Of a stretch of DNA of 64,000 nt, positions 1 through 64,000 are shown piece after piece. Source of the stretch: an uncultured Candidatus Peribacteria bacterium. GTDB lineage: Bacteria; Patescibacteriota; Gracilibacteria; UBA1369. The notes beneath the pieces are model-generated. The model made no database searches. It saw nothing but the letters and a program-made list of their open reading frames with translations, and was not told where the DNA came from. Both the position numbers and the translations under genes were made by a program. The number at the start of each line of letters is the position of its first letter. Positions within the stretch are counted from its first letter, which is position 1. The stretch spans positions 127,797-191,796 of the forward strand of contig CAZNDB010000003.1 of the NCBI GenBank assembly GCA_964571725.1, written 5' to 3'.

Positions 1-1313
1 CCCATTTTATTTGATTCGGTCTCGTCCGGGCAGAAATAACGCAATGCTTTATCCTTCTTTTTATCCATAACAAACACCTCGTTGAACCACTCGGTGGCAA
101 TGCGGGTTGACTGTCCCATCACTTCACCGTGACGGCCTTTGAATTCATATTTTTCCGGTTTGGGCATCGGCAAATCTTTGACCAGATTTCCTCCATAGGC
201 GTGTTTGCATTTCCCCATCCGTAAATCACCCTGCGGCACGTAAGTCAGGACTTTCGGAAGCGGGCGGCCCTTGCCGTCCACCAGATTCTTGGCATTGTAC
301 GATGACAGCCAGGCTGATAAAGCTTTGAACTGAATGGGATCACCCTTTGGATCGGCCAGCGGAATACCGTGTGAACGGTAATTGTCTTCAATTTTCTTGT
401 CACCAATACTTTTCGTACCGGTCCAGCCTTTCATCGAACGGAAAATGATCACCGGCCAGGCGGTCTTGGTCACGCACTTTTCTTCACGCGCTTTTTTCCA
501 GATTGCTTTGATGTCCCGATAGGCGGCATCCAGATTTTTGGCCATGCACTCGTGCAGATTCTCTTCTTTATCAACCACGAAATAGGGTTTGTAACCATAT
601 CCCTTGAACAGATGTTCCAGTTCCTCGTCACTCATCGTGGAGTAGATCGAAGGGCCGGAAATCTTGTAACCGTTCACATGTATAATCGGCAAAACGGCAC
701 CCGATTCAGCCGGGTTCAAAAATTTATTGGAATGCCAGGCCGCGGCCAGCGGACCGGATTCGGACTCACCGTCACCCACTACGCACACGGCCAGCAGATC
801 GGGATTATCCATCACCGCTCCATAGGCGGTCGCCAGAGAATAACCCAGCTCTCCTCCTTCCAAAATAGAACCCGGTACATCCGGAGTCACGTGACTGGGC
901 AGTTTGTAAGGCCAGGAAAAACCTTTGATCAGATTTCCCATTCCCTTACCGTCCCGTGAAAATTCCCGATAGTAGTCTCCCATCGTTCCGTCCACAAAAT
1001 TATTGGCCAGAATGGCGGGAGCCCCGTGTCCGGGACCGGTGATAAAAAGGGCCTTCTGTTGATAGCGTTTAATCAGGAAATTGGCATGGGCATAAATAAA
1101 ATTCAGACCCGGCACAGTTCCCCAGTGTCCCAGTATTCTCTCTTTGATATCCGCTTTGGACAGTGGCCGCTTCAGCAAAAAATTATCCTTCAGATAAAGC
1201 GTTGAAGCACCGATATAATTGGTCAGGGCGTGATAATCCTTGAACCATTGGAGCTGTTCCGCCGTCAGAAATTTTTTGGTGTTTTTTACAGTTTTTGTTT
1301 TAGACAAAACCAT
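1..1313 (-). CDS. xfp: xylulose-5-phosphate/fructose-6-phosphate phosphoketolase, N-terminal about 437 aa (C-terminus lies beyond the window edge)
   Basis: Not in the ORF track because it runs off the window. Manual reverse translation from ATG (complement of 1311-1313) gives MVLSKTKTVKNTKKFLTAEQLQWFKDYH...GHWGTVPGLNFIYAHAN...EGGELGYSLATAYGAVMDNPDLL..VVGDGESESGPLAAAWHSNKFLNP...HVNGYKISGPS. These are phosphoketolase / ThDP-binding signatures. Confidence 0.9.
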   Translation of the reverse strand, partial: MVLSKTKTVKNTKKFLTAEQLQWFKDYHALTNYIGASTLYLKDNFLLKRPLSKADIKERILGHWGTVPGLNFIYAHANFLIKRYQQKALFITGPGHGAPAILANNFVDGTMGDYYREFSRDGKGMGNLIKGFSWPYKLPSHVTPDVPGSILEGGELGYSLATAYGAVMDNPDLLAVCVVGDGESESGPLAAAWHSNKFLNPAESGAVLPIIHVNGYKISGPSIYSTMSDEELEHLFKGYGYKPYFVVDKEENLHECMAKNLDAAYRDIKAIWKKAREEKCVTKTAWPVIIFRSMKGWTGTKSIGDKKIEDNYRSHGIPLADPKGDPIQFKALSAWLSSYNAKNLVDGKGRPLPKVLTYVPQGDLRMGKCKHAYGGNLVKDLPMPKPEKYEFKGRHGEVMGQSTRIATEWFNEVFVMDKKKDKALRYFCPDETESNKM

Positions 1314-1366
1314 GCTAAAAATTGTTAAATTTTGTTTGAGCAGAGTATATCAGATACAATTTGTTT

Positions 1367-2455
1367 ATGCATTCCAAATTTTGGCAAAATCTGAGCAAGC
1401 CGGTGATCGGACTGTCCCCCATGGACGGAGTCACTGACGCGGCCTTTCGTTATTTGGTAGCCAAATACGGGAAACCATCCGTGATTTTCACGGAATTTAT
1501 CAATGTTGAAGGACTCGCCCACGGAGCCGTAAAAACCCTGCCGGCCTTTCTGTATGATTCCTCTGAACACCCTATCATCGGACAAATTTACGGCATCACG
1601 CCGGAAAATTTTTATCAGGCTGCTTTCATCGTCGCCGAACTGGGATTCGATGGCATCGACATCAACATGGGCTGTCCTTCCAAGGCGGTTTCCGGTCATG
1701 GAGGCGGCGCGGGACTGATCAAAACACCCAAACTGGCCTGCGACATTTTGCGCACAGCGAAACTCGCCGCTGCAGATTGGGCCGCCGGCAAAACCTTACA
1801 GGAAGCCGGCGTTCATCAGGACCTCCTGCCGTTCATCCGCAAACAACAGAAAGTCCACGGCGGCCCCCCGCCGCGCCGCCTCCTCCCCGTATCCGTAAAA
1901 ACCCGCCTGGGTTACGAAAAAGTGATCACCGAATCCTGGATCGAAACTTTGCTTTCCTGTGAACCGGATAATATTACCCTGCACGGCCGCACGCTCCGCG
2001 AAATGTACACTGGCGAAGCTCATTGGGATGAAATCACCAAAGCCGCCGACATCGTCCATGCTGCCAAATATCCCACCACCATTCTCGGCAACGGTGACGT
2101 AAAATCCCTGCCCGATGCCCTGGAGAAAATTAAACGGTACCAGGTTGACGGGGCGCTGATCGGGCGAGCCGTATTCGGCGAGCCCTGGATCTTCAGCGAC
2201 GCCGCGCCTCCCGGCCTCAACGAAAAATTCCACATCGCTCTGGAACACTGTCTCAAACACGAAGAAATTTTTAGCACTCACCGCGCAGCTAATTCCACTC
2301 TCACCCCCAGCCAGATCTTCGCCCCCATGAAAAAGCATCTGGGCTGGTACTGCCGCGGCTTCGCGGGCGCCAAGGAATTGCGAATGCAATTAATGTCCTG
2401 CGACAGTTCCTCCCAGGTTAAAGAAATTTTGAAACACCACCAACTGCCCGGCTAA
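1367..2455 (+). CDS. dus: tRNA-dihydrouridine synthase
   Basis: 364-aa ORF. Motifs LSPMDGVTDAAFR, DGIDINMGCPSKAV and HGRT are typical of the Dus family FMN TIM barrel. The track start at 1361 is TTG; the ATG at 1367 (MHSKFWQ) is more likely. Confidence 0.9.
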   Translation: MHSKFWQNLSKPVIGLSPMDGVTDAAFRYLVAKYGKPSVIFTEFINVEGLAHGAVKTLPAFLYDSSEHPIIGQIYGITPENFYQAAFIVAELGFDGIDINMGCPSKAVSGHGGGAGLIKTPKLACDILRTAKLAAADWAAGKTLQEAGVHQDLLPFIRKQQKVHGGPPPRRLLPVSVKTRLGYEKVITESWIETLLSCEPDNITLHGRTLREMYTGEAHWDEITKAADIVHAAKYPTTILGNGDVKSLPDALEKIKRYQVDGALIGRAVFGEPWIFSDAAPPGLNEKFHIALEHCLKHEEIFSTHRAANSTLTPSQIFAPMKKHLGWYCRGFAGAKELRMQLMSCDSSSQVKEILKHHQLPG

Positions 2456-2847
2456 CTCCTTGTTCCTTTTCGAAGTTTTCGCCGTAACCGTGCGTCCATA
2501 TAAACCATCTGCTCCTCGTTATAGCCGAAGTAATGGGCGATTTCGTGAAGCAAAACCTGCAAAATCAGATTTTCCAGCTCCTGCAAATCGGCAACCGATG
2601 CTAAAATGGTTTTCTCAAATAAAGTAATTTTTGATGGCTGCACACCACTGAACATATTATATGGTGCAGTTTTTGGTACCCCCTGGAACAATCCCAGTAA
2701 AGTTCGACGGCTGCCACGATAAGGTTCGGGCGGCCACTCCTCCACCAGAATATCCACGTTCTCCAGCTGCTCGCGAAATTCCGCCGGAACTTTTTTTTCA
2801 AAAGCCCGCCGCACCATCAACTCAAATTCCTGACTATCCAATTCCAT
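2452..2847 (-). CDS. small zincin-like metallopeptidase family protein (DUF1025-type)
   Basis: 131 aa with C-terminal HEIAHYFG (HExxH) and the conserved LLGLFQGVP segment seen in this family. Its stop overlaps the dus stop (convergent). Confidence 0.7.
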   Translation of the reverse strand: MELDSQEFELMVRRAFEKKVPAEFREQLENVDILVEEWPPEPYRGSRRTLLGLFQGVPKTAPYNMFSGVQPSKITLFEKTILASVADLQELENLILQVLLHEIAHYFGYNEEQMVYMDARLRRKLRKGTRS

Positions 2848-2902
2848 AAAGTTTGTTCTAATTTCCCTTTGGGATTATATATGATACCTGAAACAACACC
2901 AC

Positions 2903-3400
2903 ATGGAAAAAATCATTTATCATGGCAAGCCCCTGCCTCTGATCATCGATTTCCACGCCCTGAAAAAATCCCGGCTGGAAATAAAGGATAACCACGCCCT
3001 GGCCACGCTCTGTTATGACCTCAGTACCAAACAACAGTTGAATCAGCTACGAATCATGACCGAAACGCTCTACCGCCGTTCCACCAAAAACATTACCGAA
3101 GAAACCCTGCTGCTTTTGCAAAATTTCGCCCCCCGGCCGCTCAAGGACATCCGCTATAAAAAAATGCGCAGCCGCTGGGGGTCAGCTTCCTCAAAAAACA
3201 ACCTTAATTTCAATATCGACCTGGCCAAGCTGCCGCTGGAAATCCAGCAATACATCGTTATCCACGAATATTGCCACCTGTTCGAGATGAATCATTCGGC
3301 CAAATTCTGGGACAAAGTCGAAAAGTTCGATCCCAGCTACCGCGACCACCGCCGTCAGTTAAGATTACTGGAAAAATCCTGGATCCGCACGCAGCGTTAG
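2903..3400 (+). CDS. YgjP-like metal-dependent hydrolase (DUF45 / M48-like)
   Basis: 165 aa. RSRWGSAS...NFNIDLAKLP...YIVIHEYCHLFEMNHSAKFW matches the DUF45 HExxH...NHS motif. Confidence 0.75.
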   Translation: MEKIIYHGKPLPLIIDFHALKKSRLEIKDNHALATLCYDLSTKQQLNQLRIMTETLYRRSTKNITEETLLLLQNFAPRPLKDIRYKKMRSRWGSASSKNNLNFNIDLAKLPLEIQQYIVIHEYCHLFEMNHSAKFWDKVEKFDPSYRDHRRQLRLLEKSWIRTQR

Positions 3401-3524
3401 CGAAATACGCTTCCCCTTTGCTTCCCTGATCTTTTCTGAAAGTTCCAGTCCATATTGAATTGCCGTTTTTAAAATTTTCTGTAAAATCGACTCGAAAGTC
3501 TGCGCGCGCAGCCCCTTCATGTCC

Positions 3525-3598
3525 GCGGTATTGGTTCAATGGTAGAACGCGACCTTCCCAAGGTTGAGACACGGGTTCGATTCCCGTATACCGCTCCA
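3525..3598 (+). tRNA. tRNA-Gly (anticodon CCC), CCA encoded
   Basis: Manual cloverleaf: acceptor GCGGTAT/ATACCGC, D stem GTTC/GAAC, anticodon stem CGACC/GGTTG, loop TTCCCAA, T stem ACGGG/CCCGT, T loop TTCGATT, discriminator T, CCA. 74 nt. Confidence 0.95.
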
Positions 3599-3651
3599 TA
3601 AAATCGGCCACTGATATTTTACCTGCAAAGACATCCTGGTTCTTCTTTTTT

Positions 3652-4485
3652 ATGATATTATTTGTTACAAGCAATACCATTTCTAATAACAGTATGACCA
3701 AAGATTGCAATGTATTTCAGCATTATTGGTTCAATCCAGGTTTGGCAGCTCTAAGAAGCGTTGAAGCACAAATCTTAAATTCAAAAATCACTCAGCTGCA
3801 TTTACAATCCTCAACCTGTGCGCTGGATATTGGAGTCGGTAATGGATATTTTAGTAACCTGTTGGATGTCCATTTCAAACTTGGAATTGATTTGCTGCCG
3901 GAGCAGCTTGAAGAAGCAAAAAAATTCAACCAGCACGATGAGTTACAAAAGTTTGACATTTCACAAAAAATCTCCTCAGGCAATCCAATTAAAGCTGATC
4001 TGATCATCTCCAATTCTGTGCTTGAACACACCTCGGACCCAAACGCCGCTATCCAGAATATTGCGAAATTTTTAATTAAAGGTGGTTACGCACTGATTAC
4101 AATCCCTCTGGAATCTTCCATTAAATGTGTTAATCCAGGTCCCAAACAAGAATACAGCCGGGTAATGAAAATATTTCTGGGCCATAAAAATATGTATAAC
4201 AAACAAAAATGGGAAAGACTGTTTCTCAAACACGGTCTTAACATAGTTGAATCAAAATACTACTTATTCAGTGAGTTTGCCGGATACATGAAGGCCTTTT
4301 CTCCATTTAAAACAATCCTGAACGAACGAGTCAGATCTGAAGTTAAATTACATGATCATTTCATCAGCGAGTTTGCTTCCCACCAAAAAGAATTGTTTGT
4401 CCCAGTAATGAAAAGAGAATTGGATCTGTTTAGAGACAATTCGGCAAATATTGGTGATTGTTTATTTCTGGTTCTGAGAAAATGA
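3652..4485 (+). CDS. class I SAM-dependent methyltransferase
   Basis: 277 aa. ALDIGVGNGYF (motif I, GxGxG), acidic residue in GIDLLPEQL, later ADLIISNSVLEHT and KGGYALIT (motifs II/III), as in small-molecule methyltransferases. Alternative start ATG at 3694 (MTKDC). Confidence 0.7.
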   Translation: MILFVTSNTISNNSMTKDCNVFQHYWFNPGLAALRSVEAQILNSKITQLHLQSSTCALDIGVGNGYFSNLLDVHFKLGIDLLPEQLEEAKKFNQHDELQKFDISQKISSGNPIKADLIISNSVLEHTSDPNAAIQNIAKFLIKGGYALITIPLESSIKCVNPGPKQEYSRVMKIFLGHKNMYNKQKWERLFLKHGLNIVESKYYLFSEFAGYMKAFSPFKTILNERVRSEVKLHDHFISEFASHQKELFVPVMKRELDLFRDNSANIGDCLFLVLRK

Positions 4486-4487
4486 AA

Positions 4488-5027
4488 TTAGTAACTATTC
4501 CATTTGATCGATTCAATTTCGGCTTTTCTTTCCAGCAGTGTTGGCCAGACTTTCTCCCGTGACAGTTTTTGTTCGGATATCTTCAAAAAACAATTAAACT
4601 TCTCCAATAATATCTGAAATTGCTTTTCATTTTCGGCCAAATGATAATAATAAGAATTGTCTATCAAATCGGCTGCCCGAACAATCAAACAAGCCGCTCC
4701 CATTCGATCAGCTTCCATAAACGACTTGAAGTATCTTGCTTTGTGATCTTCAATAGTTTTATCCAGAGTACAGGCCAGCACCATATCAAAAACGTTTCTG
4801 CCAAATCTTTCAACCAAAGTATTCTCTTCCACTGAAGAATCCTCCATTAGATCGTGAAATAACGCCGCTATGACAATGTCTTTGCCATAACCAAGATCAT
4901 AAAGCCAATAGGCAATTCTTAAGCTATGCATGAGAACCGGTTTTGTACTTCGATTAAACGTCTGTAATGCCTGTACCAAAAAAATTATAGCTTCTTCTAT
5001 TTTTTGATCATCACTTTTGTTTAGCAT
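4488..5027 (-). CDS. HD-domain phosphohydrolase, RelA/SpoT-hydrolase-like (small alarmone hydrolase architecture)
   Basis: HSLRIAYWLYDLGYGKDIVIAALFHDLMEDS matches the SpoT/Mesh1 HD...ED hydrolase motif. The track start at 5057 is TTG and overlaps the upstream gene by 47 nt; the ATG at 5027 is preferred. Confidence 0.65.
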   Translation of the reverse strand: MLNKSDDQKIEEAIIFLVQALQTFNRSTKPVLMHSLRIAYWLYDLGYGKDIVIAALFHDLMEDSSVEENTLVERFGRNVFDMVLACTLDKTIEDHKARYFKSFMEADRMGAACLIVRAADLIDNSYYYHLAENEKQFQILLEKFNCFLKISEQKLSREKVWPTLLERKAEIESIKWNSY

Positions 5028-6012
5028 TCTTATTGCAAAAACTGTAAATGTCTTCAATTTTGGCTGTTAAATCCACCGCCTGTTGATATCCGCAAACTTC
5101 ACTCCCTATACTACCGTAGATTATTGATTTTAGCACTGCCGTATAATTATGCCTGTGCCCTAAACCATATATGTCGTTTTTATCGGGTTCCGTTTCATCA
5201 TTTCCGTCCAGAAAGATAGAAGAATACTCAATTTTATTCAAGCCGGGCCCCCCAATCTTAATAGTCCCTTTTTCTCCCACAATCAGGAGAGTGTTTTCCA
5301 GATTCCGATTACTGACACAAGTCGAGAATTCCAGATTTATTGGTATCGAATGATTTTGAAGCATCACTGACATAAAATTTTCTGTTTCAATGCAATATCC
5401 CAAATCCAAAAGTTGTTTATTGGCAAACACAACTTTGGACTCATTAATATTCAGATCCGGCAACCAATGGCATAAATCAAGCAAATGTATACCCTGGTTG
5501 TAAAGTATGCCTCCTTCCTTATTTTTTATCCCTTTCCAGCTGTGTTGGTAATACTCAAATGGCCGGTACCATCTGGTTGCCCCTGCGCAATATAATATCT
5601 TCCCTAACTTTCCCTCCACCAGGGCCTTCCTTACCGTTTGTACAGCCATATTAAATCTGTTCTGCGTAATCATATACAGTCGACCCGCCCAATTGGCCTT
5701 GATCCCTCTTAATTCTGATTTGTGAAGACAAAGTGGTTTTTCAGATATACAAATTTTCCCCGCCTTTAGTACCTTTTTAATAATGGGAGCATGCAGGTGA
5801 TGAGGAGTACAAACTGAAATAATATCCGTATTTTGAATTGATTCCTCCAGTGACGCAAACTGATTTAGATGATATTTTTCTGCAAACCGGCGCCCTGTTT
5901 CCAGATCTATATCATAGACACCGCATATACCCGCCTCAGAATTTTCGGACAACGCAAGGTAGTGTTTATGGGCAATATTACCCGTTCCTATCAACGCGAC
6001 TTTTAACGGCAT
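5011..6012 (-). CDS. Gfo/Idh/MocA family NAD(P)-dependent oxidoreductase
   Basis: 333 aa. N-terminal Rossmann motif KVALIGTGNIAHKHY, EKPL motif (ISEKPLCL), and a C-terminal alpha/beta domain typical of inositol or sugar dehydrogenases. Confidence 0.85.
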   Translation of the reverse strand: MPLKVALIGTGNIAHKHYLALSENSEAGICGVYDIDLETGRRFAEKYHLNQFASLEESIQNTDIISVCTPHHLHAPIIKKVLKAGKICISEKPLCLHKSELRGIKANWAGRLYMITQNRFNMAVQTVRKALVEGKLGKILYCAGATRWYRPFEYYQHSWKGIKNKEGGILYNQGIHLLDLCHWLPDLNINESKVVFANKQLLDLGYCIETENFMSVMLQNHSIPINLEFSTCVSNRNLENTLLIVGEKGTIKIGGPGLNKIEYSSIFLDGNDETEPDKNDIYGLGHRHNYTAVLKSIIYGSIGSEVCGYQQAVDLTAKIEDIYSFCNKNAKQK

Positions 6013-6809
6013 AATGTTCTTAAATAAATGAATGAATCCAGTGTGTCCTGAACGTTTCCCGTATGGGTTTCCAGAGATAAAAATATTGGATGTTTTGGAT
6101 TTGCCTTTAACAGTTGGGCAAACACTTCTTGATAGGGAATATCTCCCTGTCCGAGAACCACATATCTTTTTCCGGTCACGTCGTAATCTTTTATATGAAA
6201 ATAATGACTTGATTCAATAACCTTCCATTCATCCCGGCCAATCACGCTGTTCCCAATTGAAAACTCGTTACCTAAATCAACCAGAGGGGAAATGTTCCCG
6301 GAATCAAATGCAGATATTCCCCCGAGTTGTTTGATAAATTTAATATTACAGATTGGTTCGTTTTCCATAAGAATTGAGATACCGGCTTTATTCGCTTTCT
6401 CAAGCAACGGCGCCAATCTTTGAACTAATGTTTGGAAACGAAAAGTTTCTGAATCCAAAAAAGAAAACACCCTGACCCTTTCGCATTTGAAGAGTTGGGC
6501 AATGTATAGGCTTCGGTCAATATAATATTCTTCCGTTTTCACTTTATTAAAGCCGAACTGATGACTAATAACTTTCTCTTCCAGATCCCATTTGTACAAA
6601 GGAGAAGCAATACAGCTCACCTGGAGCCCGGATTCGCGAAAACGGGACGCCACATGTTCCAACGTTTGATCGGACAAATTAAAAACGCTTGTGTTGTTAA
6701 AAGATCTTAACTCAATCCATACAACATTATGCTTCCTACAAAAGGAAATACATTCTTCCAGATCGGAGCTGATTTCGTCATTTATTATACTCAAACAAAC
6801 GTTCATCAT
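6003..6809 (-). CDS. sugar phosphate isomerase/epimerase family protein (xylose-isomerase-like TIM barrel)
   Basis: 268 aa. Pattern of WIELRS..., ILMENEP (conserved Glu), HIKD and LETH is typical of the AP-endonuclease-2 / IolE / dehydroshikimate dehydratase-like TIM barrel. Overlaps both neighbours (4 and 10 nt). Confidence 0.65.
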   Translation of the reverse strand: MMNVCLSIINDEISSDLEECISFCRKHNVVWIELRSFNNTSVFNLSDQTLEHVASRFRESGLQVSCIASPLYKWDLEEKVISHQFGFNKVKTEEYYIDRSLYIAQLFKCERVRVFSFLDSETFRFQTLVQRLAPLLEKANKAGISILMENEPICNIKFIKQLGGISAFDSGNISPLVDLGNEFSIGNSVIGRDEWKVIESSHYFHIKDYDVTGKRYVVLGQGDIPYQEVFAQLLKANPKHPIFLSLETHTGNVQDTLDSFIYLRTLCR

Positions 6810-7672
6810 AATTTAGCGGATAATTTCTTATAAATAGCCTCAACTCCACCCTCATCTAAATGACAGTCATTCCATATCTCAAAAGCCTTTACGCCCTGAT
6901 AGATCATCCAGTACAGTCCTCCGCAGACATGTGCACCATGCTCTTTCGCCAACTTTAAAAACTTGGTTTCAAGAGGGTTAAATATTGCATCAAAAAAATA
7001 TCTGGGTTTGTCGAAAAAAAACGCAGACTGAAGTAGATCAAAAGTTTCCACTTCCAGCAAAGAGACGGAACTTTGAGGGGACATCCCTACCGGCGTTACG
7101 TTAATTATATAGTTGATATCCTCCTGGAGTAATATTTTAGCAATGGCATACTGATCAAAAGGAATTGCTTCTTTAAGACAATGAAACCTTCCCATAAGGT
7201 TTACCGCCTTATTGTGATCCCTGTTCGTAATCCAGACATTAGACGTAAATTTTCCAAGTTCGTTGAGAACTGCCCTTGCGGCCCCTCCCGCCCCCAAAAT
7301 CAGCACCTTATCCGCCGTTTCCAGAGGTTTTAATCGTTTGGAAATTGTCGTAATCGCTCCATAACAATCCGTGTTGAATCCCTGAAAACCTTTTTCCGAA
7401 ATTTTTACGGTATTTACGGCACCACACGCTCTCACATTTTCGTCAAAGCTATCCAATAAACTCACCGCGTCCATCTTATGGGGTAACGTGATATTAAACC
7501 CTTTGAAACCAAGCTCACGCATTGACTCAAAGACAGATTTTAGCCTGCCGGCTTCCGGAACATTGATTTTAAGATGACTATAATCCAGCCCCTGCGTCTC
7601 AGCAAAATATTGAAACAAGTAGTTTGACACACTGTGCTCCACTGGGCTACCAATAAGCGCGCTGTAGTTCAT
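6806..7672 (-). CDS. aroE: shikimate/quinate 5-dehydrogenase-like protein
   Basis: 288 aa. IGSPVEHSVSNYLFQYF, GFNITLPHK, GAVNTV, GFNTDCYG and ILGAGGAARAV are all AroE-family signatures. Confidence 0.8.
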   Translation of the reverse strand: MNYSALIGSPVEHSVSNYLFQYFAETQGLDYSHLKINVPEAGRLKSVFESMRELGFKGFNITLPHKMDAVSLLDSFDENVRACGAVNTVKISEKGFQGFNTDCYGAITTISKRLKPLETADKVLILGAGGAARAVLNELGKFTSNVWITNRDHNKAVNLMGRFHCLKEAIPFDQYAIAKILLQEDINYIINVTPVGMSPQSSVSLLEVETFDLLQSAFFFDKPRYFFDAIFNPLETKFLKLAKEHGAHVCGGLYWMIYQGVKAFEIWNDCHLDEGGVEAIYKKLSAKL

Positions 7673-7676
7673 TTTA

Positions 7677-8759
7677 TCAAGTTAATGATTTATTTAAGAG
7701 AATGGAAACGTTTACAATCCTGTCTTCAACTTCGCGCTGAGGTGTTTCAAGTATACTTTCCCAGAAACTGACCACTCTCACGATATAGAGATCCGATAAA
7801 ACCGCCAGATTCTCTTTGCTGATTGGAATGTTTTTTATGACACGGGAAAGAACGCTGGCCCATTGCTGGTCTGTCACCATATCATCATCTAATGTTATTC
7901 CTTCAAATAGCGAGTTCTTGAGACGTTGCCGTAAGGACAAAAGGGCCTGCTTTTTTAAATTCAATGCCTCGGCATAATGATCAAATCTGGAAATGTCGTC
8001 TAAAAAGTAACTAGAACAAGCCTTAAGAGCCCTGTTCAGACTCCTAAAAGGACGTTTTTCAAGCTGATAAAGCAGAGAGTTGGCTATCTGCGGAAACATT
8101 ATGGCCAGATTGGGGAAACTTGCTTTATGAATTTTTTTACTTAATTTTATTTGACCAATCTTAAAAGCTCCCTGCATCGCAGAATAAGTAATAAATACGT
8201 CTATCCCATACAGCAAAGTATCCGGGTGGAAATCAATATTCAATAATGCCTGCACCAAAGCCCTGCTCATCCCAAAATCACCCGCAATAGGTTGCCGGAT
8301 GCAATATCCCGTTAAGGCATATAGTATCGGGAAAGTAAAATGATTGGTTGCACTTCCCTCAAATTTATTTCGGGAGTAAACGGGCGTAATCAAATCGACA
8401 TGGTTGCGAATAATTTGTTGTAAATAAACATCCATCCACATCGGTTCAATTGATCTCAGATCAGTGTCAAAAAGCAGCAAATAATCGTACCCATCCCTGA
8501 TCATGACTTTAAATATTTCCAAGAGGTTTGCTCCCTTGCCTCTCGGTCTGGATTTATTAACAATGCATTCCTTCGAAAAACTTATTCTGAGATTGGAAAA
8601 TACCTCTACTGTTGAGTCCGTACTGTCGCTATCCACAAGTAATATTGATGCGGAATCGTCTTTGGGCAGATATTCCCTCAAACCCTTGTCTATCGCCATA
8701 ACAACCGCTTCAATAGTTCCCTCTTCATTATACGCTGGTAGTCCTACGAGAATTCTCAT
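7677..8759 (-). CDS. family 2 glycosyltransferase (GT-A fold)
   Basis: 360 aa. N-terminal ILVGLPAYNEEGTIEAVV, LLVDSDSTDST and LLLFDTDL (DxD) match the GT2 / glucosyl-3-phosphoglycerate-synthase-like architecture. The acceptor cannot be assigned. Confidence 0.7.
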   Translation of the reverse strand: MRILVGLPAYNEEGTIEAVVMAIDKGLREYLPKDDSASILLVDSDSTDSTVEVFSNLRISFSKECIVNKSRPRGKGANLLEIFKVMIRDGYDYLLLFDTDLRSIEPMWMDVYLQQIIRNHVDLITPVYSRNKFEGSATNHFTFPILYALTGYCIRQPIAGDFGMSRALVQALLNIDFHPDTLLYGIDVFITYSAMQGAFKIGQIKLSKKIHKASFPNLAIMFPQIANSLLYQLEKRPFRSLNRALKACSSYFLDDISRFDHYAEALNLKKQALLSLRQRLKNSLFEGITLDDDMVTDQQWASVLSRVIKNIPISKENLAVLSDLYIVRVVSFWESILETPQREVEDRIVNVSILLNKSLT

Positions 8760-8795
8760 ATTCAGAATGGGTTTATTGCTATGTATTCGTGTTAT

Positions 8796-9746
8796 TTATA
8801 GTTTTGAAACGCTGGATTGAACAAATTTGACAATATCGTCAATCCTCCCTGACACATACAACAGACCTTCCGCCAACAATCTTGACATAAAAAGTTGCCT
8901 GATCTCGTATAATTCAGGACAATCAAAACTTGGCATATAATACATAAATTCTCCATTACTGCCCATACCCGGATTAGCAGTGGCACGAATATGCCGGGAA
9001 AAGTTTTCATTTAGAACCAGCTTTGTCACAAAATCATGACTATCATCTTTTACAAATAGTTTTTCTTGTCCCTGATCCACATGAACAACAAGTGCAAGTT
9101 TAAGTTGTATATTCCCCCTTGTGGATTCAATACCTAAACTTTCAGGGGCAACATATTGTTTATGTCTCCAAGTATCCAGATCTGATCCGGAAAACAACGG
9201 TAACAGATCAGGTAAATTTCTGCTTACCGATTCCTTCCTCAAGTAAACTATTTTTGTGCCGTCAAAAACTGCGGGAAACCCGTTTTCATCCATTCCGATT
9301 ATCGATAAATCATTCCCAATCAATCGTGCTTCTGCATGACGACACAATTCTATTGCCAGTGAGCTTTTCCCTGCACCTTCTTTTCCAAAAATTACTATCC
9401 CCTGCCGGCCTATTTCTACCGTTGCGGCATGGCTAGTCAAACGCCCCTTTCTTTGCCGTGCGGCCTCAGTCAAAGGATAGCACGCATATGAAAGAACCTC
9501 ACCGCTGACGCTGTCATATGGAGCCTGAAACGATACGCTGTTTTCACCGGTAATTACGTATTCAGGCTTTCCAGAGGTAAAGTCCAGCCTTGAACCCGGT
9601 AAATCCGGCTCAACCAGTCTATATCCTGGCATTGCCCGACTAAACCTTTCATGTCGATCAAACAAGGTTCTGATAATACCGGATTCGCTTGAAATCGTCA
9701 CCGCCTCACCCCCGATTTCCACACCGATTTTATCAATCTCTACCAT
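8796..9746 (-). CDS. HprK-related P-loop kinase-like protein
   Basis: 316 aa. SHAATVEIGRQGIVIFGKEGAGKSSLAIEL resembles the HPr kinase C-terminal P-loop segment. The rest is unassignable. Its start overlaps the upstream gene by 7 nt. Confidence 0.5.
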   Translation of the reverse strand: MVEIDKIGVEIGGEAVTISSESGIIRTLFDRHERFSRAMPGYRLVEPDLPGSRLDFTSGKPEYVITGENSVSFQAPYDSVSGEVLSYACYPLTEAARQRKGRLTSHAATVEIGRQGIVIFGKEGAGKSSLAIELCRHAEARLIGNDLSIIGMDENGFPAVFDGTKIVYLRKESVSRNLPDLLPLFSGSDLDTWRHKQYVAPESLGIESTRGNIQLKLALVVHVDQGQEKLFVKDDSHDFVTKLVLNENFSRHIRATANPGMGSNGEFMYYMPSFDCPELYEIRQLFMSRLLAEGLLYVSGRIDDIVKFVQSSVSKL

Positions 9747-10948
9747 GATTTTGGCATTAAATAACCTCCCAATAATTTCTGCAAATGATCATTTTTTAAA
9801 AAAACTTCACGAATAATTTTCTCAACGCCACTGCGTTCTACCGGCTCTATCCCGACACGTGCCATATATACAATGACCGAAGATGGCTCTAATAATGGTT
9901 CTCCATTATTAGTCTTAATAATTACTGTATTGGCAGAACCGAAAGCCTCATAAATGGCTCTGGAAATTTCTGCAGCGTAATATGAATGTACTCTACCGGT
10001 ATGATACACGGGATTCTTTCCGAAAGGGGCTTCCACGCTGCTGGATCGCATGATCGAAATCAATCCGTTTACCCGATTACCTCTCCCAACATACCCTTCC
10101 TCTCCAAATTCAATACAACTGCCAGTCGCAGTCAGGTAGGGGGCAGGTCGTAACGAATTTTGGTCTGCAGTATTAATTTGAAGATTTATGTCACAACCGG
10201 TACCAACCAGACTATTGGACAACGCCAGCAACTCTCTGTGCAGTTCTGCTTTATATTCAAAATACTGTTCAATTGTATGAACCTTGTGACTGATCATTGG
10301 AACGCACATCGTTACATCAAAACGCGATAAGTGCCGGACCGTCATTACTTTTATGTCCTGACCAATAAAATCAAATTTGGGAGTATAAGGATCGGTATAA
10401 AAGTAATTTTCCAGTAGCTGGGTCAAATTTTCGGCAACTGATGTTGGATAATGAGCAACAACACAAGCCGTATCGTTAGCCCATTGCTTTTTACTATCCG
10501 GTACATCGTCCAGAGTTTGAGGTCTATACCAACTGGGATTCATCGAATGATCGGACGTTTCGTGTGCAAAAATCAAGTCTTCCTCAACGTTAAGACCCGG
10601 CAACACTTTCCGTAAGTAAGATCTTGCAGCTGATTCCTGAATTTCGCGATAGGGAATTTCGGCATTCCCAAATGCAGAACTCATTCTCCCGCCAAAGTTC
10701 ACCCTAACGTTCTTAATCTTCTCACCGTATCCAAAACCTCGTTTCCAAAGACCGCCCCCTATTCCTAATTTATCTAAATTATGGTGAAGTACTGCGCCAT
10801 ACTTTTCCAGAGTATATTTCGAATACTCGATAGAAATAATCTCGGCCAAACCATCCGCAAGAGTATCAGGATGGCCCAATCCTTTTCTTTCGACAATTTC
10901 TATCGGATCATTTTGAATATCATCCTTATACAAACAAGTGATCTTCAT
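9740..10948 (-). CDS. archaeal-type S-adenosylmethionine synthetase (methionine adenosyltransferase) homolog
   Basis: 402 aa. IEIVERKGLGHPDTLADG, LHHNLDK, ANDT, GQDIKVM, INTAD, YLTATGSCIEFGEEGYVGRGNRVNGLI and FGKNPVYHTG line up with the archaeal MAT family (e.g. Methanocaldococcus) and not with bacterial MetK. Confidence 0.85.
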   Translation of the reverse strand: MKITCLYKDDIQNDPIEIVERKGLGHPDTLADGLAEIISIEYSKYTLEKYGAVLHHNLDKLGIGGGLWKRGFGYGEKIKNVRVNFGGRMSSAFGNAEIPYREIQESAARSYLRKVLPGLNVEEDLIFAHETSDHSMNPSWYRPQTLDDVPDSKKQWANDTACVVAHYPTSVAENLTQLLENYFYTDPYTPKFDFIGQDIKVMTVRHLSRFDVTMCVPMISHKVHTIEQYFEYKAELHRELLALSNSLVGTGCDINLQINTADQNSLRPAPYLTATGSCIEFGEEGYVGRGNRVNGLISIMRSSSVEAPFGKNPVYHTGRVHSYYAAEISRAIYEAFGSANTVIIKTNNGEPLLEPSSVIVYMARVGIEPVERSGVEKIIREVFLKNDHLQKLLGGYLMPKSW

Positions 10949-11673
10949 TTGTTGGGTATTAAGATATCACTCAATTTACTGCGTATATCTCTCGTATAAT
11001 CAACTCCTCTCACAATAACCACGGGTTTACCCTCAGCAGACTCGCCCATCAAAATAGAGGCAGCCGCAGCAACCCTGTCAACTATATTCATTAGCGGTTT
11101 TCCGATCTTCCCATAAAGATCCGGACCGGTCTTTTGCTCCAATCCTTTAATTCCGGAAAAACCAATCGCAGCACCGATAGAACCACCTCTATTGGCATTC
11201 CCCAGACTATCAGAAATGATTACGGAGACTTCTCTAACTTGAGATTCTATCCGTTTCCGGATTTTTTCCGCGCTTGCATCCGCATCCAATGGTAATAAAA
11301 CGACTCTTTGCCTATCTTCCTGATCAATATTAGACATGTCTATCCCTGCCGAAGTACAAACCATTCCGTTGTTGTGCTCTACTACAATTACCTTACCTTT
11401 TATATCAATAATTGATTTAGATTCCCTCAAAACCAGTTCACAGAACTCGGGAGATCTGCCGGTCTTTCTGGCCAATTCCAGAGCATATTCTGAAGGTATC
11501 ACTGTATCAAGCCAAATAAGTCTGTCCTCTGCCTTGGAAACAATCTTTTGCGCAATAACAATGATGTCCCTGTCTTGAATCGAATCAGCATAATCCATCA
11601 CCATCTCCCCCAAATCATCTCCAGGCTTTACCAGTGGAAAATTTGGTACCTCGATGACTTCTATTTTGGTCAT
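10945..11673 (-). CDS. CofE-like protein (coenzyme F420-0:L-glutamate ligase family fold)
   Basis: 242 aa. GDDLGEMV, IIVIAQKIVSKAEDR, VCTSAGIDMSN, VIISDSLGN..RGG and GESAEGKPVVIVRG match the CofE / FbiB N-terminal domain pattern. First gene of the overlapping operon. Confidence 0.7.
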   Translation of the reverse strand: MTKIEVIEVPNFPLVKPGDDLGEMVMDYADSIQDRDIIVIAQKIVSKAEDRLIWLDTVIPSEYALELARKTGRSPEFCELVLRESKSIIDIKGKVIVVEHNNGMVCTSAGIDMSNIDQEDRQRVVLLPLDADASAEKIRKRIESQVREVSVIISDSLGNANRGGSIGAAIGFSGIKGLEQKTGPDLYGKIGKPLMNIVDRVAAAASILMGESAEGKPVVIVRGVDYTRDIRSKLSDILIPNK

Positions 11674-11804
11674 ACTTGTTTAGACTCAATATTTTAAAAT
11701 TCAGGAGATTGCACATTACCAATCTTTCCACGCGTTTGTCAATTGCCCGTGCGATATTTCAATCAAACAATAACTGAAACTCAGTTCAAATAAAAAAATT
11801 CAAT

Positions 11805-11833
11805 TTGCTAATCTGTCAGCCTTGGGCTAGTAT
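11805..11833 (+). promoter_or_regulatory. putative sigma70-type promoter for typA (TTGCTA-17-TAGTAT)
   Basis: Hexamers read by eye with a 17-nt spacer, about 100 nt upstream of the typA ATG. Confidence 0.3.
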
Positions 11834-11930
11834 TCCGTGGCTAATTGGCAATAATGTTTTAAAATATACATTTCTTTCGCTTACTGCCCCGGCAAAACCT
11901 CATCTCCAAGTTAATTCTCAAGTTACCGCT

Positions 11931-13739
11931 ATGAAAACCCTCTCAATCGCTATCATCGCCCACGTTGATCACGGAAAAACCACCTTGACCGACCATCTGC
12001 TCCGCCAGGGCGGAGCCTTCAACACCCACGAAAAAGTGGAAGAACTGGTCATGGATTCCAACGACCAGGAACGCGAAAGAGGCATCACTATTTTTGCCAA
12101 AAACTGCGCCGCTTTTTACAAGGACGTGAAGATTAATATAGTTGACACTCCCGGCCACGCCGATTTCAGTTCCGAAGTGGAACGCATCCTGAAAATGGTG
12201 GATTGCGTGATTCTGCTGGTAGACGCCAAGGAAGGCCCCATGCCACAGACCAAATTCGTGCTGGCCAAATCCCTGAAGCTCGGCCACAAACCGATCGTGG
12301 TCATCAACAAAATCGATCGCAAGGACCAGCGCGCCGAAACGGTCGTGGACCAGGTCTTCGACCTCTTCGTGAAACTCGGCGCCACTGACGAACAGTTGGA
12401 TTTCCCAATTATTTATGCCATCGGCCGCGAGGGAATCGCCAAATATAATATGGAGGACGAAAGCAAAGACCTCACCCCGCTTTTTGACACTATCCTCAAA
12501 CACGTCCCCCTTTACGATGAATCTTTGGCGCAAAAACCCCTGCAAATGCAGGTTACCAACCTCGGTTATGACGATTACATCGGACGCATCGCCATCGGAC
12601 GCATACTGAAAGGAACTCTCAAGGTTGGTCAAAACGTCACCATCTGCAAAATCGACGGCAGCAAAAGGACTTCCCGCGTCACCAAGATCTTTATTTACGA
12701 AGGCGTACGCCAAACTGAAGTAATAAAAGAAGCTGATGCCGGAGAAATCGTGGCTATTGCCGGATTCCCGGACATCACCATCGGCGAAACCGTCACCGAT
12801 CCTGCGCTCCCGGTTGCCCTGCCCCTCCTGCAAATCGACGAGCCAACCCTGCAGATGAATTTTCTGGTCAACAACTCCCCTTTTGCCGGCAAGGAAGGGA
12901 AATTCGTCACCACACGCCACATCAAGGACCGTCTGGACAAGGAATTACAAACCAATGTCGGTCTCCGCGTTGAACCCCTGGAAGGAACCGACGGCTACAA
13001 GGTATCCGGTCGCGGCGAACTGCATCTGTCCGTACTAATCGAGGCCATGCGCCGCGAAGGTTTTGAGTTGCAGGTTTCCCAACCCGAAGTAATTCTTAAA
13101 GACATCGACGGCCAGAAATGCGAACCGATTGAACAACTGATTATCAGCGTCCCGGAAGAATTTTCCGGAACCGTGATCGAAAAACTGGGCCGCCGCAAAG
13201 GCGAGATGAAAGATCTGGTTACCGAAAACGGCATCACGCGCATCGAATATGAAATTCCTACCCGCGGTCTGCTGGGTTTCCGTTCCGAATTCGTCATGGA
13301 TACCCGCGGCGAAGGTCTGATGGATCACAGTTTTCTCAAATATGACGGTTACAAAGGCCTCATTCCGCACAGGGGCAACGGCGTTCTGATTTCCGGTGAC
13401 AAAGGCGTTACGGTTGCTTACGCGCTATTTTATCTACAGGAAAGAGGAACTCTGTTCGTACCGCCGGTTACTCCGGTTTATGAAGGCATGATTATCGGTG
13501 AAAACGCCCGCGGAGAAGATCTGACGGTCAATCCCTGCAAAGAGAAAAGGATGTCCAATATGCGCACCACCGCCTCCGATCAGGCCATCAAGATCACCAC
13601 GCCCCGTGAAATCACACTGGAAAGCGCGCTGGAATACATCCAGTCCGATGAGCTGGTGGAAGTCACCCCGAAGTCCATCCGTCTGCGCAAAAAGTTCCTG
13701 ACCGAACTGGACCGCAAACGCGTCTCCAGGGATAAATAA
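11931..13739 (+). CDS. typA: translational GTPase TypA/BipA
   Basis: [14 protein letters not shown] (G1), DTPGHADF (G3), NKIDR (G4), plus EF-G-like domains. The track ORF begins at a TTG at 11805, but the conserved N-terminus starts at the ATG at 11931 (MKTLSIAII). Confidence 0.95.
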
Positions 13740-13772
13740 GACCGTTCCCACCCTTTTTCCCGATATAACGCT

Positions 13773-13801
13773 TTTTCAAAGCTGCCATTTTGTGCTATAA
13801 T
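13773..13801 (+). promoter_or_regulatory. extended -10 promoter (TTTTCA-17-TGcTATAAT) for the MscS gene
   Basis: TGTGCTATAAT at 13791-13801; ATG at 13827. Confidence 0.5.
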
Positions 13802-13826
13802 AAGCAGATTATCGCTAACAGAATCC

Positions 13827-14798
13827 ATGGCGGCACCAATCAACACCAATACCAACGTTTCCTCCGGCACCGAAGGCGGACAAATTGATTTTGCCAACCT
13901 TGGTCCCTATCTTCTGACCAAATTTGTACAAGTGTTGGAAGCGGCACTGATCATCGTCATCGGTATTTTTGTTATACGCTACGCCAAACGATATCTGAAT
14001 AAAATCGCGCTGGAACACGAACAGCAAAAAACCGCCCTTAATCTGTTTGAAAAACTCGTTACCGGTTTCATCATTGTCATTTCCATTACCCTGGCCCTGC
14101 GCATCGTCGGCATCGATATGACGCTGCTGGTCAGCGTTACAATTCTGGGTCTCAGTTACGGTTTACAGGACATTATCAAAAACTATGTGGCTGGCATTCT
14201 GATCATGTTTAAATCCCCTTTCAAAATCGGCGACATTATCAACATCAAAGGACATACCGGAAAAGTGGATAAAATTGATTTTCAGGCCACCACGCTGCGT
14301 ACCTTCGACCAAAAAGACGTGACCATCTACAACAGCGACGTCATGACTCAATCCATCATCAACCACTCCCGCAGCAACATCAGACGGATCGAGGTGGAAA
14401 TCAAACTGGGCTTCGGGTCAGACTACCTGCACGCCATAAAAGTTCTGGACAACATCATTCGCAACCACCAAAGCATTCTCAAAAAACCCTCCCACAAAAT
14501 TGTTTTCAAAAAGTTCGATGAGGACGGCGTTGTTTTCACCATACGCTGTTGGGTCCAACTACCCTGCAACCTGCTGGCCATTAAATCCGACCTGGCCCTG
14601 CAGGTCAGCCAGATTTTTGATGAAGAAAATGTCTTTATACCGCACAGTAAAGGTATTGAACTGGATGTTGATTACACTTTCACCGAAAAAAAGAAGGCCC
14701 AGAACGAACAAATCAAAACCAGTCCCAATTTCAACGTAGATGACAGTCAACCAATTCCCGCCGACGCAGAATTAATCGACTTCGAAGAAATCGATTAA
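13827..14798 (+). CDS. mechanosensitive ion channel family protein (MscS-like)
   Basis: 323 aa. TM helices followed by GLQDIIKNYVAGILIMFKSPFKIGDIINIKGHTGKVDKIDFQATTLRTFDQKDVTIYNS, the canonical MscS pore helix and beta domain. Confidence 0.85.
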   Translation: MAAPINTNTNVSSGTEGGQIDFANLGPYLLTKFVQVLEAALIIVIGIFVIRYAKRYLNKIALEHEQQKTALNLFEKLVTGFIIVISITLALRIVGIDMTLLVSVTILGLSYGLQDIIKNYVAGILIMFKSPFKIGDIINIKGHTGKVDKIDFQATTLRTFDQKDVTIYNSDVMTQSIINHSRSNIRRIEVEIKLGFGSDYLHAIKVLDNIIRNHQSILKKPSHKIVFKKFDEDGVVFTIRCWVQLPCNLLAIKSDLALQVSQIFDEENVFIPHSKGIELDVDYTFTEKKKAQNEQIKTSPNFNVDDSQPIPADAELIDFEEID

Positions 14799-14800
14799 AT

Positions 14801-14829
14801 TTGACTTTTAGAGGTTCCTCCGTTTTAAT
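14801..14829 (+). promoter_or_regulatory. putative promoter TTGACT-17-TTTAAT
   Basis: Read by eye upstream of the Lys/Ala-rich protein gene. Confidence 0.35.
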
Positions 14830-14865
14830 AAGGCCGCTTCGCACGAATTTATCATCAATTTTTCT

Positions 14866-15132
14866 ATGTCTAATAAGCACGTCAATCATCAGCACGGTTT
14901 ACACACCATGAACGCCACCCGCCCCAAAAGCAAGGTGACCAAAAAAGTCAATAAAGCCAAGGCCAAAGTCAGAAAGGCTCCTCTCCTGGCAGCCCTGATG
15001 GAAGCCCGCTACGGCAAGAAAGTGGCCGTTACCAAAACAGCCAAACCCGCCAAAAAGACCACCGCCGCCAAGAAAGCCACCGCCAAAGCCAAAGTTGCCA
15101 CCAAAAAAGCCGCGGCCAAAAAGAAGGCCTAA
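14866..15132 (+). CDS. Lys/Ala-rich histone H1-like basic protein
   Basis: 88 aa. The C-terminal half is KKTTAAKKATAKAKVATKKAAAKKKA, a low-complexity sequence like bacterial H1/Hc1/AlgP-type nucleoid proteins. It has its own promoter and terminator. Confidence 0.6.
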   Translation: MSNKHVNHQHGLHTMNATRPKSKVTKKVNKAKAKVRKAPLLAALMEARYGKKVAVTKTAKPAKKTTAAKKATAKAKVATKKAAAKKKA

Positions 15133-15165
15133 ATAAAACAGCTTTCCAATTCTCGTTTGACTATT

Positions 15166-15201
15166 AAAACACCGTTCAATCCACGATTGACCGGTGTTTT
15201 T
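15166..15201 (+). terminator. rho-independent terminator candidate
   Basis: AAAACACCG (15166-15174) pairs with CGGTGTTTT (15192-15200) and is followed by T. The 17-nt loop is rather large. Confidence 0.45.
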
Positions 15202-15231
15202 CCATTATGCCTCCAGAAAGTCCCCCCTTCC

Positions 15232-15259
15232 TTGCTGAATAATTAATTTGTGTTATAAT
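15232..15259 (+). promoter_or_regulatory. extended -10 promoter (TTGCTG-16-TGtTATAAT)
   Basis: TGTGTTATAAT at 15249-15259; ATG at 15292. Confidence 0.5.
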
Positions 15260-15291
15260 AAACAGATTATCTATTTCCAATATAAAAATAT

Positions 15292-16878
15292 ATGTCTTCA
15301 TCCAATCTCCAGACTATCGAACAAAAAGACGACGATTCCCAAAAACCCGACTCCCTGCCTCCGGAAAGCGGCGACAGAAAGCGTGAAAAAAACGAATCCC
15401 TGGAAGCCGCGGATCAATCCTCAGCTAAAATCCATGATATCAGTTCCGCTATTCATAAACGGATTATTCCGGAAGGAGTGGATCTGAGCCAATGGGGAGG
15501 AGCAAATCTGGACCGGGAATTCCTCGATGAACTTAAATCCTATGGTTTTTCCAAAAATGAAATCGAAAAATTACATATCATCCGGGGAAAAATACGCGGA
15601 TCTGCTTTCTATCAGAAAGAAGCCGACCACCGGGAACTTACACAGGCCTTGAAAACCGCCCTCGGAGACGATTTGAAATATTTATACTCCATGCTGGCCA
15701 AATTCCGGACCAATGCCGGCAAAGATTTACCCGGTCTCTCAACGCAGGAATTGGATATGGAGTTCATGGATAAACTGGGGGTCCGTTTCATCGATCTGGA
15801 AAGACAAAGGGAACGGGTGGACGAATTAATCATCAATAAATTTGGCTATCGGGACAATATCCGCAAACAACAGCTTTTCAAGCTGATCGTCAAACACAAT
15901 CCCGATATTACCCTGCTCAATCGTCTGGCAGTTTTTGTTCGCCGCATCTATTCCACCTATGACCGGAAACCCGAAATTTTCGGTGATGACCACTTTGATA
16001 ATCTGGCCTTTGGAATTATTGAAGACTGTCTGGCCAATAAAAAAATTATCACCCTGCCAATACAAAACCTGATGACCGATTTTATTGCGCGAACGCGTCT
16101 CACGGATCCCCGCCCACTTATCTCCCTTTACCCACTCTATGAAAATGACGCCGGAAAATTCAAGCAGGTACTGGACTCCCTGGAACAACTGATCCAAAGA
16201 TGGGGAACAAACACCCGTGAACTCATGATTATGATTCAAAACCTGCATCCCCTCTATCACAACAATCTGGCCAGTTTCCAGAAATGGGTGGACCGGACTG
16301 CCGGCATCCTGCAGCATCAGCCGACACACTATCGTTCTTCGGATGTCATTGAAAGCGAAGAAAGAGCCAAAGCAGAAGTTCTCAGAACCATCAAACCTTT
16401 CAATCTGGGGGGAAACCACGATTTCAGTAAAATTATGGAAAACCTGGAACCTACAGACGCCGAGACTCTGGGAAACAAACTTATGGATGAAGCCACCCAT
16501 TTCATGGATCTCTATTATTATGGAAAAGAAAGCGAAGGACTAAAAGAATATTACGATTCTTTCCTGCGCGGACTCTATGAGGGGCAATCCGTCTATATCA
16601 TTCCGGCTGCCCCGGGCCAAACCCATCCCCGTCTCGACCTGCAAAAACTGGAAGGGCTGATAAAAGTATTCCATGAAGCTTCCAAAGTAACCTATGACGG
16701 GTACTACCAGAGAGACGGGTCTTATATCAGAGATATCGAAAAGTACATCACTAAAAATACGAGTGGAAATCTGACCCTGGAACAAATTCAACACTTTTAC
16801 CGGGATCTGAGGGCAGAAACAATTAAGGAACACGACCAAAAACTGGGCCGTCCAGCTTCAAACGACACCGCCAAATAG
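15292..16878 (+). CDS. hypothetical protein (528 aa, soluble, no recognisable domain)
   Basis: Long uninterrupted ORF with its own promoter. Acidic or disordered N-terminus followed by sequence that looks helical. No motif recognised. Confidence 0.6.
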   Translation: MSSSNLQTIEQKDDDSQKPDSLPPESGDRKREKNESLEAADQSSAKIHDISSAIHKRIIPEGVDLSQWGGANLDREFLDELKSYGFSKNEIEKLHIIRGKIRGSAFYQKEADHRELTQALKTALGDDLKYLYSMLAKFRTNAGKDLPGLSTQELDMEFMDKLGVRFIDLERQRERVDELIINKFGYRDNIRKQQLFKLIVKHNPDITLLNRLAVFVRRIYSTYDRKPEIFGDDHFDNLAFGIIEDCLANKKIITLPIQNLMTDFIARTRLTDPRPLISLYPLYENDAGKFKQVLDSLEQLIQRWGTNTRELMIMIQNLHPLYHNNLASFQKWVDRTAGILQHQPTHYRSSDVIESEERAKAEVLRTIKPFNLGGNHDFSKIMENLEPTDAETLGNKLMDEATHFMDLYYYGKESEGLKEYYDSFLRGLYEGQSVYIIPAAPGQTHPRLDLQKLEGLIKVFHEASKVTYDGYYQRDGSYIRDIEKYITKNTSGNLTLEQIQHFYRDLRAETIKEHDQKLGRPASNDTAK

Positions 16879-16900
16879 TAATCCAAAAACCGGCCAGGAC

Positions 16901-16929
16901 TTATCAAAAACCCCGAATGGTGCTATAAT
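16901..16929 (+). promoter_or_regulatory. extended -10 promoter (TTATCA-17-TGcTATAAT)
   Basis: TGCTATAAT at 16921-16929; ATG at 16956. Confidence 0.45.
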
Positions 16930-16955
16930 AAAGGGATTTTTTAATTGACCCCGAC

Positions 16956-18302
16956 ATGGAACTTGATATAAACATGGCTATCTTCCGTCTTTTCATTGGC
17001 GGCGTGATCGGAGCAATCGTCGGCCTGGAAAGAGAGAAAAGCATGCAATTGAACAAGGAAAAAAGCCCCATCGGCATCCGCACCGACATCCTGATCGGCA
17101 TATTTGGAGGTTCCGCCATCTATTTGAGTCAGATTATCAACGAATGGGTTTTTCTGATCTCTCTGGTGGCCGTCATTACTTTCAGCCTGCTCCCCCTGAC
17201 CAGCAAAGCCAACGAAGGTGAAAAAATCATGAGTTACAAAACCGCCCTCAGTTCAATTATCGTTTTTCTGATGGGCGCGCTGGCGTTTGCCGGCCAAATC
17301 CAGGTGGCCCTTGCCGTGGCTATCATCACCACTTTTGTCCTCTCTCTGAAATACACCCTCAAGCAGTTTATTTACGGAGTATCGTATCCGGAACTGATTG
17401 ACGGCGTAAAATTTGTGATAATCGCCTTTATCATTCTGCCCTTTCTGCCCAATGTACCCTATGACCAAACCCTGGTGCAGTTTTTTGAACCTTCCTCCAT
17501 CACCACTCCGCTTTCCACCAACATTATCAATCCTTACCGCATCTGGCTGCTGATCGTAATCATCAGCGGTCTGAACTTTCTGGGTTATATTCTGGTAAAG
17601 ATCTTTGGTAAAAACAAAGCCTATAGCCTGACCGGATTAATCGGAGGTTTCTATTCCAGCACCGTAACTTCGCTCAACCTGTCGACCACCAGCAAAGAGC
17701 ACCTGGACATAACCTATCCGTTTGTGGCTGGCATTTTATTGGCTTGCGGCAGCAGCTTTTTCAAAATGATGGTTCTGGTCAGAACCTTGAACCTGAGTCT
17801 TTTTGACCGGGTATTTCCCAGTCTGTTGGCCATGTGCACCTATCTGCTGCTTTCCGGCTGGTTGTTCCACCTTTACGGCGAAAAAAAACACCAGGCCGGT
17901 AAAATGTTACAGAAACGGGATATCAAACAAAAAGAACTGGTCCAGGTAAAATCGCCGCTGAACCTGAAAAGTGCTTTTAAACTGTCGGTCTTCGTAATTT
18001 TGACCATGCTGGGCGCCAATCTGATTTTACGCTATGCCGATCTGAATTTATACTATGTGTTGGCTGCTTTGATGGCCTTTTTATCAGTCGACGATCCGAT
18101 TATCATTTCCACGGCCGACATAGCCGGAACAGTCCTGACTTTGGGAGTCGCCAAAAACATCATCCTGGGAGTAATTTTCCTGAACTTCCTCCAAAAACTG
18201 CCGATGGTTTATCTGTTTGGAAACAGAAAACTTCTCAAACCTTTGGCATTGGGATTTGGCGGCCTTCTGCTTGTCACTCTGCTCTCTCTGCTGTATCTTT
18301 AG
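16956..18302 (+). CDS. MgtC/SapB family membrane protein with DUF4010-like C-terminal domain
   Basis: 448 aa polytopic protein. The N-terminus FRLFIGGVIGAIVGLEREK is the MgtC signature. Confidence 0.7.
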   Translation: MELDINMAIFRLFIGGVIGAIVGLEREKSMQLNKEKSPIGIRTDILIGIFGGSAIYLSQIINEWVFLISLVAVITFSLLPLTSKANEGEKIMSYKTALSSIIVFLMGALAFAGQIQVALAVAIITTFVLSLKYTLKQFIYGVSYPELIDGVKFVIIAFIILPFLPNVPYDQTLVQFFEPSSITTPLSTNIINPYRIWLLIVIISGLNFLGYILVKIFGKNKAYSLTGLIGGFYSSTVTSLNLSTTSKEHLDITYPFVAGILLACGSSFFKMMVLVRTLNLSLFDRVFPSLLAMCTYLLLSGWLFHLYGEKKHQAGKMLQKRDIKQKELVQVKSPLNLKSAFKLSVFVILTMLGANLILRYADLNLYYVLAALMAFLSVDDPIIISTADIAGTVLTLGVAKNIILGVIFLNFLQKLPMVYLFGNRKLLKPLALGFGGLLLVTLLSLLYL

Positions 18303-18326
18303 GACGACTTAACCTAATCGTCCCCG

Positions 18327-19319
18327 ATGTCGCTTTTTGGCCGGAGGAAAGCAAAAAGTCTCTTTACCAAGCCCCCCCGCCGGCAGGAAATAAAAAGCCG
18401 CCGCAGGGTCTTTGGCAAAGCCTCCATTTCCCAGACCTCCAATCCCTATGTCACTGCCAAAAATCTCCGCGCCCCCATCAAACTGCGCAAAAAAATCCGC
18501 CGCACCTCCAAGGCCAATATTGCGCTCCCGCCCAACCGCCTGACCCATCAAAAATCCTCAAAACTCAGAAAAATACTGATTATTCTGCTGATTATATTTA
18601 CCCTGGGAGGACTGACCTATTTCACGTTTTTTACCGACTATTTCCAGATTGAGGGGTTTCAGATCTATGAAGAAGGAACCGAAATCACCACCAATTTGAA
18701 ATTAAACGAAATCGCCACCGCCATACTGTCCAACCAGAATATCCTGCTTTTCGACGAAAATATTCTGTCTGCGGAAATGCTCAAGGAAAACCCCGAATAC
18801 AGAAGCGTCAAAATCAAAAAGATCCTGCCCAAAAACATCGAAATTGAACTGGAAAAATTTCCGGTCACGGCCAACATCATCGATATTATCGACGGCGTCG
18901 ACGGCATCAAAGTCCAGAAAAAATATCTGGTCAACAGCAACGGCATGATTATCATGGAAAACGAGGAAAACCCCGATCTGCCCTATATCCGCGTAAGTAC
19001 CAAACAGGCCCTGGGCATCAACGCCTTTCCCCTGGATCAGGAAAAACTGGATTACATTATCAAACTGGTCAATCTCTTTGAGGAAAAATTCGGCATCAAG
19101 GTTGTGGAAGCCGTCTATCTGAAACAGGCCCGGGAAATCCACCTGAAAACCGAAAAAGGTTTTGACGTTTGGTTTGATTCTACCAAGACCATCATTTCAC
19201 AAATTGACAAGCTAAAAAGAGCACTGCCCAAACTGGATATTTACAAGACTCCCCTGGAATATATAGACTTGAGAATAACGGGTACCAATGCTGAAAAAGT
19301 ACTGTACAAACGTCGCTAA
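18327..19319 (+). CDS. ftsQ: cell division protein FtsQ/DivIB-like (POTRA)
   Basis: 330 aa. Basic N-terminus, a single TM (ILIILLIIFTLGGLTYFTFF), then YFQIEGFQIYEEGTE (POTRA start) and an FtsQ-type C-terminal domain. A DUF1290 gene follows, as in Firmicutes. Confidence 0.65.
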   Translation: MSLFGRRKAKSLFTKPPRRQEIKSRRRVFGKASISQTSNPYVTAKNLRAPIKLRKKIRRTSKANIALPPNRLTHQKSSKLRKILIILLIIFTLGGLTYFTFFTDYFQIEGFQIYEEGTEITTNLKLNEIATAILSNQNILLFDENILSAEMLKENPEYRSVKIKKILPKNIEIELEKFPVTANIIDIIDGVDGIKVQKKYLVNSNGMIIMENEENPDLPYIRVSTKQALGINAFPLDQEKLDYIIKLVNLFEEKFGIKVVEAVYLKQAREIHLKTEKGFDVWFDSTKTIISQIDKLKRALPKLDIYKTPLEYIDLRITGTNAEKVLYKRR

Positions 19320-19349
19320 ACCAAAGCAATTACCGCATAAAATCTCACT

Positions 19350-19709
19350 ATGACCTGGGCATTTCTCGGCATCTTGATCGGAGTAATCATCGGACTGGCA
19401 CTCAATTTTTCCATTCCGATCGAGCTCACCAAATATTCCGCGGTTATCATTATGGGTATTCTGGATGCCCTTTTCGGCGCTATCCGGGCCGAGGCTACCA
19501 ATGACCGCTTTGACGGAATCATTTTTATGACCGGTCTGGGGTTTAATATTGTTCTGTCCGTTCTGATAACCATTTTGGGCGATAAACTGGGCCTGGACCT
19601 CTATCTGGCTGCCGCTTTTGTCTTCACTTTCCGCATTTTTACCAATGTCGGAGCCACCCGCCGCTATCTGTTGGACCGTCTTCTGGCCAAGACCAAAAAG
19701 AACGCCTGA
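19350..19709 (+). CDS. small basic membrane protein (DUF1290 / Sbp-like)
   Basis: 119 aa. GILDALFGAIRA...FNIVLSVLITILGDKLGLDLYLAAAFVF matches DUF1290. Confidence 0.65.
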   Translation: MTWAFLGILIGVIIGLALNFSIPIELTKYSAVIIMGILDALFGAIRAEATNDRFDGIIFMTGLGFNIVLSVLITILGDKLGLDLYLAAAFVFTFRIFTNVGATRRYLLDRLLAKTKKNA

Positions 19710-19748
19710 AAAAGGGCTTGGCAAAATTGGAAGTTTTGGCTTTTCTAA

Positions 19749-19777
19749 TTGTTCGGAAGCCGTTTTTTTGCTATAAT
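19749..19777 (+). promoter_or_regulatory. extended -10 promoter (TTGTTC-17-TGcTATAAT) for the 188-aa/pilT/pilin operon
   Basis: Hexamers and spacing read directly; ATG at 19813. Confidence 0.55.
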
Positions 19778-19812
19778 TAAGTGAACAAAAAATAAAACTA
19801 AAACAAAAAAAC

Positions 19813-20379
19813 ATGTCCAAGTCTTCGAAAATTGCTTTAATCAGGGAAATTTTAGACAGTGCTGAGGCCTCGCTGCGCTCGGCCAAACAAATGCTGGCTG
19901 AAATGGCCGGGGAATCAGGTCAGAATCAGCTTGCCAAAATGGCCGAGAAAGTCGGCAGCCACAAACAGGTTGGCGAACAGCATATTATCGAGGGATCGTT
20001 TGACGGTCAAAATATGATCGGACCCGATGCCCGCGTTTATTCCGTTCCGGCCAATTATGCCTCCAAATCCAAGCTGGTCCCCGGAGACGTTTTAAAACTG
20101 ACTATTACCGAGGACGGAACCTTTCTGTACAAACAGATCGGCCCTATCGAAAGAAAAAAGCTGGTTGGAACGCTTACCTATGATGATGGCGTTTACCGCG
20201 TCATTGCCGGAGGGAAGTCCTACAAAGTATTGCTGGCTTCCGTAACCTATTTCAAAGCAGAGATCGGCGACCGGATCACTATAGTGGTTCCGGAAAGCAG
20301 CGACAGCGACTGGGCTGCTATTGAGAACGTTCTCCCCCGCTTCGAGGAAGGCATCAGTCCTGACGATTTCAAAATTTAA
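19813..20379 (+). CDS. hypothetical protein (188 aa), first gene of the pilT operon
   Basis: ORF with an N-terminal helix and a C-terminal half that looks beta-rich. No motif recognised. 42 nt upstream of pilT. Confidence 0.55.
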   Translation: MSKSSKIALIREILDSAEASLRSAKQMLAEMAGESGQNQLAKMAEKVGSHKQVGEQHIIEGSFDGQNMIGPDARVYSVPANYASKSKLVPGDVLKLTITEDGTFLYKQIGPIERKKLVGTLTYDDGVYRVIAGGKSYKVLLASVTYFKAEIGDRITIVVPESSDSDWAAIENVLPRFEEGISPDDFKI

Positions 20380-20421
20380 AAAATCCCCCGCCGGAAAACC
20401 GGCCAAAATAAAAATAAAATT

Positions 20422-21480
20422 ATGGCTCAATTAGACAAAATCTTCAAAACCGCTGTTCAGTACAAAGCTTCCGATGTCTATATCACCACAGGTACCAAGC
20501 CCATTCTGCGCATCAACGGTAATCTGATCTCCATCGAAGAACATCCGGTGCTGTCCAAAAAAATGGCTGAGGACTACCTTTCCGAAATTCTAAGCGACAA
20601 ACAAAAGGAAGAATTTTCCCGCACTCTCGATCTCGACTTCTCTCTGGAAGTACCCGGAGTTTCACGCTTCAGAGTAAATATGTTCGTCCAAAGAAAGGGA
20701 ATCGGAGCCTGTTTCCGCGTCATTCCGGAAAACGTCCACACCCTGGAAGAATTGGGACTCCCGGATAAATTAAAGGAAATTGCCGTCACCGACCTGGGTC
20801 TGGTCATCGTAACCGGTGCCACCGGTTCAGGTAAATCCACCACCCTGGCCGCCATGTTAAATGAGGTCAACTCCAAAGACGCGCGCCATATCATCACCAT
20901 TGAAGACCCCATTGAATACGTCCATGAAAACGTTAAATCCGTCATCGATCAACGTGAAGTCGGCACCCACACCCTGAGCTTTCAGAAAGCCCTGCGTTCC
21001 GCCCTGCGTGAAGATCCGGATGTAATTCTGGTTGGTGAAATGCGTGATCTGGAAACCATTGCACTGGCTCTTACCGCCGCTGAAACCGGTCACTTGGTGT
21101 TCGCCACTCTGCATACCAACGGAGCCGCCGCTTCCATCGACCGTATCATCGACGCCTTCCCGACCAATCAGCAAAATCAGATCAGAATGCAGCTGGCCGG
21201 TTCCCTGAAAGCCGTAGTCTGGCAGACACTGCTCAAAACCAAAGACGGCAACGGCCGCGTGGCCGGTCTGGAAATCATGATCAACAACAATGCCGTAGCC
21301 AACATGATCCGTAAAAACAAGACCCATCAGCTGAACTCCGCCATCGAAACCGGTTTCAAAGAAGGTATGCAAACCATGAAGAAGTCCATTACCGAGTTAT
21401 TGGAAGCCGGAATTATCAGCGAAGAAGTCGCCCTGGAAAATATTCCCGAAGACATTATCGATAACAATGCCAACGCTTAA
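20422..21480 (+). CDS. pilT: type IV pilus retraction ATPase PilT
   Basis: 352 aa. Walker A GATGSGKSTT, IITIEDPIEY (Asp box), ILVGEMRD (Walker B), GHLVFATLHT (His box), and AVANMIRKNKTHQL in the position of the PilT AIRNLIRE motif. Confidence 0.92.
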   Translation: MAQLDKIFKTAVQYKASDVYITTGTKPILRINGNLISIEEHPVLSKKMAEDYLSEILSDKQKEEFSRTLDLDFSLEVPGVSRFRVNMFVQRKGIGACFRVIPENVHTLEELGLPDKLKEIAVTDLGLVIVTGATGSGKSTTLAAMLNEVNSKDARHIITIEDPIEYVHENVKSVIDQREVGTHTLSFQKALRSALREDPDVILVGEMRDLETIALALTAAETGHLVFATLHTNGAAASIDRIIDAFPTNQQNQIRMQLAGSLKAVVWQTLLKTKDGNGRVAGLEIMINNNAVANMIRKNKTHQLNSAIETGFKEGMQTMKKSITELLEAGIISEEVALENIPEDIIDNNANA

Positions 21481-21937
21481 CATCACAAAATCCGCCGCTC
21501 TGATTTTGAAAACCCTGCTGGTCGGACTGTTGTTGTCGTTGAATATTGGACAAACCGCCTGGGCGCAGCTGGACCGAAGTCAATATAGCCAGATGAATGT
21601 CGGCCAGGTACTTTCCCTCAAAGAAAACACCGAGGGACAAACCGGGGCTGGCGTTACGCAAGGCAGCCAGGATCAGAGTTATCTGAAAAGCAGCAACCCC
21701 ACCGCCTCTTTCATCCTGCAGGCCATTAACATGGTCGCCCTGATGTCAGCCTCTTTAAGCTTTCTGGCCATAGTCGTCGCCGGTTTTATGATGATGACCT
21801 CTACTGGCAACGAAACACAAAGAAACCGGGGCATCGAAATATTAACAAAGGCCATAGTCGGGCTGGTAATTACTTTGAGCGCCTATTTCATCGTAGCTTT
21901 CGTCCAGAATTTACTTTTTGAAACCGCCGGAAAATAA
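21467..21937 (+). CDS. TrbC/VirB2-like pilin family protein, paralog 1 (putative)
   Basis: 156 aa. Signal peptide (…TAWA|Q), variable ectodomain, then a TM-loop-TM hairpin LSFLAIVVAGFMMMTSTGNETQRNRGIEILTKAIVGLVITLSAYFIV. The start overlaps the pilT stop by 14 nt. Confidence 0.65.
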   Translation: MPTLNITKSAALILKTLLVGLLLSLNIGQTAWAQLDRSQYSQMNVGQVLSLKENTEGQTGAGVTQGSQDQSYLKSSNPTASFILQAINMVALMSASLSFLAIVVAGFMMMTSTGNETQRNRGIEILTKAIVGLVITLSAYFIVAFVQNLLFETAGK

Positions 21938-22618
21938 ATGAAAAAATTTGTCACAAAAATCTTGTTACTCACTCTTGCCAGTATCATTACGATTTCAATC
22001 TCGCAAGTTTCATTTGCCTTAACGCAATTTCAGGTCTGCACTTTTGTAAACAACCAAAACAAATCCGTTGACGAAAAAGTACCGGTAGACGATAGAGAAT
22101 TTTCAGACAAAATGGTTGTGATTACCGAAGAAAGACTGGGTGCCCCCGACAACAAAAACACCTTCAACTGCTACCGGAAAATTGAATGTACCATTAAACC
22201 TTCAGACCCCGCTAAAGCAGGCGAGAATCTGATCCGCAAATGCTCTACAACCTTCACAACTTCTTCCCCTTCCGGATGTTCAAACAGCAAAGAAATTGCT
22301 GAAGTATTGGCAAAAACACCGGCCGAAAACGACACCTACACCATCTGCGAACCCATTATGGTCTATGTCTCCGGAGCCGGCACGGAATTACTGTACTACT
22401 ACATGGGACAAATCTATAAGTACATAGCCACACTGGGCGGCCTGATTGCCGTACTTGCTCTGATCATCGCGGGAATCATGCGTTCAACCGCCGGCGACAA
22501 CACCACCCAGATCACCGAAGCCAACAAAATCATTACCAAATCCATAACCGGACTGGTGGTGCTGTTCTTATCGGCCATCATTCTTTACACCATCAATCCG
22601 AACTTCTTTGTAATTTAG
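21938..22618 (+). CDS. TrbC/VirB2-like pilin family protein, paralog 2 (Cys-rich ectodomain)
   Basis: 226 aa. Signal peptide (…VSFA|L), ectodomain of about 120 aa with 6 Cys, and hairpin LIAVLALIIAGIMRSTAGDNTTQITEANKIITKSITGLVVLFLSAII. Starts at the base after the paralog 1 stop. Confidence 0.6.
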   Translation: MKKFVTKILLLTLASIITISISQVSFALTQFQVCTFVNNQNKSVDEKVPVDDREFSDKMVVITEERLGAPDNKNTFNCYRKIECTIKPSDPAKAGENLIRKCSTTFTTSSPSGCSNSKEIAEVLAKTPAENDTYTICEPIMVYVSGAGTELLYYYMGQIYKYIATLGGLIAVLALIIAGIMRSTAGDNTTQITEANKIITKSITGLVVLFLSAIILYTINPNFFVI

Positions 22619-22621
22619 CCA

Positions 22622-23044
22622 ATGAAAAAACTTGCCCCGAAAATCAGCTGTAAATATGCCAGACTGTTCCTGCTCGGACTATATCTGCTGATTTCTTTTG
22701 CCAGTGTCTCGCTGGCCCAGGGCACCATCACCCAACCGCCCATTATCCCGAGCGGTGGTACCAGCACCGAAAAACTTTATATACCTCACAACACCTCCCA
22801 GGAATCCAACAAAACCTATATGGAACAACGGCTTCTGCCGGGCATAGCCAGTTCAATTATCGGTATTACTGGAGCCCTGGCCCTGCTATTCACTATTATC
22901 AGCGGCATACAGCTTTTAACCGCTTACGGCAACACCGACGCCGCGGGAAAGGCCCAGAAAACGCTGACCTGGTCGCTGATCGGTTTATTGGTCGCTGGCC
23001 TTTCCTATGCCATCGTCAGAATTATTGCCTCAATAACGGTATAA
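22622..23044 (+). CDS. TrbC/VirB2-like pilin family protein, paralog 3
   Basis: 140 aa. Signal peptide (…VSLA|Q). Hairpin ALALLFTIISGIQLLTAYGNTDAAGKAQKTLTWSLIGLLVAGLSYAIV. Confidence 0.65.
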   Translation: MKKLAPKISCKYARLFLLGLYLLISFASVSLAQGTITQPPIIPSGGTSTEKLYIPHNTSQESNKTYMEQRLLPGIASSIIGITGALALLFTIISGIQLLTAYGNTDAAGKAQKTLTWSLIGLLVAGLSYAIVRIIASITV

Positions 23045-23045
23045 A

Positions 23046-23636
23046 ATGATTGGAACAAAAATCACAATCAGAAAAATCCTGGCTACCATTGCGCTTTTAT
23101 GGTTGATTGTTCCTGCTGTTTGTCTGGCTGATCCCACGGATCCGGCCGTCCCCGCCGGTTCAAGCGGAACAACGGGCAGCCAGGCCCCCGCCTCCCAGGA
23201 CGCCGGCGTATCCGCAGACGAATTGTTTCAACGCTTCACCTACACTACCGAAACAACCGGCACCAAACTGGACGCGGTCAACAATCTGCCTCAAAAAGAC
23301 TGGAAAGCTTCACTGACAAGCATAATCAAAATTCTGCTCAATATCAGCGGCGCACTGACACTGCTCTCCTTTACGGTGGGCGGAGTAATGATGATCGTTT
23401 CACAGGGCAACGGAGATCTGCTGGAGAAAGGAAAACGCATCACCTATTATTCAGTGGCTGGACTGGTTATCATTGCCGTATCCTATGCCGTGGTAATCGG
23501 CGTATCCGAACTGCAGATTTTCACGCCGGGAGCAGGAGGAGGAGGGCAACAGAGCGGTAGTTCAGCGCCGGCGGCGCCAGCGGCACCGGCTAACGGAGGT
23601 GGCACCGTACCAAGTCAGGCACCCTCCAAATTATAA
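23046..23636 (+). CDS. TrbC/VirB2-like pilin family protein, paralog 4 (with G/S/A/P tail ending VPSQAPSKL)
   Basis: 196 aa. Signal peptide (…VCLA|D). Hairpin ALTLLSFTVGGVMMIVSQGNGDLLEKGKRITYYSVAGLVIIAVSYAVV, then a low-complexity tail. Confidence 0.65.
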   Translation: MIGTKITIRKILATIALLWLIVPAVCLADPTDPAVPAGSSGTTGSQAPASQDAGVSADELFQRFTYTTETTGTKLDAVNNLPQKDWKASLTSIIKILLNISGALTLLSFTVGGVMMIVSQGNGDLLEKGKRITYYSVAGLVIIAVSYAVVIGVSELQIFTPGAGGGGQQSGSSAPAAPAAPANGGGTVPSQAPSKL

Positions 23637-23642
23637 ACAAAA

Positions 23643-24167
23643 ATGACTAAAAAAATCCCAAAATTAATCCTGGCAATATTGGCCCTCACTATCTGGACAG
23701 CCGGACTTGGCACCGCTATGGCCATACCTTTAGACAATCAGGATCTGATGACCCGGGTTGTTCTTGATCCCAATCTAAAACCGGATAATTCACCGGGAGT
23801 AATTATCGGAACGGAAACTCTCGCCAAATCAGGCGCGGAGGCGGCCTTTGGAAATTATGTATTACAAATTATCGCCGGTGGACTGATCACAGTTGCTGCC
23901 CCGGTTGCCATAATCATTATTGCAATTTCCGGTTTGATAGCAGTTGTTTCACATGGTGAACAGGCACTCATCGATAAAGCCAAGAAAACTTTAACCTGGG
24001 CCATCATAGGACTGATAGTAATTATATTTTCCTGGGTCATCGTGAAAGCTGTAATAAGTGTAGTGATCAGTGCCAACAGTAATCCGACCACCCAAACCGG
24101 TACACCTCCGTCAACTCAGGGAGCGGGTACTGGAAACGTGCCAAGTCAGGCCCCCTCTAATTTATAA
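23643..24167 (+). CDS. TrbC/VirB2-like pilin family protein, paralog 5 (tail ending VPSQAPSNL)
   Basis: 174 aa. Signal peptide (…TAMA|I). Hairpin VAIIIIAISGLIAVVSHGEQALIDKAKKTLTWAIIGLIVIIFSWVIV, then a T/P/G/S tail. Its stop overlaps the convergent metG stop region by 11 nt. Confidence 0.65.
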   Translation: MTKKIPKLILAILALTIWTAGLGTAMAIPLDNQDLMTRVVLDPNLKPDNSPGVIIGTETLAKSGAEAAFGNYVLQIIAGGLITVAAPVAIIIIAISGLIAVVSHGEQALIDKAKKTLTWAIIGLIVIIFSWVIVKAVISVVISANSNPTTQTGTPPSTQGAGTGNVPSQAPSNL

Positions 24168-25677
24168 CATTATTTAAATTCAATTTCGGAAACAGCACTC
24201 CGGCTTCGCCCAGTGAAGTGCCACTTTTCAGTAACCCGAAATCCTTTTTACCTATCCAGGAAAATCCGGCAACGGCAAACTCTGCATCATAGAGTTTCAG
24301 AATTTTTTCCGCAGAATCCGGAATAAAGGGCAGTAACATCAAGGCCAGTTGCCGTATTAATTCCAATAAATTGTACATAACGCCGGGAAGCCGGTCAGAA
24401 CTTTCTTTAGCCAAACCCCAGGGTTTGCTGTCCTCCACATATTTGTTGGCCGCGAAACCCAAATCCAAAATCACCTCTGCCGCCTTTTTGAGATCATATT
24501 CGGAAAAATGCTTTTCCAGATTCACCCAGGCCTGCCCCACCTTCACTTCAAATCCTTCATCAGCACCTTTTCCCGGGACTTTCCCGTCAAAATATTTCTT
24601 ATTCATGGCAAAAACCCGGCTGACCAGATTACCAAAGGTGTTGGCCAATTCATCGTTATAAACGATATCAAAGCGCTCCTGACTAAAATCCCCGTCATTC
24701 AAAGTCGGAATTTCTCTGAGCAAAAAATACCGCAAAGCGTCTCTGCCGTTCTTCTCCAGATATTCAAAAGGGTCCTTCACGTTGCCCAAAGACTTGCTCA
24801 TCTTCTGGCCCTCGGAAGTTATAAAACCGTGAACCATAATGGACTTGGGCAATTCAAACCCGGCCGACAACAGCATTCCCAGCCAAATCACGGCATGAAA
24901 ACGCAAAATATCTTTACCGATCACATGCACGTCCGCCGGCCAAAATTTATCCCGGTCAATTACCGAAATATAATTGGTCAGGGCATCGCACCACACATAC
25001 ATCAGCTGCGTATCGTCACCGGGAATCTCAATTCCCCATTTCACCGAATCCCGCGGACGGGAAAAACTGATATCCGTCACGCCCTCCTCAAAGAAACTCA
25101 ACACTTCATTTTTACGTGATTCCGGAACAACCTTAACTTCATCCGAAGCTATCTTGGCTTTGATTTGATCGGCATATTTGGACAGACGAAAAAAATAATT
25201 TTCCTCCGCCACTTTAATCGGCGGCTTTTTATGAATCGGACAATTGCCGTCCACCAGCTCTTTTTCCAGAATGTATTTTTCACAGCCCACACAATAAAGA
25301 CCGGTATAATTGGATTTATATAAATCCCCCGCCGCGTCCAGTTTCTTCCACATCTCCTGTACAAAAGCCACGTGTTTCTCATCCGTTGTACGAACAAAAT
25401 GATCATTGCTTACACCCATCTTTTCCGCCAGATCCTGAAACAGGGCAGACACTTCATTGGCCAGTTCCTGCGGCCAGACTCCCCTTTGCTCGGCCACCTG
25501 GGCGATTTTCAAGCCGTGCTCGTCCGTACCGGTCATAAAAAACACGTCTCTGCCCTCCAAACGGTTATAGCGGGCCAGTGCATCAGCTTGCAACAACTCC
25601 ATGGCGTAACCCACATGGGGACCGGCGTTCACATAAGCAATCGAAGTGGTAACATAAAATTTATTGGCTTTGGACAT
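24157..25677 (-). CDS. metG: methionine--tRNA ligase
   Basis: 506 aa. YVNAGPHVGYAMELLQADALARY (HIGH-type region), CVGCEKY...CPIHKK zinc knuckle, KMSKSLGN. Confidence 0.95.
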   Translation of the reverse strand: MSKANKFYVTTSIAYVNAGPHVGYAMELLQADALARYNRLEGRDVFFMTGTDEHGLKIAQVAEQRGVWPQELANEVSALFQDLAEKMGVSNDHFVRTTDEKHVAFVQEMWKKLDAAGDLYKSNYTGLYCVGCEKYILEKELVDGNCPIHKKPPIKVAEENYFFRLSKYADQIKAKIASDEVKVVPESRKNEVLSFFEEGVTDISFSRPRDSVKWGIEIPGDDTQLMYVWCDALTNYISVIDRDKFWPADVHVIGKDILRFHAVIWLGMLLSAGFELPKSIMVHGFITSEGQKMSKSLGNVKDPFEYLEKNGRDALRYFLLREIPTLNDGDFSQERFDIVYNDELANTFGNLVSRVFAMNKKYFDGKVPGKGADEGFEVKVGQAWVNLEKHFSEYDLKKAAEVILDLGFAANKYVEDSKPWGLAKESSDRLPGVMYNLLELIRQLALMLLPFIPDSAEKILKLYDAEFAVAGFSWIGKKDFGLLKSGTSLGEAGVLFPKLNLNNVIN

Positions 25678-25694
25678 TTCTTGGATCAGAAAAT

Positions 25695-25714
25695 GGGGTA
25701 AAAATCTTTACCCC
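25695..25714 (-). terminator. stem-loop after the 1372-aa gene (GGGGTAAA-4 nt-TTTACCCC), weak T tract
   Basis: Perfect 8-bp stem and 4-nt loop, 40 nt past the stop of the giant gene and only about 17 nt upstream of the metG ATG. It could be a terminator, an attenuator or part of the metG leader. Confidence 0.4.
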
Positions 25715-25753
25715 TGAAATCTACTAAACAAACTGTTTTAAATCAAATCCAAG

Positions 25754-28700
25754 CTATTTGGCAGGAGCGGTTTGAGAACTGGCAGAGGACACTGTATCCT
25801 TTGGTTGATCGGTTCCATACAGTACTTTCTGATTGTTATAAAAATACCGCATTTGGTCCTGCGTGACAGATCCTTGCTTCAAGGCAGCAATGAAACTTTC
25901 TACAGTCATCCCTTGAGGCGGTACCAAAATATTTTTTATTTCTGGAAATTTATTGATCGTATCAGCAATTGTCCTCTGACCTGCTGAACCAACATTATAA
26001 TTGGATTCTACAATCAAGACACCAATTTTTCTGCCAGCTTCTCTGGCGGCATCAGTTCCTTCCCGTTCTCTGGTCATTACCGGCACAGCTTCCGGAACAT
26101 TGCCTATTGTGGCCGGAGCTTTAGGCGCCTGGGCTGGGGGAACCTGTGCTGGAGCCGCTTGGGGTTTTACCGAAACACCAGCCAGATAACCGGGCTCGTT
26201 ATTAACGGCCATATTGATCAGGGTTGAAACGGCATTTTTTTCAGCGTTCATGGCCATATGTCTGTTTCCCCCCTCCACAAAATTGTTCCAACCCGGTGCG
26301 ACAGATATTTCCATCCCCTGTGATGTTTTATAAAAATTCAGGGTCAGGGGTTTTTCGTTACCAGGCATTCCAGCCCGGACATTGAAACTGACTGAGTTTT
26401 CCGATACCGAGGAATTTCCTTCAATTCTTGACAAGAATAATTTACTCGTATCAAAATTTTCAGTTTGATTAATCTTGTTTAACGCAGCTAAAGGCAACTC
26501 TTTCCAGTTTGGAGAGTTGGCAAATTCTTTAAAAGTTGGATAAGGTTTTGTCTTTGCCTCCTGATATTCCTTTTGGGCTGCTGCTTGAGTCTCCTGATCC
26601 TTTTTATAACGGGGATATTCTTTCTTATTTTTCTTATTTTTCTCATTTTCCTGATATTCCTTATAAAAGGTCTTGGGGTATTTGATGACTTTAATTAAAG
26701 CCTCCTGAAAACGACGGTCATAGGTCTGCAAAGGCTCCGTGCTTTTCATCGCGCCAAGTTTAGTCTGAACCGCTTTCAAAGCTTCCTCCATTCCGGCGGC
26801 ATAAGCCTTTTGGGCTTCGACAAAATCTCCATAACCCATTGTATTCCAACCCGCTTCCGTCTGATCTGCGTTCAACAGAACTCCAACAAAAGCCCGCGTA
26901 CTGGGCAGATTTTTTAAGATATTCTTACCGTCCTTCTCCATTGGTAACTTTTCGTTATCATTGACCACGCTATCAAAGTTTTTTCTGAACGGAGTCCCGG
27001 CAATAATTTTCCTGACCCGTGATTGGTACGAAGAACTCTCGGTATTTTCCCCGTCTTTGGGTTTCAATTCCGCAATGGGAAGTTTTGAGATCAACTCCCA
27101 CATCTGCTTAATATAATATAACACTTTTACTTTTTCACCAGTCCCTGCCGGAGTACTATCCCCCACTTCTTTGGCCAGTAAATATTTTCTTACCCTTTCA
27201 TAATTTTCCAGTTTTGGAACGCCCTTTAAAACATTATCAACAGCTGCAATTTTTATTTTGTTGTCATTGGGCACTTCTGTCGGTTCCTTGTCATCATGCA
27301 AAACATTAATCTTCGGTTTCGGTTCCTCCGGAGGTTTCGGCTGTTCCTTACCAGGTTCCACAGTAGCCGGTTGTTCTTTTGGGGGTTCCAATCCCTGCGG
27401 TTTGACTATGAAATAGCCCTCATTTCTGGCCCGGCGAAACTCCTGTAAATTCGGTTCCGTCGGTGTACCCAAATTAAACATTCTGGCGGACATTCCATCG
27501 ATCGAAAGATAAGCAAGTCCATCCGGCGACATCGAAGTTATGCGTACATTATCAGGCCTTTCAAACGTACCGCCGAATGTGGCGGAATGCTTGGCGTTAA
27601 AATTATCCAGCATTTTACCAAGTCCTTGTTCAGATACCTTCTCTCCCCCCTTGGTAGTCATCTGTTCCTTCTGTACAGCCAGCAAGCTTAAAGCCTTATT
27701 AACTGCCATTCCTGGTTCTCCGTGAAAAGTCCCCAATTGTTGCCCGAGGGGAATCAGATTAAACTTAAAATCTCCATTACCGTTATGAATTATTTGCAGG
27801 CTCTGAGGCGGATCAAGTTTCTGCATCCAGTCAATCACCAGGATATGCCCCTTGTCTCCGGATTCCTGTACTTTACCGTTTGCGGCTTCCATATTGCGCA
27901 TAGATCTGATATTCAATACCTCTCCGGCATTCAGACTTCGCGCCATTGATTGAATCAATTTCAATCCTTTTTCTGGCCCCTTTTCAGTTCCCATTTCTTC
28001 AAAAAACCTTCTTTCCATTTCCGCCTGCTCATCGCGGGGATCTCTGTCATCCGGATGTTCCGCCCTATCCTGTAATTGTTTTAGAGTTCTCATCATATCC
28101 GAAAAACCACCTGCCCTAAAACGGTATTCACCTTGGCGATTAACACTGCTATGTACAACCCTGACATCTAGTTCGCCATGCAGCAATGACTTAATATTAA
28201 CGCGCGGATCTTTGGACAGCCCCACAGCCCAGTCAAATTCATATTGTACTCCTCCGTCTTTATCTTCGGGACCATTATCAACAGTCAATCCCCAGGCCTC
28301 AAAATTCGACTTATCTCTGACGGTCTTACTTTGAGCTTCCTGTAAGATAGACCCGTCATTTAATCTGGCCGCATAATACTTTTGCGCTTCCTGTAATCCG
28401 GCTTTTCCTTCAGCTTTAGGGTTATAGTCCGACAGAATTTTCCCGGAATCCATCCGCAAATAATAATCACCACTCTTACCTTTATAGAAATCACAGGCGA
28501 TTGCTCCATCACCAAGGGGAACATTTACCTTCACCGGAGGCCCGTCATTATATTGCAATATTTGCTGCAAAGCTGGCAAATACCGTTTATCCACCTCCGC
28601 AACATCTTTTTTATTTAATAATTTTGCCACCTCCTGTTCAGTCCCGTCTAGGGCCGTTGATTTGGGTTCTTTATCGGCCTTTTCCTGTGCAGCCTTGGCA

Positions 28701-29872
28701 ACCGCTTCCTTCCCTTTCTCCTGAGCCCGGACCGAAAGATTATCATGGGCATAGGCCAAATGTTGCCCGCCATTGGCTTCCGGACCGTATAACACTTTCA
28801 ATGGATTACTGCTTGGCGCTTTCCCGCCTTCTTTCAAAAACACAAACACACCGTTTTCTATTCTCACATTGGTGTAGCCTTGTCCGGTTAGTTTGTTGAT
28901 AAAATTAGTGTATTTTTCTGCCGGTGATTTATTGGACGGATCATCGGCATTTATATAACTTTGCAAAGCCGTTTCCATTTCAGCCGCAGTAATTGGTTTG
29001 CCCTTATCCCTGGTTATTGAAGCTTCTAGAGATTTAACCAAGTCCGACAGACTCACGCTGGGATCAAGTTTTGGCGCATTATTCCCGCTCACCTTCTCCA
29101 GATTCTCCGGTTTGGTGCGCTCCCGGTTGGCAGCCTCCTGTTTGGCCTTGGCTTCACTGTCTTTTTTCTCGGCCTGACGGCGATTCATATAATTCTTGGA
29201 TTCCTCACTGGTGGCTGTCATTTGTATCGGAGAAGATATCAGTTTTTTTTCTTTATCAAAAAACCGCCATTTCCCGTTTTCAATCGCGAATGAAGCAATT
29301 TTGTTGTCCTTCAGCCACCGGTTTATCTCAGTATTCCGTGCCGCCTGTTTTTCTCCTGCAGTCTTTTTCCCATTATCTATTGCACCAATTTTATCCGCGC
29401 TACTAGCCCTTTCCAGAATTCCTGTCATCATATCATCCACCATCCTTTCAATCGTAAACTTATTATCGGTTTTTTGAATTTCCTGCACGGCATTTTTAAT
29501 ATCGGCATTGCCCTTCAGAGTATTTCTCAAACTGACCGCATCGGGCCGGGGCTTCATATCAATATGTTTGTCCGTACCGGTCTTCAGCTGATCATATTGT
29601 TTTTCAATATTGTTCAATCTCTCTCCTGCCTGTTTGTCCCGCTCGGCTTTTTCCTGGGCATCTTTGGCCTCCTTGGCCTTTTTGGCCGCGTCGTCAGAAT
29701 CCGCAGCAGTATCTGGCTTGTTCACATCAAAAACCATTCTCTTCTGCAGAAAAATCCATTTTTCCGGATTCTGTTTAGGAATAAATGTTGTCATTGTCTT
29801 GAATATTATTATTTTCTTTGTTTTTGTTGGACATCTGATCGATGATTCTCTGCCTGGCCAACTTGGCGTCAT
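25754..29872 (-). CDS. giant orphan protein (1372 aa as drawn), last gene of the pilin operon
   Basis: Uninterrupted 4.1-kb ORF with no signal peptide, TM helix or enzyme motif. It has K/E-rich and P/A/Q-rich linkers and an internal repeat (FAIENGKWRFFDKEKKLISSP versus VRIENGVFVFLKEGGKAPSSNP). The start is uncertain: ATGs at 29872, 29794 (MTTFIPK) and 29737 (MVFDV). Confidence 0.8.
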   Translation of the reverse strand: MTPSWPGRESSIRCPTKTKKIIIFKTMTTFIPKQNPEKWIFLQKRMVFDVNKPDTAADSDDAAKKAKEAKDAQEKAERDKQAGERLNNIEKQYDQLKTGTDKHIDMKPRPDAVSLRNTLKGNADIKNAVQEIQKTDNKFTIERMVDDMMTGILERASSADKIGAIDNGKKTAGEKQAARNTEINRWLKDNKIASFAIENGKWRFFDKEKKLISSPIQMTATSEESKNYMNRRQAEKKDSEAKAKQEAANRERTKPENLEKVSGNNAPKLDPSVSLSDLVKSLEASITRDKGKPITAAEMETALQSYINADDPSNKSPAEKYTNFINKLTGQGYTNVRIENGVFVFLKEGGKAPSSNPLKVLYGPEANGGQHLAYAHDNLSVRAQEKGKEAVAKAAQEKADKEPKSTALDGTEQEVAKLLNKKDVAEVDKRYLPALQQILQYNDGPPVKVNVPLGDGAIACDFYKGKSGDYYLRMDSGKILSDYNPKAEGKAGLQEAQKYYAARLNDGSILQEAQSKTVRDKSNFEAWGLTVDNGPEDKDGGVQYEFDWAVGLSKDPRVNIKSLLHGELDVRVVHSSVNRQGEYRFRAGGFSDMMRTLKQLQDRAEHPDDRDPRDEQAEMERRFFEEMGTEKGPEKGLKLIQSMARSLNAGEVLNIRSMRNMEAANGKVQESGDKGHILVIDWMQKLDPPQSLQIIHNGNGDFKFNLIPLGQQLGTFHGEPGMAVNKALSLLAVQKEQMTTKGGEKVSEQGLGKMLDNFNAKHSATFGGTFERPDNVRITSMSPDGLAYLSIDGMSARMFNLGTPTEPNLQEFRRARNEGYFIVKPQGLEPPKEQPATVEPGKEQPKPPEEPKPKINVLHDDKEPTEVPNDNKIKIAAVDNVLKGVPKLENYERVRKYLLAKEVGDSTPAGTGEKVKVLYYIKQMWELISKLPIAELKPKDGENTESSSYQSRVRKIIAGTPFRKNFDSVVNDNEKLPMEKDGKNILKNLPSTRAFVGVLLNADQTEAGWNTMGYGDFVEAQKAYAAGMEEALKAVQTKLGAMKSTEPLQTYDRRFQEALIKVIKYPKTFYKEYQENEKNKKNKKEYPRYKKDQETQAAAQKEYQEAKTKPYPTFKEFANSPNWKELPLAALNKINQTENFDTSKLFLSRIEGNSSVSENSVSFNVRAGMPGNEKPLTLNFYKTSQGMEISVAPGWNNFVEGGNRHMAMNAEKNAVSTLINMAVNNEPGYLAGVSVKPQAAPAQVPPAQAPKAPATIGNVPEAVPVMTREREGTDAAREAGRKIGVLIVESNYNVGSAGQRTIADTINKFPEIKNILVPPQGMTVESFIAALKQGSVTQDQMRYFYNNQKVLYGTDQPKDTVSSASSQTAPAK

Positions 29873-30314
29873 ACTTGACCCGCCCTCTTTCCACCTCCCG
29901 AAACCTCATCACCCGCGGGGCTATCGGGAATTCCAGCGGAACGGTTTTCAGGGCTAATTTTTCCTCGCCCCGGTAAAAATCAACCTCACCGCCCACGATC
30001 CCAATATAATTGGCTCCCTCGGCAATTTTCTGCATCCAGACATCCTCAATCTTCTGTCCGGCCTGCAAATATTTCTCCAGAGAAGCCATCGCTTTTCCCG
30101 GCAAATCGGGATCATAAGGTTTCACGTTGTCTCGAAGCAGTTCCAAAGTTTTATCAATATCAGCGGAAATCGGACAGCCACCGTTAAATTTTTTCCCCGC
30201 ATCTTCCTGCTCCGCAAACTTTTGCAGGCGCAGGTCCAGCGGAGGTCTGCCGGTATTCGCACCGTCATCCCTGACCGGTTCCGCATCCAAATTGTGGGTC
30301 ATATCATTTACCAT
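29775..30314 (-). CDS. hypothetical protein (179 aa, no signal peptide)
   Basis: ORF whose ATG overlaps the stop of the PilX-like gene by 4 nt and whose stop overlaps the giant ORF. No recognisable motif. Confidence 0.6.
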   Translation of the reverse strand: MVNDMTHNLDAEPVRDDGANTGRPPLDLRLQKFAEQEDAGKKFNGGCPISADIDKTLELLRDNVKPYDPDLPGKAMASLEKYLQAGQKIEDVWMQKIAEGANYIGIVGGEVDFYRGEEKLALKTVPLEFPIAPRVMRFREVERGRVKYDAKLARQRIIDQMSNKNKENNNIQDNDNIYS

Positions 30315-30316
30315 GA

Positions 30317-31660
30317 CTACTGATTATTTGTGTTTACTGTTTCCGCTTCATTGCGGGTCCTATATAAAGAAAAATTGAACACCGGTAAAAATCCCGGAGC
30401 TTTGTATCTGACATCCAGGCTCTTGGTCACAGTACCGGCGGCTGAAAATCCCCGGCTGCTGATCTCGGCAAAATCTTTGACCAGTTTGGGAGCCTCCTGA
30501 CCCGCAGACCCGGCCTCAGCTTGCGTATCACGCCTGGCCAGTACGCGGTAATAGATATCAGCCCGGGCCAGCTGGCTGGGATCCTTCAGATTGGCAATTC
30601 CGGCCACGTTGGGATTAACCATGTTGGTCAGAATCAGATAATTCTCTTTGTGATTATCAATAAAGTCGCGCATCTGACAGCCGGTCGCATCGCCTATGGT
30701 GGTTCCCTTGATCAAAGCCCCGCCGGTTACGGCCACTCCGGCATCGGTCTGATAACACTCACGGGCAGCGGACCAGAGAGTCACATCACTCAAATCGGTA
30801 TTTTCACCAAGCTTGGGAGGTTTCGGACTTAAACTGGGAAACACGCAGGTTTCAGCCTTTGCCCCGCTTACCGCCCGTATATTGGCATCAGTACCGATAC
30901 AAACAGGACGGTCTGGACTGTTGTTGGTAACCCCGGGATAAAAATCGGCAATAGATTCCGTTCTCTGTACCCCGCTGTCAACCAGGGGCTTACCGTAAAT
31001 TTTCCAGCGCAACACATCAAACTCTTCCAGTTTCATTCCCTGCAAGGGACCGTATAAATCACTGCCGTCCCTCAAATTCAAATAATATTCAATCAAAAAA
31101 TCATTTACCGAAACAGTCGAATCGCCATCATCCTCCGCGCTGTACAACGGAATGATATGGGTCTCGTTCAATCCCAGTTTTCTGTAGGTGGCTTTGGGAC
31201 AATCTTCGTATACCTGCTGTCTGGAATAGGCTATCGCCATCGGATTGCGGGCGTTACTGATCTGACAATCCGCGTTTATCTGCCCGCCGTCCACTCCGGC
31301 CACCCTGTCCACAAAAATCGGCTGACCCTGGGGAAATCCGGGAATGGAGTCAGTGCGGTTACTGGTGGAATAACCGTAGGAAAAAGACGGATCAATCTCA
31401 TCATTCGGGTCCGCCGCCAATTCGCCCCGCGGTTCTTTACCCGGTAAACTGTCGGAAAGCGCCAGCAAAGCATCCTCTACTCCGGCTTCCGCGGCATAAT
31501 AGGCCTTATTGGCATCCACAATCGACTGGGTAACCCGAATTTCTTTGAGCACCAACGTGCTTATACCCAAAGTCATGGTCATTAAAACACCTAACATCAA
31601 TAAAGTGATCAGCAGAGCCGAGCCTTTTTTCAACACCGGATTTTGATGCGGTTTAATCAT
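30317..31660 (-). CDS. PilX-like type IV minor pilin / pilus assembly protein
   Basis: 447 aa. The N-terminus KKGSALLITLLMLGVLMTMTLGISTLVL is the PilX-N type hydrophobic segment and lacks Glu5. Large variable globular domain. Confidence 0.65.
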   Translation of the reverse strand: MIKPHQNPVLKKGSALLITLLMLGVLMTMTLGISTLVLKEIRVTQSIVDANKAYYAAEAGVEDALLALSDSLPGKEPRGELAADPNDEIDPSFSYGYSTSNRTDSIPGFPQGQPIFVDRVAGVDGGQINADCQISNARNPMAIAYSRQQVYEDCPKATYRKLGLNETHIIPLYSAEDDGDSTVSVNDFLIEYYLNLRDGSDLYGPLQGMKLEEFDVLRWKIYGKPLVDSGVQRTESIADFYPGVTNNSPDRPVCIGTDANIRAVSGAKAETCVFPSLSPKPPKLGENTDLSDVTLWSAARECYQTDAGVAVTGGALIKGTTIGDATGCQMRDFIDNHKENYLILTNMVNPNVAGIANLKDPSQLARADIYYRVLARRDTQAEAGSAGQEAPKLVKDFAEISSRGFSAAGTVTKSLDVRYKAPGFLPVFNFSLYRTRNEAETVNTNNQ

Positions 31661-32346
31661 TAATTTCTGGCGGTGATTAAGGTCTGATATTTCAAATCAA
31701 ATTTAACCGTGTCCAATTTCGATCCCACGTCCAGATACATTCTCACCATCGGTTGCAGCTGGGTGGCCAGATCTTTTGCCGAACCGGCACCCTGGGGATC
31801 TTTCTGGGGCAATATTTCAAAACGCACGTCGTTCACTTTCAGATTGGAGAAAGCAAATTCTTTGTAATCTCCGCAACCGTTTCCTTCACCCTCCGTTGCA
31901 GCATTCTCATAACCGCTTTCCAGCTGCCACGAACCGTTCAGACTCCTGTATCTCTTCAGACAGACTTTCTGCGTCACCGGATCAAATTTAATAATGCTGC
32001 TGGTTAAACCGTCCCGGGAAATGGTGCGAAGATTATCACCGGAACTAACCGTCAGAAGAGCGGAATCGTAACATCTCACCAGTGACATCTGATTGAAAAC
32101 GATGTTTTCCCCGAAATCCTGGTTATAACAAAAATAATCCACGGTTCCTTCGCGCATTTCATTGTTCACGTAATCCACAAAATTGCGCAGTTCGGAATAA
32201 ATCTGTCTGGTTTCATTGGCCGACTTCTGAGCCCGTATCACCTGCAGATAAGCGTCAACGGCAACCACCATAAACCCCATGAAGATAGCAATTGCAATCA
32301 GCAATTCGATCAGGGTGAAACCTTTTTGTCTTTTGGGGTTTTTCAT
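31660..32346 (-). CDS. prepilin-type N-terminal cleavage/methylation domain protein (minor pilin)
   Basis: 228 aa. MKNPKRQKG|FTLIELLIAIAIF is a canonical class III signal. Confidence 0.85.
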   Translation of the reverse strand: MKNPKRQKGFTLIELLIAIAIFMGFMVVAVDAYLQVIRAQKSANETRQIYSELRNFVDYVNNEMREGTVDYFCYNQDFGENIVFNQMSLVRCYDSALLTVSSGDNLRTISRDGLTSSIIKFDPVTQKVCLKRYRSLNGSWQLESGYENAATEGEGNGCGDYKEFAFSNLKVNDVRFEILPQKDPQGAGSAKDLATQLQPMVRMYLDVGSKLDTVKFDLKYQTLITARN

Positions 32347-33077
32347 TATCTCCAGTCAGTTAAATTGGTGGTCAGAACAACTTTTCTGGGTATTCCGTTT
32401 ATCCCCTCCCAGGTAACAATCGAATTTATCCGGAGAGAATTAATCTCTCCCTTATCGGATAGAACAGGTTGAATGCGAATCATTCTGTGAAAGGCAGTGG
32501 CCTGAGCGGAAGAAGGAATCTCCGTATAATTATCGGTTTGAAAATATCTAAACCTGCTTTGAATCTGAGCATCGGCGCCGGCTTCGCCCTGATCAAGATA
32601 AACCAAGGTGGAATCGGATTTTGACAGATCCTGCCAGGTGGCCTGTTCCAGTTTGACCAGACTGACCGGCAGACAAAGCTTCAGATTTAATTTATCGCAG
32701 CTCAAAGACGGATTCTCAAAAGTAACCAGTTTGAAAAAAGACTCTCCGTTCAAAACGTTGTCTTCATAAAGTTTTTCGCCCCAGAAAGAGAACTGGTCAA
32801 CGGAATTTTTTTTGGCACCGTCAAAACCAAGTCCCAGATAGACGTTGGAATCGCGTATAAACCTGACTGCTTCCAACCCTTCCTGGGCCAGGCCGTTGGC
32901 AATCAGACTGCTGACATTATCCGAATTGGTTCTCATCACCACGCTGAGAATGCTGACCGCGCTGGTAATCACCATGGCCAAAACGCTAAAAGAGATTATT
33001 ACCTCCGGCAACGTAAAAGCCATCTGGCGGAGAGAGTTTTTTACAATTTCTGATTGTCGTTTTTCTGCAGTCATCAA
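32346..33077 (-). CDS. minor pilin-like protein with non-canonical class III signal
   Basis: 243 aa. ...LRQMA|FTLPEVIISFSVLAMV has Ala rather than Gly at position -1, with Glu5 retained (PilV/GspI-like). Confidence 0.65.
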   Translation of the reverse strand: MMTAEKRQSEIVKNSLRQMAFTLPEVIISFSVLAMVITSAVSILSVVMRTNSDNVSSLIANGLAQEGLEAVRFIRDSNVYLGLGFDGAKKNSVDQFSFWGEKLYEDNVLNGESFFKLVTFENPSLSCDKLNLKLCLPVSLVKLEQATWQDLSKSDSTLVYLDQGEAGADAQIQSRFRYFQTDNYTEIPSSAQATAFHRMIRIQPVLSDKGEINSLRINSIVTWEGINGIPRKVVLTTNLTDWR

Positions 33078-33097
33078 AAATTCTAATTTATCCCTTA

Positions 33098-33106
33098 ATT
33101 ATACCA
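33098..33106 (-). promoter_or_regulatory. extended -10 element TGGTATAAT (minus strand) upstream of the minor-pilin genes
   Basis: The reverse complement of 33098-33106 reads TGGTATAAT, located just after the major-pilin terminator. Confidence 0.4.
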
Positions 33107-33131
33107 AAAAAACAGCTTTTTTAAAAGCCGT
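33105..33131 (-). terminator. rho-independent terminator after the major pilin gene
   Basis: Minus strand ACGGCTTTT-AA-AAAAGCTGT (one mismatch) followed by TTTTTTT. Confidence 0.5.
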
Positions 33132-33158
33132 ATCCTCCCTCTTTTGACCTAAAATCAG

Positions 33159-33776
33159 TTAGATTCTTCTGACCGCTCCCGTAGACAAATCAAATTCCAC
33201 TTGTCTGTCCAGATCCGGCGAATCCACGTCACCCACTTTGAAAGTCACAATTTGGCTTACCGGTCTGACCAAACTATCCTGCTGCAGCTCCAGAATTTGT
33301 CCAAAAGGAGGTTTAAAATAATAGGTATTTTCCGTTCCCTCACCAATTAAAATCACTTTTCCGGTAAAAACTTCGGATTTTCTCCAGTTTTCTGCGCCGG
33401 GAACCCTTTGACAACTGTCCACAACGCCGTTTTCGCCCTCCGCGACGTAATTGGTCTGGGCAGTAAATAATCCGGCTTTGGTTTCGTCCGTACCGGTAAC
33501 AATTTTAACCGCGTAACACTGCAAAACCGATTTATCGGGTTCCGTACTGGTACTTTCCTGCCGCACTACATTGCCGCTTCTGGCCAACACCTGCACTTCC
33601 CGCAAAGTGGAGACCAGCGTATCGGTGGCAAATTCCACCCGGGCCTGTCTTTCCACGGCGGCATAATTGGCAACGGCGATCACCGTCATCAGGGCAATGA
33701 TACAAATAACAATCAGCAGTTCTATTAAAGTAAACCCTTTCTTCTGACCGGATATTTGTTCGGACCTCTGTTTCAT
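33159..33776 (-). CDS. type IV pilin (probable major pilin)
   Basis: 205 aa. MKQRSEQISGQKKG|FTLIELLIVICIIALMTVIAVANY is a canonical type IVa signal. Two Cys in the globular domain. A terminator follows the gene. Confidence 0.85.
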   Translation of the reverse strand: MKQRSEQISGQKKGFTLIELLIVICIIALMTVIAVANYAAVERQARVEFATDTLVSTLREVQVLARSGNVVRQESTSTEPDKSVLQCYAVKIVTGTDETKAGLFTAQTNYVAEGENGVVDSCQRVPGAENWRKSEVFTGKVILIGEGTENTYYFKPPFGQILELQQDSLVRPVSQIVTFKVGDVDSPDLDRQVEFDLSTGAVRRI

Positions 33777-33780
33777 GAAA

Positions 33781-34971
33781 TTAAACTAAAGAGGACAATT
33801 TGAAGACCGGTGACAGAATCGCCAGGGCCAGCAGAGCCACCGTTACGCCCACCAGCACGATCATAATCGGCTCAAACAAGCTGGTCAGACGTTTCAGACT
33901 ATTATCAATTTCCTGATCATAATGTTCGGCAATTTTTTCTGAAATACGACCGATGGCAGCCGTCTGTTCACCTACCGACAGCATCTGGGTGACCGTTTCG
34001 GGAAAAAGAAAAGGAGAATCCATCAGAGCGGCGGAGATTTTTTCCCCGTCCCGCACCTTGGCAATCACCTCCCAGGTTTTCAGGGAATACATTTGGGAAG
34101 ACATACTTTGGGCAATAATTTCCAGGGATTTAATCACCGGCAACCCGGACTCGATCAATATTCCCAGATTGGATATAAAGCGCAGTACATAGACCTTTCT
34201 GAGCAGCACTCCGACTACCGGAAATTTCAATTTCATGATGTCCCAGCGATAACGACCTCCCTCCGATTCAGTCCAGATTTTGAAAAGAAAATAAATAACC
34301 AGCGCTCCGATTATAATGGCCCACCAATAAGATGTCAGAAAGGCCGAAATTGCAATCAGCAGCTTGGTCATTACGGGCATGTCGGACTCTTTCATACCAC
34401 CTTCCATCAAAAGTCCCACCAGCGAGGGGATAACAAAAGTCATCATGCCGGCGGCTGCGATAATCAAAACGCCCAACACGGCCAAAGGATAGATGGAAGC
34501 CGTAATCAGCTTCACCTGTAAAGTATTGGACTTATCCAGCTGAGCGGACAGCTTGAAAAGCATTTTATCCAGATTACCGGCGGCTTCGCCGGAACGAACA
34601 ATGCCAATCTCCATTTCCCCGAAAACATCGGCAAAACGGGAAAGGGCAGTGGAAAAAAGACTTCCCTGTTTCAGATTATAGGCGACGGTATTTAAAATTC
34701 TGGCAAAACGCACGCTTTCCGCCCGGGTAGCCAGGATATTCATGGCTGTAATCAGGGGAATGCCGGCATCAATCATCACTGCCAGCAGGTGAAAAAAATA
34801 AACTTTTTCCTGCAGGGAAATCCGGCCATGATCAATCAGAAAATCCTCCATACGGGTCAAAAGTCCGGCCCCGGAATTATCGTAAGTGCCATAAATTACT
34901 GATCTGCGCGGATCCTCTTTTACGGACTGCCTCAGTAACTTATCGATTTTTTTCTGATTGTTGTCTTCCAT
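33781..34971 (-). CDS. pilC: type IV pilus platform protein PilC (GspF family)
   Basis: 396 aa. Two T2SSF repeats (GEMEIGIVRSGEAAGNLDKML and QMLSVGEQTAAIGRISEKIAEHY) and three TM segments. Confidence 0.9.
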   Translation of the reverse strand: MEDNNQKKIDKLLRQSVKEDPRRSVIYGTYDNSGAGLLTRMEDFLIDHGRISLQEKVYFFHLLAVMIDAGIPLITAMNILATRAESVRFARILNTVAYNLKQGSLFSTALSRFADVFGEMEIGIVRSGEAAGNLDKMLFKLSAQLDKSNTLQVKLITASIYPLAVLGVLIIAAAGMMTFVIPSLVGLLMEGGMKESDMPVMTKLLIAISAFLTSYWWAIIIGALVIYFLFKIWTESEGGRYRWDIMKLKFPVVGVLLRKVYVLRFISNLGILIESGLPVIKSLEIIAQSMSSQMYSLKTWEVIAKVRDGEKISAALMDSPFLFPETVTQMLSVGEQTAAIGRISEKIAEHYDQEIDNSLKRLTSLFEPIMIVLVGVTVALLALAILSPVFKLSSLV

Positions 34972-34989
34972 TATGATAAGTTTAGCGGT

Positions 34990-35532
34990 TTAAAGACCGG
35001 CCTGGAAATAAGTTTCCAGACTGATACTGAAATTGACCCTGGCCATCCCTTCGGTCGTACCAAATTGAACGGTAATGTTCTTAACCACCATCTTGCGGGG
35101 GCTGTTTTCCAGTCCCTTCAAAAGTCTGATCAGATCGGATTCATTGCCGGTCATGCTGATGCTGACAGTTGCTTTCTTTAATTGTTCCTTAGACCCCAGT
35201 GGAATTGAAAAACTGATACTGCCAATGTTGACATCGTTTTTGCTGGCAATGTCAGTAATCAGGGTAATTAATTTATCCTGCTCAAATCTTTCCGGAACAG
35301 CCGTTAAAACTGTTTGTTGCTCAATCTCACCGGCACCCTGTAAATTGGCCTGAGCTGCCTGTAACGTTGCCAGCTGGTCTTCCGCGGTCTTTTTATCGGC
35401 TTCACGCGCCCGCTCGGTAACCCTGAGCGCGGATGTTTCATCCAGATTGGGTTTAAACCAGAATATTCCGACCGCCACCAGCGCCACCAGCAGGATCAGA
35501 CTGACTATTGAGGATGTATTATTACTTTTCAT
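34990..35532 (-). CDS. PilO-like pilus assembly protein
   Basis: 180 aa. Bitopic protein with an N-terminal TM, a coiled coil, and a ferredoxin-like C-terminal domain pattern. Position is downstream of the PilN-like gene. Confidence 0.6.
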   Translation of the reverse strand: MKSNNTSSIVSLILLVALVAVGIFWFKPNLDETSALRVTERAREADKKTAEDQLATLQAAQANLQGAGEIEQQTVLTAVPERFEQDKLITLITDIASKNDVNIGSISFSIPLGSKEQLKKATVSISMTGNESDLIRLLKGLENSPRKMVVKNITVQFGTTEGMARVNFSISLETYFQAGL

Positions 35533-35538
35533 ATTTAA

Positions 35539-36210
35539 CTAATTATTTCTTGGTATTTTTGGGGTGTTGTTTTCCGTATTTGACGTGCTCGCGGTGCCGT
35601 CATTGGAAAGTTGCAGGGAATCGGAACCGGTTTCCGCTTTTTTATAGTCGGTATTCAGCATGAAACTCAGTGAAACGGAGCCGGTCTCATCTGTGCCTTT
35701 GGCAATGGATGGGACATAAGCATCTTTGAAAAAGACACTGTTGTTAAACGTGGCAATAATCCCGGCAACGGCATCATAAGGAGGTAAAGCGGCCGGTTGG
35801 GTAACCATGCTCAAAACAATTTTTCCCTGACCGGTACCGGAATAAGACAAAATTTCCACTTTTCGTTTGCCGAAAGAATCCTGGGGTAAAAGTTTTTCCA
35901 CTTCTGAGATGACCTCTGACCAGCGGATTTCGTCGGACTCGATTTTGGCCAGGGCTTCGGAAGCATTCTGGCTCACTTCCACCTTGTTACTCTTGATAGT
36001 ATCAATCTGCGCTTGAATATCACGGGTCTGCTTTTCCAGATCGGTGGTATTACTGAGAATCCTGCCCTTGTCAAAACTTAGAAAGACTCCATACAGTACC
36101 AGTCCGATTACCAGAAAAAACAGGACATAATTCAGCATTCCACCTTTACCCGTCTTCTGGTTGACCTGACTGTCTGTTTCCGGAGCCTTATTATTGGATA
36201 TAATTGCCAT
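35539..36210 (-). CDS. PilN-like pilus assembly protein
   Basis: 223 aa. Short cytoplasmic N-terminus, a TM (NYVLFFLVIGLVLYGVFLSF), a coiled coil and an alpha/beta domain. First gene of the minus-strand pilus operon. Confidence 0.55.
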   Translation of the reverse strand: MAIISNNKAPETDSQVNQKTGKGGMLNYVLFFLVIGLVLYGVFLSFDKGRILSNTTDLEKQTRDIQAQIDTIKSNKVEVSQNASEALAKIESDEIRWSEVISEVEKLLPQDSFGKRKVEILSYSGTGQGKIVLSMVTQPAALPPYDAVAGIIATFNNSVFFKDAYVPSIAKGTDETGSVSLSFMLNTDYKKAETGSDSLQLSNDGTASTSNTENNTPKIPRNN

Positions 36211-36274
36211 AGTTGCCTTTTATGAGTTTTAATCCTAATATTCTACCATAATTTTGCCTTACTTGCAAAGCACC

Positions 36275-36598
36275 ATGGCCCGTACAAAGAAGATCAATAC
36301 GTCTTTTGTCTGTCTAAATTGCGGACATCAAAACTCCCCCGCTCCACAGACCTGCAGAAACCATTGTCAACTGTGTCTGTTCAGCCGGCACGTTGACCTG
36401 CAAATCCCCGGAGACCGCGCTTCCGACTGCCTGGGACTGCTGGAACCGGTCGGTTTGGACCAAAGCGGTAAAAAGGGCTTTATCATTCTCCATAAATGTC
36501 TAAAATGTGGACATGAATCACGCAATTTAACGTCCCCGGACGACAATTTCGATGCAATTATTAAACTCTCTCAAAGACAGAATCTCGGCCAGGCTTGA
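36275..36598 (+). CDS. RNHCP-domain zinc-ribbon protein
   Basis: FVCLNCGH...CRNHCQLCLFSRHVD...HKCLKCGH has the Cys pattern and near-literal RNHCP motif. The track start at 36254 is TTG; the ATG at 36275 is preferred. Confidence 0.6.
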   Translation: MARTKKINTSFVCLNCGHQNSPAPQTCRNHCQLCLFSRHVDLQIPGDRASDCLGLLEPVGLDQSGKKGFIILHKCLKCGHESRNLTSPDDNFDAIIKLSQRQNLGQA

Positions 36599-37532
36599 AC
36601 CTGCCGACACCATTGTCATCGGCCTGTCCGGCGGGCCGGACTCGGTTTTTCTGCTGGAAACTCTCTTACGCCACCCTCTGAAACTGAAAATTATTGTCTG
36701 CCACGTGAACTATCGGCTCAGGAAAAAAGCCAGTGACCTGGACCAGAAATTCGTGGAAGAGCTCTGCCGCCGCCACCGTCTGACGCTGGAAATCCTGCAG
36801 GCCGGCGATTCGATCAAAAAAGGAAATCTGGAAAACAACTGTCGCAATCTGCGCTACGATTTTTTCGAAAAAGTGCGTCAAAAATATTCCGCCAAACTGA
36901 TTATGGTTGGACATCATCTCAACGATCAGATTGAAACTTTTCTGCTTAATCTGACCAGGGGCAGTTCTTTCCGCGGCTTTGCTTCAATGCGGGAATTTGA
37001 CCGAAAAAGACATTTATTCAGGCCGCTGCTGAACATACCTAAAAATGAAATTCTCAAATGGCTGGCCAAAAACGGCATTTCCTACCGCCTGGACCGCTCC
37101 AATTTATCCGCGAAATTTTCACGCAATCAGATACGCCTGAAAGTGATTCCCCCGCTGGAAAAAATCAACGCCAACTTTTTGGTGACCGCCGGAGAATCGC
37201 TGCAAGACCTTACCCGGACGCTGGATCTGGTCGATACTCTGGCCGATGATTGGTTAACTGACAACCTCCATTCGGACGACAAAAAATTTTATTTTGATCA
37301 GGAACTCTTTCTCAAACAACCGGTCATAATGCAAAAAATTCTGCTGCGCAAAATATGTACGGAACTTCACGAACAATCCCTGACCAGACAAACCCTGGAG
37401 GAAATACTTCTGACCATCGGGAAGAAAAAAGCCGGTTTAAAAAAAGAATTCGGCCGGAAAACTTTTCTTAAAACAATCAAAGACGCCAAAAAACGGAAAA
37501 GACTAGTTGTGATGGAGCGTAAACTCGATTAA
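36552..37532 (+). CDS. tilS: tRNA(Ile)-lysidine synthase
   Basis: 326 aa. PP-loop [21 protein letters not shown] and [15 protein letters not shown]. Confidence 0.88.
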
Positions 37533-37570
37533 AATATCGCAGCAGAAATAGAAATACTAAAAATTTTCAC

Positions 37571-39490
37571 ATGCCTATTAGTCAAACTTCAGGACAAAAA
37601 CCGGGATCCAATAATTTTCTGGCTTTACTGGCGGTTATACTTGCCGTTTCAGCTCTGGCCGTAATATGGAGCGGAGGAAGCAGCATCAGCAAAAAAATCA
37701 CCCTCAATCAGTTCATCGAGGAGGTTCAGAACGGAAAAGTTGCCAAAATTTCCCTGGACACCGAATCCGACAAACTCAATGTCACCCGGGTAGACGGCTC
37801 ACAGTCCTATACCTATAAAGAACCATCCTCCACCCTGGACGAGATTCTGGCCAAAGTTCCGGAGGACGTAAAAAAAGACATTGAAACCGACATACAACCT
37901 GTTTCCGGTAACGGATTCTGGCTGACACTGCTGGTCAATGTTCTGCCCATTCTGCTGATCGTGGGATTTTTCGTCTTCATGATGAGACAGGCCCAAAGCA
38001 GCAATAACCAGGCCATGTCGTTCGGCAAAAGCAAAGCCAAACTTTTCGACGGTACCAAGAAAAAAACCATGTTTTCCGACGTCGCCGGAGCCGAGGAGGC
38101 CAAACAGGAACTTGTGGAAATCGTCGACTTCCTGAAAAGTCCTTCCAAATACGCCCAGATGGGAGCCAAAATTCCCAAAGGCGTTCTGCTGGTCGGTTCA
38201 CCCGGTACGGGTAAGACCCTGCTGGCGCGCGCCGTCGCCGGGGAAGCCAATGTTCCGTTTTTCAGCATTTCCGGTTCGGAATTCGTGGAAATGTTTGTGG
38301 GTGTCGGCGCGTCGCGCGTCCGGGATTTGTTTAAAAAAGCCCAGAAAAACGCTCCCTGCATTGTCTTCATTGATGAAATCGACGCGGTGGGAAGACAACG
38401 CGGTACCGGACTGGGCGGCGGACACGACGAAAGAGAGCAGACTCTCAATCAGATTCTGACCGAAATGGACGGTTTCGAAAACGATACCGGAGTCATCGTA
38501 ATGGCTGCCACCAACCGCCCCGACGTTCTGGACCCGGCACTGCTGAGACCCGGCCGCTTCGACCGCAGAGTGATGGTTGATTTGCCCGACTTGAAAGACC
38601 GTGAAGCCATTCTGAAAGTGCATGGCCGCAACAAACCTCTGGAAAAAGACATCAATATTACCGTGATCGCCCAGCACACGCCCGGATTTTCCGGCGCCGA
38701 TCTGGAAAACGTCATGAATGAGGCGGCCATTCTGGCCGCCAAGGAAGACCGCAAACAAATCACCCAGGACGACCTGCAGGAATCCGTGGAAAAAGTGATG
38801 ATGGGCCCGGAAAGAAAATCCAAGGGACTCTCTGAAAAAGAAAAAAAACGTACCGCCTATCACGAGGTTGGCCACGCCGTAGTCGGCCACTCAACGGCCA
38901 ACTGCGATCCGGTTCATAAGATTTCCATCATCTCCCGCGGCATGGCTTTGGGAGTAACCTGGTTCCTGCCCGAAGACGATAAACATCTCTATACCAAATC
39001 CAAATTCTTTGACGAAATCTGCTCGCTGTTCGGTGGTTATTGCGCCGAAATTGAATTCTTCGGTGAAATGAGCACCGGCGCTTCCAACGACCTGGAAAAA
39101 GCCACCGCCATCGCTACCAACATGGTTACCAAATACGGTATGAGTCCTCTTTTGGGTCCCATTACCCTGGGTGAACAGAACCATGAAATTTTCCTGGGGC
39201 GCGACCTGGGCCACATGAAAAATTATTCCGAGGAAACCGCCAAAAAAGTCGACGCCGAGGTTAAGGCTATTCTGGAAAATGCCAGAGTCTATGCAACCAA
39301 CATCATCAAAGATCAGAAAAACACCATCATCAAAATCGCCGAGAAATTATTGGAAACTGAAACTCTGACACGCTCCGAATTTCTATCTTTTTTTGGCGAA
39401 ACTGAAGATCAGGACGACAAAAAACGTGACATCAAACCGGCGACCGCCAAAAGAAGAAAAGTTAAAAAAGTAAATACGCAAAACAACTGA
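37571..39490 (+). CDS. ftsH: ATP-dependent zinc metalloprotease FtsH
   Basis: 639 aa. Two TM segments, Walker A GSPGTGKT, Walker [32 protein letters not shown], zinc site HEVGHAV. Confidence 0.97.
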
Positions 39491-39524
39491 ATTTAATTTT
39501 TCACCCACCACGTAAATTTTCCCC

Positions 39525-39941
39525 ATGAACAAAGACACCCATAAAAAACCCGCCGTGAAGGTCAGCCTCGAACAGGCTGAAAAGAAGCTTGCCGAGGCCG
39601 AGGAAGAAATCGGGCAACTGTCCGTGGACGTTTATGAATCCCCTTCCGAACTGACCATTATCGCCCCAATCGCCGGAGTAAAACTCCAGGACATTAACAT
39701 TGGTCTGACCGATGACATTCTGGTCATCAGCGGCAAAAGAACGCTCGATTTCAAGATGCCGGTGGATGACTATATAATACAGGAATGCTTCTGGGGTGAA
39801 TTTTCACGTTCAATCGTTCTGCCCGACAATGCCAACCAGAGTCAAATCAGCGCCAGCTTTAAAGACGGTATTTTAAAAATCATTATCCCCAAAACCTCGG
39901 AAAACAACAAAACCAAGCTGATCAGAATTAAAAACGATTAA
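39525..39941 (+). CDS. Hsp20/alpha-crystallin family small heat-shock protein
   Basis: 138 aa. Alpha-crystallin domain pattern VDVYESPSELTIIAPIAGV...SFKDGILKIIIPK. Confidence 0.85.
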   Translation: MNKDTHKKPAVKVSLEQAEKKLAEAEEEIGQLSVDVYESPSELTIIAPIAGVKLQDINIGLTDDILVISGKRTLDFKMPVDDYIIQECFWGEFSRSIVLPDNANQSQISASFKDGILKIIIPKTSENNKTKLIRIKND

Positions 39942-39942
39942 C

Positions 39943-40818
39943 ATGTCCAAACCAAAGCCGATTACCAAAGCCATTTTCCCGGTTGCCGGTTTCGGAACCC
40001 GCTTTCTGCCCGCCACCAAGGCCCAGCCCAAAGAAATGCTGCCGATTGTGGACAAACCGGTCATCCAATACCTGGTGGAAGAAGCCGTGGCTGCCGGAAT
40101 CACCGATATCATCATGGTTACCGGCCGCGGCAAACGCGCCATTGAGGATCACTTTGATACCAGTTTTGAACTGGAATACACCCTGGTGGAAAAAGACAAA
40201 CACGACTTGCTGGAAGAAATACGCAACATTTCCAAACTAGCCAATTTCGTCTACGTACGTCAGCCCAAACCGCTGGGTGACGGCCACGCCATCCTCTGCG
40301 CCCGCAGCCTGATAGGCAATGAACCCTGCGCCGTTTTGTTCGGCGATGACGTAATTGACGGAAAAGTACCGGCCATCAAACAGTTGATTGACGTTTACAA
40401 TGAAACGGGCTGTTCCGTAATCGGCGTCAAGGAGGTCCCCCGCGAAGAAATTTCCAGTTATGGAGTGATCGGAGGAAAAGCGGTAAAAAAAGGTTTGTAT
40501 GAAGTGGAACAACTAGTGGAAAAACCCAAACCTGAAAAGGCACCGTCCAATCTGGCCATCATCGGTAAATACATTATTACGCCCGAAGTTTTTGATTGCA
40601 TCGAAAAAGGAGGACGCAGCACCGGAGGTGAACAAAGATTGATCGATGGTTTTGAAGTTCTGTTAAAAAAAGAACGCATCTATGCCCAGATAATGGAAGG
40701 CCGCCGTTATGACACCGGCCAGAAAATCGGCTTATTAACTGCTAATATTGACTTCGCCCTGAAACGAAAGGATCTGGGACCGGAGCTGCGGGATTACCTG
40801 AGAAAATTGAAGTTGTAA
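39943..40818 (+). CDS. galU: UTP--glucose-1-phosphate uridylyltransferase
   Basis: 291 aa. KAIFPVAGFGTRFLPATKAQPKEMLPIVDKPVIQY, plus VEKP. Confidence 0.93.
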   Translation: MSKPKPITKAIFPVAGFGTRFLPATKAQPKEMLPIVDKPVIQYLVEEAVAAGITDIIMVTGRGKRAIEDHFDTSFELEYTLVEKDKHDLLEEIRNISKLANFVYVRQPKPLGDGHAILCARSLIGNEPCAVLFGDDVIDGKVPAIKQLIDVYNETGCSVIGVKEVPREEISSYGVIGGKAVKKGLYEVEQLVEKPKPEKAPSNLAIIGKYIITPEVFDCIEKGGRSTGGEQRLIDGFEVLLKKERIYAQIMEGRRYDTGQKIGLLTANIDFALKRKDLGPELRDYLRKLKL

Positions 40819-40880
40819 TAAAAAAAGTCCTCGGCGTCAATTGCCATTTTCAATTAGTTATCAAATACACGTCTGGAGCA

Positions 40881-40909
40881 TTGAAGAAATCCGGAAAATT
40901 TGCTATAAT
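40881..40909 (+). promoter_or_regulatory. promoter TTGAAG-17-TGcTATAAT
   Basis: -35 at 40881-40886 and extended -10 at 40901-40909. This places the track TTG start of the TPR ORF inside the promoter. Confidence 0.55.
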
Positions 40910-40937
40910 TTCTAGATTTACAAAAACCAAAACAAAA

Positions 40938-41546
40938 ATGCCCAGCGAACCAATAGACTTTAATTACCTTCTATCCGAATCCGACCGGCTCAAAATGGCC
41001 GGCGAACATCTGGAAGCAATCAGAATCTGTGAAAAAGTGCTTACTCAGGATCTGGACAGCCAACAGGCCTACGAAGAAATCGGCGACAACTTTCTCAGTA
41101 TGCGGGAATATGAAAAAGCCGAGCGCGCTCTGATTCAGGCTCTCCGTTTGAACCCGGGTTCCGCCAACGCCCATTATCTGATCGGTTTCGCCCATTCCGC
41201 CCTTGGGAAATGGGAAGATTCCATCAGTCATTTGGAAACCGCCGACCGCATCCAACCCAATCATCCGGAAATTTTACGCTGCCTGGGCTGGTCAATTTTC
41301 CATTCCGGCGAAAAAAAGCAGGGACTGGTGATTCTGGAACGATCTCTCAATCTGAGCCCCCGCGATCCCCTGATCCTCAGCGACCTGGGCATCTGTTACC
41401 TCAACGATAAGGAATTCGACAAAGCCAATGACCTCTTCCGCAAAGTCCTGGAAATTGAACCGGACAACGAGAAAGTCAAAGAATGCCTCTATGCCGTAAA
41501 ATTCTTCAAGAGCGAATTCAAAAAATTCCGCGAGAGCAAGAAATAA
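40938..41546 (+). CDS. tetratricopeptide repeat protein
   Basis: TPR-type 34-aa repeats (AYEEIGDNFLSMREYEKAERALIQALRLNP, AHYLIGFAHSALGKWEDSISHLETADRIQP, and others). Start moved to the ATG at 40938 (MPSEPIDF). Confidence 0.8.
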   Translation: MPSEPIDFNYLLSESDRLKMAGEHLEAIRICEKVLTQDLDSQQAYEEIGDNFLSMREYEKAERALIQALRLNPGSANAHYLIGFAHSALGKWEDSISHLETADRIQPNHPEILRCLGWSIFHSGEKKQGLVILERSLNLSPRDPLILSDLGICYLNDKEFDKANDLFRKVLEIEPDNEKVKECLYAVKFFKSEFKKFRESKK

Positions 41547-41566
41547 ATAAAATACGCCCCCACGCT

Positions 41567-41593
41567 TTGACAACATTTTCCCATAGTTGTCAA
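41567..41593 (+). terminator. inverted repeat TTGACAAC-11 nt-GTTGTCAA after the TPR gene (weak terminator or operator)
   Basis: Perfect 8-bp arms, followed by TTTC. Confidence 0.3.
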
Positions 41594-41600
41594 TTTCAGC

Positions 41601-41629
41601 TTGCATTTCGAGACAATTTTGGCGAAAAT
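41601..41629 (+). promoter_or_regulatory. putative rnpB promoter TTGCAT-17-GAAAAT
   Basis: This spacing puts the transcription start near 41636, the predicted 5' end of the P1 stem. Confidence 0.35.
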
Positions 41630-41635
41630 AGCGGC

Positions 41636-42113
41636 GATCCTATCAATGAGTAATCGCTGGTTTTGAGACTCTCCCGGTTTCGGCCGGAAGTGATCCTTAA
41701 AAACGAGAGGAAAGTCCGAGCGCCCGTTAAGCATAATGGCTTCTAACGGAAGCAGCCGTCCGCCCTAAACGGCCGGTATGGAAAGTGCCACAGAGACTAT
41801 ACTAGTTTTGTCCGTCCGCTTCAGTCGCAAGATTGATCCGGAAACAACAAAACCAAAGGTGAAAAGCCTTGCCGTCCGGCCTGGACTTCGGTTCCGGCCA
41901 GGCGAGGTGCCTCCGTGTGAACGGAGTGTTATGGCAAACCCCATTTGGCGCAAGGTGGGATGGGAGATTTCGGGATTACCTGGCTTAACAGGTCCGGAAC
42001 TCCCCACCGCTTGAGCTCCACCGCAAGGTGGCGCCTAGATAGATGATTACTGGACGGGAGGCCCCACAAGGGCTTGCCGTTATACAGAACTCGGCTTATG
42101 ATTTGATAGGATC
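41636..42113 (+). ncRNA. rnpB: RNase P RNA, bacterial type A
   Basis: P1 pairing GATCCTATCAA (5') with TTGATAGGATC (3'). Universally conserved GAGGAAAGTCCG, GTGCCACAGAGA, CTTGAGC...CCTAGATAGATGA and ACAGAACTCGGCTTAT (P4) blocks are in the correct order. A T7 run follows. Confidence 0.93.
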
Positions 42114-42127
42114 TTTTTTTATGTAAG

Positions 42128-43573
42128 ATGAAACCACTTGAGATTTTTTTCGGTGCCCTCAGAATTCCAGTAGACTTCCTGCTGACAATTTTGGCGTTCC
42201 TGATCGCCTATCAGGTTCGTCTGACCACCGACTTGATCCCCGGCGTACAATTGCCGGTCAGCCTGGCTACCTTTCCCGAATACAACGAATATCTGACCTT
42301 CACGGCCATCGCGGCAACCCTGCTGCTGATTTTATTTGCTTTTTTCGGGTTGTACAGTCTGAAAAGACCCGAATCACTGGGACAACAATTGTCCAAAATT
42401 TTCGCCGCCAGTATGATCTGGCTTTTTGCCATCATTACTTATTATTTCCTGATCAGGACTTTCCCCTTCTCCCGTCTGGCTCTGCTGCAAAGCTGGATTT
42501 TTGCTTTTCTGCTGATCTCAGCCGGAAGGACCCTTCTGCAAAACCTGCAAAACCGCCTTTACCGCAAAGGCATCGCCCAGACCAGAGTTTTGCTGATCGG
42601 CACCGGAGCCACCACCGAAGAAATCCTGGCCAACTATTTTAAAAATCCCCAGTACAAATGCGTCGGTTATCTGGAATCGGAAGACAAAAACCTCGGCAAA
42701 ATTCATTATCTGGGCTCCATCGAAAACCTGGCGGAAATTGTCCAAAAACACCGCATTGAAAAAATCATCCAGTGCAAAGAACAAATCACTCCCAACCAGG
42801 AAGGAACTTTGCTGGATTTTTGCCGTGAACATCAGCTGGAATACAGTTTCATACCCGATCAGCTGGAAATGCAACGTTCCAACATTAAAATTGAAACTCC
42901 TTCGGGAATTCCCATAATTACTCTTAAACCCACTCCGCTGGACGGCTGGGCCAGAGTCGTTAAAAGGGCTTTTGATTTTCTGGCCGCTCTGCTGCTTTTG
43001 ATCCTCCTCTCCCCCGTTATGCTGGTGATCGCCATATTGATTAAACTGGACGATCCCAAAGGTACAATCCTCTTCAAATATCTGGACGACGGATCACGTG
43101 TACAAAGAGTCGGATTGAAAGGCCGTCTGTTCAAGTTCTACAAGTTTCGGACCATGAAGCCCAATACTCACAATCTGCGCTACACCGACCTCTCCCACCT
43201 GAATATCAGACAGGGCACGCCCATGGTAAAAATCAAAAACGATCCCCGCGTCACCAAAATCGGCCGTTTTCTCCGCAAAACTTCCCTGGACGAATTACCC
43301 CAGCTGTTCAATGTACTGAAGGGAGAAATGTCCATGGTCGGACCGCGCCCCCATCTGCCGGAAGAAGTCGCCCACTACGACCGCCATCACAAATTCGTCC
43401 TGACCGTCAAACCCGGCATCACCGGAATGGCCCAGGTCAGCGGCCGCAGCGATCTGGAGTTCGACCAGGAAGTCCGGCTGGACACCTACTATATCGAAAA
43501 CTGGAACCTGCTCCTGGATTTAAAAATTTTTATTCAGACCGTCTTAGTTCCCTTTAAAAATTTTGAAGAATAA
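42128..43573 (+). CDS. polyprenyl-phosphate glycosyl-1-phosphate transferase (WbaP/bacterial sugar transferase family)
   Basis: 481 aa. Four N-terminal TM segments, a central Rossmann-like domain, and a C-terminal KRAFDFLAALLLL...KFRTM...DELPQLFNVLKGEMSMVGPRP. Confidence 0.9.
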   Translation: MKPLEIFFGALRIPVDFLLTILAFLIAYQVRLTTDLIPGVQLPVSLATFPEYNEYLTFTAIAATLLLILFAFFGLYSLKRPESLGQQLSKIFAASMIWLFAIITYYFLIRTFPFSRLALLQSWIFAFLLISAGRTLLQNLQNRLYRKGIAQTRVLLIGTGATTEEILANYFKNPQYKCVGYLESEDKNLGKIHYLGSIENLAEIVQKHRIEKIIQCKEQITPNQEGTLLDFCREHQLEYSFIPDQLEMQRSNIKIETPSGIPIITLKPTPLDGWARVVKRAFDFLAALLLLILLSPVMLVIAILIKLDDPKGTILFKYLDDGSRVQRVGLKGRLFKFYKFRTMKPNTHNLRYTDLSHLNIRQGTPMVKIKNDPRVTKIGRFLRKTSLDELPQLFNVLKGEMSMVGPRPHLPEEVAHYDRHHKFVLTVKPGITGMAQVSGRSDLEFDQEVRLDTYYIENWNLLLDLKIFIQTVLVPFKNFEE

Positions 43574-43654
43574 AGTAAACTCCACACACGAGCTGCCGCA
43601 GACAGCGAGTGTGCTCTCGTATTCCTCCTCCCCAAACAATCACAATAATCAACC

Positions 43655-46444
43655 ATGGTCCGCAAACTTATTGAAAGAATTATCGGTGAACCCAACGAAA
43701 GAGCCCTGAAAAAAATCCGCCCCCTGATCCCCAAAATTAACGCCATCGAAGAAGAATATCAAAAAACCCTGACTTCCGATGAGGATTTTCCACGTAAAAC
43801 CGCCGAATTCCAGCAAAGAATCGCCAACGGTGAATCCCTGGACGACCTGCTTCCCGAAGCTTTTGCCCTGGTAAAAAACGCCTGCCGCCGTATTCACGGC
43901 CGGGAGTTTGAAATCGGCAAACTGTACTCCGAAAAAAGCACCGCCGCCCAGGAAGAGCTGGAAAAAGAAGAGGGAAAAACACCCGAGGAAGTTGCCAAAG
44001 AAATTGCCGCCAATAAATATGTCTGGCGCATGATCCCCTTTGACGTGCAGCTGATGGGAGGCATCGCTCTGCATCAGGGAAAAATCGCTGAAATGAAAAC
44101 CGGTGAAGGAAAAACCCTGGTCTGTACCATGCCCCTTTATCTGAACGCTTTGGCAGGGAAAGGCGCTTTTCTGGTAACCGTAAACGAATATCTGGCCCAA
44201 AGAGACTCCGCCTGGATGGGCGTGCTGTTTAAATTTCTGGGACTTTCAGTGGGAGTGGTTCTGAACAATATGCCCACCAACGCCAAAAAAGAGGCCTACC
44301 GCTGTGACATTACCTACGGCACCAACAGTGAATTCGGTTTCGATTATCTGCGCGACAACATGTCCACCGAACCGGACGCGCTGGTTCAAAGGGAACTGAA
44401 TTACGCCATCGTGGATGAAGTGGACTCCATCCTGATCGACGAAGCCAGAACTCCTTTGATTATTTCCACCGCCGCCGCCGAATCCACCGACAAATATCAA
44501 AAATATACGCGTCTGGTCAAAGGACTGGAGGAAGGCGTGGACTTTGAAATTGATGAGAAACAGAAAGCCGCCACTCTAACCGAGGAAGGCATCGCCAAGA
44601 TGGAAAAAATGATGGGCGTGGACAATATTTATACCGACGCCGGATTTGAGGAAGTTCACCACATTGAGCAGGCACTCAAAGCCAATTACCTGTTCAAGAA
44701 CGACGTGGATTATGTCATCAAGGACGGGGAAATTGTCATAGTTGACGAATTCACCGGCCGTCTGATGGCCGGAAGACGCTATTCCGACGGTCTGCACCAG
44801 GCCATCGAAGCCAAGGAAAACGTGGAAATCAAACGTGAAAGCAAAACCCTGGCCACCGTCACCCTGCAGAACTATTTCAGACTGTTCAAGAAACTGGCCG
44901 GCATGACCGGTACGGCCAAAACCGAAGAAGAAGAATTCATGCAAATTTACGGACTGGAAACCATCGTCGTTCCCACCAACCGGCCGGTAGTCCGCTTCGA
45001 CCAGTCCGACGTCATTTTCAAAAACCAGCGCGGCAAATTCATGGCCGTCGCCTCCAAAGTCAAAACCGCCTATGAGAAAGGACAACCGGTATTGATCGGT
45101 ACGGTCTCCATCGAAAAATCGGAAGCTCTCAGTAAAATTCTGCAAAAAGAAGGTATCCCGCACGCCGTTTTGAACGCCAAATACCATGAAAAAGAAGCTG
45201 AAATCATCGCCCAGGCCGGCGTTAAAGGAGCCGTGACCATCGCCACCAACATGGCCGGTCGCGGAACCGACATCAAAATCGACGATGAAGTAAAAGGCCT
45301 GGGAGGTTTGCTGGTGATCGGCACGGAAAGACATGAATCCCGCCGCATTGACAATCAGCTGCGCGGCCGCACCGGCCGTCAGGGAGATCCGGGCGAAAGT
45401 CATTTCTTTGTCTCCATGGACGACGAATTGATGAGACTTTTTGCCGGCGAGAGAATCCAGCATATGATGGAAATGCTCAACCTGCCCGACGAAACCCCCA
45501 TCCAGAACAAAATGATCAGCAACTCCATTGAAAGCGCCCAGAAGAAAGTGGAAGGACGCAACTTCGACATCAGAAAACACCTGGTGGAATACGACGACGT
45601 GATGAACAAACACCGCGAAATAATCTATTCCCGACGCCGCAAAGCCCTCTTCAATGATAACATCAAAAACGACATCATCGTTCTGATTGAAAAAGAAGCC
45701 GAAAGAACCGTCCGCAACCATCAGATTGTGGAAAACCGCGAATACGATTGTGAAAAAATGATCGAAGACCTGAGCGTACTTGCTCCTGACGCCAAATCCC
45801 AGCTTTCCCTGGAACAGTTGTCCGACCTCAATGACGAGGAAGCTCTGATTGAACATCTGAAGCTGTTTTTGTTTGATCAATATCAACAAAAAGAAGACCG
45901 CCTGACCGACGCGGAGGTTTTGAGACGTCTGGAAAAAGCCGTGTCCCTTTCCATTATTGATTCTCTCTGGATGGAACACATCGACAACATGCAGAACCTG
46001 CGGGAAAGCGTCTCACTGCGCGGCTACGGCCAGCGTGATCCGCTGATCGAATACAAGGAACAGGCCTTCCAAATGTTTATGAAACTCCTGACCGACATCC
46101 AGATCAACACTATCAACACACTCTTCCGCCTGAACCTGGAGGCTCAGCTGCCTGCTCACCTGCTAAAACCCTCCGCGCCCGTCCAGCACTTTGTTACCAA
46201 CGCCGACAGCCTGGAAGGCAATTTGCAGAACAGCGGTCTGAAAGTTACAACTAACGCCGGCGGCGCAGCCGGATCCTCCGACTGGGCCATGTCCAATCAG
46301 CCGGCTTCCGGCAACCCGGCCAGAGTTGTCCGTAGCGGTGCCGAAAACTCCAGCCCGAAACTGGCCTGCGACGGACTGGGCCGCAATGAAATTTGTCCCA
46401 AATGTGGAGTAAAAGCAAAAAAATGCCCATACCAAAAATCCTAG
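43655..46444 (+). CDS. secA: preprotein translocase ATPase SecA
   Basis: 929 aa. EMKTGEGKTLV (Walker A), DEVDSILIDEARTPLIIS, TNMAGRGTDI, and a C-terminal Cys cluster CPKCGVKAKKCP. Confidence 0.97.
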   Translation: MVRKLIERIIGEPNERALKKIRPLIPKINAIEEEYQKTLTSDEDFPRKTAEFQQRIANGESLDDLLPEAFALVKNACRRIHGREFEIGKLYSEKSTAAQEELEKEEGKTPEEVAKEIAANKYVWRMIPFDVQLMGGIALHQGKIAEMKTGEGKTLVCTMPLYLNALAGKGAFLVTVNEYLAQRDSAWMGVLFKFLGLSVGVVLNNMPTNAKKEAYRCDITYGTNSEFGFDYLRDNMSTEPDALVQRELNYAIVDEVDSILIDEARTPLIISTAAAESTDKYQKYTRLVKGLEEGVDFEIDEKQKAATLTEEGIAKMEKMMGVDNIYTDAGFEEVHHIEQALKANYLFKNDVDYVIKDGEIVIVDEFTGRLMAGRRYSDGLHQAIEAKENVEIKRESKTLATVTLQNYFRLFKKLAGMTGTAKTEEEEFMQIYGLETIVVPTNRPVVRFDQSDVIFKNQRGKFMAVASKVKTAYEKGQPVLIGTVSIEKSEALSKILQKEGIPHAVLNAKYHEKEAEIIAQAGVKGAVTIATNMAGRGTDIKIDDEVKGLGGLLVIGTERHESRRIDNQLRGRTGRQGDPGESHFFVSMDDELMRLFAGERIQHMMEMLNLPDETPIQNKMISNSIESAQKKVEGRNFDIRKHLVEYDDVMNKHREIIYSRRRKALFNDNIKNDIIVLIEKEAERTVRNHQIVENREYDCEKMIEDLSVLAPDAKSQLSLEQLSDLNDEEALIEHLKLFLFDQYQQKEDRLTDAEVLRRLEKAVSLSIIDSLWMEHIDNMQNLRESVSLRGYGQRDPLIEYKEQAFQMFMKLLTDIQINTINTLFRLNLEAQLPAHLLKPSAPVQHFVTNADSLEGNLQNSGLKVTTNAGGAAGSSDWAMSNQPASGNPARVVRSGAENSSPKLACDGLGRNEICPKCGVKAKKCPYQKS

Positions 46445-46740
46445 AAAGAGCCGTGAAAAGCGACACCACCCTCACCAACCGCATTATCTTCTTTCTCTGC
46501 GGAATATTTTTCTCGGCCATCTTCTTCCTTACCATGCTGAAATTGCTCGGCACCAACGGCGTTTACCTGGCTCTGGCCATCAGCGTGGCCCTGAACGTCT
46601 GGCTGAAGAAAAACCGCAAAGACAAAATGCTCACCAACAGTTTCAACAACGGACTGATTACCTTTAATATTCTTTCGGTAAGTCTGGCCCTGATCATTTT
46701 TATAGTGTTTTTCGGGGCAATCCAGAATTTGCTAAACTGA
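46393..46740 (+). CDS. hypothetical small membrane protein
   Basis: Three predicted TM segments. It overlaps the secA 3' end; the real start may be the ATG at 46423 (MPIPK). Confidence 0.45.
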   Translation: MSQMWSKSKKMPIPKILERAVKSDTTLTNRIIFFLCGIFFSAIFFLTMLKLLGTNGVYLALAISVALNVWLKKNRKDKMLTNSFNNGLITFNILSVSLALIIFIVFFGAIQNLLN

Positions 46741-46799
46741 CACCATTAGTGTGAGCAGCCGAATCAGTAGTATAATGACGCTGTTTTTCAATTTCCCCC

Positions 46800-47786
46800 A
46801 TGAACAACATCGAAAACATTCTGGAGAAAATTCGGGAAAAGACCTCCGTCTCCGGACTAATGCCTCTTTATGAAGGTAAATATTACCTGCAGGACCAGAT
46901 CCGCGGCAGGATTTACCGATGCGATTATCAAGGCCGGCCAGCCATTTTGAAAATTCTGGATGATCCCCGTCTGATGCTGGAAGTCAGTGCTCACCGTCAA
47001 TTCCTGGAGAAGAACCAGAACCCTATCATCAAAGCACCGGAAATCTTTCAGGCCGAGCAATTGTCCCCGGGAATTGCCTGGATTCTGATGGAGAAAATCC
47101 CCGACGGACAGATCTTTGACCGCGCCTATATTGACTCGCACCGCAAGGAGTTCATTAAATTGTACCTGGAATACCGCCAAACCTTTCCGCAGTCTCCCTC
47201 CCGCCCGCTGGCCCTCTCCGAGTCCCTGCCGGCCAACGATTTCCACGTCATGCGCCTTTCCCGCTGGGCCGATCTGGCTACCACGGCGGAATACGCCTCA
47301 ATCTTGCAGAACCAGCCGCGTCTGCTGGATACCGAGCGCTTCGCAAAACTGTACAGCGAAAGCCTGCGGGTGATCAGCCGCACTTTTGCCGGCCGCCCGA
47401 TGGTCTGGAGCAAAGGAAATTTCTGGCCCAAACATCTGGTCCGCGCCACTGACGGCAAATATTGGATCTTCGATTTCAGTCTGACCAAAATGTACCCGGA
47501 AGGATATGAACTGGGCGGAATAGCCTGGTCCTGTTTTCTGATGGGTGATTATTATAACCTGCCGCTGACGGAATGGCTGACAAAGGTTGCAGACTGGCAA
47601 AAAGCCGTGCTCTCGGTAGCCCGCAAACTGGGTTACAAAAATCCCACCCGCCTGATCCGCAGCTGCCTGCTGGAGCGCACCTGGGGCACCATTTTGGCAG
47701 ACGTCCTGACTTCCGACAAGCCGGGCGAACAGAAAGCAAAAATGCTGGAATACCTGATCCAATTGGTGGAGCAATTATTGAAATAA
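46800..47786 (+). CDS. phosphotransferase (APH/choline-kinase-like) family protein, putative, with divergent catalytic motifs
   Basis: 328 aa. Overall layout (AILKIL Lys region; KGNFWPKHLV...YWIFDFS in the HGDxxxxN...IDW position) resembles the aminoglycoside phosphotransferase fold. The catalytic His-x-Asp is not conserved. Confidence 0.35.
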   Translation: MNNIENILEKIREKTSVSGLMPLYEGKYYLQDQIRGRIYRCDYQGRPAILKILDDPRLMLEVSAHRQFLEKNQNPIIKAPEIFQAEQLSPGIAWILMEKIPDGQIFDRAYIDSHRKEFIKLYLEYRQTFPQSPSRPLALSESLPANDFHVMRLSRWADLATTAEYASILQNQPRLLDTERFAKLYSESLRVISRTFAGRPMVWSKGNFWPKHLVRATDGKYWIFDFSLTKMYPEGYELGGIAWSCFLMGDYYNLPLTEWLTKVADWQKAVLSVARKLGYKNPTRLIRSCLLERTWGTILADVLTSDKPGEQKAKMLEYLIQLVEQLLK

Positions 47787-47795
47787 ATTTTCCAC

Positions 47796-48056
47796 ATGAA
47801 ACACGAAAAAAAAATCTGGCCGGAATATTTCCAGAAAATTCTGGAAGGGAAAAAGACCTATGAACTGCGTCTGGCCGACTGGGAATGCCACGAGGGAGAT
47901 GTTTTGTTTCTGCGCGAATGGGATCCGGCCACCCGTGATTACACCGGCCGCAGCCTGGAAAAAAAGGTCACCTATGTGGGCAAGACCAAAGATCTTCACC
48001 TCTGGACTGAAGAGGAAGTAGAAAAGTACGGTTATCAAATCATCGCATTTTCTTAA
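47796..48056 (+). CDS. ASCH/PUA-like DUF3850 domain protein
   Basis: 86 aa. KKIWPEYFQKILEGKKTYELRLADWECHEGDVLFLREW matches the DUF3850 N-terminal pattern. Confidence 0.65.
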   Translation: MKHEKKIWPEYFQKILEGKKTYELRLADWECHEGDVLFLREWDPATRDYTGRSLEKKVTYVGKTKDLHLWTEEEVEKYGYQIIAFS

Positions 48057-48062
48057 CACACC

Positions 48063-48088
48063 AAAAAGTCTGGGCACACAGACTTTTT
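48063..48088. terminator. bidirectional rho-independent terminator between convergent genes
   Basis: AAAAAGTCTG-GGCACA-CAGACTTTTT: perfect 10-bp stem (5 A:T pairs from the A/T runs) flanked by A5 and T5. Confidence 0.7.
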
Positions 48089-48125
48089 AGCAGTCAACCC
48101 AGTAAAACACCAATTCAGGAATTTC

Positions 48126-50561
48126 CTAATCCATATAAATTTCCCTAGCCTTGGCCCCGTTAACCGGACCAATAGCGCCCTTCTCTTCCATCATGTCCAA
48201 AAGGCGCGCTGCGCGCGCATAACCCACTTTCAGACGCCGTTGCAGAAGTGACGCGGAGGCTTTGCGGGATTCCATCACGACATTCAAGGCTTGCTCATAT
48301 AAATCATCCCCGACCTCCTCATCAGACAAACTGGATCGCGGCAAACCCTGAACCGAATCAGCGGCAATTTTGGGGGAAATAATGTCTTCGTACATCGGTT
48401 CACCGTGAAGTTTCACGTTATTGATGACCCGTTCAATTTCCTTGGTGGAAACGTAAATTCCCTGGATACGAACCAGCTTGCTGGTGCCTCCGCCCAAATA
48501 AAGCATGTCCCCCTTGCCCAGCAGATCTTCAGCGCCAATCGTATCAATAATCGTTCTGGAATCCACCTGGCTGGATACGGCAAAAGCAATTCTGGAAGGA
48601 ATATTGGCCTTGATCAAACCGGTGATCACATCAACCGACGGACGCTGCGTTGCAACCACCAGATGCATACCGACGGCGCGGGCCATCTGGGCAATGCGGC
48701 AGACTGAAGCTTCCACCTCTTTTCCGGTAGCCATCATCAAATCGTTCAACTCATCCACGATAACCACAATGTTAGGCATTTTTTGCGGAATCTCCTCCGA
48801 TTCCTTGTGATCCTCGGGCATCGACAGAAAGGTCGCGCCCTCATCAACGTCCACTTTGTCGTGAGCTTTTTCCACCGCCTCCTTAAACACGCCGCCATTT
48901 TCTTTCAGTGCACGGTCGGCAGCCGCCTGTCTTTCCCTGACCATTTCATTGTATTCGTTGATATTGCGGACACCATGATCGGAAAGAGCCCTGTAACGGC
49001 GGTTCATCTCGGCCACGCACCAGCGCAGGGCAATCGCGGCCTTTTCCGGATCATTAATTACCGGCGTAAGAAGATGAGGCAAACCGTTATAGACCTTCAA
49101 TTCGACCCGCTTTGGATCGATCAAAATCAGACGCAGATCGGAAGGCGAATTTTGATACAGCAGCGAAATCAGAAAAGCGTTCACCCCGACTGACTTTCCC
49201 GAACCGGTAGCACCGGCAATCAGCAAATGCGGCATGGTGGTCAAATCGGCACACATCGGTTTACCGGCCACATCGCGTCCCAGGGGGAAGCGCAGATTGG
49301 ATTTGATTTCATTATATTCCTTGCTCTCCAAAACTTCCCTGAGATGCACGATGCTGCGGTGCTCATTGGGGACTTCGATACCCACCAGACTTTTCCCGGG
49401 AATGGGAGCCTCAATACGAATGGCAGTCGCGGCCAGCGCCAGAGCCAGATCGTTCTTGAGCGTGGTAATTTTGGAAAGCTTGATACCTTCGGAAGGCTTC
49501 AAAGTATATTGAATAACAGTCGGCCCCACGTGTACTTCATGCATGGTTACGTCAATCCCGAACTGTTCCAGTTTGGCCTGAATTTTGCGGGCATTGTCGG
49601 CCAGCAGATCATCATCCAGCGCTACGTCCGGCACGGCGGGAGAAAGAATGTCCAGACTGGGCGGAGCCCAATGGCTGTCGGCATCGCTGGAACGTGAAGT
49701 GAGGGCTTCCTCGGATTCGTTTTTAATGGAAATTTTGCGGGTTTTCATTTTCGGTTCTTCCCCCTCCATAATTTCGCCCGTTTCCTGATCAATCACCGGA
49801 ACATCCTGGGAAATAGCCGCTCTTTTGATTTTCAGGGTCGGCACAGCCTCTTCCGGCATGGAGAAATCGCTGTCCGGCATCCGGTCAATCTTTTTGAAAA
49901 TTTCTTCCTCATTTATGTCATCATCCGCCCGGATCAAATCTTCATTGCGATGATTACGGCTGATTTTCAGGTCATCCACCTGGTTCAGACGGATCTGCGG
50001 CAGACTGGGTTTGAATAATTTCAAAATGGTCAAAAGAGACAACTGGAAAGTCAGCAATATCCCGGTCAAAAGCAGTACCAGAAAAACCGCGCTGGCACCC
50101 ACCGTACCCATCTTCAACACTTCCAGCAAAAAGAAATTGGTTGTAAATCCCACATATCCTCCATATTCACCCTTTTGAGCCACACTATAAATACTCTCCA
50201 TCGGTACAGACAAATGCAATATGGACAGCACCGCCAGCATCATAACCGCCACACCCGTTATCCGGGATAAGGGAAGATTAATGCGCTTGGATAAAAAGTA
50301 CATCAGCGAAACCAGGATCAGCACAAACGGGAAACCGTAAATCCCCCAGCCCAGTATCGGTTTCAGAAACTCCAGCCAGGCCTCCCCGATTATTCCAAAA
50401 CTGTTATTCAGACTGAGAATGGTAAACACCCCCAAACCGAGATAAAAAACCCCGTAAATTTCCCTCAAAACCGATTTGGGAACATTGAGAGTTATTGGAG
50501 CTTTTGCGGCTCTGCGGGTGCGGGCGCGCGTGGTAGTGCTTCTTTTTTTCCTTCTAGCCAT
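48126..50561 (-). CDS. ftsK: DNA translocase FtsK/SpoIIIE
   Basis: N-terminal TM domain, linker, Walker A IAGATGSGKSVGVN, VVIVDELNDLMM, and a C-terminal gamma wHTH ASASLLQRRLKVGYARAARLLDMMEEKG. The start is taken at the ATG at 50561 (MARRKKRS); the track ORF extends to 50615. Confidence 0.93.
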   Translation of the reverse strand: MARRKKRSTTTRARTRRAAKAPITLNVPKSVLREIYGVFYLGLGVFTILSLNNSFGIIGEAWLEFLKPILGWGIYGFPFVLILVSLMYFLSKRINLPLSRITGVAVMMLAVLSILHLSVPMESIYSVAQKGEYGGYVGFTTNFFLLEVLKMGTVGASAVFLVLLLTGILLTFQLSLLTILKLFKPSLPQIRLNQVDDLKISRNHRNEDLIRADDDINEEEIFKKIDRMPDSDFSMPEEAVPTLKIKRAAISQDVPVIDQETGEIMEGEEPKMKTRKISIKNESEEALTSRSSDADSHWAPPSLDILSPAVPDVALDDDLLADNARKIQAKLEQFGIDVTMHEVHVGPTVIQYTLKPSEGIKLSKITTLKNDLALALAATAIRIEAPIPGKSLVGIEVPNEHRSIVHLREVLESKEYNEIKSNLRFPLGRDVAGKPMCADLTTMPHLLIAGATGSGKSVGVNAFLISLLYQNSPSDLRLILIDPKRVELKVYNGLPHLLTPVINDPEKAAIALRWCVAEMNRRYRALSDHGVRNINEYNEMVRERQAAADRALKENGGVFKEAVEKAHDKVDVDEGATFLSMPEDHKESEEIPQKMPNIVVIVDELNDLMMATGKEVEASVCRIAQMARAVGMHLVVATQRPSVDVITGLIKANIPSRIAFAVSSQVDSRTIIDTIGAEDLLGKGDMLYLGGGTSKLVRIQGIYVSTKEIERVINNVKLHGEPMYEDIISPKIAADSVQGLPRSSLSDEEVGDDLYEQALNVVMESRKASASLLQRRLKVGYARAARLLDMMEEKGAIGPVNGAKAREIYMD

Positions 50562-50676
50562 ATTGAAAAACTTGTTGGATGTATTCTGGTCTGCGTTCCC
50601 CAGCAGTATAAACAAATCCTAGTCTTGCGGCAAATCTTCTGCTATATTCGGCACGTTAAAATTTAAGAATCGCATC

Positions 50677-52308
50677 ATGACTGTCCGTACCCGTTTTGCC
50701 CCGTCCCCGACCGGTTATCTGCACATCGGAGGCCTTCGCACCGCCCTCTACAGCTATCTTTATGCCAAACAGCAGGGGGGAACGTTTGTCCTGCGCATCG
50801 AAGACACCGACCAGACCCGCTATGTGGAAGGCGCCGTGGAAAAACTAATCAGGGTAATGGAACAAATTGGAATGACCGCCGATGAAGGACCGGTCGTCAG
50901 TGATAAACCATCCAACATCTACAAAGATCCCCGTTATTCCACGCTGACTGAAAAAGGCGACAAAGGCCCTTATATCCAATCAGAACGCCACGAACTATAT
51001 ACAAAGTATGCCCAGGAATTGTTAGAAAAAGGTCATGCCTATCACTGTTTTTGTACACCGGAAGATCTGGACAAAATGCGGGCGGAGCAAACTGCCGCCA
51101 AACTGGCCCCCATGTATGACCGCCGCTGTCTGAAACTGACTCCCGAAGAAGTCTCCGCCAAGCTTCAGTCCGGCGTTTCACACGTAATCCGTCTGAAAAT
51201 GCCCCGCGACCGCAAAATCGAATTCAAAGACCATGTCAGAGGCCGCGTTACCTTCATGGGCAACCAGGTTGACGATCAGGTTTTAATCAAATCCGACGGC
51301 CTGCCCACTTATCACCTGGCCAACGTGGTGGACGATCACCTGATGGAAATCACCCATGTCCTGCGGGCCGAAGAATGGCTGGCTTCCACTCCCAAACATA
51401 TCATCATGTATGAGGCTTTCGGCTGGCCGATTCCTGAATACGCCCACTTGCCCCTGATTCTCAATGCCGATAAAACCAAGCTTTCCAAACGTCAAAATGA
51501 CGTTTCCGTAGAATCATATCTGGATAAAGGTTACTCCCCTGAAGCACTCTTGAATTTTGTCGTTTTGATGGGCTGGAATCCCGGCAAGGGCAGCGAACAG
51601 GAAATCTTTTCGCTGGAGGAAATGATCAAGGCTTTCACGCTGGAAGGCATCAATAAATCCGGCGCTGTTTTCAATCTGGAAAAACTGGACTGGTTCAATC
51701 ATCTCTGGAATAAGATTAAATTTTACACAAAATTGGATCAGGAAGCTAAAAAACTGGACTCCGCAGTCCAGATCACCGTCGATAAACACCAGAATCACAC
51801 CTATACTTTTGCCGATCCCGCCCCGGCCGCCCAATTTGAGCAGAAACACAGCGAATTACTGCTGGCACTCTGTCCCTCCCTGCAGGAAAACCCGCTCTTT
51901 GCCGCCAACCGGGAGAAATTTTTGAAAGCCCTGCTGGTTACCGAAGAAAAAATCCTCCAGAAACCGGCCGACGCCTGGACTCAAATCCATTATCTTTTTG
52001 AGCCCAAACCACTCGACCAAAACCAGCTCCTGAACCCCAAAATGGGCGTTGAAACCCTGGACCAGGCCAAAGACTCGCTGAGCTTCTGCAAAGCCATCAT
52101 CGACCAGCTGAGCGGCCAGGAAACGCTGCTCGCGCTGAAAGAGCTGTTTCTGGGTAAAATCAAGGAAGCCGGCCGCAAAAACGGTGAAATTCTCTGGCCG
52201 CTCCGGGTAGCCCTGACTCACGAGGAATTTTCCGTGGGAGCTTTCGAATCAATCTGGGTACTGGGTAAGGAAGACACCCTAAAAAAGCTTGCCGAAATCG
52301 GCATTTAA
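50677..52308 (+). CDS. gltX: glutamate--tRNA ligase
   Basis: 543 aa. RFAPSPTGYLHIGGLRTAL (HIGH) and KLSKRQ (KMSKS). Confidence 0.95.
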   Translation: MTVRTRFAPSPTGYLHIGGLRTALYSYLYAKQQGGTFVLRIEDTDQTRYVEGAVEKLIRVMEQIGMTADEGPVVSDKPSNIYKDPRYSTLTEKGDKGPYIQSERHELYTKYAQELLEKGHAYHCFCTPEDLDKMRAEQTAAKLAPMYDRRCLKLTPEEVSAKLQSGVSHVIRLKMPRDRKIEFKDHVRGRVTFMGNQVDDQVLIKSDGLPTYHLANVVDDHLMEITHVLRAEEWLASTPKHIIMYEAFGWPIPEYAHLPLILNADKTKLSKRQNDVSVESYLDKGYSPEALLNFVVLMGWNPGKGSEQEIFSLEEMIKAFTLEGINKSGAVFNLEKLDWFNHLWNKIKFYTKLDQEAKKLDSAVQITVDKHQNHTYTFADPAPAAQFEQKHSELLLALCPSLQENPLFAANREKFLKALLVTEEKILQKPADAWTQIHYLFEPKPLDQNQLLNPKMGVETLDQAKDSLSFCKAIIDQLSGQETLLALKELFLGKIKEAGRKNGEILWPLRVALTHEEFSVGAFESIWVLGKEDTLKKLAEIGI

Positions 52309-52386
52309 AGGCACAATACCATACGCACAAATGGTCAAAAAACCATTTTACATAATATAAATCACGCCAGCATTAAAAGTAAAAAA

Positions 52387-52767
52387 ATGAACTTTAGTGA
52401 ATTATCACAAGTAGTACGATATCTGAGAAAAACGCTCCCCTGTTCCGGTTGCCAGGCAACCTATGAAGGCGAGAGCATTGAAGTACTGTCCACTTTTGAC
52501 GATCAGGGGCTTTTCAACCTGCACTGTCCTCATTGCCACAATCAAATACTGGTACACATCACCATCAGCGATGAGGAACGGAACCTGTCCGAGCCCAAGA
52601 GCAAGGGCAAACAAATCATCCGCGCCCACCGTGCCATCACCGAAAAGGAAATAGACAAGCAACTCTTGAACGGAACCAACATCTCCACCGATGACATTAT
52701 CAACATGCACTTTTTCCTCAATAAATTTAACGGGGATTTTAAACAACTTTTCTCTAAACAAAAATGA
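52387..52767 (+). CDS. hypothetical zinc-ribbon protein
   Basis: 126 aa with CSGC...CPHC (a four-Cys ribbon). No other motif. Confidence 0.5.
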   Translation: MNFSELSQVVRYLRKTLPCSGCQATYEGESIEVLSTFDDQGLFNLHCPHCHNQILVHITISDEERNLSEPKSKGKQIIRAHRAITEKEIDKQLLNGTNISTDDIINMHFFLNKFNGDFKQLFSKQK

Positions 52768-53108
52768 CCGTAAAATTAACCAACACCTCCTTTATATTGC
52801 TGACTTTTCTGACCGTAATCATGCTGGGCGGTTGCCAGTTCATGCAACAATCCGCCCGTGATATCCGCTCCACCATCGACGAAACGGTCACCAATGTTCA
52901 GGATAAAGCCAATTCGGTAAAGACCGGTATTGAAGAACGGGTCAATCAGGTGGAAACCAGCGTTAATCAGGTTAAGACGCAAGTGGATCAAACCAAACAA
53001 TCCATAGACGAAAAAATTCAACAGATTAACGAAGCCGGACAAAAAATTGAAGAAGCAAAACAGGCTATTGGTGAAGCCAACGAGGCTGTCGGCAGTATCG
53101 TGAAATAA
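52764..53108 (+). CDS. coiled-coil lipoprotein
   Basis: 114 aa. Lipobox LGGC after a hydrophobic leader. The remainder is repetitive and looks helical (VNQVETSVNQVKTQVDQTKQSIDEKIQQINEAGQKIEEAKQAIGEA). Its start overlaps the previous stop by 4 nt. Confidence 0.6.
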   Translation: MTVKLTNTSFILLTFLTVIMLGGCQFMQQSARDIRSTIDETVTNVQDKANSVKTGIEERVNQVETSVNQVKTQVDQTKQSIDEKIQQINEAGQKIEEAKQAIGEANEAVGSIVK

Positions 53109-53117
53109 CACTTTCAA

Positions 53118-54302
53118 ATGCTCATTCTCGTAATCAATTCCGGTTCATCTTCCATCAAATTTAAAATTTTCCGGCAAACCGGCCTCAATTTCAGCTTAAA
53201 AGTTAAAGGAATGGCCGAAGCCATCGGTCTAAAAAATTCCCAGCTGGGCATTGCCTCCGACCGCGACGCCAAATTGATCAAACTGCCTCTGGAAAACCAT
53301 CTCCAGGCGCTCAAAGCCATTTTTGACCATCTCAAAAAATTCCAGTTTCTTACGGAAAAAGACCATATCGAGCTGATCGGCCACCGCATTGTGCATGGCG
53401 GAGAAAAATACATCAAACCGGTCAAAGTGACGCCCAAGATCTTAAGCGACATCAAAAAGCTTTCCGAACTGGCTCCTCTGCACAATCCCGCCCATATCGC
53501 CTGCATGGAGGCCTGCGTGAAAATTTTTCCCCATATTCCCCAGGTAGCCGCTTTCGACACATCCTTCCATTCCACCATGCCGAAAACAGCCTATCTGTAT
53601 GCCATCCCCACCGACCTCTATAAAAAATTCGGACTGCGCCGTTATGGATTTCACGGCATCAACAACGAATACGTCACCCGCGAAGCCACCCGCCTGCTCA
53701 AACAACGCCGTCAAAAATATCAGAAACTGATTTGCGTTCATCTGGGCAACGGCTGTTCCATGACCGCCATCAAAAACGGTAAAAGTATTGAAAACAGCAT
53801 GGGGTTCACACCTCTGGAAGGCCTGATGATGGGCACCCGGTCCGGAGACATCGACCCGGCCCTGCTGGAGGTTCTAAGCAATAAATTGAAAAAAGATCTC
53901 CACGAAACCACTGAGTTTTTAAACAAACAGTCGGGACTTCTGGGCATGAGCGGGCTCAGTTCGGACATGAGAACTATCCACGCCGCGGTCCAAAAGAAAA
54001 ATCCCCGGGCCATGCAGGCCCTGGACTCCTATTGCTACCGTATCGGCAAGTACCTGAACGCCTATATCGGTCTTTTGGGAGGAATTGATGCCATTATCAT
54101 GACCGGCGGAGTCGGCGAGAACGCCTGGTATGCCCGGGAGAAGATCTTCAGCTACACGGGACACCTGAACGTCACCCTGGACAAACAAAAAAACCGCAAA
54201 AATCAGACTTTCCTGGAAAACAAAAACAGCCGGGCCAAAATTATGATCATCCCGGCCAACGAGGAACTGGAAATTGCCCGACAGGCGGTCAAGTTAATTT
54301 AG
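53118..54302 (+). CDS. ackA: acetate kinase
   Basis: 394 aa. ILVINSGSSSIKFKIF, GHRIVHGG, AFDTSFH, YGFHGI and TGGVGEN. Confidence 0.95.
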   Translation: MLILVINSGSSSIKFKIFRQTGLNFSLKVKGMAEAIGLKNSQLGIASDRDAKLIKLPLENHLQALKAIFDHLKKFQFLTEKDHIELIGHRIVHGGEKYIKPVKVTPKILSDIKKLSELAPLHNPAHIACMEACVKIFPHIPQVAAFDTSFHSTMPKTAYLYAIPTDLYKKFGLRRYGFHGINNEYVTREATRLLKQRRQKYQKLICVHLGNGCSMTAIKNGKSIENSMGFTPLEGLMMGTRSGDIDPALLEVLSNKLKKDLHETTEFLNKQSGLLGMSGLSSDMRTIHAAVQKKNPRAMQALDSYCYRIGKYLNAYIGLLGGIDAIIMTGGVGENAWYAREKIFSYTGHLNVTLDKQKNRKNQTFLENKNSRAKIMIIPANEELEIARQAVKLI

Positions 54303-54314
54303 CCCCCCATTCTC

Positions 54315-55757
54315 ATGAAACTTTATACCAACACTTCAATTTACCGGGAAACTTTAAAATGCCTGGATCAGATTGAAGAAATTCTGAAAAACAAGCCCGC
54401 TTCCGCCATACTGGGCAGACTGGAAGTTGAAATGATCGATCTTTCCTCGGAGATGGCCGTGGCCCTGGAAGAGCCGGAAATCGAACAGGTGGATTATAAA
54501 TTGGGCTTGCTGGACACCCGTCTCATTAAAGCCGTACAGCTCTGCAATCTGGCCCACCAGCAACATCAGATCACCCAGGCCGAAAATGACAGTATCGAAA
54601 ATCTTTTGAATCTGCTCAAACAAAAAATCAAAATTTTCCCGCAAAAACGCAAGAACGTATTGATACTGAGTTCAATCATGGGACAGGGACACATGAGTGC
54701 CTCCAAAGCCATGGTACAAGGCATGGAGCACCTCTATGGACGCGATTATAACGTAGTTATTATTGATTTTTATGAAGTAATCGGCTCGCTTTTCAACAAA
54801 GCCACCATCAGAGCCTATGAGGGATCCACCAAATATCTGCCGGACGCCTATAAATATTTTTTCGAAGCTACCGACGCCAAATGGCCGATTAAATTCATCA
54901 ATCTGATCAATTACCCGCTGAACGCCACGCGCATCGAAAAACTTTTCAAATCCTACAATCCCCACATTATCATTTCCAATTATCCCATCTGGGAATACCT
55001 GGCTTCTCTGATCATCAAAAAGATGGGGAATATCAAATTTTTGAGTCTGGTTACCGATTCCATTTCCATTCATAACGCCTGGGCCACCGCCAATCCTGAC
55101 GCCCATATAGTGGCCAATTTCGAGACCGCCATTTCCATGAAAAAACTGGGCGTACAAGAAGATAAAATCCAGATTCTGGGCTTTCCCGTAAAACTTGAAC
55201 TGTCCACCCCCTCCAATCGCCGGGAATTTCTGGGAAGCCTCAACTTAAACCCAGATCTCTACACGATTATCCTCATGCCCACGACCGAAAAAACCAAGGC
55301 AACTGTTAAAATGATCAATGAAATCAGAAACGGAGTAAAAGACGTCAATCTGATTGTCATCTGCGGAAGAAATATGGAATTATATCCCAAACTGGAAGAA
55401 TTCGACCATCAGGAAAACACCCGCATCATCGGCTGGACCGACCAAATGCCGGAATTTATCAAAAACTCCGATTTAATAGTCACCAAAGCCGGCGGCGCTA
55501 CCGTCATGGAATGCATCGCCGCAAAAAAACCCATGATCATTACCCATGTAATTCCCGGACAGGAAATGGGCAACGCCGAACTGATCAAGATTCACGAGCT
55601 GGGTATCATTCAGAAAGAAGCCAAAATGAGCATTCCGGAATGCGTTGAATACATACGGAAAAACCAGAGCCGCATCCTGGAAAATCTCAGCCGCATCAGC
55701 AATCCTGATTCCAGTCTGAAGATCGCGCGCTACATTCACGACCAGATCGAGAACTAG
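54315..55757 (+). CDS. MGDG-synthase/UgtP-like diacylglycerol glycosyltransferase (GT28) with an N-terminal extension of about 105 aa
   Basis: 480 aa. VLILSSIMGQGHMSASKAM (MGDG_synth N-terminal motif) and a C-terminal TKAGGATVMECIAAKKPMI (GT28 C-terminal motif). Confidence 0.75.
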   Translation: MKLYTNTSIYRETLKCLDQIEEILKNKPASAILGRLEVEMIDLSSEMAVALEEPEIEQVDYKLGLLDTRLIKAVQLCNLAHQQHQITQAENDSIENLLNLLKQKIKIFPQKRKNVLILSSIMGQGHMSASKAMVQGMEHLYGRDYNVVIIDFYEVIGSLFNKATIRAYEGSTKYLPDAYKYFFEATDAKWPIKFINLINYPLNATRIEKLFKSYNPHIIISNYPIWEYLASLIIKKMGNIKFLSLVTDSISIHNAWATANPDAHIVANFETAISMKKLGVQEDKIQILGFPVKLELSTPSNRREFLGSLNLNPDLYTIILMPTTEKTKATVKMINEIRNGVKDVNLIVICGRNMELYPKLEEFDHQENTRIIGWTDQMPEFIKNSDLIVTKAGGATVMECIAAKKPMIITHVIPGQEMGNAELIKIHELGIIQKEAKMSIPECVEYIRKNQSRILENLSRISNPDSSLKIARYIHDQIEN

Positions 55758-55828
55758 AAAACCCCGCTATTTGGCCTTCCCACGATATTGCGCAGATTTT
55801 CTATGCGCCATTATTTCCTTCCCCAAAT

Positions 55829-57835
55829 CTATAGCATGGTCCTGTAAATCGACGTTCCTGTCAGCACATACATGGTGTTGGTATCTTTGTCGACATAGAA
55901 GTCCTTGATGTCTTCCAGGTCATCAAAAATATATTGTCCGGTATAAACCGCTCCTCCGGTTCTGTCGTCTTTATTATAGACCAAGACGCGATTCTCGGAC
56001 GGTTCCAGAACAAAAATCTGGGACATGTCGGCCTCGGTAAATATTTTGGTCGGAGAAATCAGACTCTTGACCGGTAATTTTTTAATCGGGAAATCTTCCT
56101 TGTTGCCCTGAAACAGCTTGGTGATGTAGCCATCCGATCCCAAAACGTATACATTGCCGTCAATCGCCAGATCAACCCCGTTTTCCAGGTCCACGCCATT
56201 GGCATAGGGCTGCGCAGCGTCAAACTTGTCCCGGCGGCGGGTATAACGCCAGATCTGATTTTCAGCCGCATCCAGAACGTAGATTTTGTTGCTGTAGGCA
56301 TCAATTACTTTACCCTTTTTAAAATTCTCGTCGGTAGTCTGCAAAAAGCTCATCCGGTCATCCTTATATTCAATCAGTTTTCCCGATTCGGTAAAAAACA
56401 GAACGGAATCCTGATCATCGTAATTCACCGCGGAAATTACCTTTTCGTTATCGTCAATGGTCAAAGGATCCGCCACCTTGTCCAGCATCACCGGATAAAG
56501 GGCATTATATTCATAAGCATACAACTTGTCCTTCAGATTGATTAACCCAAGGGCACTGACGTTAGCGCGTTTCTGGCTCAAATCAGCCATTAATTCAACT
56601 TTTGGATGCATCACTCCGTCCAGTTTATCCCTGGTTTCCAGAATCAGATCCAGCAAATCCCTGGCCTTGGATTTATGATAACCGCTGTTGAGTACTTCAA
56701 TAGCGCTTTGTTCAGCCTCCGTCAGCATTTCCCCCGCTCTTTCCTTATCAAACTGACCGGTGGTGATGGCCGAATTGATCTGCTCGCGAATCTGTACCAG
56801 ATTATCAGCCAAAGTCTGAATTTTCTGATCTTCATCAGCCTTTGAACGCAGCCACCAGACGCCTAAAGTCAGAATCAATACCAGTACAATTATGGAAATC
56901 AAAATTTTATCCTTGCCCCAGTTGCTGAAAGACCACGGGTTGCCGGGTTCTCCCCTTCTGACTCCCCTGTCGTCCCTGCTCAGATCCGAGACCTTGTTTT
57001 TTACTCTGGAAACCGTCGTGCCCAGAAATTTCGTGAATTTGTCCACCGACAGTTTGGCCCTGGCGGATTGTGATTCGGGACGGTTAATTTCTTCGGAAAC
57101 ATCCTGAAACCCCTCTTCACGATTATGCGCGGCAGTCACTTCTCCAGGCATCTCACCCGCCACCGGAGCGGAAACCTTGGCCTGGCTGGCCTGTATGGCT
57201 ATTAAACCGATTTTACTCATCACTTCACCGTGCAGAAAGTCCCGTATTGAAACCACCGTATGCTGCAGATTACCGCTGACATGCTTGGACAAATCATTCT
57301 TGGACACATAGCGGAGCAGTCTGGTGGTACTGATCAGCACAAAATCACCCGGCTCCAGATCGCCCGAGGCAATATTGGTAAATACATCCTTACTTTCGGC
57401 ATCTTCCAGATCATCACTGATGGTGGTGGCCAGTCTTTTGCGGACCAGATAAGCCTCGGCTTCACCGGTCTGAGTCAAATAAAGCTGATCACCGACAACT
57501 GCCGCTATTATAATATTTAATTTTCCCAGCCAGTCGTTATCTCTTTCTTTTTTGTAATCATTGAGAGCCCGGTTAACCTCCTTCAGGGCTTCTTCAAACC
57601 TTTCGTAACCGTCCACCTCACTGTCGGCAAAAAACACCCTGCGCATCCGGTCAAAAATTATCTCCCCGATCTTGTCCGGATCAATATTATTCTGGACAAT
57701 CTCCAGACAAACATAGACCTTTCCGCTATGTTCGCCTCCTTCTCCCAGATCATAGGCATAATTTTCAACGAAGCTGCCTTCATCGCTTCCGACAAATAAA
57801 AAATCGTATTGGGTTTTTAACTGCTGAGTAGCCAT
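55829..57835 (-). CDS. membrane protein with N-terminal PP2C-like domain, single TM and C-terminal beta-propeller-like domain
   Basis: 668 aa. The N-terminal 200 aa resemble a PPM fold (IIAAVVGDQLYLTQTGEAEAYLVR...GDFVLISTTRLLRYV). TM is ILISIIVLVLILTLGVWWL. The C-terminal 300 aa have repeated blades ending in motifs like YVLD/YVLG/FVLE. Confidence 0.5.
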   Translation of the reverse strand: MATQQLKTQYDFLFVGSDEGSFVENYAYDLGEGGEHSGKVYVCLEIVQNNIDPDKIGEIIFDRMRRVFFADSEVDGYERFEEALKEVNRALNDYKKERDNDWLGKLNIIIAAVVGDQLYLTQTGEAEAYLVRKRLATTISDDLEDAESKDVFTNIASGDLEPGDFVLISTTRLLRYVSKNDLSKHVSGNLQHTVVSIRDFLHGEVMSKIGLIAIQASQAKVSAPVAGEMPGEVTAAHNREEGFQDVSEEINRPESQSARAKLSVDKFTKFLGTTVSRVKNKVSDLSRDDRGVRRGEPGNPWSFSNWGKDKILISIIVLVLILTLGVWWLRSKADEDQKIQTLADNLVQIREQINSAITTGQFDKERAGEMLTEAEQSAIEVLNSGYHKSKARDLLDLILETRDKLDGVMHPKVELMADLSQKRANVSALGLINLKDKLYAYEYNALYPVMLDKVADPLTIDDNEKVISAVNYDDQDSVLFFTESGKLIEYKDDRMSFLQTTDENFKKGKVIDAYSNKIYVLDAAENQIWRYTRRRDKFDAAQPYANGVDLENGVDLAIDGNVYVLGSDGYITKLFQGNKEDFPIKKLPVKSLISPTKIFTEADMSQIFVLEPSENRVLVYNKDDRTGGAVYTGQYIFDDLEDIKDFYVDKDTNTMYVLTGTSIYRTML

Positions 57836-57900
57836 TGTTGTTTATCTTTATTATTATTTTGTTTCCGTTTGGGCAGCCAGATTTTAACATGAAAATATAA

Positions 57901-57929
57901 TTGACACAAAATTAACTTAAAGTTATCTT
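57901..57929 (+). promoter_or_regulatory. promoter TTGACA-17-TATCTT for the rpmH operon
   Basis: Consensus -35, 17-nt spacer, 4/6 match in the -10. ATG at 57956. Confidence 0.5.
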
Positions 57930-57955
57930 CTGCTAGCTTATTTACCATTTTGTTC

Positions 57956-58096
57956 ATGCCAATATCCAAACTCCAGAAAAGAAAACATCTAAAAATGCAC
58001 GGATTCCGTGCCAGAATGAAAACGGCAGGAGGCCGAAAAGTACTGGCCGCCCGCAGAAACAAGGGAAGAAAACAGTTGACCGTCAGTGACAAATAA
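57956..58096 (+). CDS. rpmH: 50S ribosomal protein L34
   Basis: 46-aa ORF, below the track cutoff: [53 protein letters not shown]...GR.VL..RR.KGRK.LTV is the L34 signature. Canonical position upstream of rnpA. Confidence 0.93.
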
Positions 58097-58129
58097 AACT
58101 CGAAGCAAAAGCATCGTTGACCATTTTTA

Positions 58130-58468
58130 ATGCTCAAAAAAAATCAACGTATTTCCAAAAATCAAGTTTCCTGGCTGCAAAAGAAAGGCTACAGATTCTC
58201 CAACGAGTTTTTTTCCGTTAAATTTCTGCTAAACAAAGAGACTTTTTGCCGCTATAGTGTTGTAGTCAGTAAAAAGACCTTAAATCTGGCTGTTGACCGC
58301 AATTTGCTCAGAAGACAGCTTTATGAAATTATCCGCGGAAATCCAGAACCAAATCAGCATCTGGACTATCTGATCACCGTTAAACCGGCTTTGACCGCGC
58401 TCACCTTCACCGACAAAAAACTTCAACTGCTAAACACCCTCCGGCAGATTTCCTCAAAATATAATTAA
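58130..58468 (+). CDS. rnpA: ribonuclease P protein component
   Basis: 112 aa basic protein located between rpmH and yidC. Contains LAVDRNLLRRQLYEI (RNR-motif region). Confidence 0.85.
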   Translation: MLKKNQRISKNQVSWLQKKGYRFSNEFFSVKFLLNKETFCRYSVVVSKKTLNLAVDRNLLRRQLYEIIRGNPEPNQHLDYLITVKPALTALTFTDKKLQLLNTLRQISSKYN

Positions 58469-58471
58469 TAT

Positions 58472-59833
58472 ATGGACAGCAAAGCTTTAAAAAACATCCT
58501 GAGCCAGGCCCTGACCTTTCTGATCATCTTTTTGATCGTAAACTTCATCTATAATCAGTTTTTCAACAAAGCCGAACCGCCCAAAACCGGCCTGCAATTC
58601 TTTGTGGAACAAAACCAGATCAGCCAAAATGACCAGGTAATCGCCCATCTGGAAAACTTTACCAACGAGGACGTTATCCTGAAAACCCGTTGTCCGGAGC
58701 CAGCCTTTCTGGTCGAAAAACAGGAAAACGGCCAATGGATTAATAAAACCGCCACCGCCCAAATCGACTGCGCCGCTCACCCCGACATCACGCTAAAACC
58801 CGGGGAAAAACTGCCCTACAGCTTCAAAAGCTGGAATCACGAATTGTTCTGGACTCTGGGAAACTACCGTCTAAAAGCCCAGATCGGCGATCAAACACTG
58901 GAATCAAACCAGTTTGAAATCGTCAACATGTCTTTCTTCGGCTGGATCTGGAACACCATTATCTATCAACCGATCTATAACGCCCTGATTTTCTTTGTCA
59001 GCATTATCCCCGGCCACAACCTGGGCTGGGCCATCATTCTGCTGACCATTTTGATCAGAACCATCCTGCTTATCCCCAACCAGAAAGCCCTCAAATCCCA
59101 GAAAAAACTGCAGGCGCTGCAACCCAAAATCGCCGAACTGAAAACCAAACACGGCAATGACCAGCAAAAAATTGCCGCCGAAACCCTGGCTTTATATAAA
59201 GAACACAAAGCCAGCCCTTTTGGCAGTTGCCTGCCCCTGCTGATCCAGCTGCCGATACTGATCGGACTTTTCAACGTCATCCAGACCGGCATGGACCCCG
59301 GCAGCAATTATCTGCTTTACGAACCGTTAAAGGCTTTTGACTTAAGCAAAGTACAAACCAACTTTTTGGGTCTGTTGGATCTGACTAAAATCGATTTCAT
59401 CGTTCTACCTGTCCTGGTGGGACTGTTACAATATCTGCAATTGAAACTGAGTCTGGGAAAAACCCAAAAGACAGAAAAAAAGGCCGGTTCGGAAATGGAA
59501 ATGGCCAACCGCACCATGACTATCATCATGCCTTTCATGGTTGCTTTCTTCACCGCTTCGGTACCTTCGGGAGTAGGTCTCTACTGGGCATTTTCCACTA
59601 TTTACGGCATAGGACAACAGGTAATTGTCAACCGTGCTCACGACCAAACTGAAACCAAAATCCAGGTTGCCCCCGCCCGCAATAAAGAAAAGAAACAGCT
59701 CTATAAAGAATTGGCCGAACAGAGAAAAACTGAAAAAAATCCCGTCATCGGCAACGACGACGACCAACCTCCGGCCTCCGATAACGGGGATAGCAGCAAT
59801 GGCAAGCCCCCCATCACTACCATAAAAATCTAA
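58472..59833 (+). CDS. yidC: membrane protein insertase YidC
   Basis: 453 aa. N-terminal TM plus an extracytoplasmic domain, then the 60-kDa insertase core GWAIILLTILIRTILLIPNQKALKSQKKLQALQPKIAELK...PFGSCLPLLIQLPILIGLF. Confidence 0.92.
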   Translation: MDSKALKNILSQALTFLIIFLIVNFIYNQFFNKAEPPKTGLQFFVEQNQISQNDQVIAHLENFTNEDVILKTRCPEPAFLVEKQENGQWINKTATAQIDCAAHPDITLKPGEKLPYSFKSWNHELFWTLGNYRLKAQIGDQTLESNQFEIVNMSFFGWIWNTIIYQPIYNALIFFVSIIPGHNLGWAIILLTILIRTILLIPNQKALKSQKKLQALQPKIAELKTKHGNDQQKIAAETLALYKEHKASPFGSCLPLLIQLPILIGLFNVIQTGMDPGSNYLLYEPLKAFDLSKVQTNFLGLLDLTKIDFIVLPVLVGLLQYLQLKLSLGKTQKTEKKAGSEMEMANRTMTIIMPFMVAFFTASVPSGVGLYWAFSTIYGIGQQVIVNRAHDQTETKIQVAPARNKEKKQLYKELAEQRKTEKNPVIGNDDDQPPASDNGDSSNGKPPITTIKI

Positions 59834-59854
59834 ATCCCATAATTTATTTTTCCT

Positions 59855-60328
59855 ATGGAAAATAAAATTCACCGGCACCTGGAAACCCTCCTGGAAAAAA
59901 TCGGCGTAAGCATCAATAAAATACGTATTGAAACACCCGAAGAAAACAGCTTCAAAATCAATATTGAAACCTCCCATCCCAACCTGATGATCGGACATCA
60001 CGGCGAGAACATCGGCGCCGTCCAACATTTGCTGAAATTATTGCTCTGGGCGGATCTTGATAAAGAAGATACTCCCAGACCGGAAATCAGTCTGGACATC
60101 GAAAACTACCGCAGACGCCAGGAACAGCACATCATACAGCTGGCCGAGCGAAAAGTGGAAATGGTCAGACAACTTTCTTCGCCTCAAAGTCTTCCCGCCA
60201 TGGCCCCCTATTTCCGCCGGGTTGTGCATCTGCATCTCGCCCAGGAAAAATTCAATGACGTCAAAACGGAAAGCCAGGGACAGGGCGAATATCGCTTTAT
60301 CGTGATCAAACCTGAAATTACCATTTAA
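59855..60328 (+). CDS. jag: Jag-like KH/R3H RNA-binding protein
   Basis: 157 aa. KH GxxG (IGHHGENIGAVQHL) and R3H (YFRRVVHLHL). Position is after yidC. Confidence 0.8.
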   Translation: MENKIHRHLETLLEKIGVSINKIRIETPEENSFKINIETSHPNLMIGHHGENIGAVQHLLKLLLWADLDKEDTPRPEISLDIENYRRRQEQHIIQLAERKVEMVRQLSSPQSLPAMAPYFRRVVHLHLAQEKFNDVKTESQGQGEYRFIVIKPEITI

Positions 60329-60336
60329 TAAACCAT

Positions 60337-61338
60337 ATGTTAACCGGCTTGAGCAGAACTTCATTCAGCGCTTCCCTTTGCGTTATTACTTGTTTTAGCA
60401 TCGTCACTGCCTCCCTCGCCCTCGCGCAGGAAACACCGGCTGAAGCCACCGACCTTTTCCCCGACCTGCCGGTGGGCAGTCAGTATTACAGTGGAGTCAA
60501 ATATCTGAAAGACCTGGGACTGATCCAGGGATATCCCGACGGCACCTTCAAACCAAATCAGCAAATCAATCGTGCCGAAGCCCTGAAAATTCTGGTTGGC
60601 GCGATAAAATTTGAAAAATTCAGTAGCGCTGAAAAACCGATTGCCAGTCAGGAAGCCACCCCCGACATAGACGTAACCAAGTGCCCCTTTCCCGATCTGG
60701 ACCCGACTGCCTGGTACCACCATTACGTCTGTGAAGCTTACCAGAACGGCGTAGTCTCGGGCTATCCCGACGGGACTTTCAAACCGGAACAGACTATCAA
60801 CAAAGTGGAAGCCCTGAAAATGACAATTTTACAGGGAGGAATTTCCACCCAAACCGCCTACACCGATAACTTTGATGACATTTCCCCCTCCGACTGGTTT
60901 TGGGACTATGCCCGCATTGCCGATGAAAAAAGCTTTATCGTGGCAGACCGACAGGGAAAACTTAACCCGGCCGAAACGCTGAACCGTGGAGATTTCTCCA
61001 TGCTGGTCTACCGTACCATCCGGGCAATGCAGGATCACTCCGAATTCGGGAGGGCAACTTTTTACGCCGGACGTTTCGACGGACAGGGCACTGCCAACGG
61101 GGAAATCTTTCTCAACTCCCGGATGACCGCCGCCCACAAAACACTGCCTTTCAACACTATCGTCCGCGTCACCAATCTCGCCAACGGTAAACAGGTGGAT
61201 GTCCGCATCAATGACCGCGGCCCCTACGTCAACGGAACCATCATCGATTTGAGCACCAGTGCTTTTCAGGCCATCGCCTCTTTATCAACCGGTGTAATTC
61301 ACAGTGAAGTTCAAATTATCGCTCCCGCGACACCCTGA
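60337..61338 (+). CDS. SLH-domain-anchored RlpA-like (double-psi beta-barrel) lytic transglycosylase
   Basis: 333 aa. Signal peptide, three SLH repeats (e.g. GYPDGTFKPNQQINRAEALKILV, GYPDGTFKPEQTINKVEALKM), and a C-terminal GRATFYAGRFDGQGTANGE...VRVTNLANGKQVDVRINDRGPY. Confidence 0.85.
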   Translation: MLTGLSRTSFSASLCVITCFSIVTASLALAQETPAEATDLFPDLPVGSQYYSGVKYLKDLGLIQGYPDGTFKPNQQINRAEALKILVGAIKFEKFSSAEKPIASQEATPDIDVTKCPFPDLDPTAWYHHYVCEAYQNGVVSGYPDGTFKPEQTINKVEALKMTILQGGISTQTAYTDNFDDISPSDWFWDYARIADEKSFIVADRQGKLNPAETLNRGDFSMLVYRTIRAMQDHSEFGRATFYAGRFDGQGTANGEIFLNSRMTAAHKTLPFNTIVRVTNLANGKQVDVRINDRGPYVNGTIIDLSTSAFQAIASLSTGVIHSEVQIIAPATP

Positions 61339-61372
61339 TCTCCTTTTGCGCCCCTAAGTAATCCGCGTTACC

Positions 61373-61708
61373 ATGGCCCACGAAGATATTATCAATAAAC
61401 GAGGGAAAAACATCCCGGTACGAACTCCTTTTTCCCAGGAACTCAAAAAAAGCATCTTTATGCTTATTTTTACGCTGCTTGCCATTATCGTTCTGGTCAG
61501 TATTGTCTATCTGCTAAATTCCAGTCAGACCACCCAAAAGGGCTATGCCCTGAAACAGCAACAGCTGGAAAAGGATCAATTGAACGAAGAAAGTCACGAC
61601 TTGGTCAGAAAAATTATTCAGGCCCAGTCTTTCAAAAACATTCAGAACAACCCGCTGGTACAAAATATGATCAAACCTGAAAAACCCGTTTATCTGGAAG
61701 AAAAATAG
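61373..61708 (+). CDS. bitopic membrane protein with coiled coil (FtsL/DivIC-like architecture)
   Basis: 111 aa. TM is IFMLIFTLLAIIVLVSIVYLL, followed by a short coiled coil. Function is inferred from architecture only. Confidence 0.4.
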   Translation: MAHEDIINKRGKNIPVRTPFSQELKKSIFMLIFTLLAIIVLVSIVYLLNSSQTTQKGYALKQQQLEKDQLNEESHDLVRKIIQAQSFKNIQNNPLVQNMIKPEKPVYLEEK

Positions 61709-61720
61709 CCGGAAATTGGT

Positions 61721-61748
61721 TTGACTTAAAAAAAGATCACAATATAAT
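61721..61748 (+). promoter_or_regulatory. near-consensus promoter TTGACT-16-TATAAT for tRNA-Glu
   Basis: Hexamers read directly. The tRNA starts about 37 nt downstream of the -10. Confidence 0.65.
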
Positions 61749-61785
61749 AAACCTGCTCCGGACTAATCCGGTGCCGGTTCTTTAA

Positions 61786-61860
61786 GGCGATATCGTCTAG
61801 TGGTTAGGACGGAAGGTTTTCAACCTTTAAACCGGGGTTCAATTCCCCGTATCGCTACCA
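61786..61860 (+). tRNA. tRNA-Glu (anticodon TTC), CCA encoded
   Basis: Manual cloverleaf: acceptor GGCGATA/TATCGCT (G1:U72), D stem GTCT/GGAC, anticodon stem GAAGG/CCTTT, loop TTTTCAA, T stem CGGGG/CCCCG, T loop TTCAATT. 75 nt. Confidence 0.93.
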
Positions 61861-61878
61861 ATTATTTCCCAGACCGGA

Positions 61879-62292
61879 TCATCCATCCTCTCCCCCTTCC
61901 AGGGAATCATCATCTTCTTCCACCTGGGCCGTTTTCGCAACGCTTCCGGCAGTTTTATCAACAATTCCCTCCGGAGAACGCACATTATCGGTCATATAAC
62001 CAATTGTTACGGCCAGCCTGTCAGCGCACAATCCTGCCATACCTACTACCTGCTGAAGATAAGCAAGTTTGGCTGTAACAGCCTTTTCACTAAAAGCAGG
62101 CTGACTCATCAATTTAATCAGCTTTTCAAAGAGAATGTCCAAAGCATTATTAGCCATCTCCACACTTTCCGTACTGGGCAACTTGCATATCAGATCATTC
62201 AGTTCCTGCACCTGCTCCACCCGCGCATTCAAATCAGCCGCTTGCTCAACCTCCAACTCATTTTGGTCTTTCAACAGCTCTTTTGATGACAT
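61879..62292 (-). CDS. hypothetical acidic coiled-coil protein
   Basis: 137-aa ORF. No TM or motif. Acidic C-terminus (EEDDDSLEGGEDG). Confidence 0.45.
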   Translation of the reverse strand: MSSKELLKDQNELEVEQAADLNARVEQVQELNDLICKLPSTESVEMANNALDILFEKLIKLMSQPAFSEKAVTAKLAYLQQVVGMAGLCADRLAVTIGYMTDNVRSPEGIVDKTAGSVAKTAQVEEDDDSLEGGEDG

Positions 62293-62434
62293 AATTGATA
62301 ATTAAATAATTAGTCAAGAGTAAATTATAACACAAGCTTGGTATATAAACAAGTTGATTTAAAGCTTAGAATTCCGGGAAAATTGACAAAACTTCTGTTA
62401 ATTAGCAAAATAAACTACCAGTCAAATAAAATTT

Positions 62435-63289
62435 ATGGAGAAAAAACTTACCGGCTTTATCACCGACATCGATGACACCCTGATCCCCTGGGAACCGCCG
62501 CACGCCAAGGCCTATCCGGCCATGGCCAAAGCCCTCAGTGAAGCATCTGGGCTGCCCTATCAAACGATTGTAGAAAATATCCAACAGGTAAATACCACCC
62601 ACGGCACCATCGAATACACCGCCCTTGTGCAGGAAATGACCTGTTTTCAACAGCTTTCCAGACAGCGCATCGGGCAGCTCATACGTATTGCCATTGACAG
62701 TAAAAAAGCCGCCCTGGCGGAATTAACCAAGCCTTTTGAAGACATAGAACTGCTTCTGGAAACTCTGCGCATCAACCGTCTGGTCTTGCTGGCTCTTAGT
62801 GATGCCCCCAAAAACCTGGCCTATCTCAGGCTGAAAAACTCGGGTCTGCTGCAATACTTTGATCTGGTCATCGGAACCGCCTCTCCCTCCGATGAAAACT
62901 TCGACCCGCAATTCCGCATGGAAAACAAACCTTTTCTGATCCCCACCGCAGCCACCCCGAACAAAAAACCCCACGTACTGCTGGAACATTATCTGAATAT
63001 CAACGAAAACCGCATTGGCGGGGAATACGCGCTCCTGGGCAATAGTAACTTTTCCGATCAGGGCCAGGCGCAAAATTACGGCATGGATTTTTATCACAGC
63101 CAATGGGACAAGGGCACCGATGAAGAAAGAAACACTCTGTTACAATTCGCTCCGCTGTCGGCACTGGAAGAAGATGGCACCCAAGCAGTCAAAAACGCCC
63201 CCGTGATCCGTCCGGGATACGAAAAAATTGAGGTGTTTTCGCCGCGCCAAATGATCGAAGAATTACGTCAGCGTGGTCACATCCAATAA
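62435..63289 (+). CDS. HAD-superfamily hydrolase
   Basis: 284 aa. Motif I FITDIDDTLIPW (DxDxT), LALSDAP (motif II Ser), and later LGNSNFSDQ (motif IV-like). Confidence 0.7.
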   Translation: MEKKLTGFITDIDDTLIPWEPPHAKAYPAMAKALSEASGLPYQTIVENIQQVNTTHGTIEYTALVQEMTCFQQLSRQRIGQLIRIAIDSKKAALAELTKPFEDIELLLETLRINRLVLLALSDAPKNLAYLRLKNSGLLQYFDLVIGTASPSDENFDPQFRMENKPFLIPTAATPNKKPHVLLEHYLNINENRIGGEYALLGNSNFSDQGQAQNYGMDFYHSQWDKGTDEERNTLLQFAPLSALEEDGTQAVKNAPVIRPGYEKIEVFSPRQMIEELRQRGHIQ

Positions 63290-63474
63290 TATCGGCTCCA
63301 TCCGTTTGATAAAGCTGTTTTGACGTGCCAAGAGGTTTCAAGCGGATTTCAATCTGTTTTTATAACAATTTACTCCAATACGCCAGTTATTATGCGCATC
63401 GGAGTAATACATTAATTTACTAATCTGACAAAATTGCCTATCTTAAACTAGAAAAAATAACCAACACACAATCA

Positions 63475-63717
63475 ATGTTGATTCAAATAGCCAGAGGAAC
63501 CTGTATCGGGGCTGCCCCCTGCGTTGCAATCGCCGGGGATGTGTTTCAGCTGGACGAAGAAGGCAAGGCCTTTGTGGTAGGAACCAGCGATGACACGGCC
63601 AAAATCAAACTGGCTGCGGAATCCTGTCCGGTCCGGGCCATTTATTTATATGATGACAATAAAAACCAGATTTATCCGCCTCCTGAGGAAAATCCCCGTC
63701 CCTATCAGGAAAATTAA
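63475..63717 (+). CDS. small ferredoxin (single [3Fe-4S]/[4Fe-4S] cluster type)
   Basis: 80 aa. CIGAAPCVAIAGDVF...AAESCPVRAI is the typical Cys spacing of monocluster ferredoxins. Confidence 0.7.
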   Translation: MLIQIARGTCIGAAPCVAIAGDVFQLDEEGKAFVVGTSDDTAKIKLAAESCPVRAIYLYDDNKNQIYPPPEENPRPYQEN

Positions 63718-63719
63718 CC

Positions 63720-64000
63720 ATGAGCATCTCCCCCCCATCAGTACAGGTTGATCCCAAGCTGGCAGACCAGGTCTGGTCGGCGCTAAACAAAGCTTCCTCT
63801 ATAGGAATCATTTCTCACCGCCACCCTGATCCTGATTGTGTCGGCAGCAACCTGTCCCTGCGGGAAATTCTCCTGAAATTGGGCAAACAGGTGGATTCCC
63901 TCTGCCTGAATGAAATTTCTTCCTCCTGTCAGGGCTTAAAAAACGTTCACGAGTTCAAATCTGAGTTTCAGGCCGAACGCTATGATCTGATTATCTGCGT
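63720..64000 (+). CDS. DHH-family phosphoesterase (NrnA-like), N-terminal fragment running off the window
   Basis: Manual translation MSISPPSVQVDPKLADQVWSALNKASSIGIISHRHPDPDCVGSNLSL. The ISHxxPDxDxxGS motif is the DHH motif I/II region. Confidence 0.75.
   Translation, partial: MSISPPSVQVDPKLADQVWSALNKASSIGIISHRHPDPDCVGSNLSLREILLKLGKQVDSLCLNEISSSCQGLKNVHEFKSEFQAERYDLIIC

Follow-up and report, generated by a model that had tools for sequence, protein, structure and literature searches.

What is the origin of the roughly 8-kb, low-GC stretch that abuts a tRNA-Gly(CCC) gene in this Candidatus Peribacteria genome, and what might its genes make? Throughout the window, that is, the whole 64-kb stretch of DNA analysed here, the segment from 3599 to about 11790 is the sole compositional outlier by GC, GC3 and tetranucleotides. 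Over 3599-11804 the GC content is 0.400 versus 0.475 for the remaining window, and at a 1-kb scale the island runs at 0.37-0.42, with all outside windows at 0.439 or above. GC3 is 0.35-0.43 in all nine island ORFs, compared with about 0.45-0.66 in nearly all other ORFs of at least 100 aa; three non-island ORFs (a 174-aa ORF, a 1372-aa ORF and a 106-aa ORF beside rnpA) have values of 0.40-0.43. Tetranucleotide z-scores are 8.2-9.5 for 4-kb windows within the island and no larger than ±2.4 for those clear of it. The low-GC island put forward in the initial annotation therefore stands, and nothing comparable occurs elsewhere in the window, where the only other GC dip is the 0.34-kb rnpA gene.

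The gene content was also described correctly at the outset, as the ORF coordinates bear out (Table 1). Eight minus-strand genes form an operon with overlaps of 4, 7, 4, 10 and 17 nt, the other two junctions being gaps of 36 and 4 nt, and a convergent methyltransferase gene completes the set, its stop codon lying 2 nt from that of the HD gene. The 17-nt overlap holds with the HD gene starting at ATG 5027; a start at TTG 5057 would give a protein of 189 aa. TM-like segments were found neither in the glycosyltransferase nor in the other cassette proteins, and the cassette gave no defence-system matches. The cassette is intact, translationally coupled and fully cytoplasmic. The operon promoter presumably lies in the intergenic stretch ahead of the CofE-like gene, where promoter-like motifs were not above chance.

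Table 1. Features of the island and its two anchors, in window coordinates
Feature	Coordinates	Strand	Remarks
tRNA-Gly(CCC)	3525..3598	+	ARAGORN; same tRNA in L023-L026; conserved anchor on the left side of the hotspot
Class I SAM-dependent methyltransferase, 277 aa	3652..4485	+	Pfam Methyltransf_23/11/12; GC3 0.367; convergent to the operon
HD_4 (RelA/SpoT-hydrolase-type) phosphohydrolase, 179 aa	4488..5027	-	Pfam HD_4 6.9e-10; intact H...HD...ED...D motif
Gfo/Idh/MocA NAD(P) oxidoreductase	5011..6012	-	Pfam; PDB sequence search 3Q2K, 1.1e-30; optional member
Xylose-isomerase-like TIM-barrel protein (sugar isomerase, epimerase or dehydratase class)	6003..6809	-	Pfam AP_endonuc_2 5.4e-16
AroE-type shikimate-dehydrogenase-family enzyme	6806..7672	-	TIGR00507 205.5 bits, cut-off 200.2
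Soluble GT-A (GT2) glycosyltransferase	7677..8759	-	Pfam Glycos_transf_2, MGS_GT; core, 19/21 loci
P-loop kinase, PEPCK/HprK superfamily, 316 aa	8796..9746	-	Pfam Hpr_kinase_C 25.1 bits, below gathering score 33.3; cassette marker
MAT-like protein (PF01941), distinct bacterial subfamily	9740..10948	-	Pfam 1.1e-87; core, 21/21 loci
CofE-like GTP-dependent gamma-glutamyl ligase	10945..11673	-	Pfam F420_ligase 2.9e-59; first gene of the operon; core, 18/21 loci
Island-specific intergenic DNA	11674..11790	.	Lies 5′ of the CofE-like gene; no homologous sequence in the sister genomes
typA leader (common to L023) and typA	11797..13739	+	Conserved right anchor of the hotspot

The edges of the island were placed by alignment with three sister genomes, whose TypA proteins are 93, 91 and 85% identical to that of the window. 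All share a left flank of Dus-Zincin-YgjP-tRNA-Gly and a right flank of typA-MscS-MgtC-FtsQ-T2SSE-pilins. On the left, homology ends with the last base of the tRNA gene, and the alignments diverge from 3599, the first base past its CCA end. On the right, it restarts at about 11780-11800 with the typA leader, as found in the closest sister, L023. The boundaries of 3599 and 11804 proposed earlier were thus accurate; the start of typA itself is ATG 11931 (602 aa), rather than TTG 11805.

Between these flanks the cargo differs in each sister, and none of the three carries the island genes there. Moreover, a database that included the proteins of a sister genome, among them those of its 1.34-Mb contig, gave no match to the MAT-like protein between 57 and 100% identity and none to the kinase between 77 and 100%, and the close relatives apparently lack the cassette genes anywhere in their genomes. 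By these alignments, the tRNA-Gly-to-typA interval is a hypervariable hotspot in the lineage of the host, a Peregrinibacteria/Peribacteria-type Patescibacterium, with four related genomes carrying four different gene sets. A 206-aa gene adjoining typA is common to all three sisters and missing from the window (0 tblastx HSPs). The event at this site is a whole-interval replacement of the ancestral content: the tRNA-adjacent position noted initially holds, but simple insertion beside the tRNA does not.

Could the cassette instead be ancestral, having been lost from the sisters, with its low GC reflecting weak selection on rarely expressed genes? The nearest cassette relatives (loci L003 and L004) are also labelled Peribacteria, and the variable intervals of two sisters, L023 and L024, are likewise somewhat AT-shifted, as such a history could predict. 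However, the L003 cassette lies between pheS and efp, not between tRNA-Gly and typA, and its proteins are only 34-56% identical to those of the window, whereas TypA is 85-93% identical among the sisters. Since the three sisters share the 206-aa gene, loss would require three independent replacements. The GC3 shift, about -0.2, is also uniform over the nine genes and ends sharply at the tRNA. Differential loss is consequently regarded as very unlikely, while horizontal acquisition and replacement, the self-contained accessory operon that had been suspected and is now supported by composition and by the sister comparison, is very likely. An island that is "old and domesticated" is also unlikely, because its GC3 is still about 0.2 below that of the host.

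The locus shares several features with known tRNA-adjacent islands and hotspots: it starts exactly at a tRNA 3′ end, its composition is foreign, close relatives lack it, its cargo is a complete accessory operon, and different strains have different genes at the one site. It differs from them in having no integrase, other mobility gene or tRNA 3′-end direct repeat. These had not been visible to the initial annotation either, and a search for a degenerate copy of the tRNA 3′ end, allowing up to 3 mismatches, has now found none; partial matches close to the right edge were, at best, as good as those in shuffled sequence. Exchange of the whole interval is also closer to allelic replacement anchored in the flanks than to site-specific integration. 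Most likely, the cassette would have arrived by recombination anchored in the conserved flanks or by an untraceable illegitimate event.

As for the donor, an archaeal source had been considered plausible. PF01941 and PF01996 are best known from archaea, and the nearest solved structures come from archaea, with identities of about 35-40%. Yet all 20 cassette loci found among bacterial and archaeal representatives are labelled bacterial, and bacterial cassette proteins are 42-58% identical to those of the window, more than any archaeal MAT or CofE. In neighbour-joining trees, built without support values, of MAT, CofE, GT2 and AroE (4/4), the window genes group with L003, L004 and L027; archaeal MATs fall outside. 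The cassette MAT-like proteins form one clade with derived characters missing from TkMAT and MjMAT, which fall as an outgroup. An archaeal donor is thus highly improbable, and the "archaeal-type" label concerns the distant origins of two enzyme families and not where the island came from. Because the nearest relatives of the island are Peribacteria-type cassettes (31-58% amino-acid identity, the closest at about 50-58% at the protein level), a bacterial donor appears quite likely. It would have been a lower-GC bacterium with a Peribacteria-type version of the cassette; no donor with tRNA-Gly/typA flanks was found.

A scan of bacterial and archaeal species representatives placed the island in a wider context. 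At least 22 further cassette loci are known, 20 of them among species-representative genomes, with L027 and L029 in addition, and their hosts are a patchy assortment of Patescibacteria, gut Clostridia and Streptomyces. A census of 21 loci by all-against-all family clustering defined a core of the CofE-like ligase, the MAT-like enzyme, the PEPCK/HprK-fold kinase and the GpgS-like GT-A glycosyltransferase. The usual partners are an AroE-type dehydrogenase (15/21 loci) and a phosphohydrolase, while a sugar 3-dehydrogenase, a TIM-barrel enzyme and a methyltransferase are optional. HD enzymes occur in 13 of the 21 loci, both Peribacteria loci have ComB-like 2-phospho-hydroxyacid phosphatases, and the others have MBL-fold or HD hydrolases; the three kinds appear interchangeable. 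The TIM-barrel gene pairs with the Gfo gene, and the sole methyltransferase homologue found by tblastn and family clustering closes the L003 cassette (34% identity). In several other hosts, too, the cassette is AT-shifted against its flanks (change in GC: L012, -0.083; L027, -0.082; L016 and L029, -0.063). Large serine recombinases adjoin it in L012 and L016, and toxin-antitoxin genes in L027. Judged by these comparisons, the island carries one version of a cassette family that is conserved, mobile and patchy in its distribution.

One way to explain such a gene set is to take its annotations at face value, as clustered housekeeping functions for F420 tail glutamylation (CofE), SAM synthesis (archaeal-type MAT) and shikimate dehydrogenation (AroE). 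The CofE-like protein (PDB relative 2PHN) is a clear CofE homologue: it scores 219 bits with TIGR01916, the NCBI equivalog model for true CofE, above the cut-off of 181, and keeps the conserved core residues checked, D150 and R157. The AroE-type enzyme likewise exceeds its TIGR00507 cut-off and, compared with 1NVT, has all canonical substrate and catalytic motifs (SxS, PHK, NTD, QG and GAGGAARA..NR). The MAT-like protein, some homologues of which NCBI names methionine adenosyltransferase, keeps the catalytic His33, the ribose Asp201, the adenine-stacking Tyr271 and the carboxylate ligands of methionine (His62, Asn64 and Asn161). Because those ligands are kept, the enzyme may simply make SAM.

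The differences, however, lie in the parts that select substrates. In a comparison with two characterised enzymes, TkMAT and MjMAT, all 140 MAT-like sequences had GEEG in place of GDDG (Asp283-Asp284 to Glu-Glu), and all 140 carried, in place of the Asp144-Leu145 gate motif, a conserved loop of greater length, P-x-W-[FY]-x-P-[RK]...D-[LV]-P-[DE]. The protein thus shares the PF01941 fold family with archaeal-type MATs (TkMAT, MjMAT and SsMAT), but it is below the cut-off of every curated NCBIfam MAT model, and its gene sits within an accessory operon, whereas the housekeeping MAT gene stands alone. In the CofE-like proteins, compared with one characterised CofE, the deazaflavin-stacking Phe92 is missing in 19 of 19 cassette members. 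Since the substrate-selecting elements of both proteins have changed despite their kept catalytic cores, the labels "SAM synthetase" and "F420 ligase" are doubtful by residue comparison.

The genomic setting points in the same direction. CofC, CofD, CofG and CofH are missing from every cassette locus examined, unlike F420 tail biosynthesis, in which CofE/FbiB gamma-glutamylates F420-0, and the cassette hosts are mostly Patescibacteria, which are not known to make F420. Close sister genomes live without the cassette, and its genes co-occur with the kinase, glycosyltransferase and hydrolases across phyla, including in Streptomyces. Streptomyces have their own F420 and MetK genes. The housekeeping reading is quite unlikely, and a dedicated pathway is modestly favoured over routine roles in F420, SAM or shikimate metabolism.

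A second alternative is a RiPP-like modification of a peptide or protein, in which a Ser phosphorylated by the HprK-type kinase would be glycosylated by the GT2 enzyme, and a C-terminal carboxylate would receive Glu from the CofE-like ligase. The kinase does match HprK-related and "ScmC" families, which are associated with peptide-modification cassettes, and radical SAM/SPASM genes occur near the cassette in some Clostridia. Against this, the operon, with its gaps of 4-36 nt, neither contains nor adjoins a conserved small ORF, nothing plausible lies upstream of the CofE-like gene, and all-against-all clustering, with a 90-aa minimum, gave no small-ORF family. The kinase family is small (26 relatives in a set of 5.8e9 proteins; 167 representatives at E<=1e-30), and its Walker A motif, GKxGxGK[ST], is invariant, as are many charged residues. 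Its full-length AF2 model (pLDDT 89.9) resembles PEP carboxykinases, which fill the Foldseek top 50, and not HPr kinase. The other enzymes (AroE, Gfo, TIM and GpgS-like) are small-molecule enzymes, and a peptide product is very improbable.

For a dedicated small-molecule pathway, the best guides are the closest relatives of the sugar enzymes. Those of the GT2 enzyme are glucosyl-3-phosphoglycerate synthases (NF010496 GpgS, 9.7e-18, below cut-off; PDB GpgS, 3e-6). The closest solved relatives of the Gfo enzyme are WlbA/WbpB UDP-sugar 3-dehydrogenases and DgpA glycoside 3-dehydrogenases, and the TIM-barrel protein had no match among PDB sequences. The glucosylglycerate/mannosylglycerate pathway, in which GpgS and GpgP act in two steps through a phosphorylated intermediate, is a conceivable parallel: the cassette glycosyltransferase is nearest to GpgS, and the cassette always includes at least one phosphohydrolase, of the ComB phospho-hydroxyacid phosphatase family in two loci. 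The likeness has limits: the glycosyltransferase scores 64 bits, far short of the GpgS cut-off of 262, and known glycosylglycerate pathways have no counterpart of the kinase, glutamyl ligase, MAT-like enzyme or AroE-type dehydrogenase of the cassette.

By analogy with GpgS/GpgP and with glutamylation of F420-0, the kinase could first phosphorylate a small carboxylic hydroxy- or enol-acid (glycerate-, lactate- or shikimate/quinate-like). A shikimate/quinate-like acid, if it is the substrate, could be supplied or tailored by the AroE-type enzyme. The GT-A enzyme would then glycosylate the phospho-acid, much as GpgS does 3-phosphoglycerate, the HD hydrolase would remove the phosphate, and the Gfo and TIM enzymes could re-tailor the sugar at C3. 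Next, the CofE-like ligase might cap the free carboxylate with glutamate, as happens to the lactyl carboxylate of F420-0; capping of an alpha-substituted carboxylate would be the same chemistry. Finally, the MAT-like enzyme could use ATP to build SAM, or a molecule close to it, as an adenosyl-sulfonium or other adenosyl adduct, which would either support the pathway (the methyltransferase, for instance) or end up in the final product. This specific order is doubtful. L027, in which a Pol-beta nucleotidyltransferase and a 190-aa protein take the place of the kinase, fits poorly with phosphorylation of the acceptor, and a further point against the scheme is that AroE-type enzymes normally require a shikimate-pathway context.

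No published description of such a pathway was found in the literature, and the cassette would be one copy of an undescribed nine-enzyme pathway. Taken as a whole, the locus is probably best explained by a foreign cassette that replaced the tRNA-Gly-to-typA interval and brought with it a dedicated pathway. That pathway would yield, in the cytoplasm, a small, anionic and glutamylated metabolite of glycoside or nucleoside type.

The nine genes between tRNA-Gly(CCC) and typA differ in composition from the rest of the window. The low-GC island that the initial annotation read from hand counts is confirmed by calculation, its GC being 0.400 against 0.475 across the remaining window. In 1-kb steps, its values run from 0.37 to 0.42, and all windows outside lie at 0.439 or above. 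GC3 is 0.35–0.43 in all nine island ORFs and mostly about 0.45–0.66 in the non-island ORFs of at least 100 aa, three of which have values of 0.40–0.43 (one being a 106-aa ORF beside rnpA). Tetranucleotide usage, taken as the distance of a 4-kb window to the remainder of the window, gives z scores of 8.2–9.5 within the island, and non-touching windows stay within ±2.4. The acquisition proposed earlier would have been undermined by many similar low-GC segments; within the window, the 0.34-kb rnpA gene is the sole other low-GC spot.

The operon structure described from the sequence also holds. The minus strand carries, in order, genes for a CofE-like protein (F420 gamma-glutamyl ligase family), a MAT-like protein (methionine adenosyltransferase family), a kinase, a GT2 glycosyltransferase, an AroE-like protein, a TIM barrel, a Gfo/Idh/MocA oxidoreductase and an HD protein. 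Five junctions overlap by 4, 7, 4, 10 and 17 nt, the last on the assumption that HD starts at the ATG at 5027, and the remaining two are gaps of 36 and 4 nt. The convergent methyltransferase gene has its stop codon 2 nt away from that of HD. A promoter and terminator scan gave counts no higher than shuffled expectation, a search for a precursor peptide within the island found none, and none of the nine proteins has a TM-like segment.

Features of the window and of related loci, with positions in the sequence named
Sequence	Feature	Position	Strand	Remarks
Window	tRNA-Gly(CCC)	3525-3598	+	ARAGORN
Window	Low-GC island	3599-11804		nine genes
Window	typA leader	11797-11930
Window	typA start codon	11931		ATG; not the TTG at 11805
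Window	Second indel relative to all three sisters	15123-16880
Window	528-aa ORF	15292-16878	+	no Pfam match; host-like GC of 0.457; between MscS-adjacent small ORF and MgtC
Window	T2SSE ATPase and several T4SS_pilin-type genes	19800-24200		syntenic in all sisters
Window	1372-aa ORF	25754-29872	-	no Pfam match at E<=1e-5
Window	447-aa ORF	30317-31660	-	no Pfam match at E<=1e-5
Window	668-aa ORF	55829-57835	-	no Pfam match at E<=1e-5
Window	Short low-GC stretch	57817-58468		GC 0.37-0.40; not a second island
Window	106-aa ORF	57817-58137	-	no family; overlaps rnpA
Window	rnpA	58130-58468		RNase P protein, a small basic core protein
L024	tRNA-Ser(TGA)	7570-7640		71 nt
L025	tRNA-Ser(TGA)	6881-6951		71 nt
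L012	Large serine recombinase	4804-6537		Resolvase, Recombinase and Zn_ribbon_recom domains
L016	Large serine recombinase	1953-3089		homologue by sequence clustering
L027	Kinase slot, filled otherwise	11231-12627		nucleotidyltransferase (250 aa) and 190-aa protein
L001/L003	MAT-like gene	8820-10007		called as 60- and 326-aa ORFs
L022	CofE-like fusion	13189-14904		N-terminal ~330 aa without Pfam match

Comparison with sister genomes places the island at an exchange site. The TypA proteins of the closest relatives are 93% (L023), 91% (L024/L025) and 85% (L026) identical to that of the window, and those of Candidatus Peregrinibacteria and Gracilibacteria relatives are 67–74% identical, which marks the host as a Patescibacterium of Peregrinibacteria/Peribacteria type. 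The sister loci and the window share a left flank (Dus, Zincin_1, YgjP-like and tRNA-Gly(CCC)) and a right flank (typA, MscS, MgtC, an FtsQ-like gene, T2SSE and pilins). Homology by blastn with all three sisters ends at window 3599–3604 and restarts at 11927–11929, and in nucleotide alignment the sisters diverge from the first base past the CCA end of the tRNA. The window and the 93% sister additionally share an 80–100-nt typA leader from about 11780–11800, and the limits assigned to the island in the initial annotation are therefore accurate. The shared leader sequence includes, for example, TTTGCT.ATC...CCTTGGGCTA.TAT.CCGTGGC...AATGTTTTAAA.TATAC. In the 91% and 85% sisters it is not preserved, and its role could be that of a promoter or of an RNA leader.

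Between the same anchors, the sisters hold other cargo: 2.5 kb of hypothetical genes in L023, 6.4 kb with Zip, Fur, an SLH protein and a tRNA-Ser in L024, and 7.9 kb including ProRS in L026. The absence from close relatives expected of an acquired island is thus borne out. One 206-aa gene adjoining typA is common to the three sisters and a second gene to two of them, and the window interval has nothing in common with the interval contents of any of the three. Since the shared genes are missing from the window, the ancestral content between tRNA-Gly and typA has been replaced rather than merely interrupted. A database search with the kinase returned its own protein, a 77% match on a 1.2-kb contig and then matches of at most 51%; the MAT-like protein, searched against the same database, returned itself and a next best match of 57%. 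That database includes a sister's TypA, on a 1.34-Mb contig, and as far as databases show the cassette does not occur elsewhere in the sister genomes. The tRNA-Ser(TGA) in the cargo of the 91% sister is placed between the SLH-protein gene and hypothetical genes; past insertions at this hotspot may have left it behind or used it as a second target. Between typA and MscS, L023 and L024 have an extra gene of 280–291 aa that the window lacks.

With regard to the mode of transfer, the initial annotation saw neither an integrase nor a repeat of the tRNA end, and both observations stand. None of the nine island ORFs contains a recombinase domain, and the tRNA 3′ end does not recur, even with up to three mismatches allowed; the best 12–26-mer matches to it near 11.6–11.94 kb were no better than those in shuffled sequence. 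Foreign composition and absence from relatives are features that the island shares with tRNA-targeting genomic islands, but it is without the integrase and the tRNA-end direct repeat that mark those elements. It also differs from familiar genomic islands in that a whole interval has been replaced at a hotspot with no integrase present. In light of the missing integrase and repeat, the mechanism has to be inferred, and flank-anchored recombination or an illegitimate event would be candidate routes. About 8 kb from the hotspot lie pilus genes, assigned as T2SSE and T4SS_pilin by homology to annotated sister loci, of a type-IV-pilus or competence-like apparatus. Speculatively, this apparatus is a possible route of DNA uptake for the island.

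The genes of the island recur elsewhere as a cassette whose kinase defines a small family, with 26 relatives among 5.8e9 proteins in a word-indexed search, and 167 (E<=1e-30) or 453 (E<=1e-10) when 1.84e9 representatives were scanned in full with a profile. Among 185,579 species-representative genomes, 20 cassette loci were found by a profile-guided scan, which needed the kinase family alignment as query, a single kinase sequence giving nothing. Two more, L027 and L029, were added through MAT look-ups. Hosts within Patescibacteria include Peribacteria (two loci), Falkowbacteria, Saccharibacteria, Buchananbacteria, Berkelbacteria, Nealsonbacteria and others. Further hosts are four Clostridia/Eubacteriales MAGs, one Acidobacteriota, two cultured Streptomycetaceae, and one MAG each labelled Gammaproteobacteria and Alphaproteobacteria. 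In a component census covering 21 loci, the MAT-like protein and the kinase were present in all 21, followed by GT2 (19), CofE-like (18), AroE-like (15), HD (13), an MBL-fold hydrolase absent from the window (9) and TIM/Gfo (7). A ComB-like phosphatase occurs in two loci, both from Peribacteria, and the methyltransferase only in the window and L003. In about two thirds of the loci, the CofE, MAT and kinase genes follow one another in this order and overlap at their stop and start codons, which suggests that these three proteins act closely together.

Variants of the cassette occur in several hosts. In L027, which has the closest MAT-like protein (57%, on a JGI 1.2-Mb contig), the kinase has given way to a Pol-beta/NTP_transf_2 nucleotidyltransferase and a protein without a family, a non-orthologous swap. 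In L003, the Peribacteria locus closest to the window, an MBL-fold gene lies between kinase and GT2, and a ComB-like 2-phosphosulfolactate-phosphatase gene is divergent; its split MAT-like gene could have arisen by a frameshift, by decay to a pseudogene or by faulty assembly. L022, from Streptantibioticus parmotrematis, has a PF04199 cyclase and a TIM-barrel gene ahead of the kinase in addition to its fused CofE-like gene, and its gene content therefore places the cassette core in cultured actinomycetes. Compared with its flanks, the cassette is shifted towards AT in L012, L027, L016, L029 and L003, and towards GC in L004 (Peribacteria) and L021. Toxin-antitoxin genes adjoin it in L027. In L012 and L016, large serine recombinases are encoded shortly ahead of the cassette, whose GC there is 0.06–0.08 below that of the flanks, and together these features suggest that it rides integrative elements in some hosts.

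The initial annotation considered an archaeal donor plausible from the archaeal type of the MAT-like and CofE-like genes, and this idea is not supported. All cassette loci found are bacterial. Identities between the window and its closest counterparts, L003 and L027, are 52–58% for CofE, 56–57% for MAT, 51–52% for AroE, 51% for the kinase, 42–46% for GT2 and 31–46% for TIM and Gfo. In neighbour-joining trees without support values, the window groups with L003, L004 and L027 for MAT, CofE, GT2 and AroE; in the MAT tree, the cassette proteins unite in a single clade, and TkMAT and MjMAT fall outside it. The island thus came directly from a bacterium, and another lower-GC organism of Peribacteria type is the most plausible source; the "archaeal" character belongs to the deep history of PF01941 and PF01996.

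The MAT-like protein retains much of the archaeal active site. With residue roles taken from TkMAT (PMC3853416) and 4L4Q and 7P82 as alignment references, the catalytic acid His33 is conserved in 138 of 140 bacterial sequences, the ribose ligand Asp201 in all 140 and the adenine-stacking Tyr271 in 138; His62, Asn64 and Asn161 are also kept. The Asp283-Asp284 pair, which serves the ribose hydroxyl and the methionine amine, is Glu-Glu in 140/140, and a longer conserved loop stands in place of the Asp144-Leu145 gate, with Pro at the Leu145 position in 105/140. Scores fall below the cut-off of all five NCBIfam MAT models (the best, NF003362, at 376.7 bits vs 481). In amine ligand, gate and model cut-offs, the protein thus departs from canonical archaeal MAT.

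The CofE-like protein presents a similar mixture. It passes TIGR01916 (219.3 bits vs a cut-off of 180.65) and conserves D150 and R157, but its head-group pocket departs from that of F420 biosynthesis. In Af-CofE, Phe92 stacks on the deazaflavin (PMC10861534). Relative to this single characterised CofE, the 19 cassette proteins have M, V, N or other residues at that position, with one His and no Phe, Tyr or Trp, and 16 of them have Gly at the position of Phe90. Of the F420 companion genes CofC, CofD and FO synthase, neither the window nor any of the cassette loci has a copy.

The kinase has an invariant Walker A motif and many invariant Arg, His, Asp and Glu residues. An HPr kinase/phosphorylase would share the Walker A, but the protein falls below the thresholds of that family (PF07475, 25.1 vs 33.3 bits; TIGR00679, 23 vs 240) and differs in overall fold: its AlphaFold model (pLDDT 89.9, pTM 0.88), compared with the PDB by Foldseek, has PEP carboxykinases as all of its best 50 matches (E 1e-9 to 5e-7, TM about 0.45). 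The nearest characterised relatives of the GT2 are glucosyl-3-phosphoglycerate synthases (GpgS), of which it is not a family member; it scores 64.3 bits against NF010496 (cut-off 262), and PDB GpgS matches reach only 3e-6. Gfo is nearest to the sugar 3-dehydrogenases WlbA/WbpB and DgpA. The AroE-like protein passes TIGR00507 (205.5 vs 200.2 bits) and keeps SxS, the Lys of PHK, the Asp of NTD and the Gln of QG; by model and motifs, its sequence is predicted to be that of a shikimate dehydrogenase. The HD protein has an intact H...HD...D motif, and the TIM-barrel protein has no sequence-level match among solved structures. A defence system was considered and dropped after a PADLOC screen of the island proteins, which gave just a weak generic methyltransferase match (8.6e-06).

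The recurrence of a small-acid kinase fold with a GpgS-like transferase, a phosphohydrolase and a glutamate ligase suggests a route. Each cassette combination has at least one phosphohydrolase, and two loci have a phospho-hydroxyacid phosphatase. A hydroxy-acid would be phosphorylated and glycosylated, then dephosphorylated and capped with glutamate, the CofE-like ligase amidating the carboxylate. The acid or the sugar would come from, or be tailored by, the AroE-type, Gfo and TIM enzymes, and SAM or an adenosyl analogue would be the contribution of the MAT-like enzyme. That the cassette encodes a dedicated small-molecule pathway is probable; that the reactions follow this particular order is quite unlikely. 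The kinase-to-nucleotidyltransferase swap in L027 is a poor fit to the scheme and may instead hint at a bioactive product that is transiently activated or against which the producer protects itself.

It is conceivable, if rather doubtful, that the cassette uses neofunctionalised "archaeal" cofactor enzymes of the MAT and CofE families to produce a small molecule not known before. The MAT, with its rebuilt gate and amine site, would then adenosylate a substrate other than methionine or make a SAM analogue, and the CofE-family ligase would glutamylate a head group other than deazaflavin. A step of transient activation or self-protection would fall to the phosphohydrolases and to the kinase or the nucleotidyltransferase that can take its place. 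The product would be a new cofactor or antimetabolite resembling SAM or the F420 tail, a trait exchanged horizontally between Patescibacteria, gut Clostridia, Acidobacteriota and Streptomyces. Thuringiensin (adenosine-glucose-sugar acid-phosphate) was considered as a chemical analogue and dropped as a relative, since its published gene cluster has no MAT-like or CofE-like genes. Full-text literature searches turned up nothing about this set of genes, about ScmC/SynChlorMet, or about an archaeal-type MAT or CofE from Patescibacteria.

Patescibacteria have genomes of roughly 1 Mb and very little biosynthesis, and an intact, recently acquired nine-enzyme pathway over 8 kb is a large investment for a genome so reduced. 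The island indicates that whole metabolic modules are exchanged in these bacteria at defined hotspots without recognisable integrases. It also exposes an annotation trap, as the automated labels "F420 ligase", "SAM synthetase" and "shikimate dehydrogenase" imply F420, SAM and aromatic metabolism where probably none of these pathways exist. An invariant GEEG motif and a new gate loop set the cassette MATs apart as a subfamily, and the cassette also defines a small family of PEPCK-fold kinases. Moreover, its core occurs in cultured Streptomyces sp. NPDC003717 and Streptantibioticus parmotrematis Ptm05, and the product can therefore be sought without culturing a Patescibacterium.

Follow-up and report, generated by a model that had tools for sequence, protein, structure and literature searches.

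The DNA analysed here – a stretch of 64 kb from an uncultured Candidatus Peribacteria bacterium, referred to below as the window – carries three minus-strand reading frames, in the order CofE-like, MAT-like and kinase-like, whose coordinates and overlapping frames (4 nt between the CofE-like and MAT-like genes, 7 nt between the MAT-like and kinase genes) agree with a preliminary description of the locus, and whose translations contain all the peptide strings quoted there (IEIVERKGLGHPD, GRGNRVNGLI, GKNPV and GKEGAGKSSLAIEL). As that description held, the trio heads an operon; this comprises eight genes (4488–11673; Table 1) with internal gaps of at most 37 nt, and the overlaps suggest that all eight are co-transcribed. 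The intergenic region upstream of the CofE-like ATG contains, by reading, TTGACA-N18-TAATGT; a promoter scan gave a signal no higher than that of shuffled sequences, and Rfam detected no riboswitch. The term ‘island’ is supported by the G+C content, which is 0.38–0.42 at 4–12 kb compared with 0.44–0.52 elsewhere in the window, and by a tRNA-Gly(CCC) gene located where G+C drops; a search for att-like repeats or an integrase found none.

Table 1. Features of the operon and its surroundings in the window
Feature	Position	Strand	Remarks
CofE-like ligase (GTP-dependent carboxylate:L-glutamate ligase type)	10945..11673	-	242 aa; first operon gene
Type-A MAT-like protein (archaeal-type methionine adenosyltransferase fold)	9740..10948	-	402 aa; cluster-specific subfamily
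P-loop kinase, PEP-carboxykinase/HprK fold, related to Pfam ‘ScmC’ PF27840	8796..9746	-	316 aa
Family-2 glycosyltransferase (GT2), GpgS/MGS (glycosyl-glycerate synthase) type	7677..8759	-	PF00535
AroE-like shikimate-type dehydrogenase	6806..7672	-	TIGR00507
Xylose-isomerase-like TIM-barrel protein	6003..6809	-	PF01261; accessory block with GFO gene
Gfo/Idh/MocA oxidoreductase (sugar or NDP-sugar 3-dehydrogenase type)	5011..6012	-	PF01408, PF22725
HD_4 (SpoT/Mesh1-type) phosphohydrolase	4488..5057	-	PF13328; last operon gene
Class I SAM-dependent methyltransferase	3652..4485	+	PF13489; convergent with operon, lineage-specific accessory
Intergenic region between operon and divergent typA/bipA	11674..11930	.	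presumed promoter region
tRNA-Gly(CCC)	3525..3598	+	ARAGORN, Rfam; at low-GC boundary

The same gene set, heavily shuffled in order but kept in content, recurs in 68 loci – many of them on MAG or metagenome contigs – from Patescibacteria, gut Firmicutes MAGs, Acidobacteriota and Streptomyces. Its invariable core consists of the MAT-like protein, the PEPCK/HprK-fold kinase and the GpgS/MGS-like GT2, usually joined by a CofE-like protein, an AroE-like protein and a single phosphoesterase (HD_4 in the window); a block of TIM-barrel and Gfo/Idh/MocA genes is optional. A search with a kinase profile found 20 genome loci, hosted by Peribacteria, Falkow-, Berkel-, Nealson-, Buchanan- and Saccharibacteria, by gut Eubacteriales/Clostridia MAGs and Acidobacteriota, and by Streptomyces sp. 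NPDC003717 and Streptantibioticus parmotrematis; nearly all 20 contain the CofE-like, MAT-like, kinase and GT2 genes by tblastn. As these loci were chosen by the kinase, the sample is biased. Independent seeding with a MAT-like alignment returned at least 584 metagenome relatives, and the gene context was counted for loci with at least 3 kb on both sides. Those whose MAT carries a GEEG motif have the kinase in 16/16 cases, the GT2 in 15/16, the CofE-like gene in 13/16 and the AroE-like gene in 11/16, whereas the GDEG, GDDG and other motif-classified types have cluster partners in 0/15 (16/16 versus 0/15; Fisher p=6e-8). One further locus, L051, left unclassified by the motif regex, has GEEG in the alignment and carries a GT2 and a Pol-beta-like gene. 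No MAT of this type (type A) occurs outside the cluster in the MAT-seeded sample. In another set, of 26 cluster loci, 25 have the GT2 and 22 the CofE-like gene.

The MAT-like protein matches PF01941 over its full length (E=1.1e-87), bearing out its earlier assignment to the archaeal-type family, and is related to the solved archaeal-type MATs (MjMAT 7P83, TkMAT 4L4Q, PfMAT 6S81 and SsMAT 4HPV; E ~1e-56), yet it scores below all five NCBIfam MAT cutoffs (at best 377 versus 481). The HPD, HHN, Tyr273, GRGN and GKNP motifs are kept. The four solved enzymes, by contrast, have D-L, GDDG and SQIGKP in common, while the cluster-embedded protein shows GEEG in place of GDDG, Asn at Ile351 (MjMAT numbering), Asn-Pro at Asp146–Leu147, and a remodelled gating loop longer by 5–6 residues (W-Y-x-P in the window, W-[YF]-x-P-[RK] across the type). 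GEEG is found in 26/26 context-verified cluster copies, and Asn at the Ile351 position in 19 of these 26 and in 104 of 119 close homologues. In MjMAT the side chain of methionine sits in a pocket formed by Ile351 and Leu147, and this Ile is universally conserved, bacterial MATs included; with these residues missing, the MAT-like protein may be something other than an ordinary SAM synthetase. The preliminary description had overlooked their loss.

The altered pocket is nonetheless no proof of a new substrate, since the type-B MATs of Parcubacteria and Bacilli MAGs – which stand alone, outside any such cluster, and are probably housekeeping enzymes – have likewise lost Ile351 (to Ser or Met) and share a W-F-x-P-R loop with type A; the type-A enzyme may thus still make SAM. 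In Streptomyces, whose species possess characterised bacterial MATs of their own, the cluster copy comes in addition to these; within the 64-kb window no bacterial metK motif was found. None of the core partners comes from a family known to use SAM, so the core accounts for neither role of the MAT-like gene. The chances that the enzyme would supply a building block and not methyl groups are about even.

The CofE homology noted earlier is confirmed by an HMM search (PF01996, E=2.9e-59). The protein passes the TIGR01916 cofE model (219 bits versus a cutoff of 181), fails NF009809 (215 versus 274) and is about 40% identical to Archaeoglobus fulgidus CofE (2PHN, E=2e-43); fold and length are those of CofE and the FbiB N-domain (2PHN, 7ULD), with which it probably shares the GTP-dependent acyl-phosphate chemistry that adds L-Glu to a carboxylate. 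Across the true CofE enzymes its identity is 40–46%, equal to its closeness to cluster copies from other phyla. Cluster copies differ from true CofE at chromophore-contacting positions: the deazaflavin-stacking Phe92 of the A. fulgidus enzyme is Val in the window protein, within a clade-specific K-G-[RK]-x motif, and [FW]RRG has become (D)REG in most copies and NRGG in the window. The cluster copies, that of the window included, form a clade apart from true CofE, represented by A. fulgidus CofE and the copy of a cofE–cofD–cofC operon (L033), except for the divergent Streptomyces-type copies of L021 and L024, and a non-cluster CofE (L031) nests among them. The surmise that the enzyme works outside an F420 context also stands, as its partners are always the MAT-like protein, the kinase and the GT2, and Pfam detected no cofC, cofD or FO-synthase gene in the operon or among 20 larger ORFs at 13.8–54.3 kb, nor in about a dozen Pfam-annotated cluster loci. 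Glutamylation of a non-F420 carboxylate is the likely activity, judging from homology and context. A precedent for CofE-family action on such a substrate is the chlamydial ‘FolC2’ (TIGR04132), a putative folate gamma-glutamate ligase, although the window protein scores only 78 bits against its cutoff of 350 and has no folate genes nearby.

The HPr-kinase-like P-loop ascribed to the third protein is real, in that a weak local match to HprK covers the His / Walker A / N-D segment, which can also be aligned with HPr kinase/phosphorylase, TIGR04352, TIGR04355 and ScmC; all have a PEPCK-type P-loop fold in common. The scores, however, remain low: 25.1 bits for PF07475 (cutoff 33.3), and 28 and 20 bits for HprK-related kinases B (TIGR04355) and A (cutoff 200 for each), roughly 10-fold under the family cutoffs and over about 45 residues. 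A kinship with HprK-related neighbourhoods containing CofD-like and ATP-grasp enzymes, mentioned in the preliminary description, is not supported: the Pfam-annotated loci contain no CofD-like or ATP-grasp gene, and partners of the ‘GAK system’ of HprK-related kinases A/B (TIGR04352, TIGR04355) are absent. The cluster core also lacks PqqD and radical-SAM maturase partners, and no PTS/HPr context was seen. The kinase alignment has 39 invariant columns, H106, GKxGxGK and N145–D146 among them, and the AF2 model (pLDDT 90.9) finds its top PDB folds in PEP carboxykinases (E=1e-9, TM 0.45–0.50), which are small-acid kinases. Several homologues match Pfam PF27840 ‘ScmC’ and HprK_C; HprK-like and ScmC-like kinases elsewhere target proteins or peptides. 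The cluster is rare (167 kinase representatives among 1.84 billion), and in L025 and L051 a Pol-beta-like nucleotidyltransferase stands in place of the kinase.

The GT2 (PF00535, E=4e-10) finds its only solved relative in GpgS (E=3e-6), from which it is very distant (64 bits against the cutoff of 262 for NF010496), and matches MGS_GT weakly (21.6 bits). A kinase and a phosphoesterase beside a GT2 fit a route through a phospho-intermediate, as in GpgS–GpgP and MpgS–MpgP, but these compatible-solute pathways, that of MGS included, have nothing that corresponds to the MAT-like, CofE-like and AroE-like enzymes; such a kinase/glycosyltransferase/phosphatase logic is suggested tentatively, at somewhat less than an even chance. 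The AroE-like protein passes TIGR00507 (205.5 bits versus 200.2), has M. jannaschii AroE as its top PDB match (E=9e-40) and retains the HSxS, NxTxPxK, VNT, NTD and Gln motifs, which are largely kept in 16/17 cluster copies, two having NTD→NAD/VNT→VNA; it could have ordinary shikimate dehydrogenase activity, and a shikimate-type moiety in the product is conceivable, at just under an even chance. In the gene order, SDH>TIM>GFO is a stable sub-block: the TIM-barrel protein (PF01261, E=5e-16), for which a PDB sequence search gave no match, exists in L030 as a fusion with the GFO protein, and the latter resembles 3Q2K/3Q2I (E=1e-30), then WbpB and DgpA. The HD_4 protein (PF13328, E=7e-10), which matches TIGR00691 over the hydrolase part only, elsewhere occurs alongside an MBL, PHP or HAD hydrolase or gives way to one; together with the replacement of the kinase in L025 and L051, these swaps fit a transient phosphate or nucleotidyl group. 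The conserved AroE-like dehydrogenase and the swappable phosphoesterase had escaped the first reading of the locus.

We favour, with a little less than even confidence, the view that the operon is one copy of an undescribed biosynthetic cluster for a soluble small molecule, each step of which is proposed from family-level homology and co-occurrence. The AroE-like enzyme, alone or together with the GFO/TIM block, would make a shikimate-type hydroxy-carboxylic acid; the kinase would phosphorylate the acceptor, the GT2 would glycosylate its phosphorylated form, much as GpgS acts on 3-phosphoglycerate, and the phosphoesterase would then take off the phosphate, in the manner of GpgP or MpgP. The CofE-like enzyme would activate the free carboxylate with GTP and cap it with L-glutamate, while the MAT-like enzyme would contribute a 5′-adenosyl or SAM-type building block from ATP rather than a methyl-donor supply. 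Hints of a nucleoside come from the SpoT-type HD_4 hydrolase, from Apyc1-like MBL proteins and, in gut variants, from a gene of the adenosine-deaminase family and a small NMP-kinase-like gene.

This proposal must be weighed against readings in which one or more of the enzymes keep their familiar roles. The MAT-like protein could be a normal SAM synthetase, supplying SAM locally to the adjacent methyltransferase (PF13489, E=7e-17) and so to a small-molecule target that is phosphorylated, glycosylated and perhaps glutamylated: its catalytic, ATP- and carboxylate-binding motifs are kept, a few variants have radical SAM genes, and the methyltransferase, which abuts the window operon, has a homologue (34% identity) inside the cluster of Peribacteria locus L001. 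These are, however, the only 2 of the 68 loci with a homologue, which was found in 0/42 metagenome type-A loci, so the dedicated SAM supply for methylation put forward earlier is unsupported; moreover, genes that use SAM, whatever their kind, turn up only sporadically whereas the MAT-like gene is present throughout and has its tightest linkage with the kinase gene, which lies directly downstream of it in 46/59 loci, and the residues holding the S-methyl group are replaced. We consider this reading unlikely. Still less probable is a housekeeping coincidence, in which the MAT would be the sole SAM synthetase and AroE would serve aromatic amino acids among chance neighbours. Stand-alone archaeal-type MATs, the window's lack of a metK motif and the AroE-like score above the TIGR00507 cutoff would agree with it, but the confinement of type A to the cluster, the rarity of the cluster, the occurrence in metK-bearing Streptomyces, the content kept despite shuffling and the low-GC setting make it very improbable. 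That the CofE-like protein is a real CofE, building the tail of F420 (or 3PG-F420), is the least credible of all: the passed TIGR01916 model and the identity to A. fulgidus CofE are set against the absence of cofC, cofD and FO-synthase genes from the scanned part of the window and the annotated loci, the adjacency of true cofE to cofD and cofC, the missing deazaflavin-stacking Phe, and the omission of Patescibacteria from the producer phyla listed in a review of F420.

The product might alternatively be a self-protected nucleoside-type antibiotic or toxin, in which the MAT-like enzyme would link C5′ of adenosine with a sugar or an acid, the kinase or nucleotidyltransferase would mask the compound in the producer and the phosphoesterase would unmask it on export. 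The adenosine-deaminase-family, NMP-kinase-like and Apyc1-like genes of gut variants would suit such a compound; the kinase/Pol-beta exchange, extra APH genes in some loci, the swappable phosphoesterases, the Streptomyces clusters adjoining regulators, and a rare, horizontally mobile distribution with serine recombinases beside three loci point the same way. Thuringiensin (beta-exotoxin), composed of adenosine, glucose and a phosphorylated sugar acid, with phosphorylation by a small kinase coming last, offers a chemical analogy only, as the thu cluster has an NRPS-like carrier, no MAT-like, CofE-like or HprK-like gene and no homologous core enzymes. Nor is an exporter conserved, or retention in tiny CPR genomes obviously explained, and to our knowledge O-adenosylation by a MAT fold has never been shown; the idea strikes us as improbable. 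A RiPP-like modification of a peptide or protein, with Ser phosphorylation by an HprK/ScmC-like kinase followed by glycosylation and glutamylation, is more doubtful again. Lasso-peptide precursors are phosphorylated by HprK-like kinases, and the ScmC and HprK_C matches, the M16 peptidases and PF14907 nucleotidyltransferase of the Streptomyces versions and a radical SAM/SPASM gene in gut versions would suit it; yet no conserved small ORF came to light (the two largest recurrent short ORF families, those that were traced, are antisense artefacts), the gaps of the window operon leave no space for a precursor gene, the whole-protein kinase fold is nearest to PEPCK, and the AroE, GpgS-like and CofE-like partners are small-molecule enzymes.

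The suggestion of a dedicated, conserved and uncharacterised pathway that includes a glycosyltransferase is thus substantiated by the recurrence of the gene set, and the MAT-like gene, whose subtype occurs only inside the cluster while other archaeal-type bacterial MATs stand alone, is not simple housekeeping, as had also been supposed. The MAT-like enzyme is a specialised copy and so is the CofE-like one, and the pathway is very probably a dedicated one, neither F420 biosynthesis nor housekeeping: a so far undescribed, widely scattered and horizontally moving cluster whose hosts are ultra-small bacteria, bacteria of the gut and Streptomyces.

The three consecutive ORFs claimed at the head of the operon are borne out: they lie on the minus strand, overlap by 4 and 7 nt, belong to the families proposed – with a local match in the case of the kinase – and contain in their translations all the peptide strings cited in the preliminary description. 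The existence of the trio thus stands, and the one correction concerns its reading direction, which is from right to left. The five genes that follow it are on the same strand and either overlap or are separated by gaps of at most 37 nt.

Coordinates of the operon and of other features in the window
Feature	Position (nt)	Strand	Remarks
CofE-family protein	10945-11673	minus	242 aa; PF01996, E=2.9e-59
Archaeal-type MAT homologue	9740-10948	minus	402 aa, full-length; PF01941, E=1.1e-87
P-loop kinase	8796-9746	minus	316 aa; HprK-like match local, over the His / Walker-A / Asp segment
GT2 of GpgS/MGS type	7677-8759	minus
AroE-like dehydrogenase	6806-7672	minus	TIGR00507, 205.5 against a cutoff of 200.2
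Xylose-isomerase-like TIM barrel	6003-6809	minus
Gfo/Idh/MocA oxidoreductase	5011-6012	minus
HD_4 SpoT-type hydrolase	4488-5057	minus
Class I methyltransferase	3652-4485		convergent with the operon end
ORF	8503-8820	plus	antisense to the GT2 gene; artefact, not a gene
ORF	11336-11578	plus	antisense to the CofE-like gene; artefact, not a gene
ORF	15292-16878		no Pfam match
T2SSE	20422-21480
ORF	25754-29872	minus	1372 aa; no Pfam match
ORF	30317-31660		no Pfam match
Pilin-like N_methyl protein	31660-32346
T2SSF	33781-34971
RNase P RNA	41643-42110	plus	bacterial class A, 157 bits; 468 nt against a 367-position model

The stretch at 4-12 kb has a G+C content of 0.38-0.42, compared with 0.44-0.52 in the rest of the window, and is flanked by tRNA-Gly(CCC) and typA/bipA; no convincing att-type direct repeats were found around it. 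Elsewhere, the Pfam scan – which covered, besides the operon, 20 larger ORFs between 13.8 and 54.3 kb – returned housekeeping genes (MetRS, type IV pilus genes, FtsH, TilS, SecA, FtsK, GluRS and acetate kinase) and no F420 gene. The 1372-aa ORF lies amid the type IV pilus/T2SS genes, and the excess length of the RNase P RNA suggests insertions. No riboswitch was detected by Rfam, either at the gathering threshold over the window or at a permissive threshold over the leader, promoter and terminator scans gave signals no higher than shuffled expectation, and PADLOC defence models had no relevant match.

Relatives of the kinase numbered 26 in a word-indexed search of 5.8 billion proteins, and a full profile search among 1.84 billion gave 167 representatives at E<=1e-30 and 461 at E<=1e-10. 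Every kinase neighbourhood examined has kept the MAT-like, kinase and GT2 genes, and a CofE-like gene is almost always present. A scan of species-representative genomes yielded 20 loci, distributed among Patescibacteria (Peribacteria, Falkow-, Saccharibacteria, Berkel-, Nealson- and Buchananbacteria), gut Eubacteriales/Clostridia MAGs, one Acidobacteriota MAG, Streptomyces sp. NPDC003717 and Streptantibioticus parmotrematis. Counted over 26 non-redundant loci, the kinase and GT2 are each found in 25, the CofE-like protein in 22, the AroE-like protein in 19, HD_4 and MBL hydrolases in 13 each, the TIM-barrel protein in nine, the oxidoreductase (GFO) in eight and a methyltransferase in two. The three nearest MAT homologues looked up (43-57% identity) all lie within such clusters.

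The MAT-like protein of the window matches PF01941 over residues 3-383 (294.9 bits) and retains HPD, HHN, Tyr273, GRGN and GKNP; it falls below the NCBIfam MAT cutoffs (best NF003362, 376.7 against 481, with the other four models also below), as do five other copies from the cluster. In structures of MjMAT, the methionine carboxylate is bound by His58 and adenine by Tyr273 and Asp146, and the hydrophobic pocket around the S-methyl group is formed by Leu147 and Ile351 – the latter homologous to Ile303 of the E. coli and Ile317 of the B. subtilis enzyme. The L147A/I351A variant, with its enlarged pocket, accepts bulky S-substituents. D-L, GDDG and SQIGKP are common to all four solved archaeal MATs; aligned with these, the window protein has N-P, GEEG and TNNGEP, and a gating loop five residues longer. 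The methionine side-chain pocket and the adenine/amino contacts (Asp146, Leu147, Ile351 and GDDG in MjMAT) are not conserved, being replaced by Asn, Pro, Asn and GEEG. These changes recur: GEEG is present in 26/26 and Asn351 in 19/26 context-verified cluster copies, and close homologues have Asn at position 351 in 104 of 119 cases and Pro at position 147 in 93 of 119. Since the catalytic and triphosphate motifs are intact and the pocket residues changed, the fold and ATP chemistry have probably been retained and the side-chain pocket for the nucleophile rebuilt. In the Peribacteria MAG GCA_964580335.1 (locus L001, 8820-10007), gene calling splits the MAT-like gene into pieces of 60 aa and 326 aa, so that it either is a pseudogene or contains a frameshift or an assembly error.

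By motif, the archaeal-type MATs from the metagenome scan described below fall into three types: type A, with GEEG, T(R/N)NG(D/E) (placing Asn at the position of MjMAT Ile351) and a gating loop W-[FY]-x-P-[RK]...D[LV]P[ED]; type B, with GDEG, SQ(S/M)G and a longer loop; and the canonical type C, with GDDG, SQIGK and D-L. A canonical stand-alone copy of type C clears NF003366 (506.6 against 435), types A and B being below the cutoffs. Type B also lacks Ile351, and an altered pocket is thus shared with a probably functional MAT; we give type A about an even chance of still being a SAM-making enzyme. The type B proteins, sourced from a Parcubacteria genome and Bacilli MAGs, form a second non-canonical group in their own right (L070-L103, e.g. 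L081, L105 and L076): they are stand-alone in bacterial contigs, are below all NCBIfam MAT cutoffs and have exact matches named Parcubacteria GW2011_GWC2_39_14 and 'Bacilli bacterium' MAGs (up to 408 contigs), of which they are probably the housekeeping MAT. No bacterial metK motifs were seen within the 64-kb window, the part of the genome covered by that search.

A metagenome scan seeded with the MAT-like alignment gave at least 584 relatives, of which 80 loci were fetched and typed by motif. Where at least 3 kb was available on both sides, type A loci contained the kinase in 16/16 cases, GT2 in 15/16, the CofE-like gene in 13/16 and the AroE-like gene in 11/16; none of the 15 loci with other motif-classified MAT types had a kinase, GT2, CofE-like or AroE-like gene. 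One locus, L051, was left unclassified by the regular expression of this test and is GEEG by alignment; GT2 is present there, and the kinase position is taken by a Pol-beta-like gene. The Fisher p value is 6e-8. Among 68 type A loci, gene order is heavily shuffled and content retained, the tightest pair being MAT followed by kinase (46/59 loci) and the AroE-like, TIM-barrel and GFO genes forming a stable block. Because order is shuffled yet content kept, this is strong evidence that the cluster genes are functionally linked and not merely inherited in synteny.

Annotated partner families recurring across 67 loci are glycosyltransferases and recombinases; the recurrent partners include a second GT2 (12 loci), a GT4 and serine recombinases (three loci). 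Large serine recombinases adjoin the cluster in L030 (1-966), which also has a Rep-like gene and, as in the window, typA/bipA near the cluster, and in L034 (12107-13609), consistent with mobility. A phage module was rejected, given that viral contigs scanned with the MAT-like alignment returned a single weak match of 25% identity. The two largest families of 'conserved small ORFs' (33 and 28 loci) proved to be antisense artefacts of conserved genes; the window ORFs opposite the GT2 and CofE-like genes recur across loci as such spurious families. In L003, a patescibacterial locus, two UbiA-type prenyltransferases, a polyprenyl synthase and DXS flank the cluster (5261-6109 and 16486-20711), which may be coincidence or a hint of a prenylated aromatic.

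The CofE-like protein reaches the cutoff of TIGR01916 (219.3 against 180.65) and is below those of NF009809 (215.1 against 274) and NF009810 (140.7 against 304). Its sequence identity is about 40% with A. fulgidus CofE (E=2e-43) and 42% with the bona fide CofE of a cofE-cofD-cofC operon (L033), much the same as with cluster copies from other phyla. A neighbour-joining tree – from which the L012 copy was left out, as from the CofE comparison as a whole – sets the cluster copies apart from two true CofEs, with the exception of two Streptomyces-type copies (L021 and L024), which fall outside, and of the non-cluster protein L031, which nests among them. The latter, from Streptomyces triculaminicus, is 45-53% identical to several cluster copies and 45% to that of the window; its context (3627-11349 of the locus) is a different non-F420 cluster with GT4, cupin, methyltransferase and SDR genes, and the CofE fold seems to have been recruited here once more. 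Structures with bound F420 show Phe92 stacked on the deazaflavin and Gly153-Cys155 lying over it. The deazaflavin-holding residues of the A. fulgidus enzyme are not kept in the window, where Phe92 is replaced by Val and Arg154-Cys155 by Asn-Ala (the alignment does not reach Arg234); across the cluster clade the Phe segment reads K-G-[RK]-x, with Val in the window, and [FW]RRG becomes (D)REG in most cluster copies and NRGG in the window. For one CofE-like protein of gut bacteria, the assembly collection has index entries in 124 blocks.

In the kinase, only profile positions 8-50 of 171 of PF07475 are matched (25.1 bits against a cutoff of 33.3), it scores 23.1 against 240 with TIGR00679 and 20 against 200 with TIGR04352, and the profile match to HprK is confined to the P-loop segment. 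An exact look-up of its sequence found nothing on record. Its predicted structure (pLDDT 90.9) has PEP carboxykinases as best whole-chain matches (E=1e-9, TM 0.45-0.50); the fold is the PEPCK/HprK P-loop fold. The window ORFs scanned include no PTS gene. In L025 and L051, a Pol-beta-like nucleotidyltransferase takes the place of the kinase, accompanied in L025 (11231-12627) by a 190-aa protein without a family match.

The only solved relatives of GT2 are glucosyl-3-phosphoglycerate synthases; the curated cutoffs are not reached (NF010496, 64.3 against 262; PF21969, 21.6 against 27), and the GT-A DxD is present, FDTDL aligning with IDSDL of M. tuberculosis GpgS. The AroE-like protein of the window has all its substrate and catalytic motifs (HSxS, Lys, Asn, Thr-Asp and Gln) intact, and 16/17 cluster copies have largely kept them, with NTD changed to NAD and VNT to VNA in L009 and L030; no other aro genes occur among the scanned window ORFs or the annotated loci. 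The closest solved relatives of GFO are 3Q2K and 3Q2I – presumably WlbA UDP-sugar 3-dehydrogenases, listed simply as 'oxidoreductase' and 'dehydrogenase' – followed by WbpB and DgpA-type sugar 3-dehydrogenases. The TIM-barrel protein has no PDB sequence match, and its single-sequence AlphaFold model (pLDDT 39.6) was unusable. The phosphoesterase slot is interchangeable, being filled by HD_4, Apyc1-like MBL, PHP or HAD proteins. Gut variants also carry an adenosine-deaminase-family protein, a small NMP-kinase-like P-loop protein, an APH and a radical SAM/SPASM gene, and Streptomyces variants M16 peptidases, a PF14907 nucleotidyltransferase, a cyclase and an antisense APH.

From the directly observed gene content, conservation, and sequence and structure features, we read the cluster as an orphan small-molecule pathway, each chemical step of which we infer. 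A shikimate-type hydroxy-carboxylic acid would be supplied and phosphorylated by the kinase; the phospho-intermediate would then be glycosylated by GT2, following the logic of GpgS/GpgP, and its phosphate taken off by the phosphoesterase. The free carboxylate would be capped with glutamate by the CofE-like ligase, and an adenosyl or SAM-type unit would come as a building block from the MAT-like enzyme. In a bolder, rather doubtful version, type A proteins make no SAM and transfer the 5'-adenosyl group of ATP to another nucleophile or to an S-substituted homocysteine, yielding a new class of adenosyl-glycoconjugates glutamylated in F420 style by a CofE paralogue. It seems similarly unlikely that the MAT-like enzyme catalyses a new reaction; if it did, the finding would be categorically new.

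Several other explanations were weighed. Genuine F420 synthesis would account for the CofE-like gene; a true cofE (L033) adjoins cofD and cofC, and neither cofC/fbiD, cofD/fbiA nor an FO synthase was found in the scanned part of the 64-kb window or in the Pfam-annotated cluster loci, the one weak CofC-like match (L026) being about 6 kb from the cluster. Patescibacteria are also not among the phyla listed as F420 producers in a review of the cofactor. This reading was rejected or down-weighted, and the earlier suggestion that the CofE-like enzyme works on a different substrate fits both these absences and, as far as sequence can tell, the changed head-group residues: the GTP-dependent glutamate-ligase chemistry is probably kept and directed at another carboxylate. 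The same fate met the proposal of a variant of the HprK-related 'GAK' neighbourhood, which we take to be defined by CofD-like and ATP-grasp neighbours: the kinase scores 28.1 against a cutoff of 200 with TIGR04355, and neither partner occurs in the operon or the Pfam-annotated cluster loci.

A dedicated SAM supply for the nearby methyltransferase, as proposed in the preliminary description, is weakened by the presence of a methyltransferase in just 2/68 loci. Attractive, too, is a self-protected nucleoside antibiotic, for which the swaps between kinase, nucleotidyltransferase and APH and between phosphoesterases speak, as do the nucleoside-type accessory genes; the thuringiensin cluster was rejected as a homologue and offers a chemical analogy only. 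A peptide- or protein-directed (RiPP-like) system and a housekeeping coincidence were rejected or down-weighted.

Taken part by part, the orphan pathway resembles known enzymes – CofE, archaeal MAT, GpgS, AroE and HprK/ScmC-type kinases – but does not show features that define F420 biosynthesis, canonical MAT, HprK/P, the GAK neighbourhood and GpgS. We found no published description of it in the literature on CofE/HprK/MAT, archaeal-type MAT in Patescibacteria, GAK/ScmC or lasso kinases, and we see in it paralogous subfamilies of the known MAT and CofE families assembled into a previously undescribed cluster, a gene combination that comes as a surprise in the fields of SAM, F420 and natural-product biosynthesis.

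MAT is regarded as the sole SAM-making enzyme family and as strictly housekeeping; a large paralogue subfamily with a rebuilt pocket, locked in a biosynthetic cluster, would mean either that the fold catalyses a new reaction or that SAM is put to a new stoichiometric use. Genomes without F420 now have their CofE-family genes automatically annotated as F420 ligases; the cluster shows that for hundreds of proteins this label is probably mistaken. It is also among the few multi-step biosynthetic capacities retained by some ultra-small CPR bacteria, is found in abundant gut bacteria as well and, with the cultured actinomycete Streptantibioticus parmotrematis Ptm05 as a carrier, is experimentally accessible. 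If the adenosyl-transfer reading is true, Patescibacteria, common gut Firmicutes and Streptomyces would make a metabolite that could be cofactor-like or an antibiotic.

Follow-up and report, generated by a model that had tools for sequence, protein, structure and literature searches.

Five tandem pilin-like genes directly behind pilT in a Peribacteria bacterium, probably a lineage copy of the VirB2-like pilin array known from Patescibacteria

The 64-kb stretch of DNA analysed here (the window) is part of a 235-kb contig from an ultrasmall CPR bacterium of the Peribacteria lineage, which we take to fall in class Gracilibacteria sensu GTDB. It carries, in tandem 3' of a pilT gene, five genes coding for small secreted two-helix membrane proteins, here called p1 to p5 (Table 1). 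Re-reading of the ORFs gave exactly the coordinates claimed in the first-pass annotation, and the same gaps of -14, 0, 3, 1 and 6 nt from pilT through p5. The stop/start overlap claimed for pilT and p1 is genuine; the start codon of p1 lies inside the 3' end of pilT and the two genes share 14 nt. At the other end of the array the 3' end of p5 overlaps the convergent metG gene by 11 nt.

Table 1. Features of the pilT-array locus and of the type IV pilus genes in the same window.
Feature	Position	Strand	Evidence or remark
Promoter-like candidate	19749..19777	+	TTGTTC, 17 nt, TATAAT; TGn extended -10 (TG 2 bases 5' of -10)
Conserved 188-aa protein (orph188)	19813..20379	+	no Pfam/NCBIfam match
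pilT, type IVa pilus retraction ATPase, 352 aa	20422..21480	+	T2SSE, TIGR01420
Pilin-like paralog p1, 156 aa	21467..21937	+	PF18895 26.8 bits
Pilin-like paralog p2, 226 aa	21938..22618	+	PF18895 34.5 bits
Pilin-like paralog p3, 140 aa	22622..23044	+	PF18895 31.4 bits
Pilin-like paralog p4, 196 aa	23046..23636	+	PF18895 12.5 bits; hairpin motif
Pilin-like paralog p5, 174 aa	23643..24167	+	PF18895 28.7 bits
metG, methionyl-tRNA synthetase	24157..25677	-	tRNA-synt_1g 4.8e-101
Type IV pilus pilin genes (four)	30317..33776	-	N_methyl 2.6e-08 and 7.9e-06; N-terminal sequences
Type IV pilus assembly genes PilC, PilO, PilN-like	33781..36210	-	T2SSF 8.2e-46; PilO 1.1e-08

Judged from its sequence, TTGTTC-17-TATAAT with the TGn extended -10 is plausible as a putative promoter. 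Its -35 element fits the consensus at 3/6 positions only and falls under the scan threshold, which is why it is missing from the list of the consensus scan. The 188-aa protein encoded by the first gene had been called an orphan; this is at variance with the at least 7,934 homologues found by sequence search, which among the matches listed have 62-95% identity and some of which are named Peregrinibacteria/Gracilibacteria. Profile searches gave no Pfam or NCBIfam match for this protein. Its AF2 model (mean pLDDT 78) consists of an N-terminal helix and two OB-like beta-barrels, and Foldseek found weak OB-fold matches only (RNase R, SSB, RsgA, Rho, Mpa; best E 3.5e-3). The protein is widespread and conserved, its predicted fold is of a tandem OB-like kind, and it is probably a cytoplasmic protein with no obvious tie to a pilus; in related loci its gene comes after FtsQ-DUF1290.

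The description of the next gene product as a textbook PilT is borne out by the profiles, T2SSE (Pfam) at 1.4e-50 and TIGR01420 (pilT_fam, NCBIfam) at 469 bits with a cutoff of 319, which place it among the PilT/PilU type IVa ATPases. Its translation contains the Walker A sequence GATGSGKST, the GEMRD box and the AVANMIRKNKTHQ (AIRNLIRE-like) motif, and it is 48-55% identical to matches from non-CPR genomes. A T4SS traffic ATPase of the VirB11/TrbB type was considered and rejected, the VirB11 score being 63.6 bits against 250, well under the cutoff, and the TrbB score 64.1 against 304.6.

PilT had been regarded as out of place at this locus. The first-pass annotation overlooked, however, a type IV pilus (T4P) cluster at 30317-36210 on the minus strand, 6 kb downstream, so that the cognate genes are found on the far side of metG and explain the presence of pilT at the array. 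The cluster codes for PilC (the platform), PilO, a PilN-like bitopic protein of 223 aa and at least four pilin-like proteins, which are a 447-aa GspK/PilX-like protein, a 228-aa protein (QKGFTLIELLIA), a 243-aa ComGE-like protein and a 205-aa protein (KKGFTLIELLIV); the GspK and ComGE matches (NCBIfam) are weak. The N_methyl motif (PF07963) is borne by the pilins at 31660-32346 and 33159-33776. PilC, PilO and the G|FTLIE pilins are all within about 15 kb of pilT, and the PilC, PilO and PilN-like genes are kept in related loci.

The five array proteins had been described as VirB2-like and not as type IV pilins, and the profiles agree with this. The gathering score of PF18895 (T4SS_pilin), 26.6 bits, is passed by four of the five (p1, p2, p3 and p5). 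The remaining one, p4, is under it on its own and is counted in the family because the hairpin columns are common to all five and because it has positional orthologues; it shows the same hairpin motif and invariant G...GL columns as the other paralogs, and its C-terminal tail is rich in Gly, Pro, Ser and Ala. To PF04956 (TrbC/VirB2) none of the five had a Pfam match at E<=1. PF18895 and PF04956 do occur together in several homologues, the latter co-matching in distant homologues only. Weaker matches were those of p2 to T4SS_CagC (Pfam, E=0.051) and of p3 and p5 to NF045849, a Mycoplasma ICE pilin-like family (22.8 and 23.2 bits, both under the cutoff). The class III signal was rightly said to be missing, since Pfam found the N_methyl/G|FTLIE motif (PF07963) in none of the five. 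The five proteins are assigned to the VirB2-like T4SS_pilin family, distinct from type IV pilins.

A hydropathy scan of 15 proteins showed in all five an N-terminal hydrophobic signal-like segment with AxA-like end motifs and, towards the C-terminus, a pair of hydrophobic helices with a short polar loop between them. The AF2 model of p3 has the same topology, with a signal helix at residues 10-29 and hairpin helices at 63-100 and 105-139 (block-mean pLDDT 89-97 across residues 71-130). The signal-like segment and the hairpin claimed earlier are seen, and from the segments we infer cleavage of the signal by the Sec pathway. The paralogs p2 to p5 are 15-24% identical to p1; the five adjacent genes form a tandem array and are the only PF18895-like ORFs in the window. 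The part under constraint is the Gly-rich hairpin with its Lys-containing polar loop, as would be expected of a packing or assembly interface. The ectodomains are variable and, with 40-130 aa, long against classical VirB2; that of p2 (~130 aa) contains Cys, and p2 also has a conserved C-terminal LYTINPNFF motif. Searching PDB sequences with the family profile gave no solved VirB2, TraA or TrbC pilin, only a Flp pilin (E=0.32) and PSI-F (E=1.2). The predicted alpha-hairpin could be that of a conjugative pilin, although its Foldseek matches are non-specific (best E 0.34, generic helical hairpins on top, no pilin in the top 50).

As claimed in the first-pass annotation, VirB4, VirB6 and VirD4 are missing from the 64 kb: Pfam gave no family match to these or to VirB11 in the 56 long ORFs of the window, and neither PrgI, TrsD nor a TraC-like gene was found in it. 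None of the related loci had VirB4, VirB6, PrgI or TrsD within 10 kb of the array, and a TraC-like protein was likewise missing from them. The T4SS partner of the array is therefore assumed and unseen. A published survey has VirB4 in 2,417 of 3,035 assemblies (PMC12102498). Pilin genes are reported to be often apart from virB4, and T4SS genes to be scattered in class Gracilibacteria (PMC12102498, PMC10633639, PMC12857230), where VirB3 and TrsD are mostly not close to virB4 and VirB6 homologues are reported as absent or undetectable (PMC12102498).

The system had been called undescribed, but tandem PF18895/VirB2-like arrays are already published for Patescibacteria (PMC12102498, PMC10633639, PMC12857230). 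One study counted 441 arrays of 2-11 VirB2-like genes with a mean identity of ~25%, and found pilin genes near virB4 in 1,135 of 1,948 assemblies (~58%) and apart from it in ~40% (PMC12102498). Southlakia epibionticum ML1 has an essential six-gene pilin array within its T4SS locus (PMC10633639), and Nanosynbacter lyticus TM7x has a "Sec-secreted array" (PMC10633639, PMC12102498). Among the loci from outside the clade of the window, arrays accompany VirB4/VirB6/PrgI or stand alone, and PilT is never beside them. In one of them (L166) the array adjoins TrbL_3 (VirB6), PrgI, a TraC-like protein and VirB4; two others (L164 and L162) have lone family members or arrays without recognisable T4SS neighbours. 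The window paralogs show no one-to-one correspondence with the L166 or L162 arrays.

We consider it probable, with some reserve, that the window array is the Peribacteria-lineage version of the VirB2-like pilin array found in Patescibacteria (PF18895) and that pilT serves an ordinary type IV pilus. An alternative, which we find unlikely, takes the five proteins not for filament subunits but for membrane-anchored surface proteins (adhesins or envelope organisers) independent of T4SS and T4P, in which the two helices would anchor fast-evolving ectodomains, with "T4SS_pilin" as a mere label. It would suit the long variable ectodomains and the Cys-containing domain of p2, the lack of a solved conjugative pilin among the profile matches, the non-specific Foldseek result, the members in L164 and L162, and the statement of a 2025 review that a pilus of T4SS_pilin proteins had so far been seen in no Patescibacterium (PMC12857230). 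The proximity to virB4 in 1,135 assemblies, the essential Southlakia array within its T4SS locus, the L166 neighbourhood and the constraint on the hairpin speak against it.

Using the LYTINPNFF motif of p2, 80 metagenome loci were retrieved; the order of pilT and array was scored in the 56 related loci which allowed judgement. pilT is 5' of the array on the same strand in 56/56, and in 35 the pilT-p1 gap is <=20 nt with start and stop codons overlapping or nearly touching, so the linkage noted in the window is kept in relatives. It should be said that this is tighter than plain neighbourhood and counts against the explanation preferred here. In 11/56 loci, on the other hand, pilT and p1 are >500 nt apart, with opposite-strand genes or tRNA-like sequence between them where inspected, so that co-transcription of pilT and array is dispensable. 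The conserved block also retains BipA, MscS, MgtC, FtsQ, DUF1290 and metG. The last of these, which separates the array from the T4P cluster, was used as a synteny control and comes after p5 in every related locus of sufficient length (~4 kb more distant in L158). With the retained genes and the broken adjacencies, a step from conserved linkage to function is not supported.

Within the clade p1 to p5 are one-to-one positional orthologues; counterparts of p1 are found in L002, L003, L167 and L168, orthologue alignments were made for p2 and p5, and p4 has positional orthologues in relatives. Identity to the window is 33-38% for the array pilins, 69% for PilT and 29-31% for the T4P minor pilins. 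The array pilins thus match type IV minor pilins in evolutionary rate, and their low identity compared to PilT fits surface exposure. The five-fold orthology in the clade, this minor-pilin-like rate and the absence of PilT beside out-of-clade arrays are new here.

The constant order and close gaps, the T4P genes on both flanks of the array, the lack of T4SS genes in the window and related loci, the status of VirB6 in Gracilibacteria, and a fixed set of five orthologues recalling minor-pilin sets could also be accounted for by a T4P/T4SS-pilin hybrid, in which the hairpin proteins are recruited to the T4P machine. There they could partner PilT/PilC in the membrane, or make up a filament that needs PilT for its extraction from the membrane or its return to it. 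We know of no case in which PilT acts on Sec-type two-TM pilins. Given that the unrelated FtsQ, DUF1290, MgtC and metG are kept in the same block, that the pilT-p1 adjacency is broken in 11 loci, and that outside the clade the family has VirB4, VirB6 and PrgI as neighbours but in no case PilT, which PMC12102498 does not mention, such a coupling seems to us distinctly improbable. Array and pilT as a new hybrid system are weakly supported, and a functional link between PilT and the pilins is required by no result here.

The preferred explanation, a Peribacteria copy of the Patescibacterial array, proposes that the Sec pathway exports the five divergent paralogs and that their signal peptides are removed. 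The mature proteins would remain membrane-embedded as two-helix hairpins, exposing outside the cell their variable N-terminal ectodomains and, in p4 and p5, C-terminal tails. By analogy with the essential array of Southlakia epibionticum, these pilins would be used by a Gram-positive-like T4SS of the VirB4 type, with its genes at another place in the genome, to build or decorate a surface structure for host-cell contact. The array would be co-transcribed, and its products would polymerise and would depend on the distant VirB4. pilT would serve the type IV pilus; the platform, alignment and pilin genes of that pilus are just past metG. The pilT/p1 overlap need not mean a shared machine; it most likely gives co-expression of two host-contact appendages in an ancestral, slowly rearranging gene block. 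This explanation is supported by the PF18895 matches, the hairpin topology, the published arrays, the L166 context, the canonical PilT with its T4P neighbours, the synteny controls, the broken pilT-p1 adjacency and the evolutionary rate. It is weakened by the unseen T4SS partner, the lack of a solved-pilin profile match, the non-specific Foldseek result and the pilus not yet observed (PMC12857230). The first-pass observation is confirmed and its interpretation partly supported.

Of the T4P retraction module, which combines PilT with PilC/PilMNO and class III pilins, the locus has a canonical PilT by TIGR01420, with PilC, PilO and pilins close by, whereas the five array proteins lack the class III signal, the N_methyl motif and the pilin globular domain. 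With VirB2/TrbC/TraA (PF04956) of Gram-negative T4SS they share a signal peptide, two hydrophobic helices, a short polar loop and a small core, and weak cross-matches (CagC in the window, PF04956 in some homologues); they differ in having no PF04956 match and much longer N-terminal ectodomains. Unlike classical T4SS hosts, the window host is, from the literature, monoderm, and VirB5, VirB6 and VirB11 are not found nearby. The amplified virB2 paralogs of Bartonella and Anaplasma, as cited in PMC12102498, are likewise tandem and divergent and are believed to bring variation to the exposed surface. The window copies are ancient position-specific orthologues and not recent variants, which points to five distinct roles and not to a switching repertoire. 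The PF18895 arrays of Southlakia and TM7x are like the window array in family, in Sec-type signal and hairpin, in their tandem diverged paralogs (~25% mean identity in Patescibacterial arrays; 15-24% to p1 in the window) and in phylum. The window array departs from these published arrays in lying outside a T4SS locus, directly 3' of pilT and beside a T4P assembly and pilin cluster, and in keeping its paralog number fixed at five, as one-to-one orthologues over a deep clade.

The gene map drawn in the first-pass annotation, in which a gene for a 188-aa protein, pilT and five small genes (here p1 to p5, coding for tandem hairpin proteins) make up one proposed unit, is reproduced exactly by the ORF list, including the spacings of -14, 0, 3, 1 and 6 nt from pilT through p5. 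The 3' end of p5 overlaps the convergent metG by 11 nt, and genes for FtsQ and a DUF1290/Sbp protein lie upstream of the unit. The candidate promoter (TTGTTC-17-TATAAT with a TG extension) scores under the scan threshold; judged from its sequence, a promoter at this place is plausible. No Shine-Dalgarno-like purine-rich motif occurs within 25 nt 5' of any of the seven starts (19788-23642) and all seven leaders are A-rich, which suggests that initiation in this lineage is Shine-Dalgarno-independent.

Features of the array region and of other parts of the window discussed in the text (window positions)
Feature	Coordinates	Strand	Remark
archaeal-type S-adenosylmethionine synthetase and F420-0:gamma-glutamyl ligase-family genes	9740-11673	minus	adjoining
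FtsQ	18327-19319		upstream of 188-aa gene
DUF1290/Sbp protein	19350-19709		upstream of 188-aa gene
candidate promoter	19749-19777		
188-aa protein	19813-20379	plus	
pilT	20422-21480	plus	352 aa
p1	21467-21937	plus	
p2	21938-22618	plus	large ectodomain
p3	22622-23044	plus	
p4	23046-23636	plus	
p5	23643-24167	plus	
metG	24157-25677	minus	convergent to p5
1,372-aa protein	25754-29872	minus	Lys/Ala/Glu-rich
179-aa protein	29775-30314	minus	
type IV pilus cluster overall	30317-36210	minus	
GspK/PilX-like minor pilin	30317-31660	minus	
pilin	31660-32346	minus	KGFTLIELLI N-terminus
ComGE-like protein	32346-33077	minus	
pilin	33159-33776	minus	KGFTLIELLI N-terminus
PilC/T2SSF	33781-34971	minus	
PilO	34990-35532	minus	
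PilN-like protein	35539-36210	minus	
FtsK	48126-50615		gamma domain
668-aa protein	55829-57835	minus	
rnpA, yidC, jag/KhpB-like gene, SLH/DPBB protein	58130-61338		in this order

The proposal that p1 to p5 are VirB2-like, that is, related to pilins of type IV secretion systems (T4SS), is supported as to family by the Pfam model PF18895 (T4SS_pilin), whose gathering score of 26.6 is passed by four of the five proteins (26.8, 34.5, 31.4 and 28.7 bits); p4 reaches only 12.5 bits, yet aligns with the others over the hairpin, invariant G...GL columns included. A family HMM matches exactly these five ORFs of the window. The topology described for them also stands, since each of the five carries a hydrophobic N-terminal segment with an AxA-like end and two C-terminal hydrophobic helices separated by a short polar loop, and none has a class III signal (no N_methyl match in Pfam). 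In an AlphaFold2 model of p3, residues 10-29 form a signal helix and residues 63-100 and 105-139 a helical hairpin; block-mean pLDDT is 89-97 for residues 71-130. The other family suggested for these proteins, PF04956, is not matched; on the classical side the only match is CagC at E=0.051, together with sub-threshold matches to a Mycoplasma ICE pilin-like family, and co-matches to PF04956 are restricted to distant homologues. Searching PDB sequences with the family profile recovered no solved conjugative pilin (VirB2, TraA or TrbC), only noise, and Foldseek with the p3 model gave generic hairpin matches among which pilins are not distinguishable from other hairpins. Homology to classical VirB2/TrbC thus has little direct evidence behind it; what the proteins share with VirB2 is topology and, elsewhere in the phylum, genomic association.

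Individual members of the array have features of their own. The C-terminal tails of p4 and p5 are rich in Gly, Pro, Ser, Ala and Thr and end almost identically (GGTVPSQAPSKL and GTGNVPSQAPSNL); such tails are missing from p5 orthologues and missing or far shorter in p4 orthologues (related loci L002 and L003), and could stem from recent gene conversion or be a common modification or anchoring signal. In every array examined, one member (226-238 aa in total) has a much larger ectodomain than the rest; it is the first gene in two loci from outside the clade, L166 (9305-10000) and L162 (7382-8098), and the second, p2, in the window clade. It is Cys-rich in the window and in L166, and could serve in an adhesin-like or tip-like role.

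Tandem VirB2-like arrays of Patescibacteria are already published (PMC12102498, PMC10633639), and the array is thus not of the undescribed kind first assumed. From 3,035 genomes screened with PF18895 and PF04956, Quinonero-Coronel et al. (2025) reported 441 such arrays, which comprise 2-11 genes and average 25% identity; of the 1,948 assemblies having both pilin genes and virB4, only 1,135 had them close together, and in the class Gracilibacteria VirB3 and TrsD were mostly found away from virB4 and VirB6 was undetectable (PMC12102498). In Southlakia epibionticum, a series of pilin genes inside the T4SS locus was shown to be essential (Wang et al., 2023; PMC10633639), as restated in a 2025 review which regards a pilus as a possibility only (PMC12857230). 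PilT is mentioned in neither PMC12102498 nor PMC10633639.

The window itself was said to lack T4SS genes, and a Pfam scan of its 56 long ORFs agrees: VirB4, VirB6, VirD4 and VirB11 are absent, and the FtsK is a true one. Outside the clade the family is found in other company. In L166 a seven-gene array abuts TrbL_3 (VirB6-like), PrgI, a TraC-like protein and a VirB4-type ATPase; tblastn with these T4SS proteins gave no match in the window or at the other loci collected. At L162 the array numbers eight genes and is accompanied by large unannotated proteins and DUF5657, and L164 has a single family gene; no T2SSE/PilT gene lies near the family genes of these three loci, and p1 to p5 have no one-to-one counterparts in the L162 and L166 arrays.

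The best-supported reading, which we hold to be probable, is that this lineage has its own specific copy of the VirB2-like pilin array known from Patescibacteria. The five proteins would be exported by Sec, kept in the membrane as hairpins and probably used by a VirB4-type system encoded elsewhere, in line with reports that T4SS genes of Gracilibacteria have a scattered layout; pilT would lie beside the array through ancestral synteny, and probably through co-expression with type IV pilus (T4P) genes. That p1 to p5 are instead surface proteins independent of any T4SS appears unlikely. If the genomes of the clade lack VirB4, the locus would be a natural test case for whether such 'pilins' need a T4SS, and if they have VirB4, it is a well-conserved case of the scattered layout.

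Some further genes of the window were looked at. The 668-aa protein was tried as a divergent VirB4 and rejected, as no Walker A was seen and no P-loop family matched. It is without a Pfam match, has a membrane segment and by eye a PP2C/SpoIIE-like N-terminal domain and a repeat-rich, propeller-like C-terminus; the latter has 29% identity (E=1e-17) to a 641-aa protein of L162 (1966-3891), an unrelated Patescibacterial locus where its gene adjoins DUF5657 and the eight-gene PF18895 array. The genes rnpA, yidC and a jag/KhpB-like gene, which are markers frequently close to the replication origin, are followed in the window by a gene for a protein with three SLH domains and a DPBB lytic-transglycosylase-like domain. 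T4SS genes are frequently close to the origin in Patescibacteria (PMC12102498). The pair of an archaeal-type S-adenosylmethionine synthetase (PF01941, 1.1e-87) and an F420-0:gamma-glutamyl ligase-family gene (PF01996, 2.9e-59) is unexpected in a reduced CPR genome.

PilT is the textbook protein it was taken for (Pfam T2SSE 1.4e-50; NCBIfam TIGR01420 469 bits vs a cutoff of 319), and a disguised VirB11/TrbB is ruled out by NCBIfam scores of about 64 bits vs cutoffs of 250-305. It has 48-55% identity to matches from genomes of many non-CPR phyla; the closest loci among species-representative genomes are in two 'Candidatus Peribacteria' MAGs (69-70%). The first-pass annotation regarded it as a T4P motor out of place, having overlooked the T4P cluster that begins just past metG as seen from the array; PilT thus adjoins its own machinery. 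PilB, PilM and a prepilin peptidase had no match among the scanned window ORFs. At the distal end of the T4P string the 1,372-aa and 179-aa proteins have no Pfam match and, in contrast to the adjoining pilin genes, no tblastn counterpart in related loci.

The linkage of pilT to the array is kept in relatives. The two Peribacteria MAGs have the five paralogs in unchanged order, and 30 of 30 best cross-genome matches are positional orthologues. A metagenome scan with the p2 alignment gave 80 loci, in which tblastn mapping found, where the contig is long enough, the order FtsQ, DUF1290, 188-aa protein, PilT, p1 to p5, metG on the opposite strand, T4P pilins, PilC, PilO and PilN-like protein. Two more loci (L167, L168), found independently via the 188-aa protein, have the same block with the same one-to-one orthology; in both the block extends upstream as far as MgtC, and in one it also takes in BipA and MscS, as in the window. 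Fifty-six loci include the pilT 3' end together with a pilin gene beyond it, and in all of them pilT comes first and is co-directional with the pilin; its stop is at most 20 nt from the first pilin start in 35, 21-150 nt in four, 151-500 nt in six and more than 500 nt in 11. The long gaps inspected hold varied inserts, among them a Na/Ca-exchanger-like gene, an RlmI-like methyltransferase and tRNA-like sequence, and most of these run on the opposite strand; the array in those genomes must have its own promoter. Insertions at the pilT/p1 junction recur among relatives: L002 (1532-3307), L089, L090, L103, L112, L130, L131, L145, L152, L167 and L168.

A true dependence of the array on PilT and the T4P system would mean that a VirB2-like set became detached from the VirB4 machinery in Peribacteria/Gracilibacteria and now works under T4P, which we consider improbable; on this reading PilT, with PilC, would handle the five Sec-exported hairpin subunits or be co-regulated with them at a fixed ratio. 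The constant position of pilT, overlapping or near-touching p1 in the 35 loci, the T4P genes on either side of the array and the lack of any T4SS gene seen in the window or related loci speak for it. The linkage alone is no proof of functional coupling, because it falls within a larger conserved block in which FtsQ, DUF1290, MgtC and metG are equally kept in place. If the dependence were true, a filament or membrane complex would unite parts of two otherwise separate pilus types.

The 188-aa protein, taken for an orphan, has at least 7,934 homologues in a database search, with 62-95% identity among the matches listed, several of them belonging to genomes that bear the name Peregrinibacteria or Gracilibacteria; the family is matched by neither a Pfam nor an NCBIfam model. 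Its model has an N-terminal helix followed by two beta-barrels with weak OB-fold matches to RNase R, SSB, RsgA, Rho and Mpa (best E-value 3.5e-3), an arrangement loosely resembling the coiled-coil/OB collar of the Mpa/PAN ATPases. The gene is usually directly 5' of pilT, itself coding for a hexameric ATPase; in many loci an insert of about 1.8 kb lies between them, in L003 a 195-aa ORF and Dus. The protein looks like a conserved cytoplasmic one without an evident pilus role.

The members of the block evolve at different rates. Median identity to the window protein across related loci is 69% for PilT, 62% for the 188-aa protein, 54% for PilC and 52% for MetRS, 33-38% for p1 to p5 and 29-31% for the T4P minor pilins; at the closest locus (L082) PilT has 91% identity vs 55% for p1, 48% for p2 and 41% for p3. 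Positional orthology together with such low identities indicates that p1 to p5 are old, individually retained and fast-evolving. On these comparisons surface-exposed subunits with five distinct roles would fit better than a recent antigenic-variation repertoire, which is ruled out since all best cross-genome matches are positional orthologues.

Few gene sets have been shown to be essential to the epibiotic life of cultivated Patescibacteria, and VirB2-like arrays belong to these few. The locus adds a second deep lineage, in which the array consists of five fast-evolving orthologues, ancient and fixed in number, and stands beside pilT and T4P genes, not VirB4. The finding is real, but of a known kind: the type of array is known, and what is undescribed is that it keeps a conserved place among T4P genes, coupled to pilT, with a fixed five-fold orthology.
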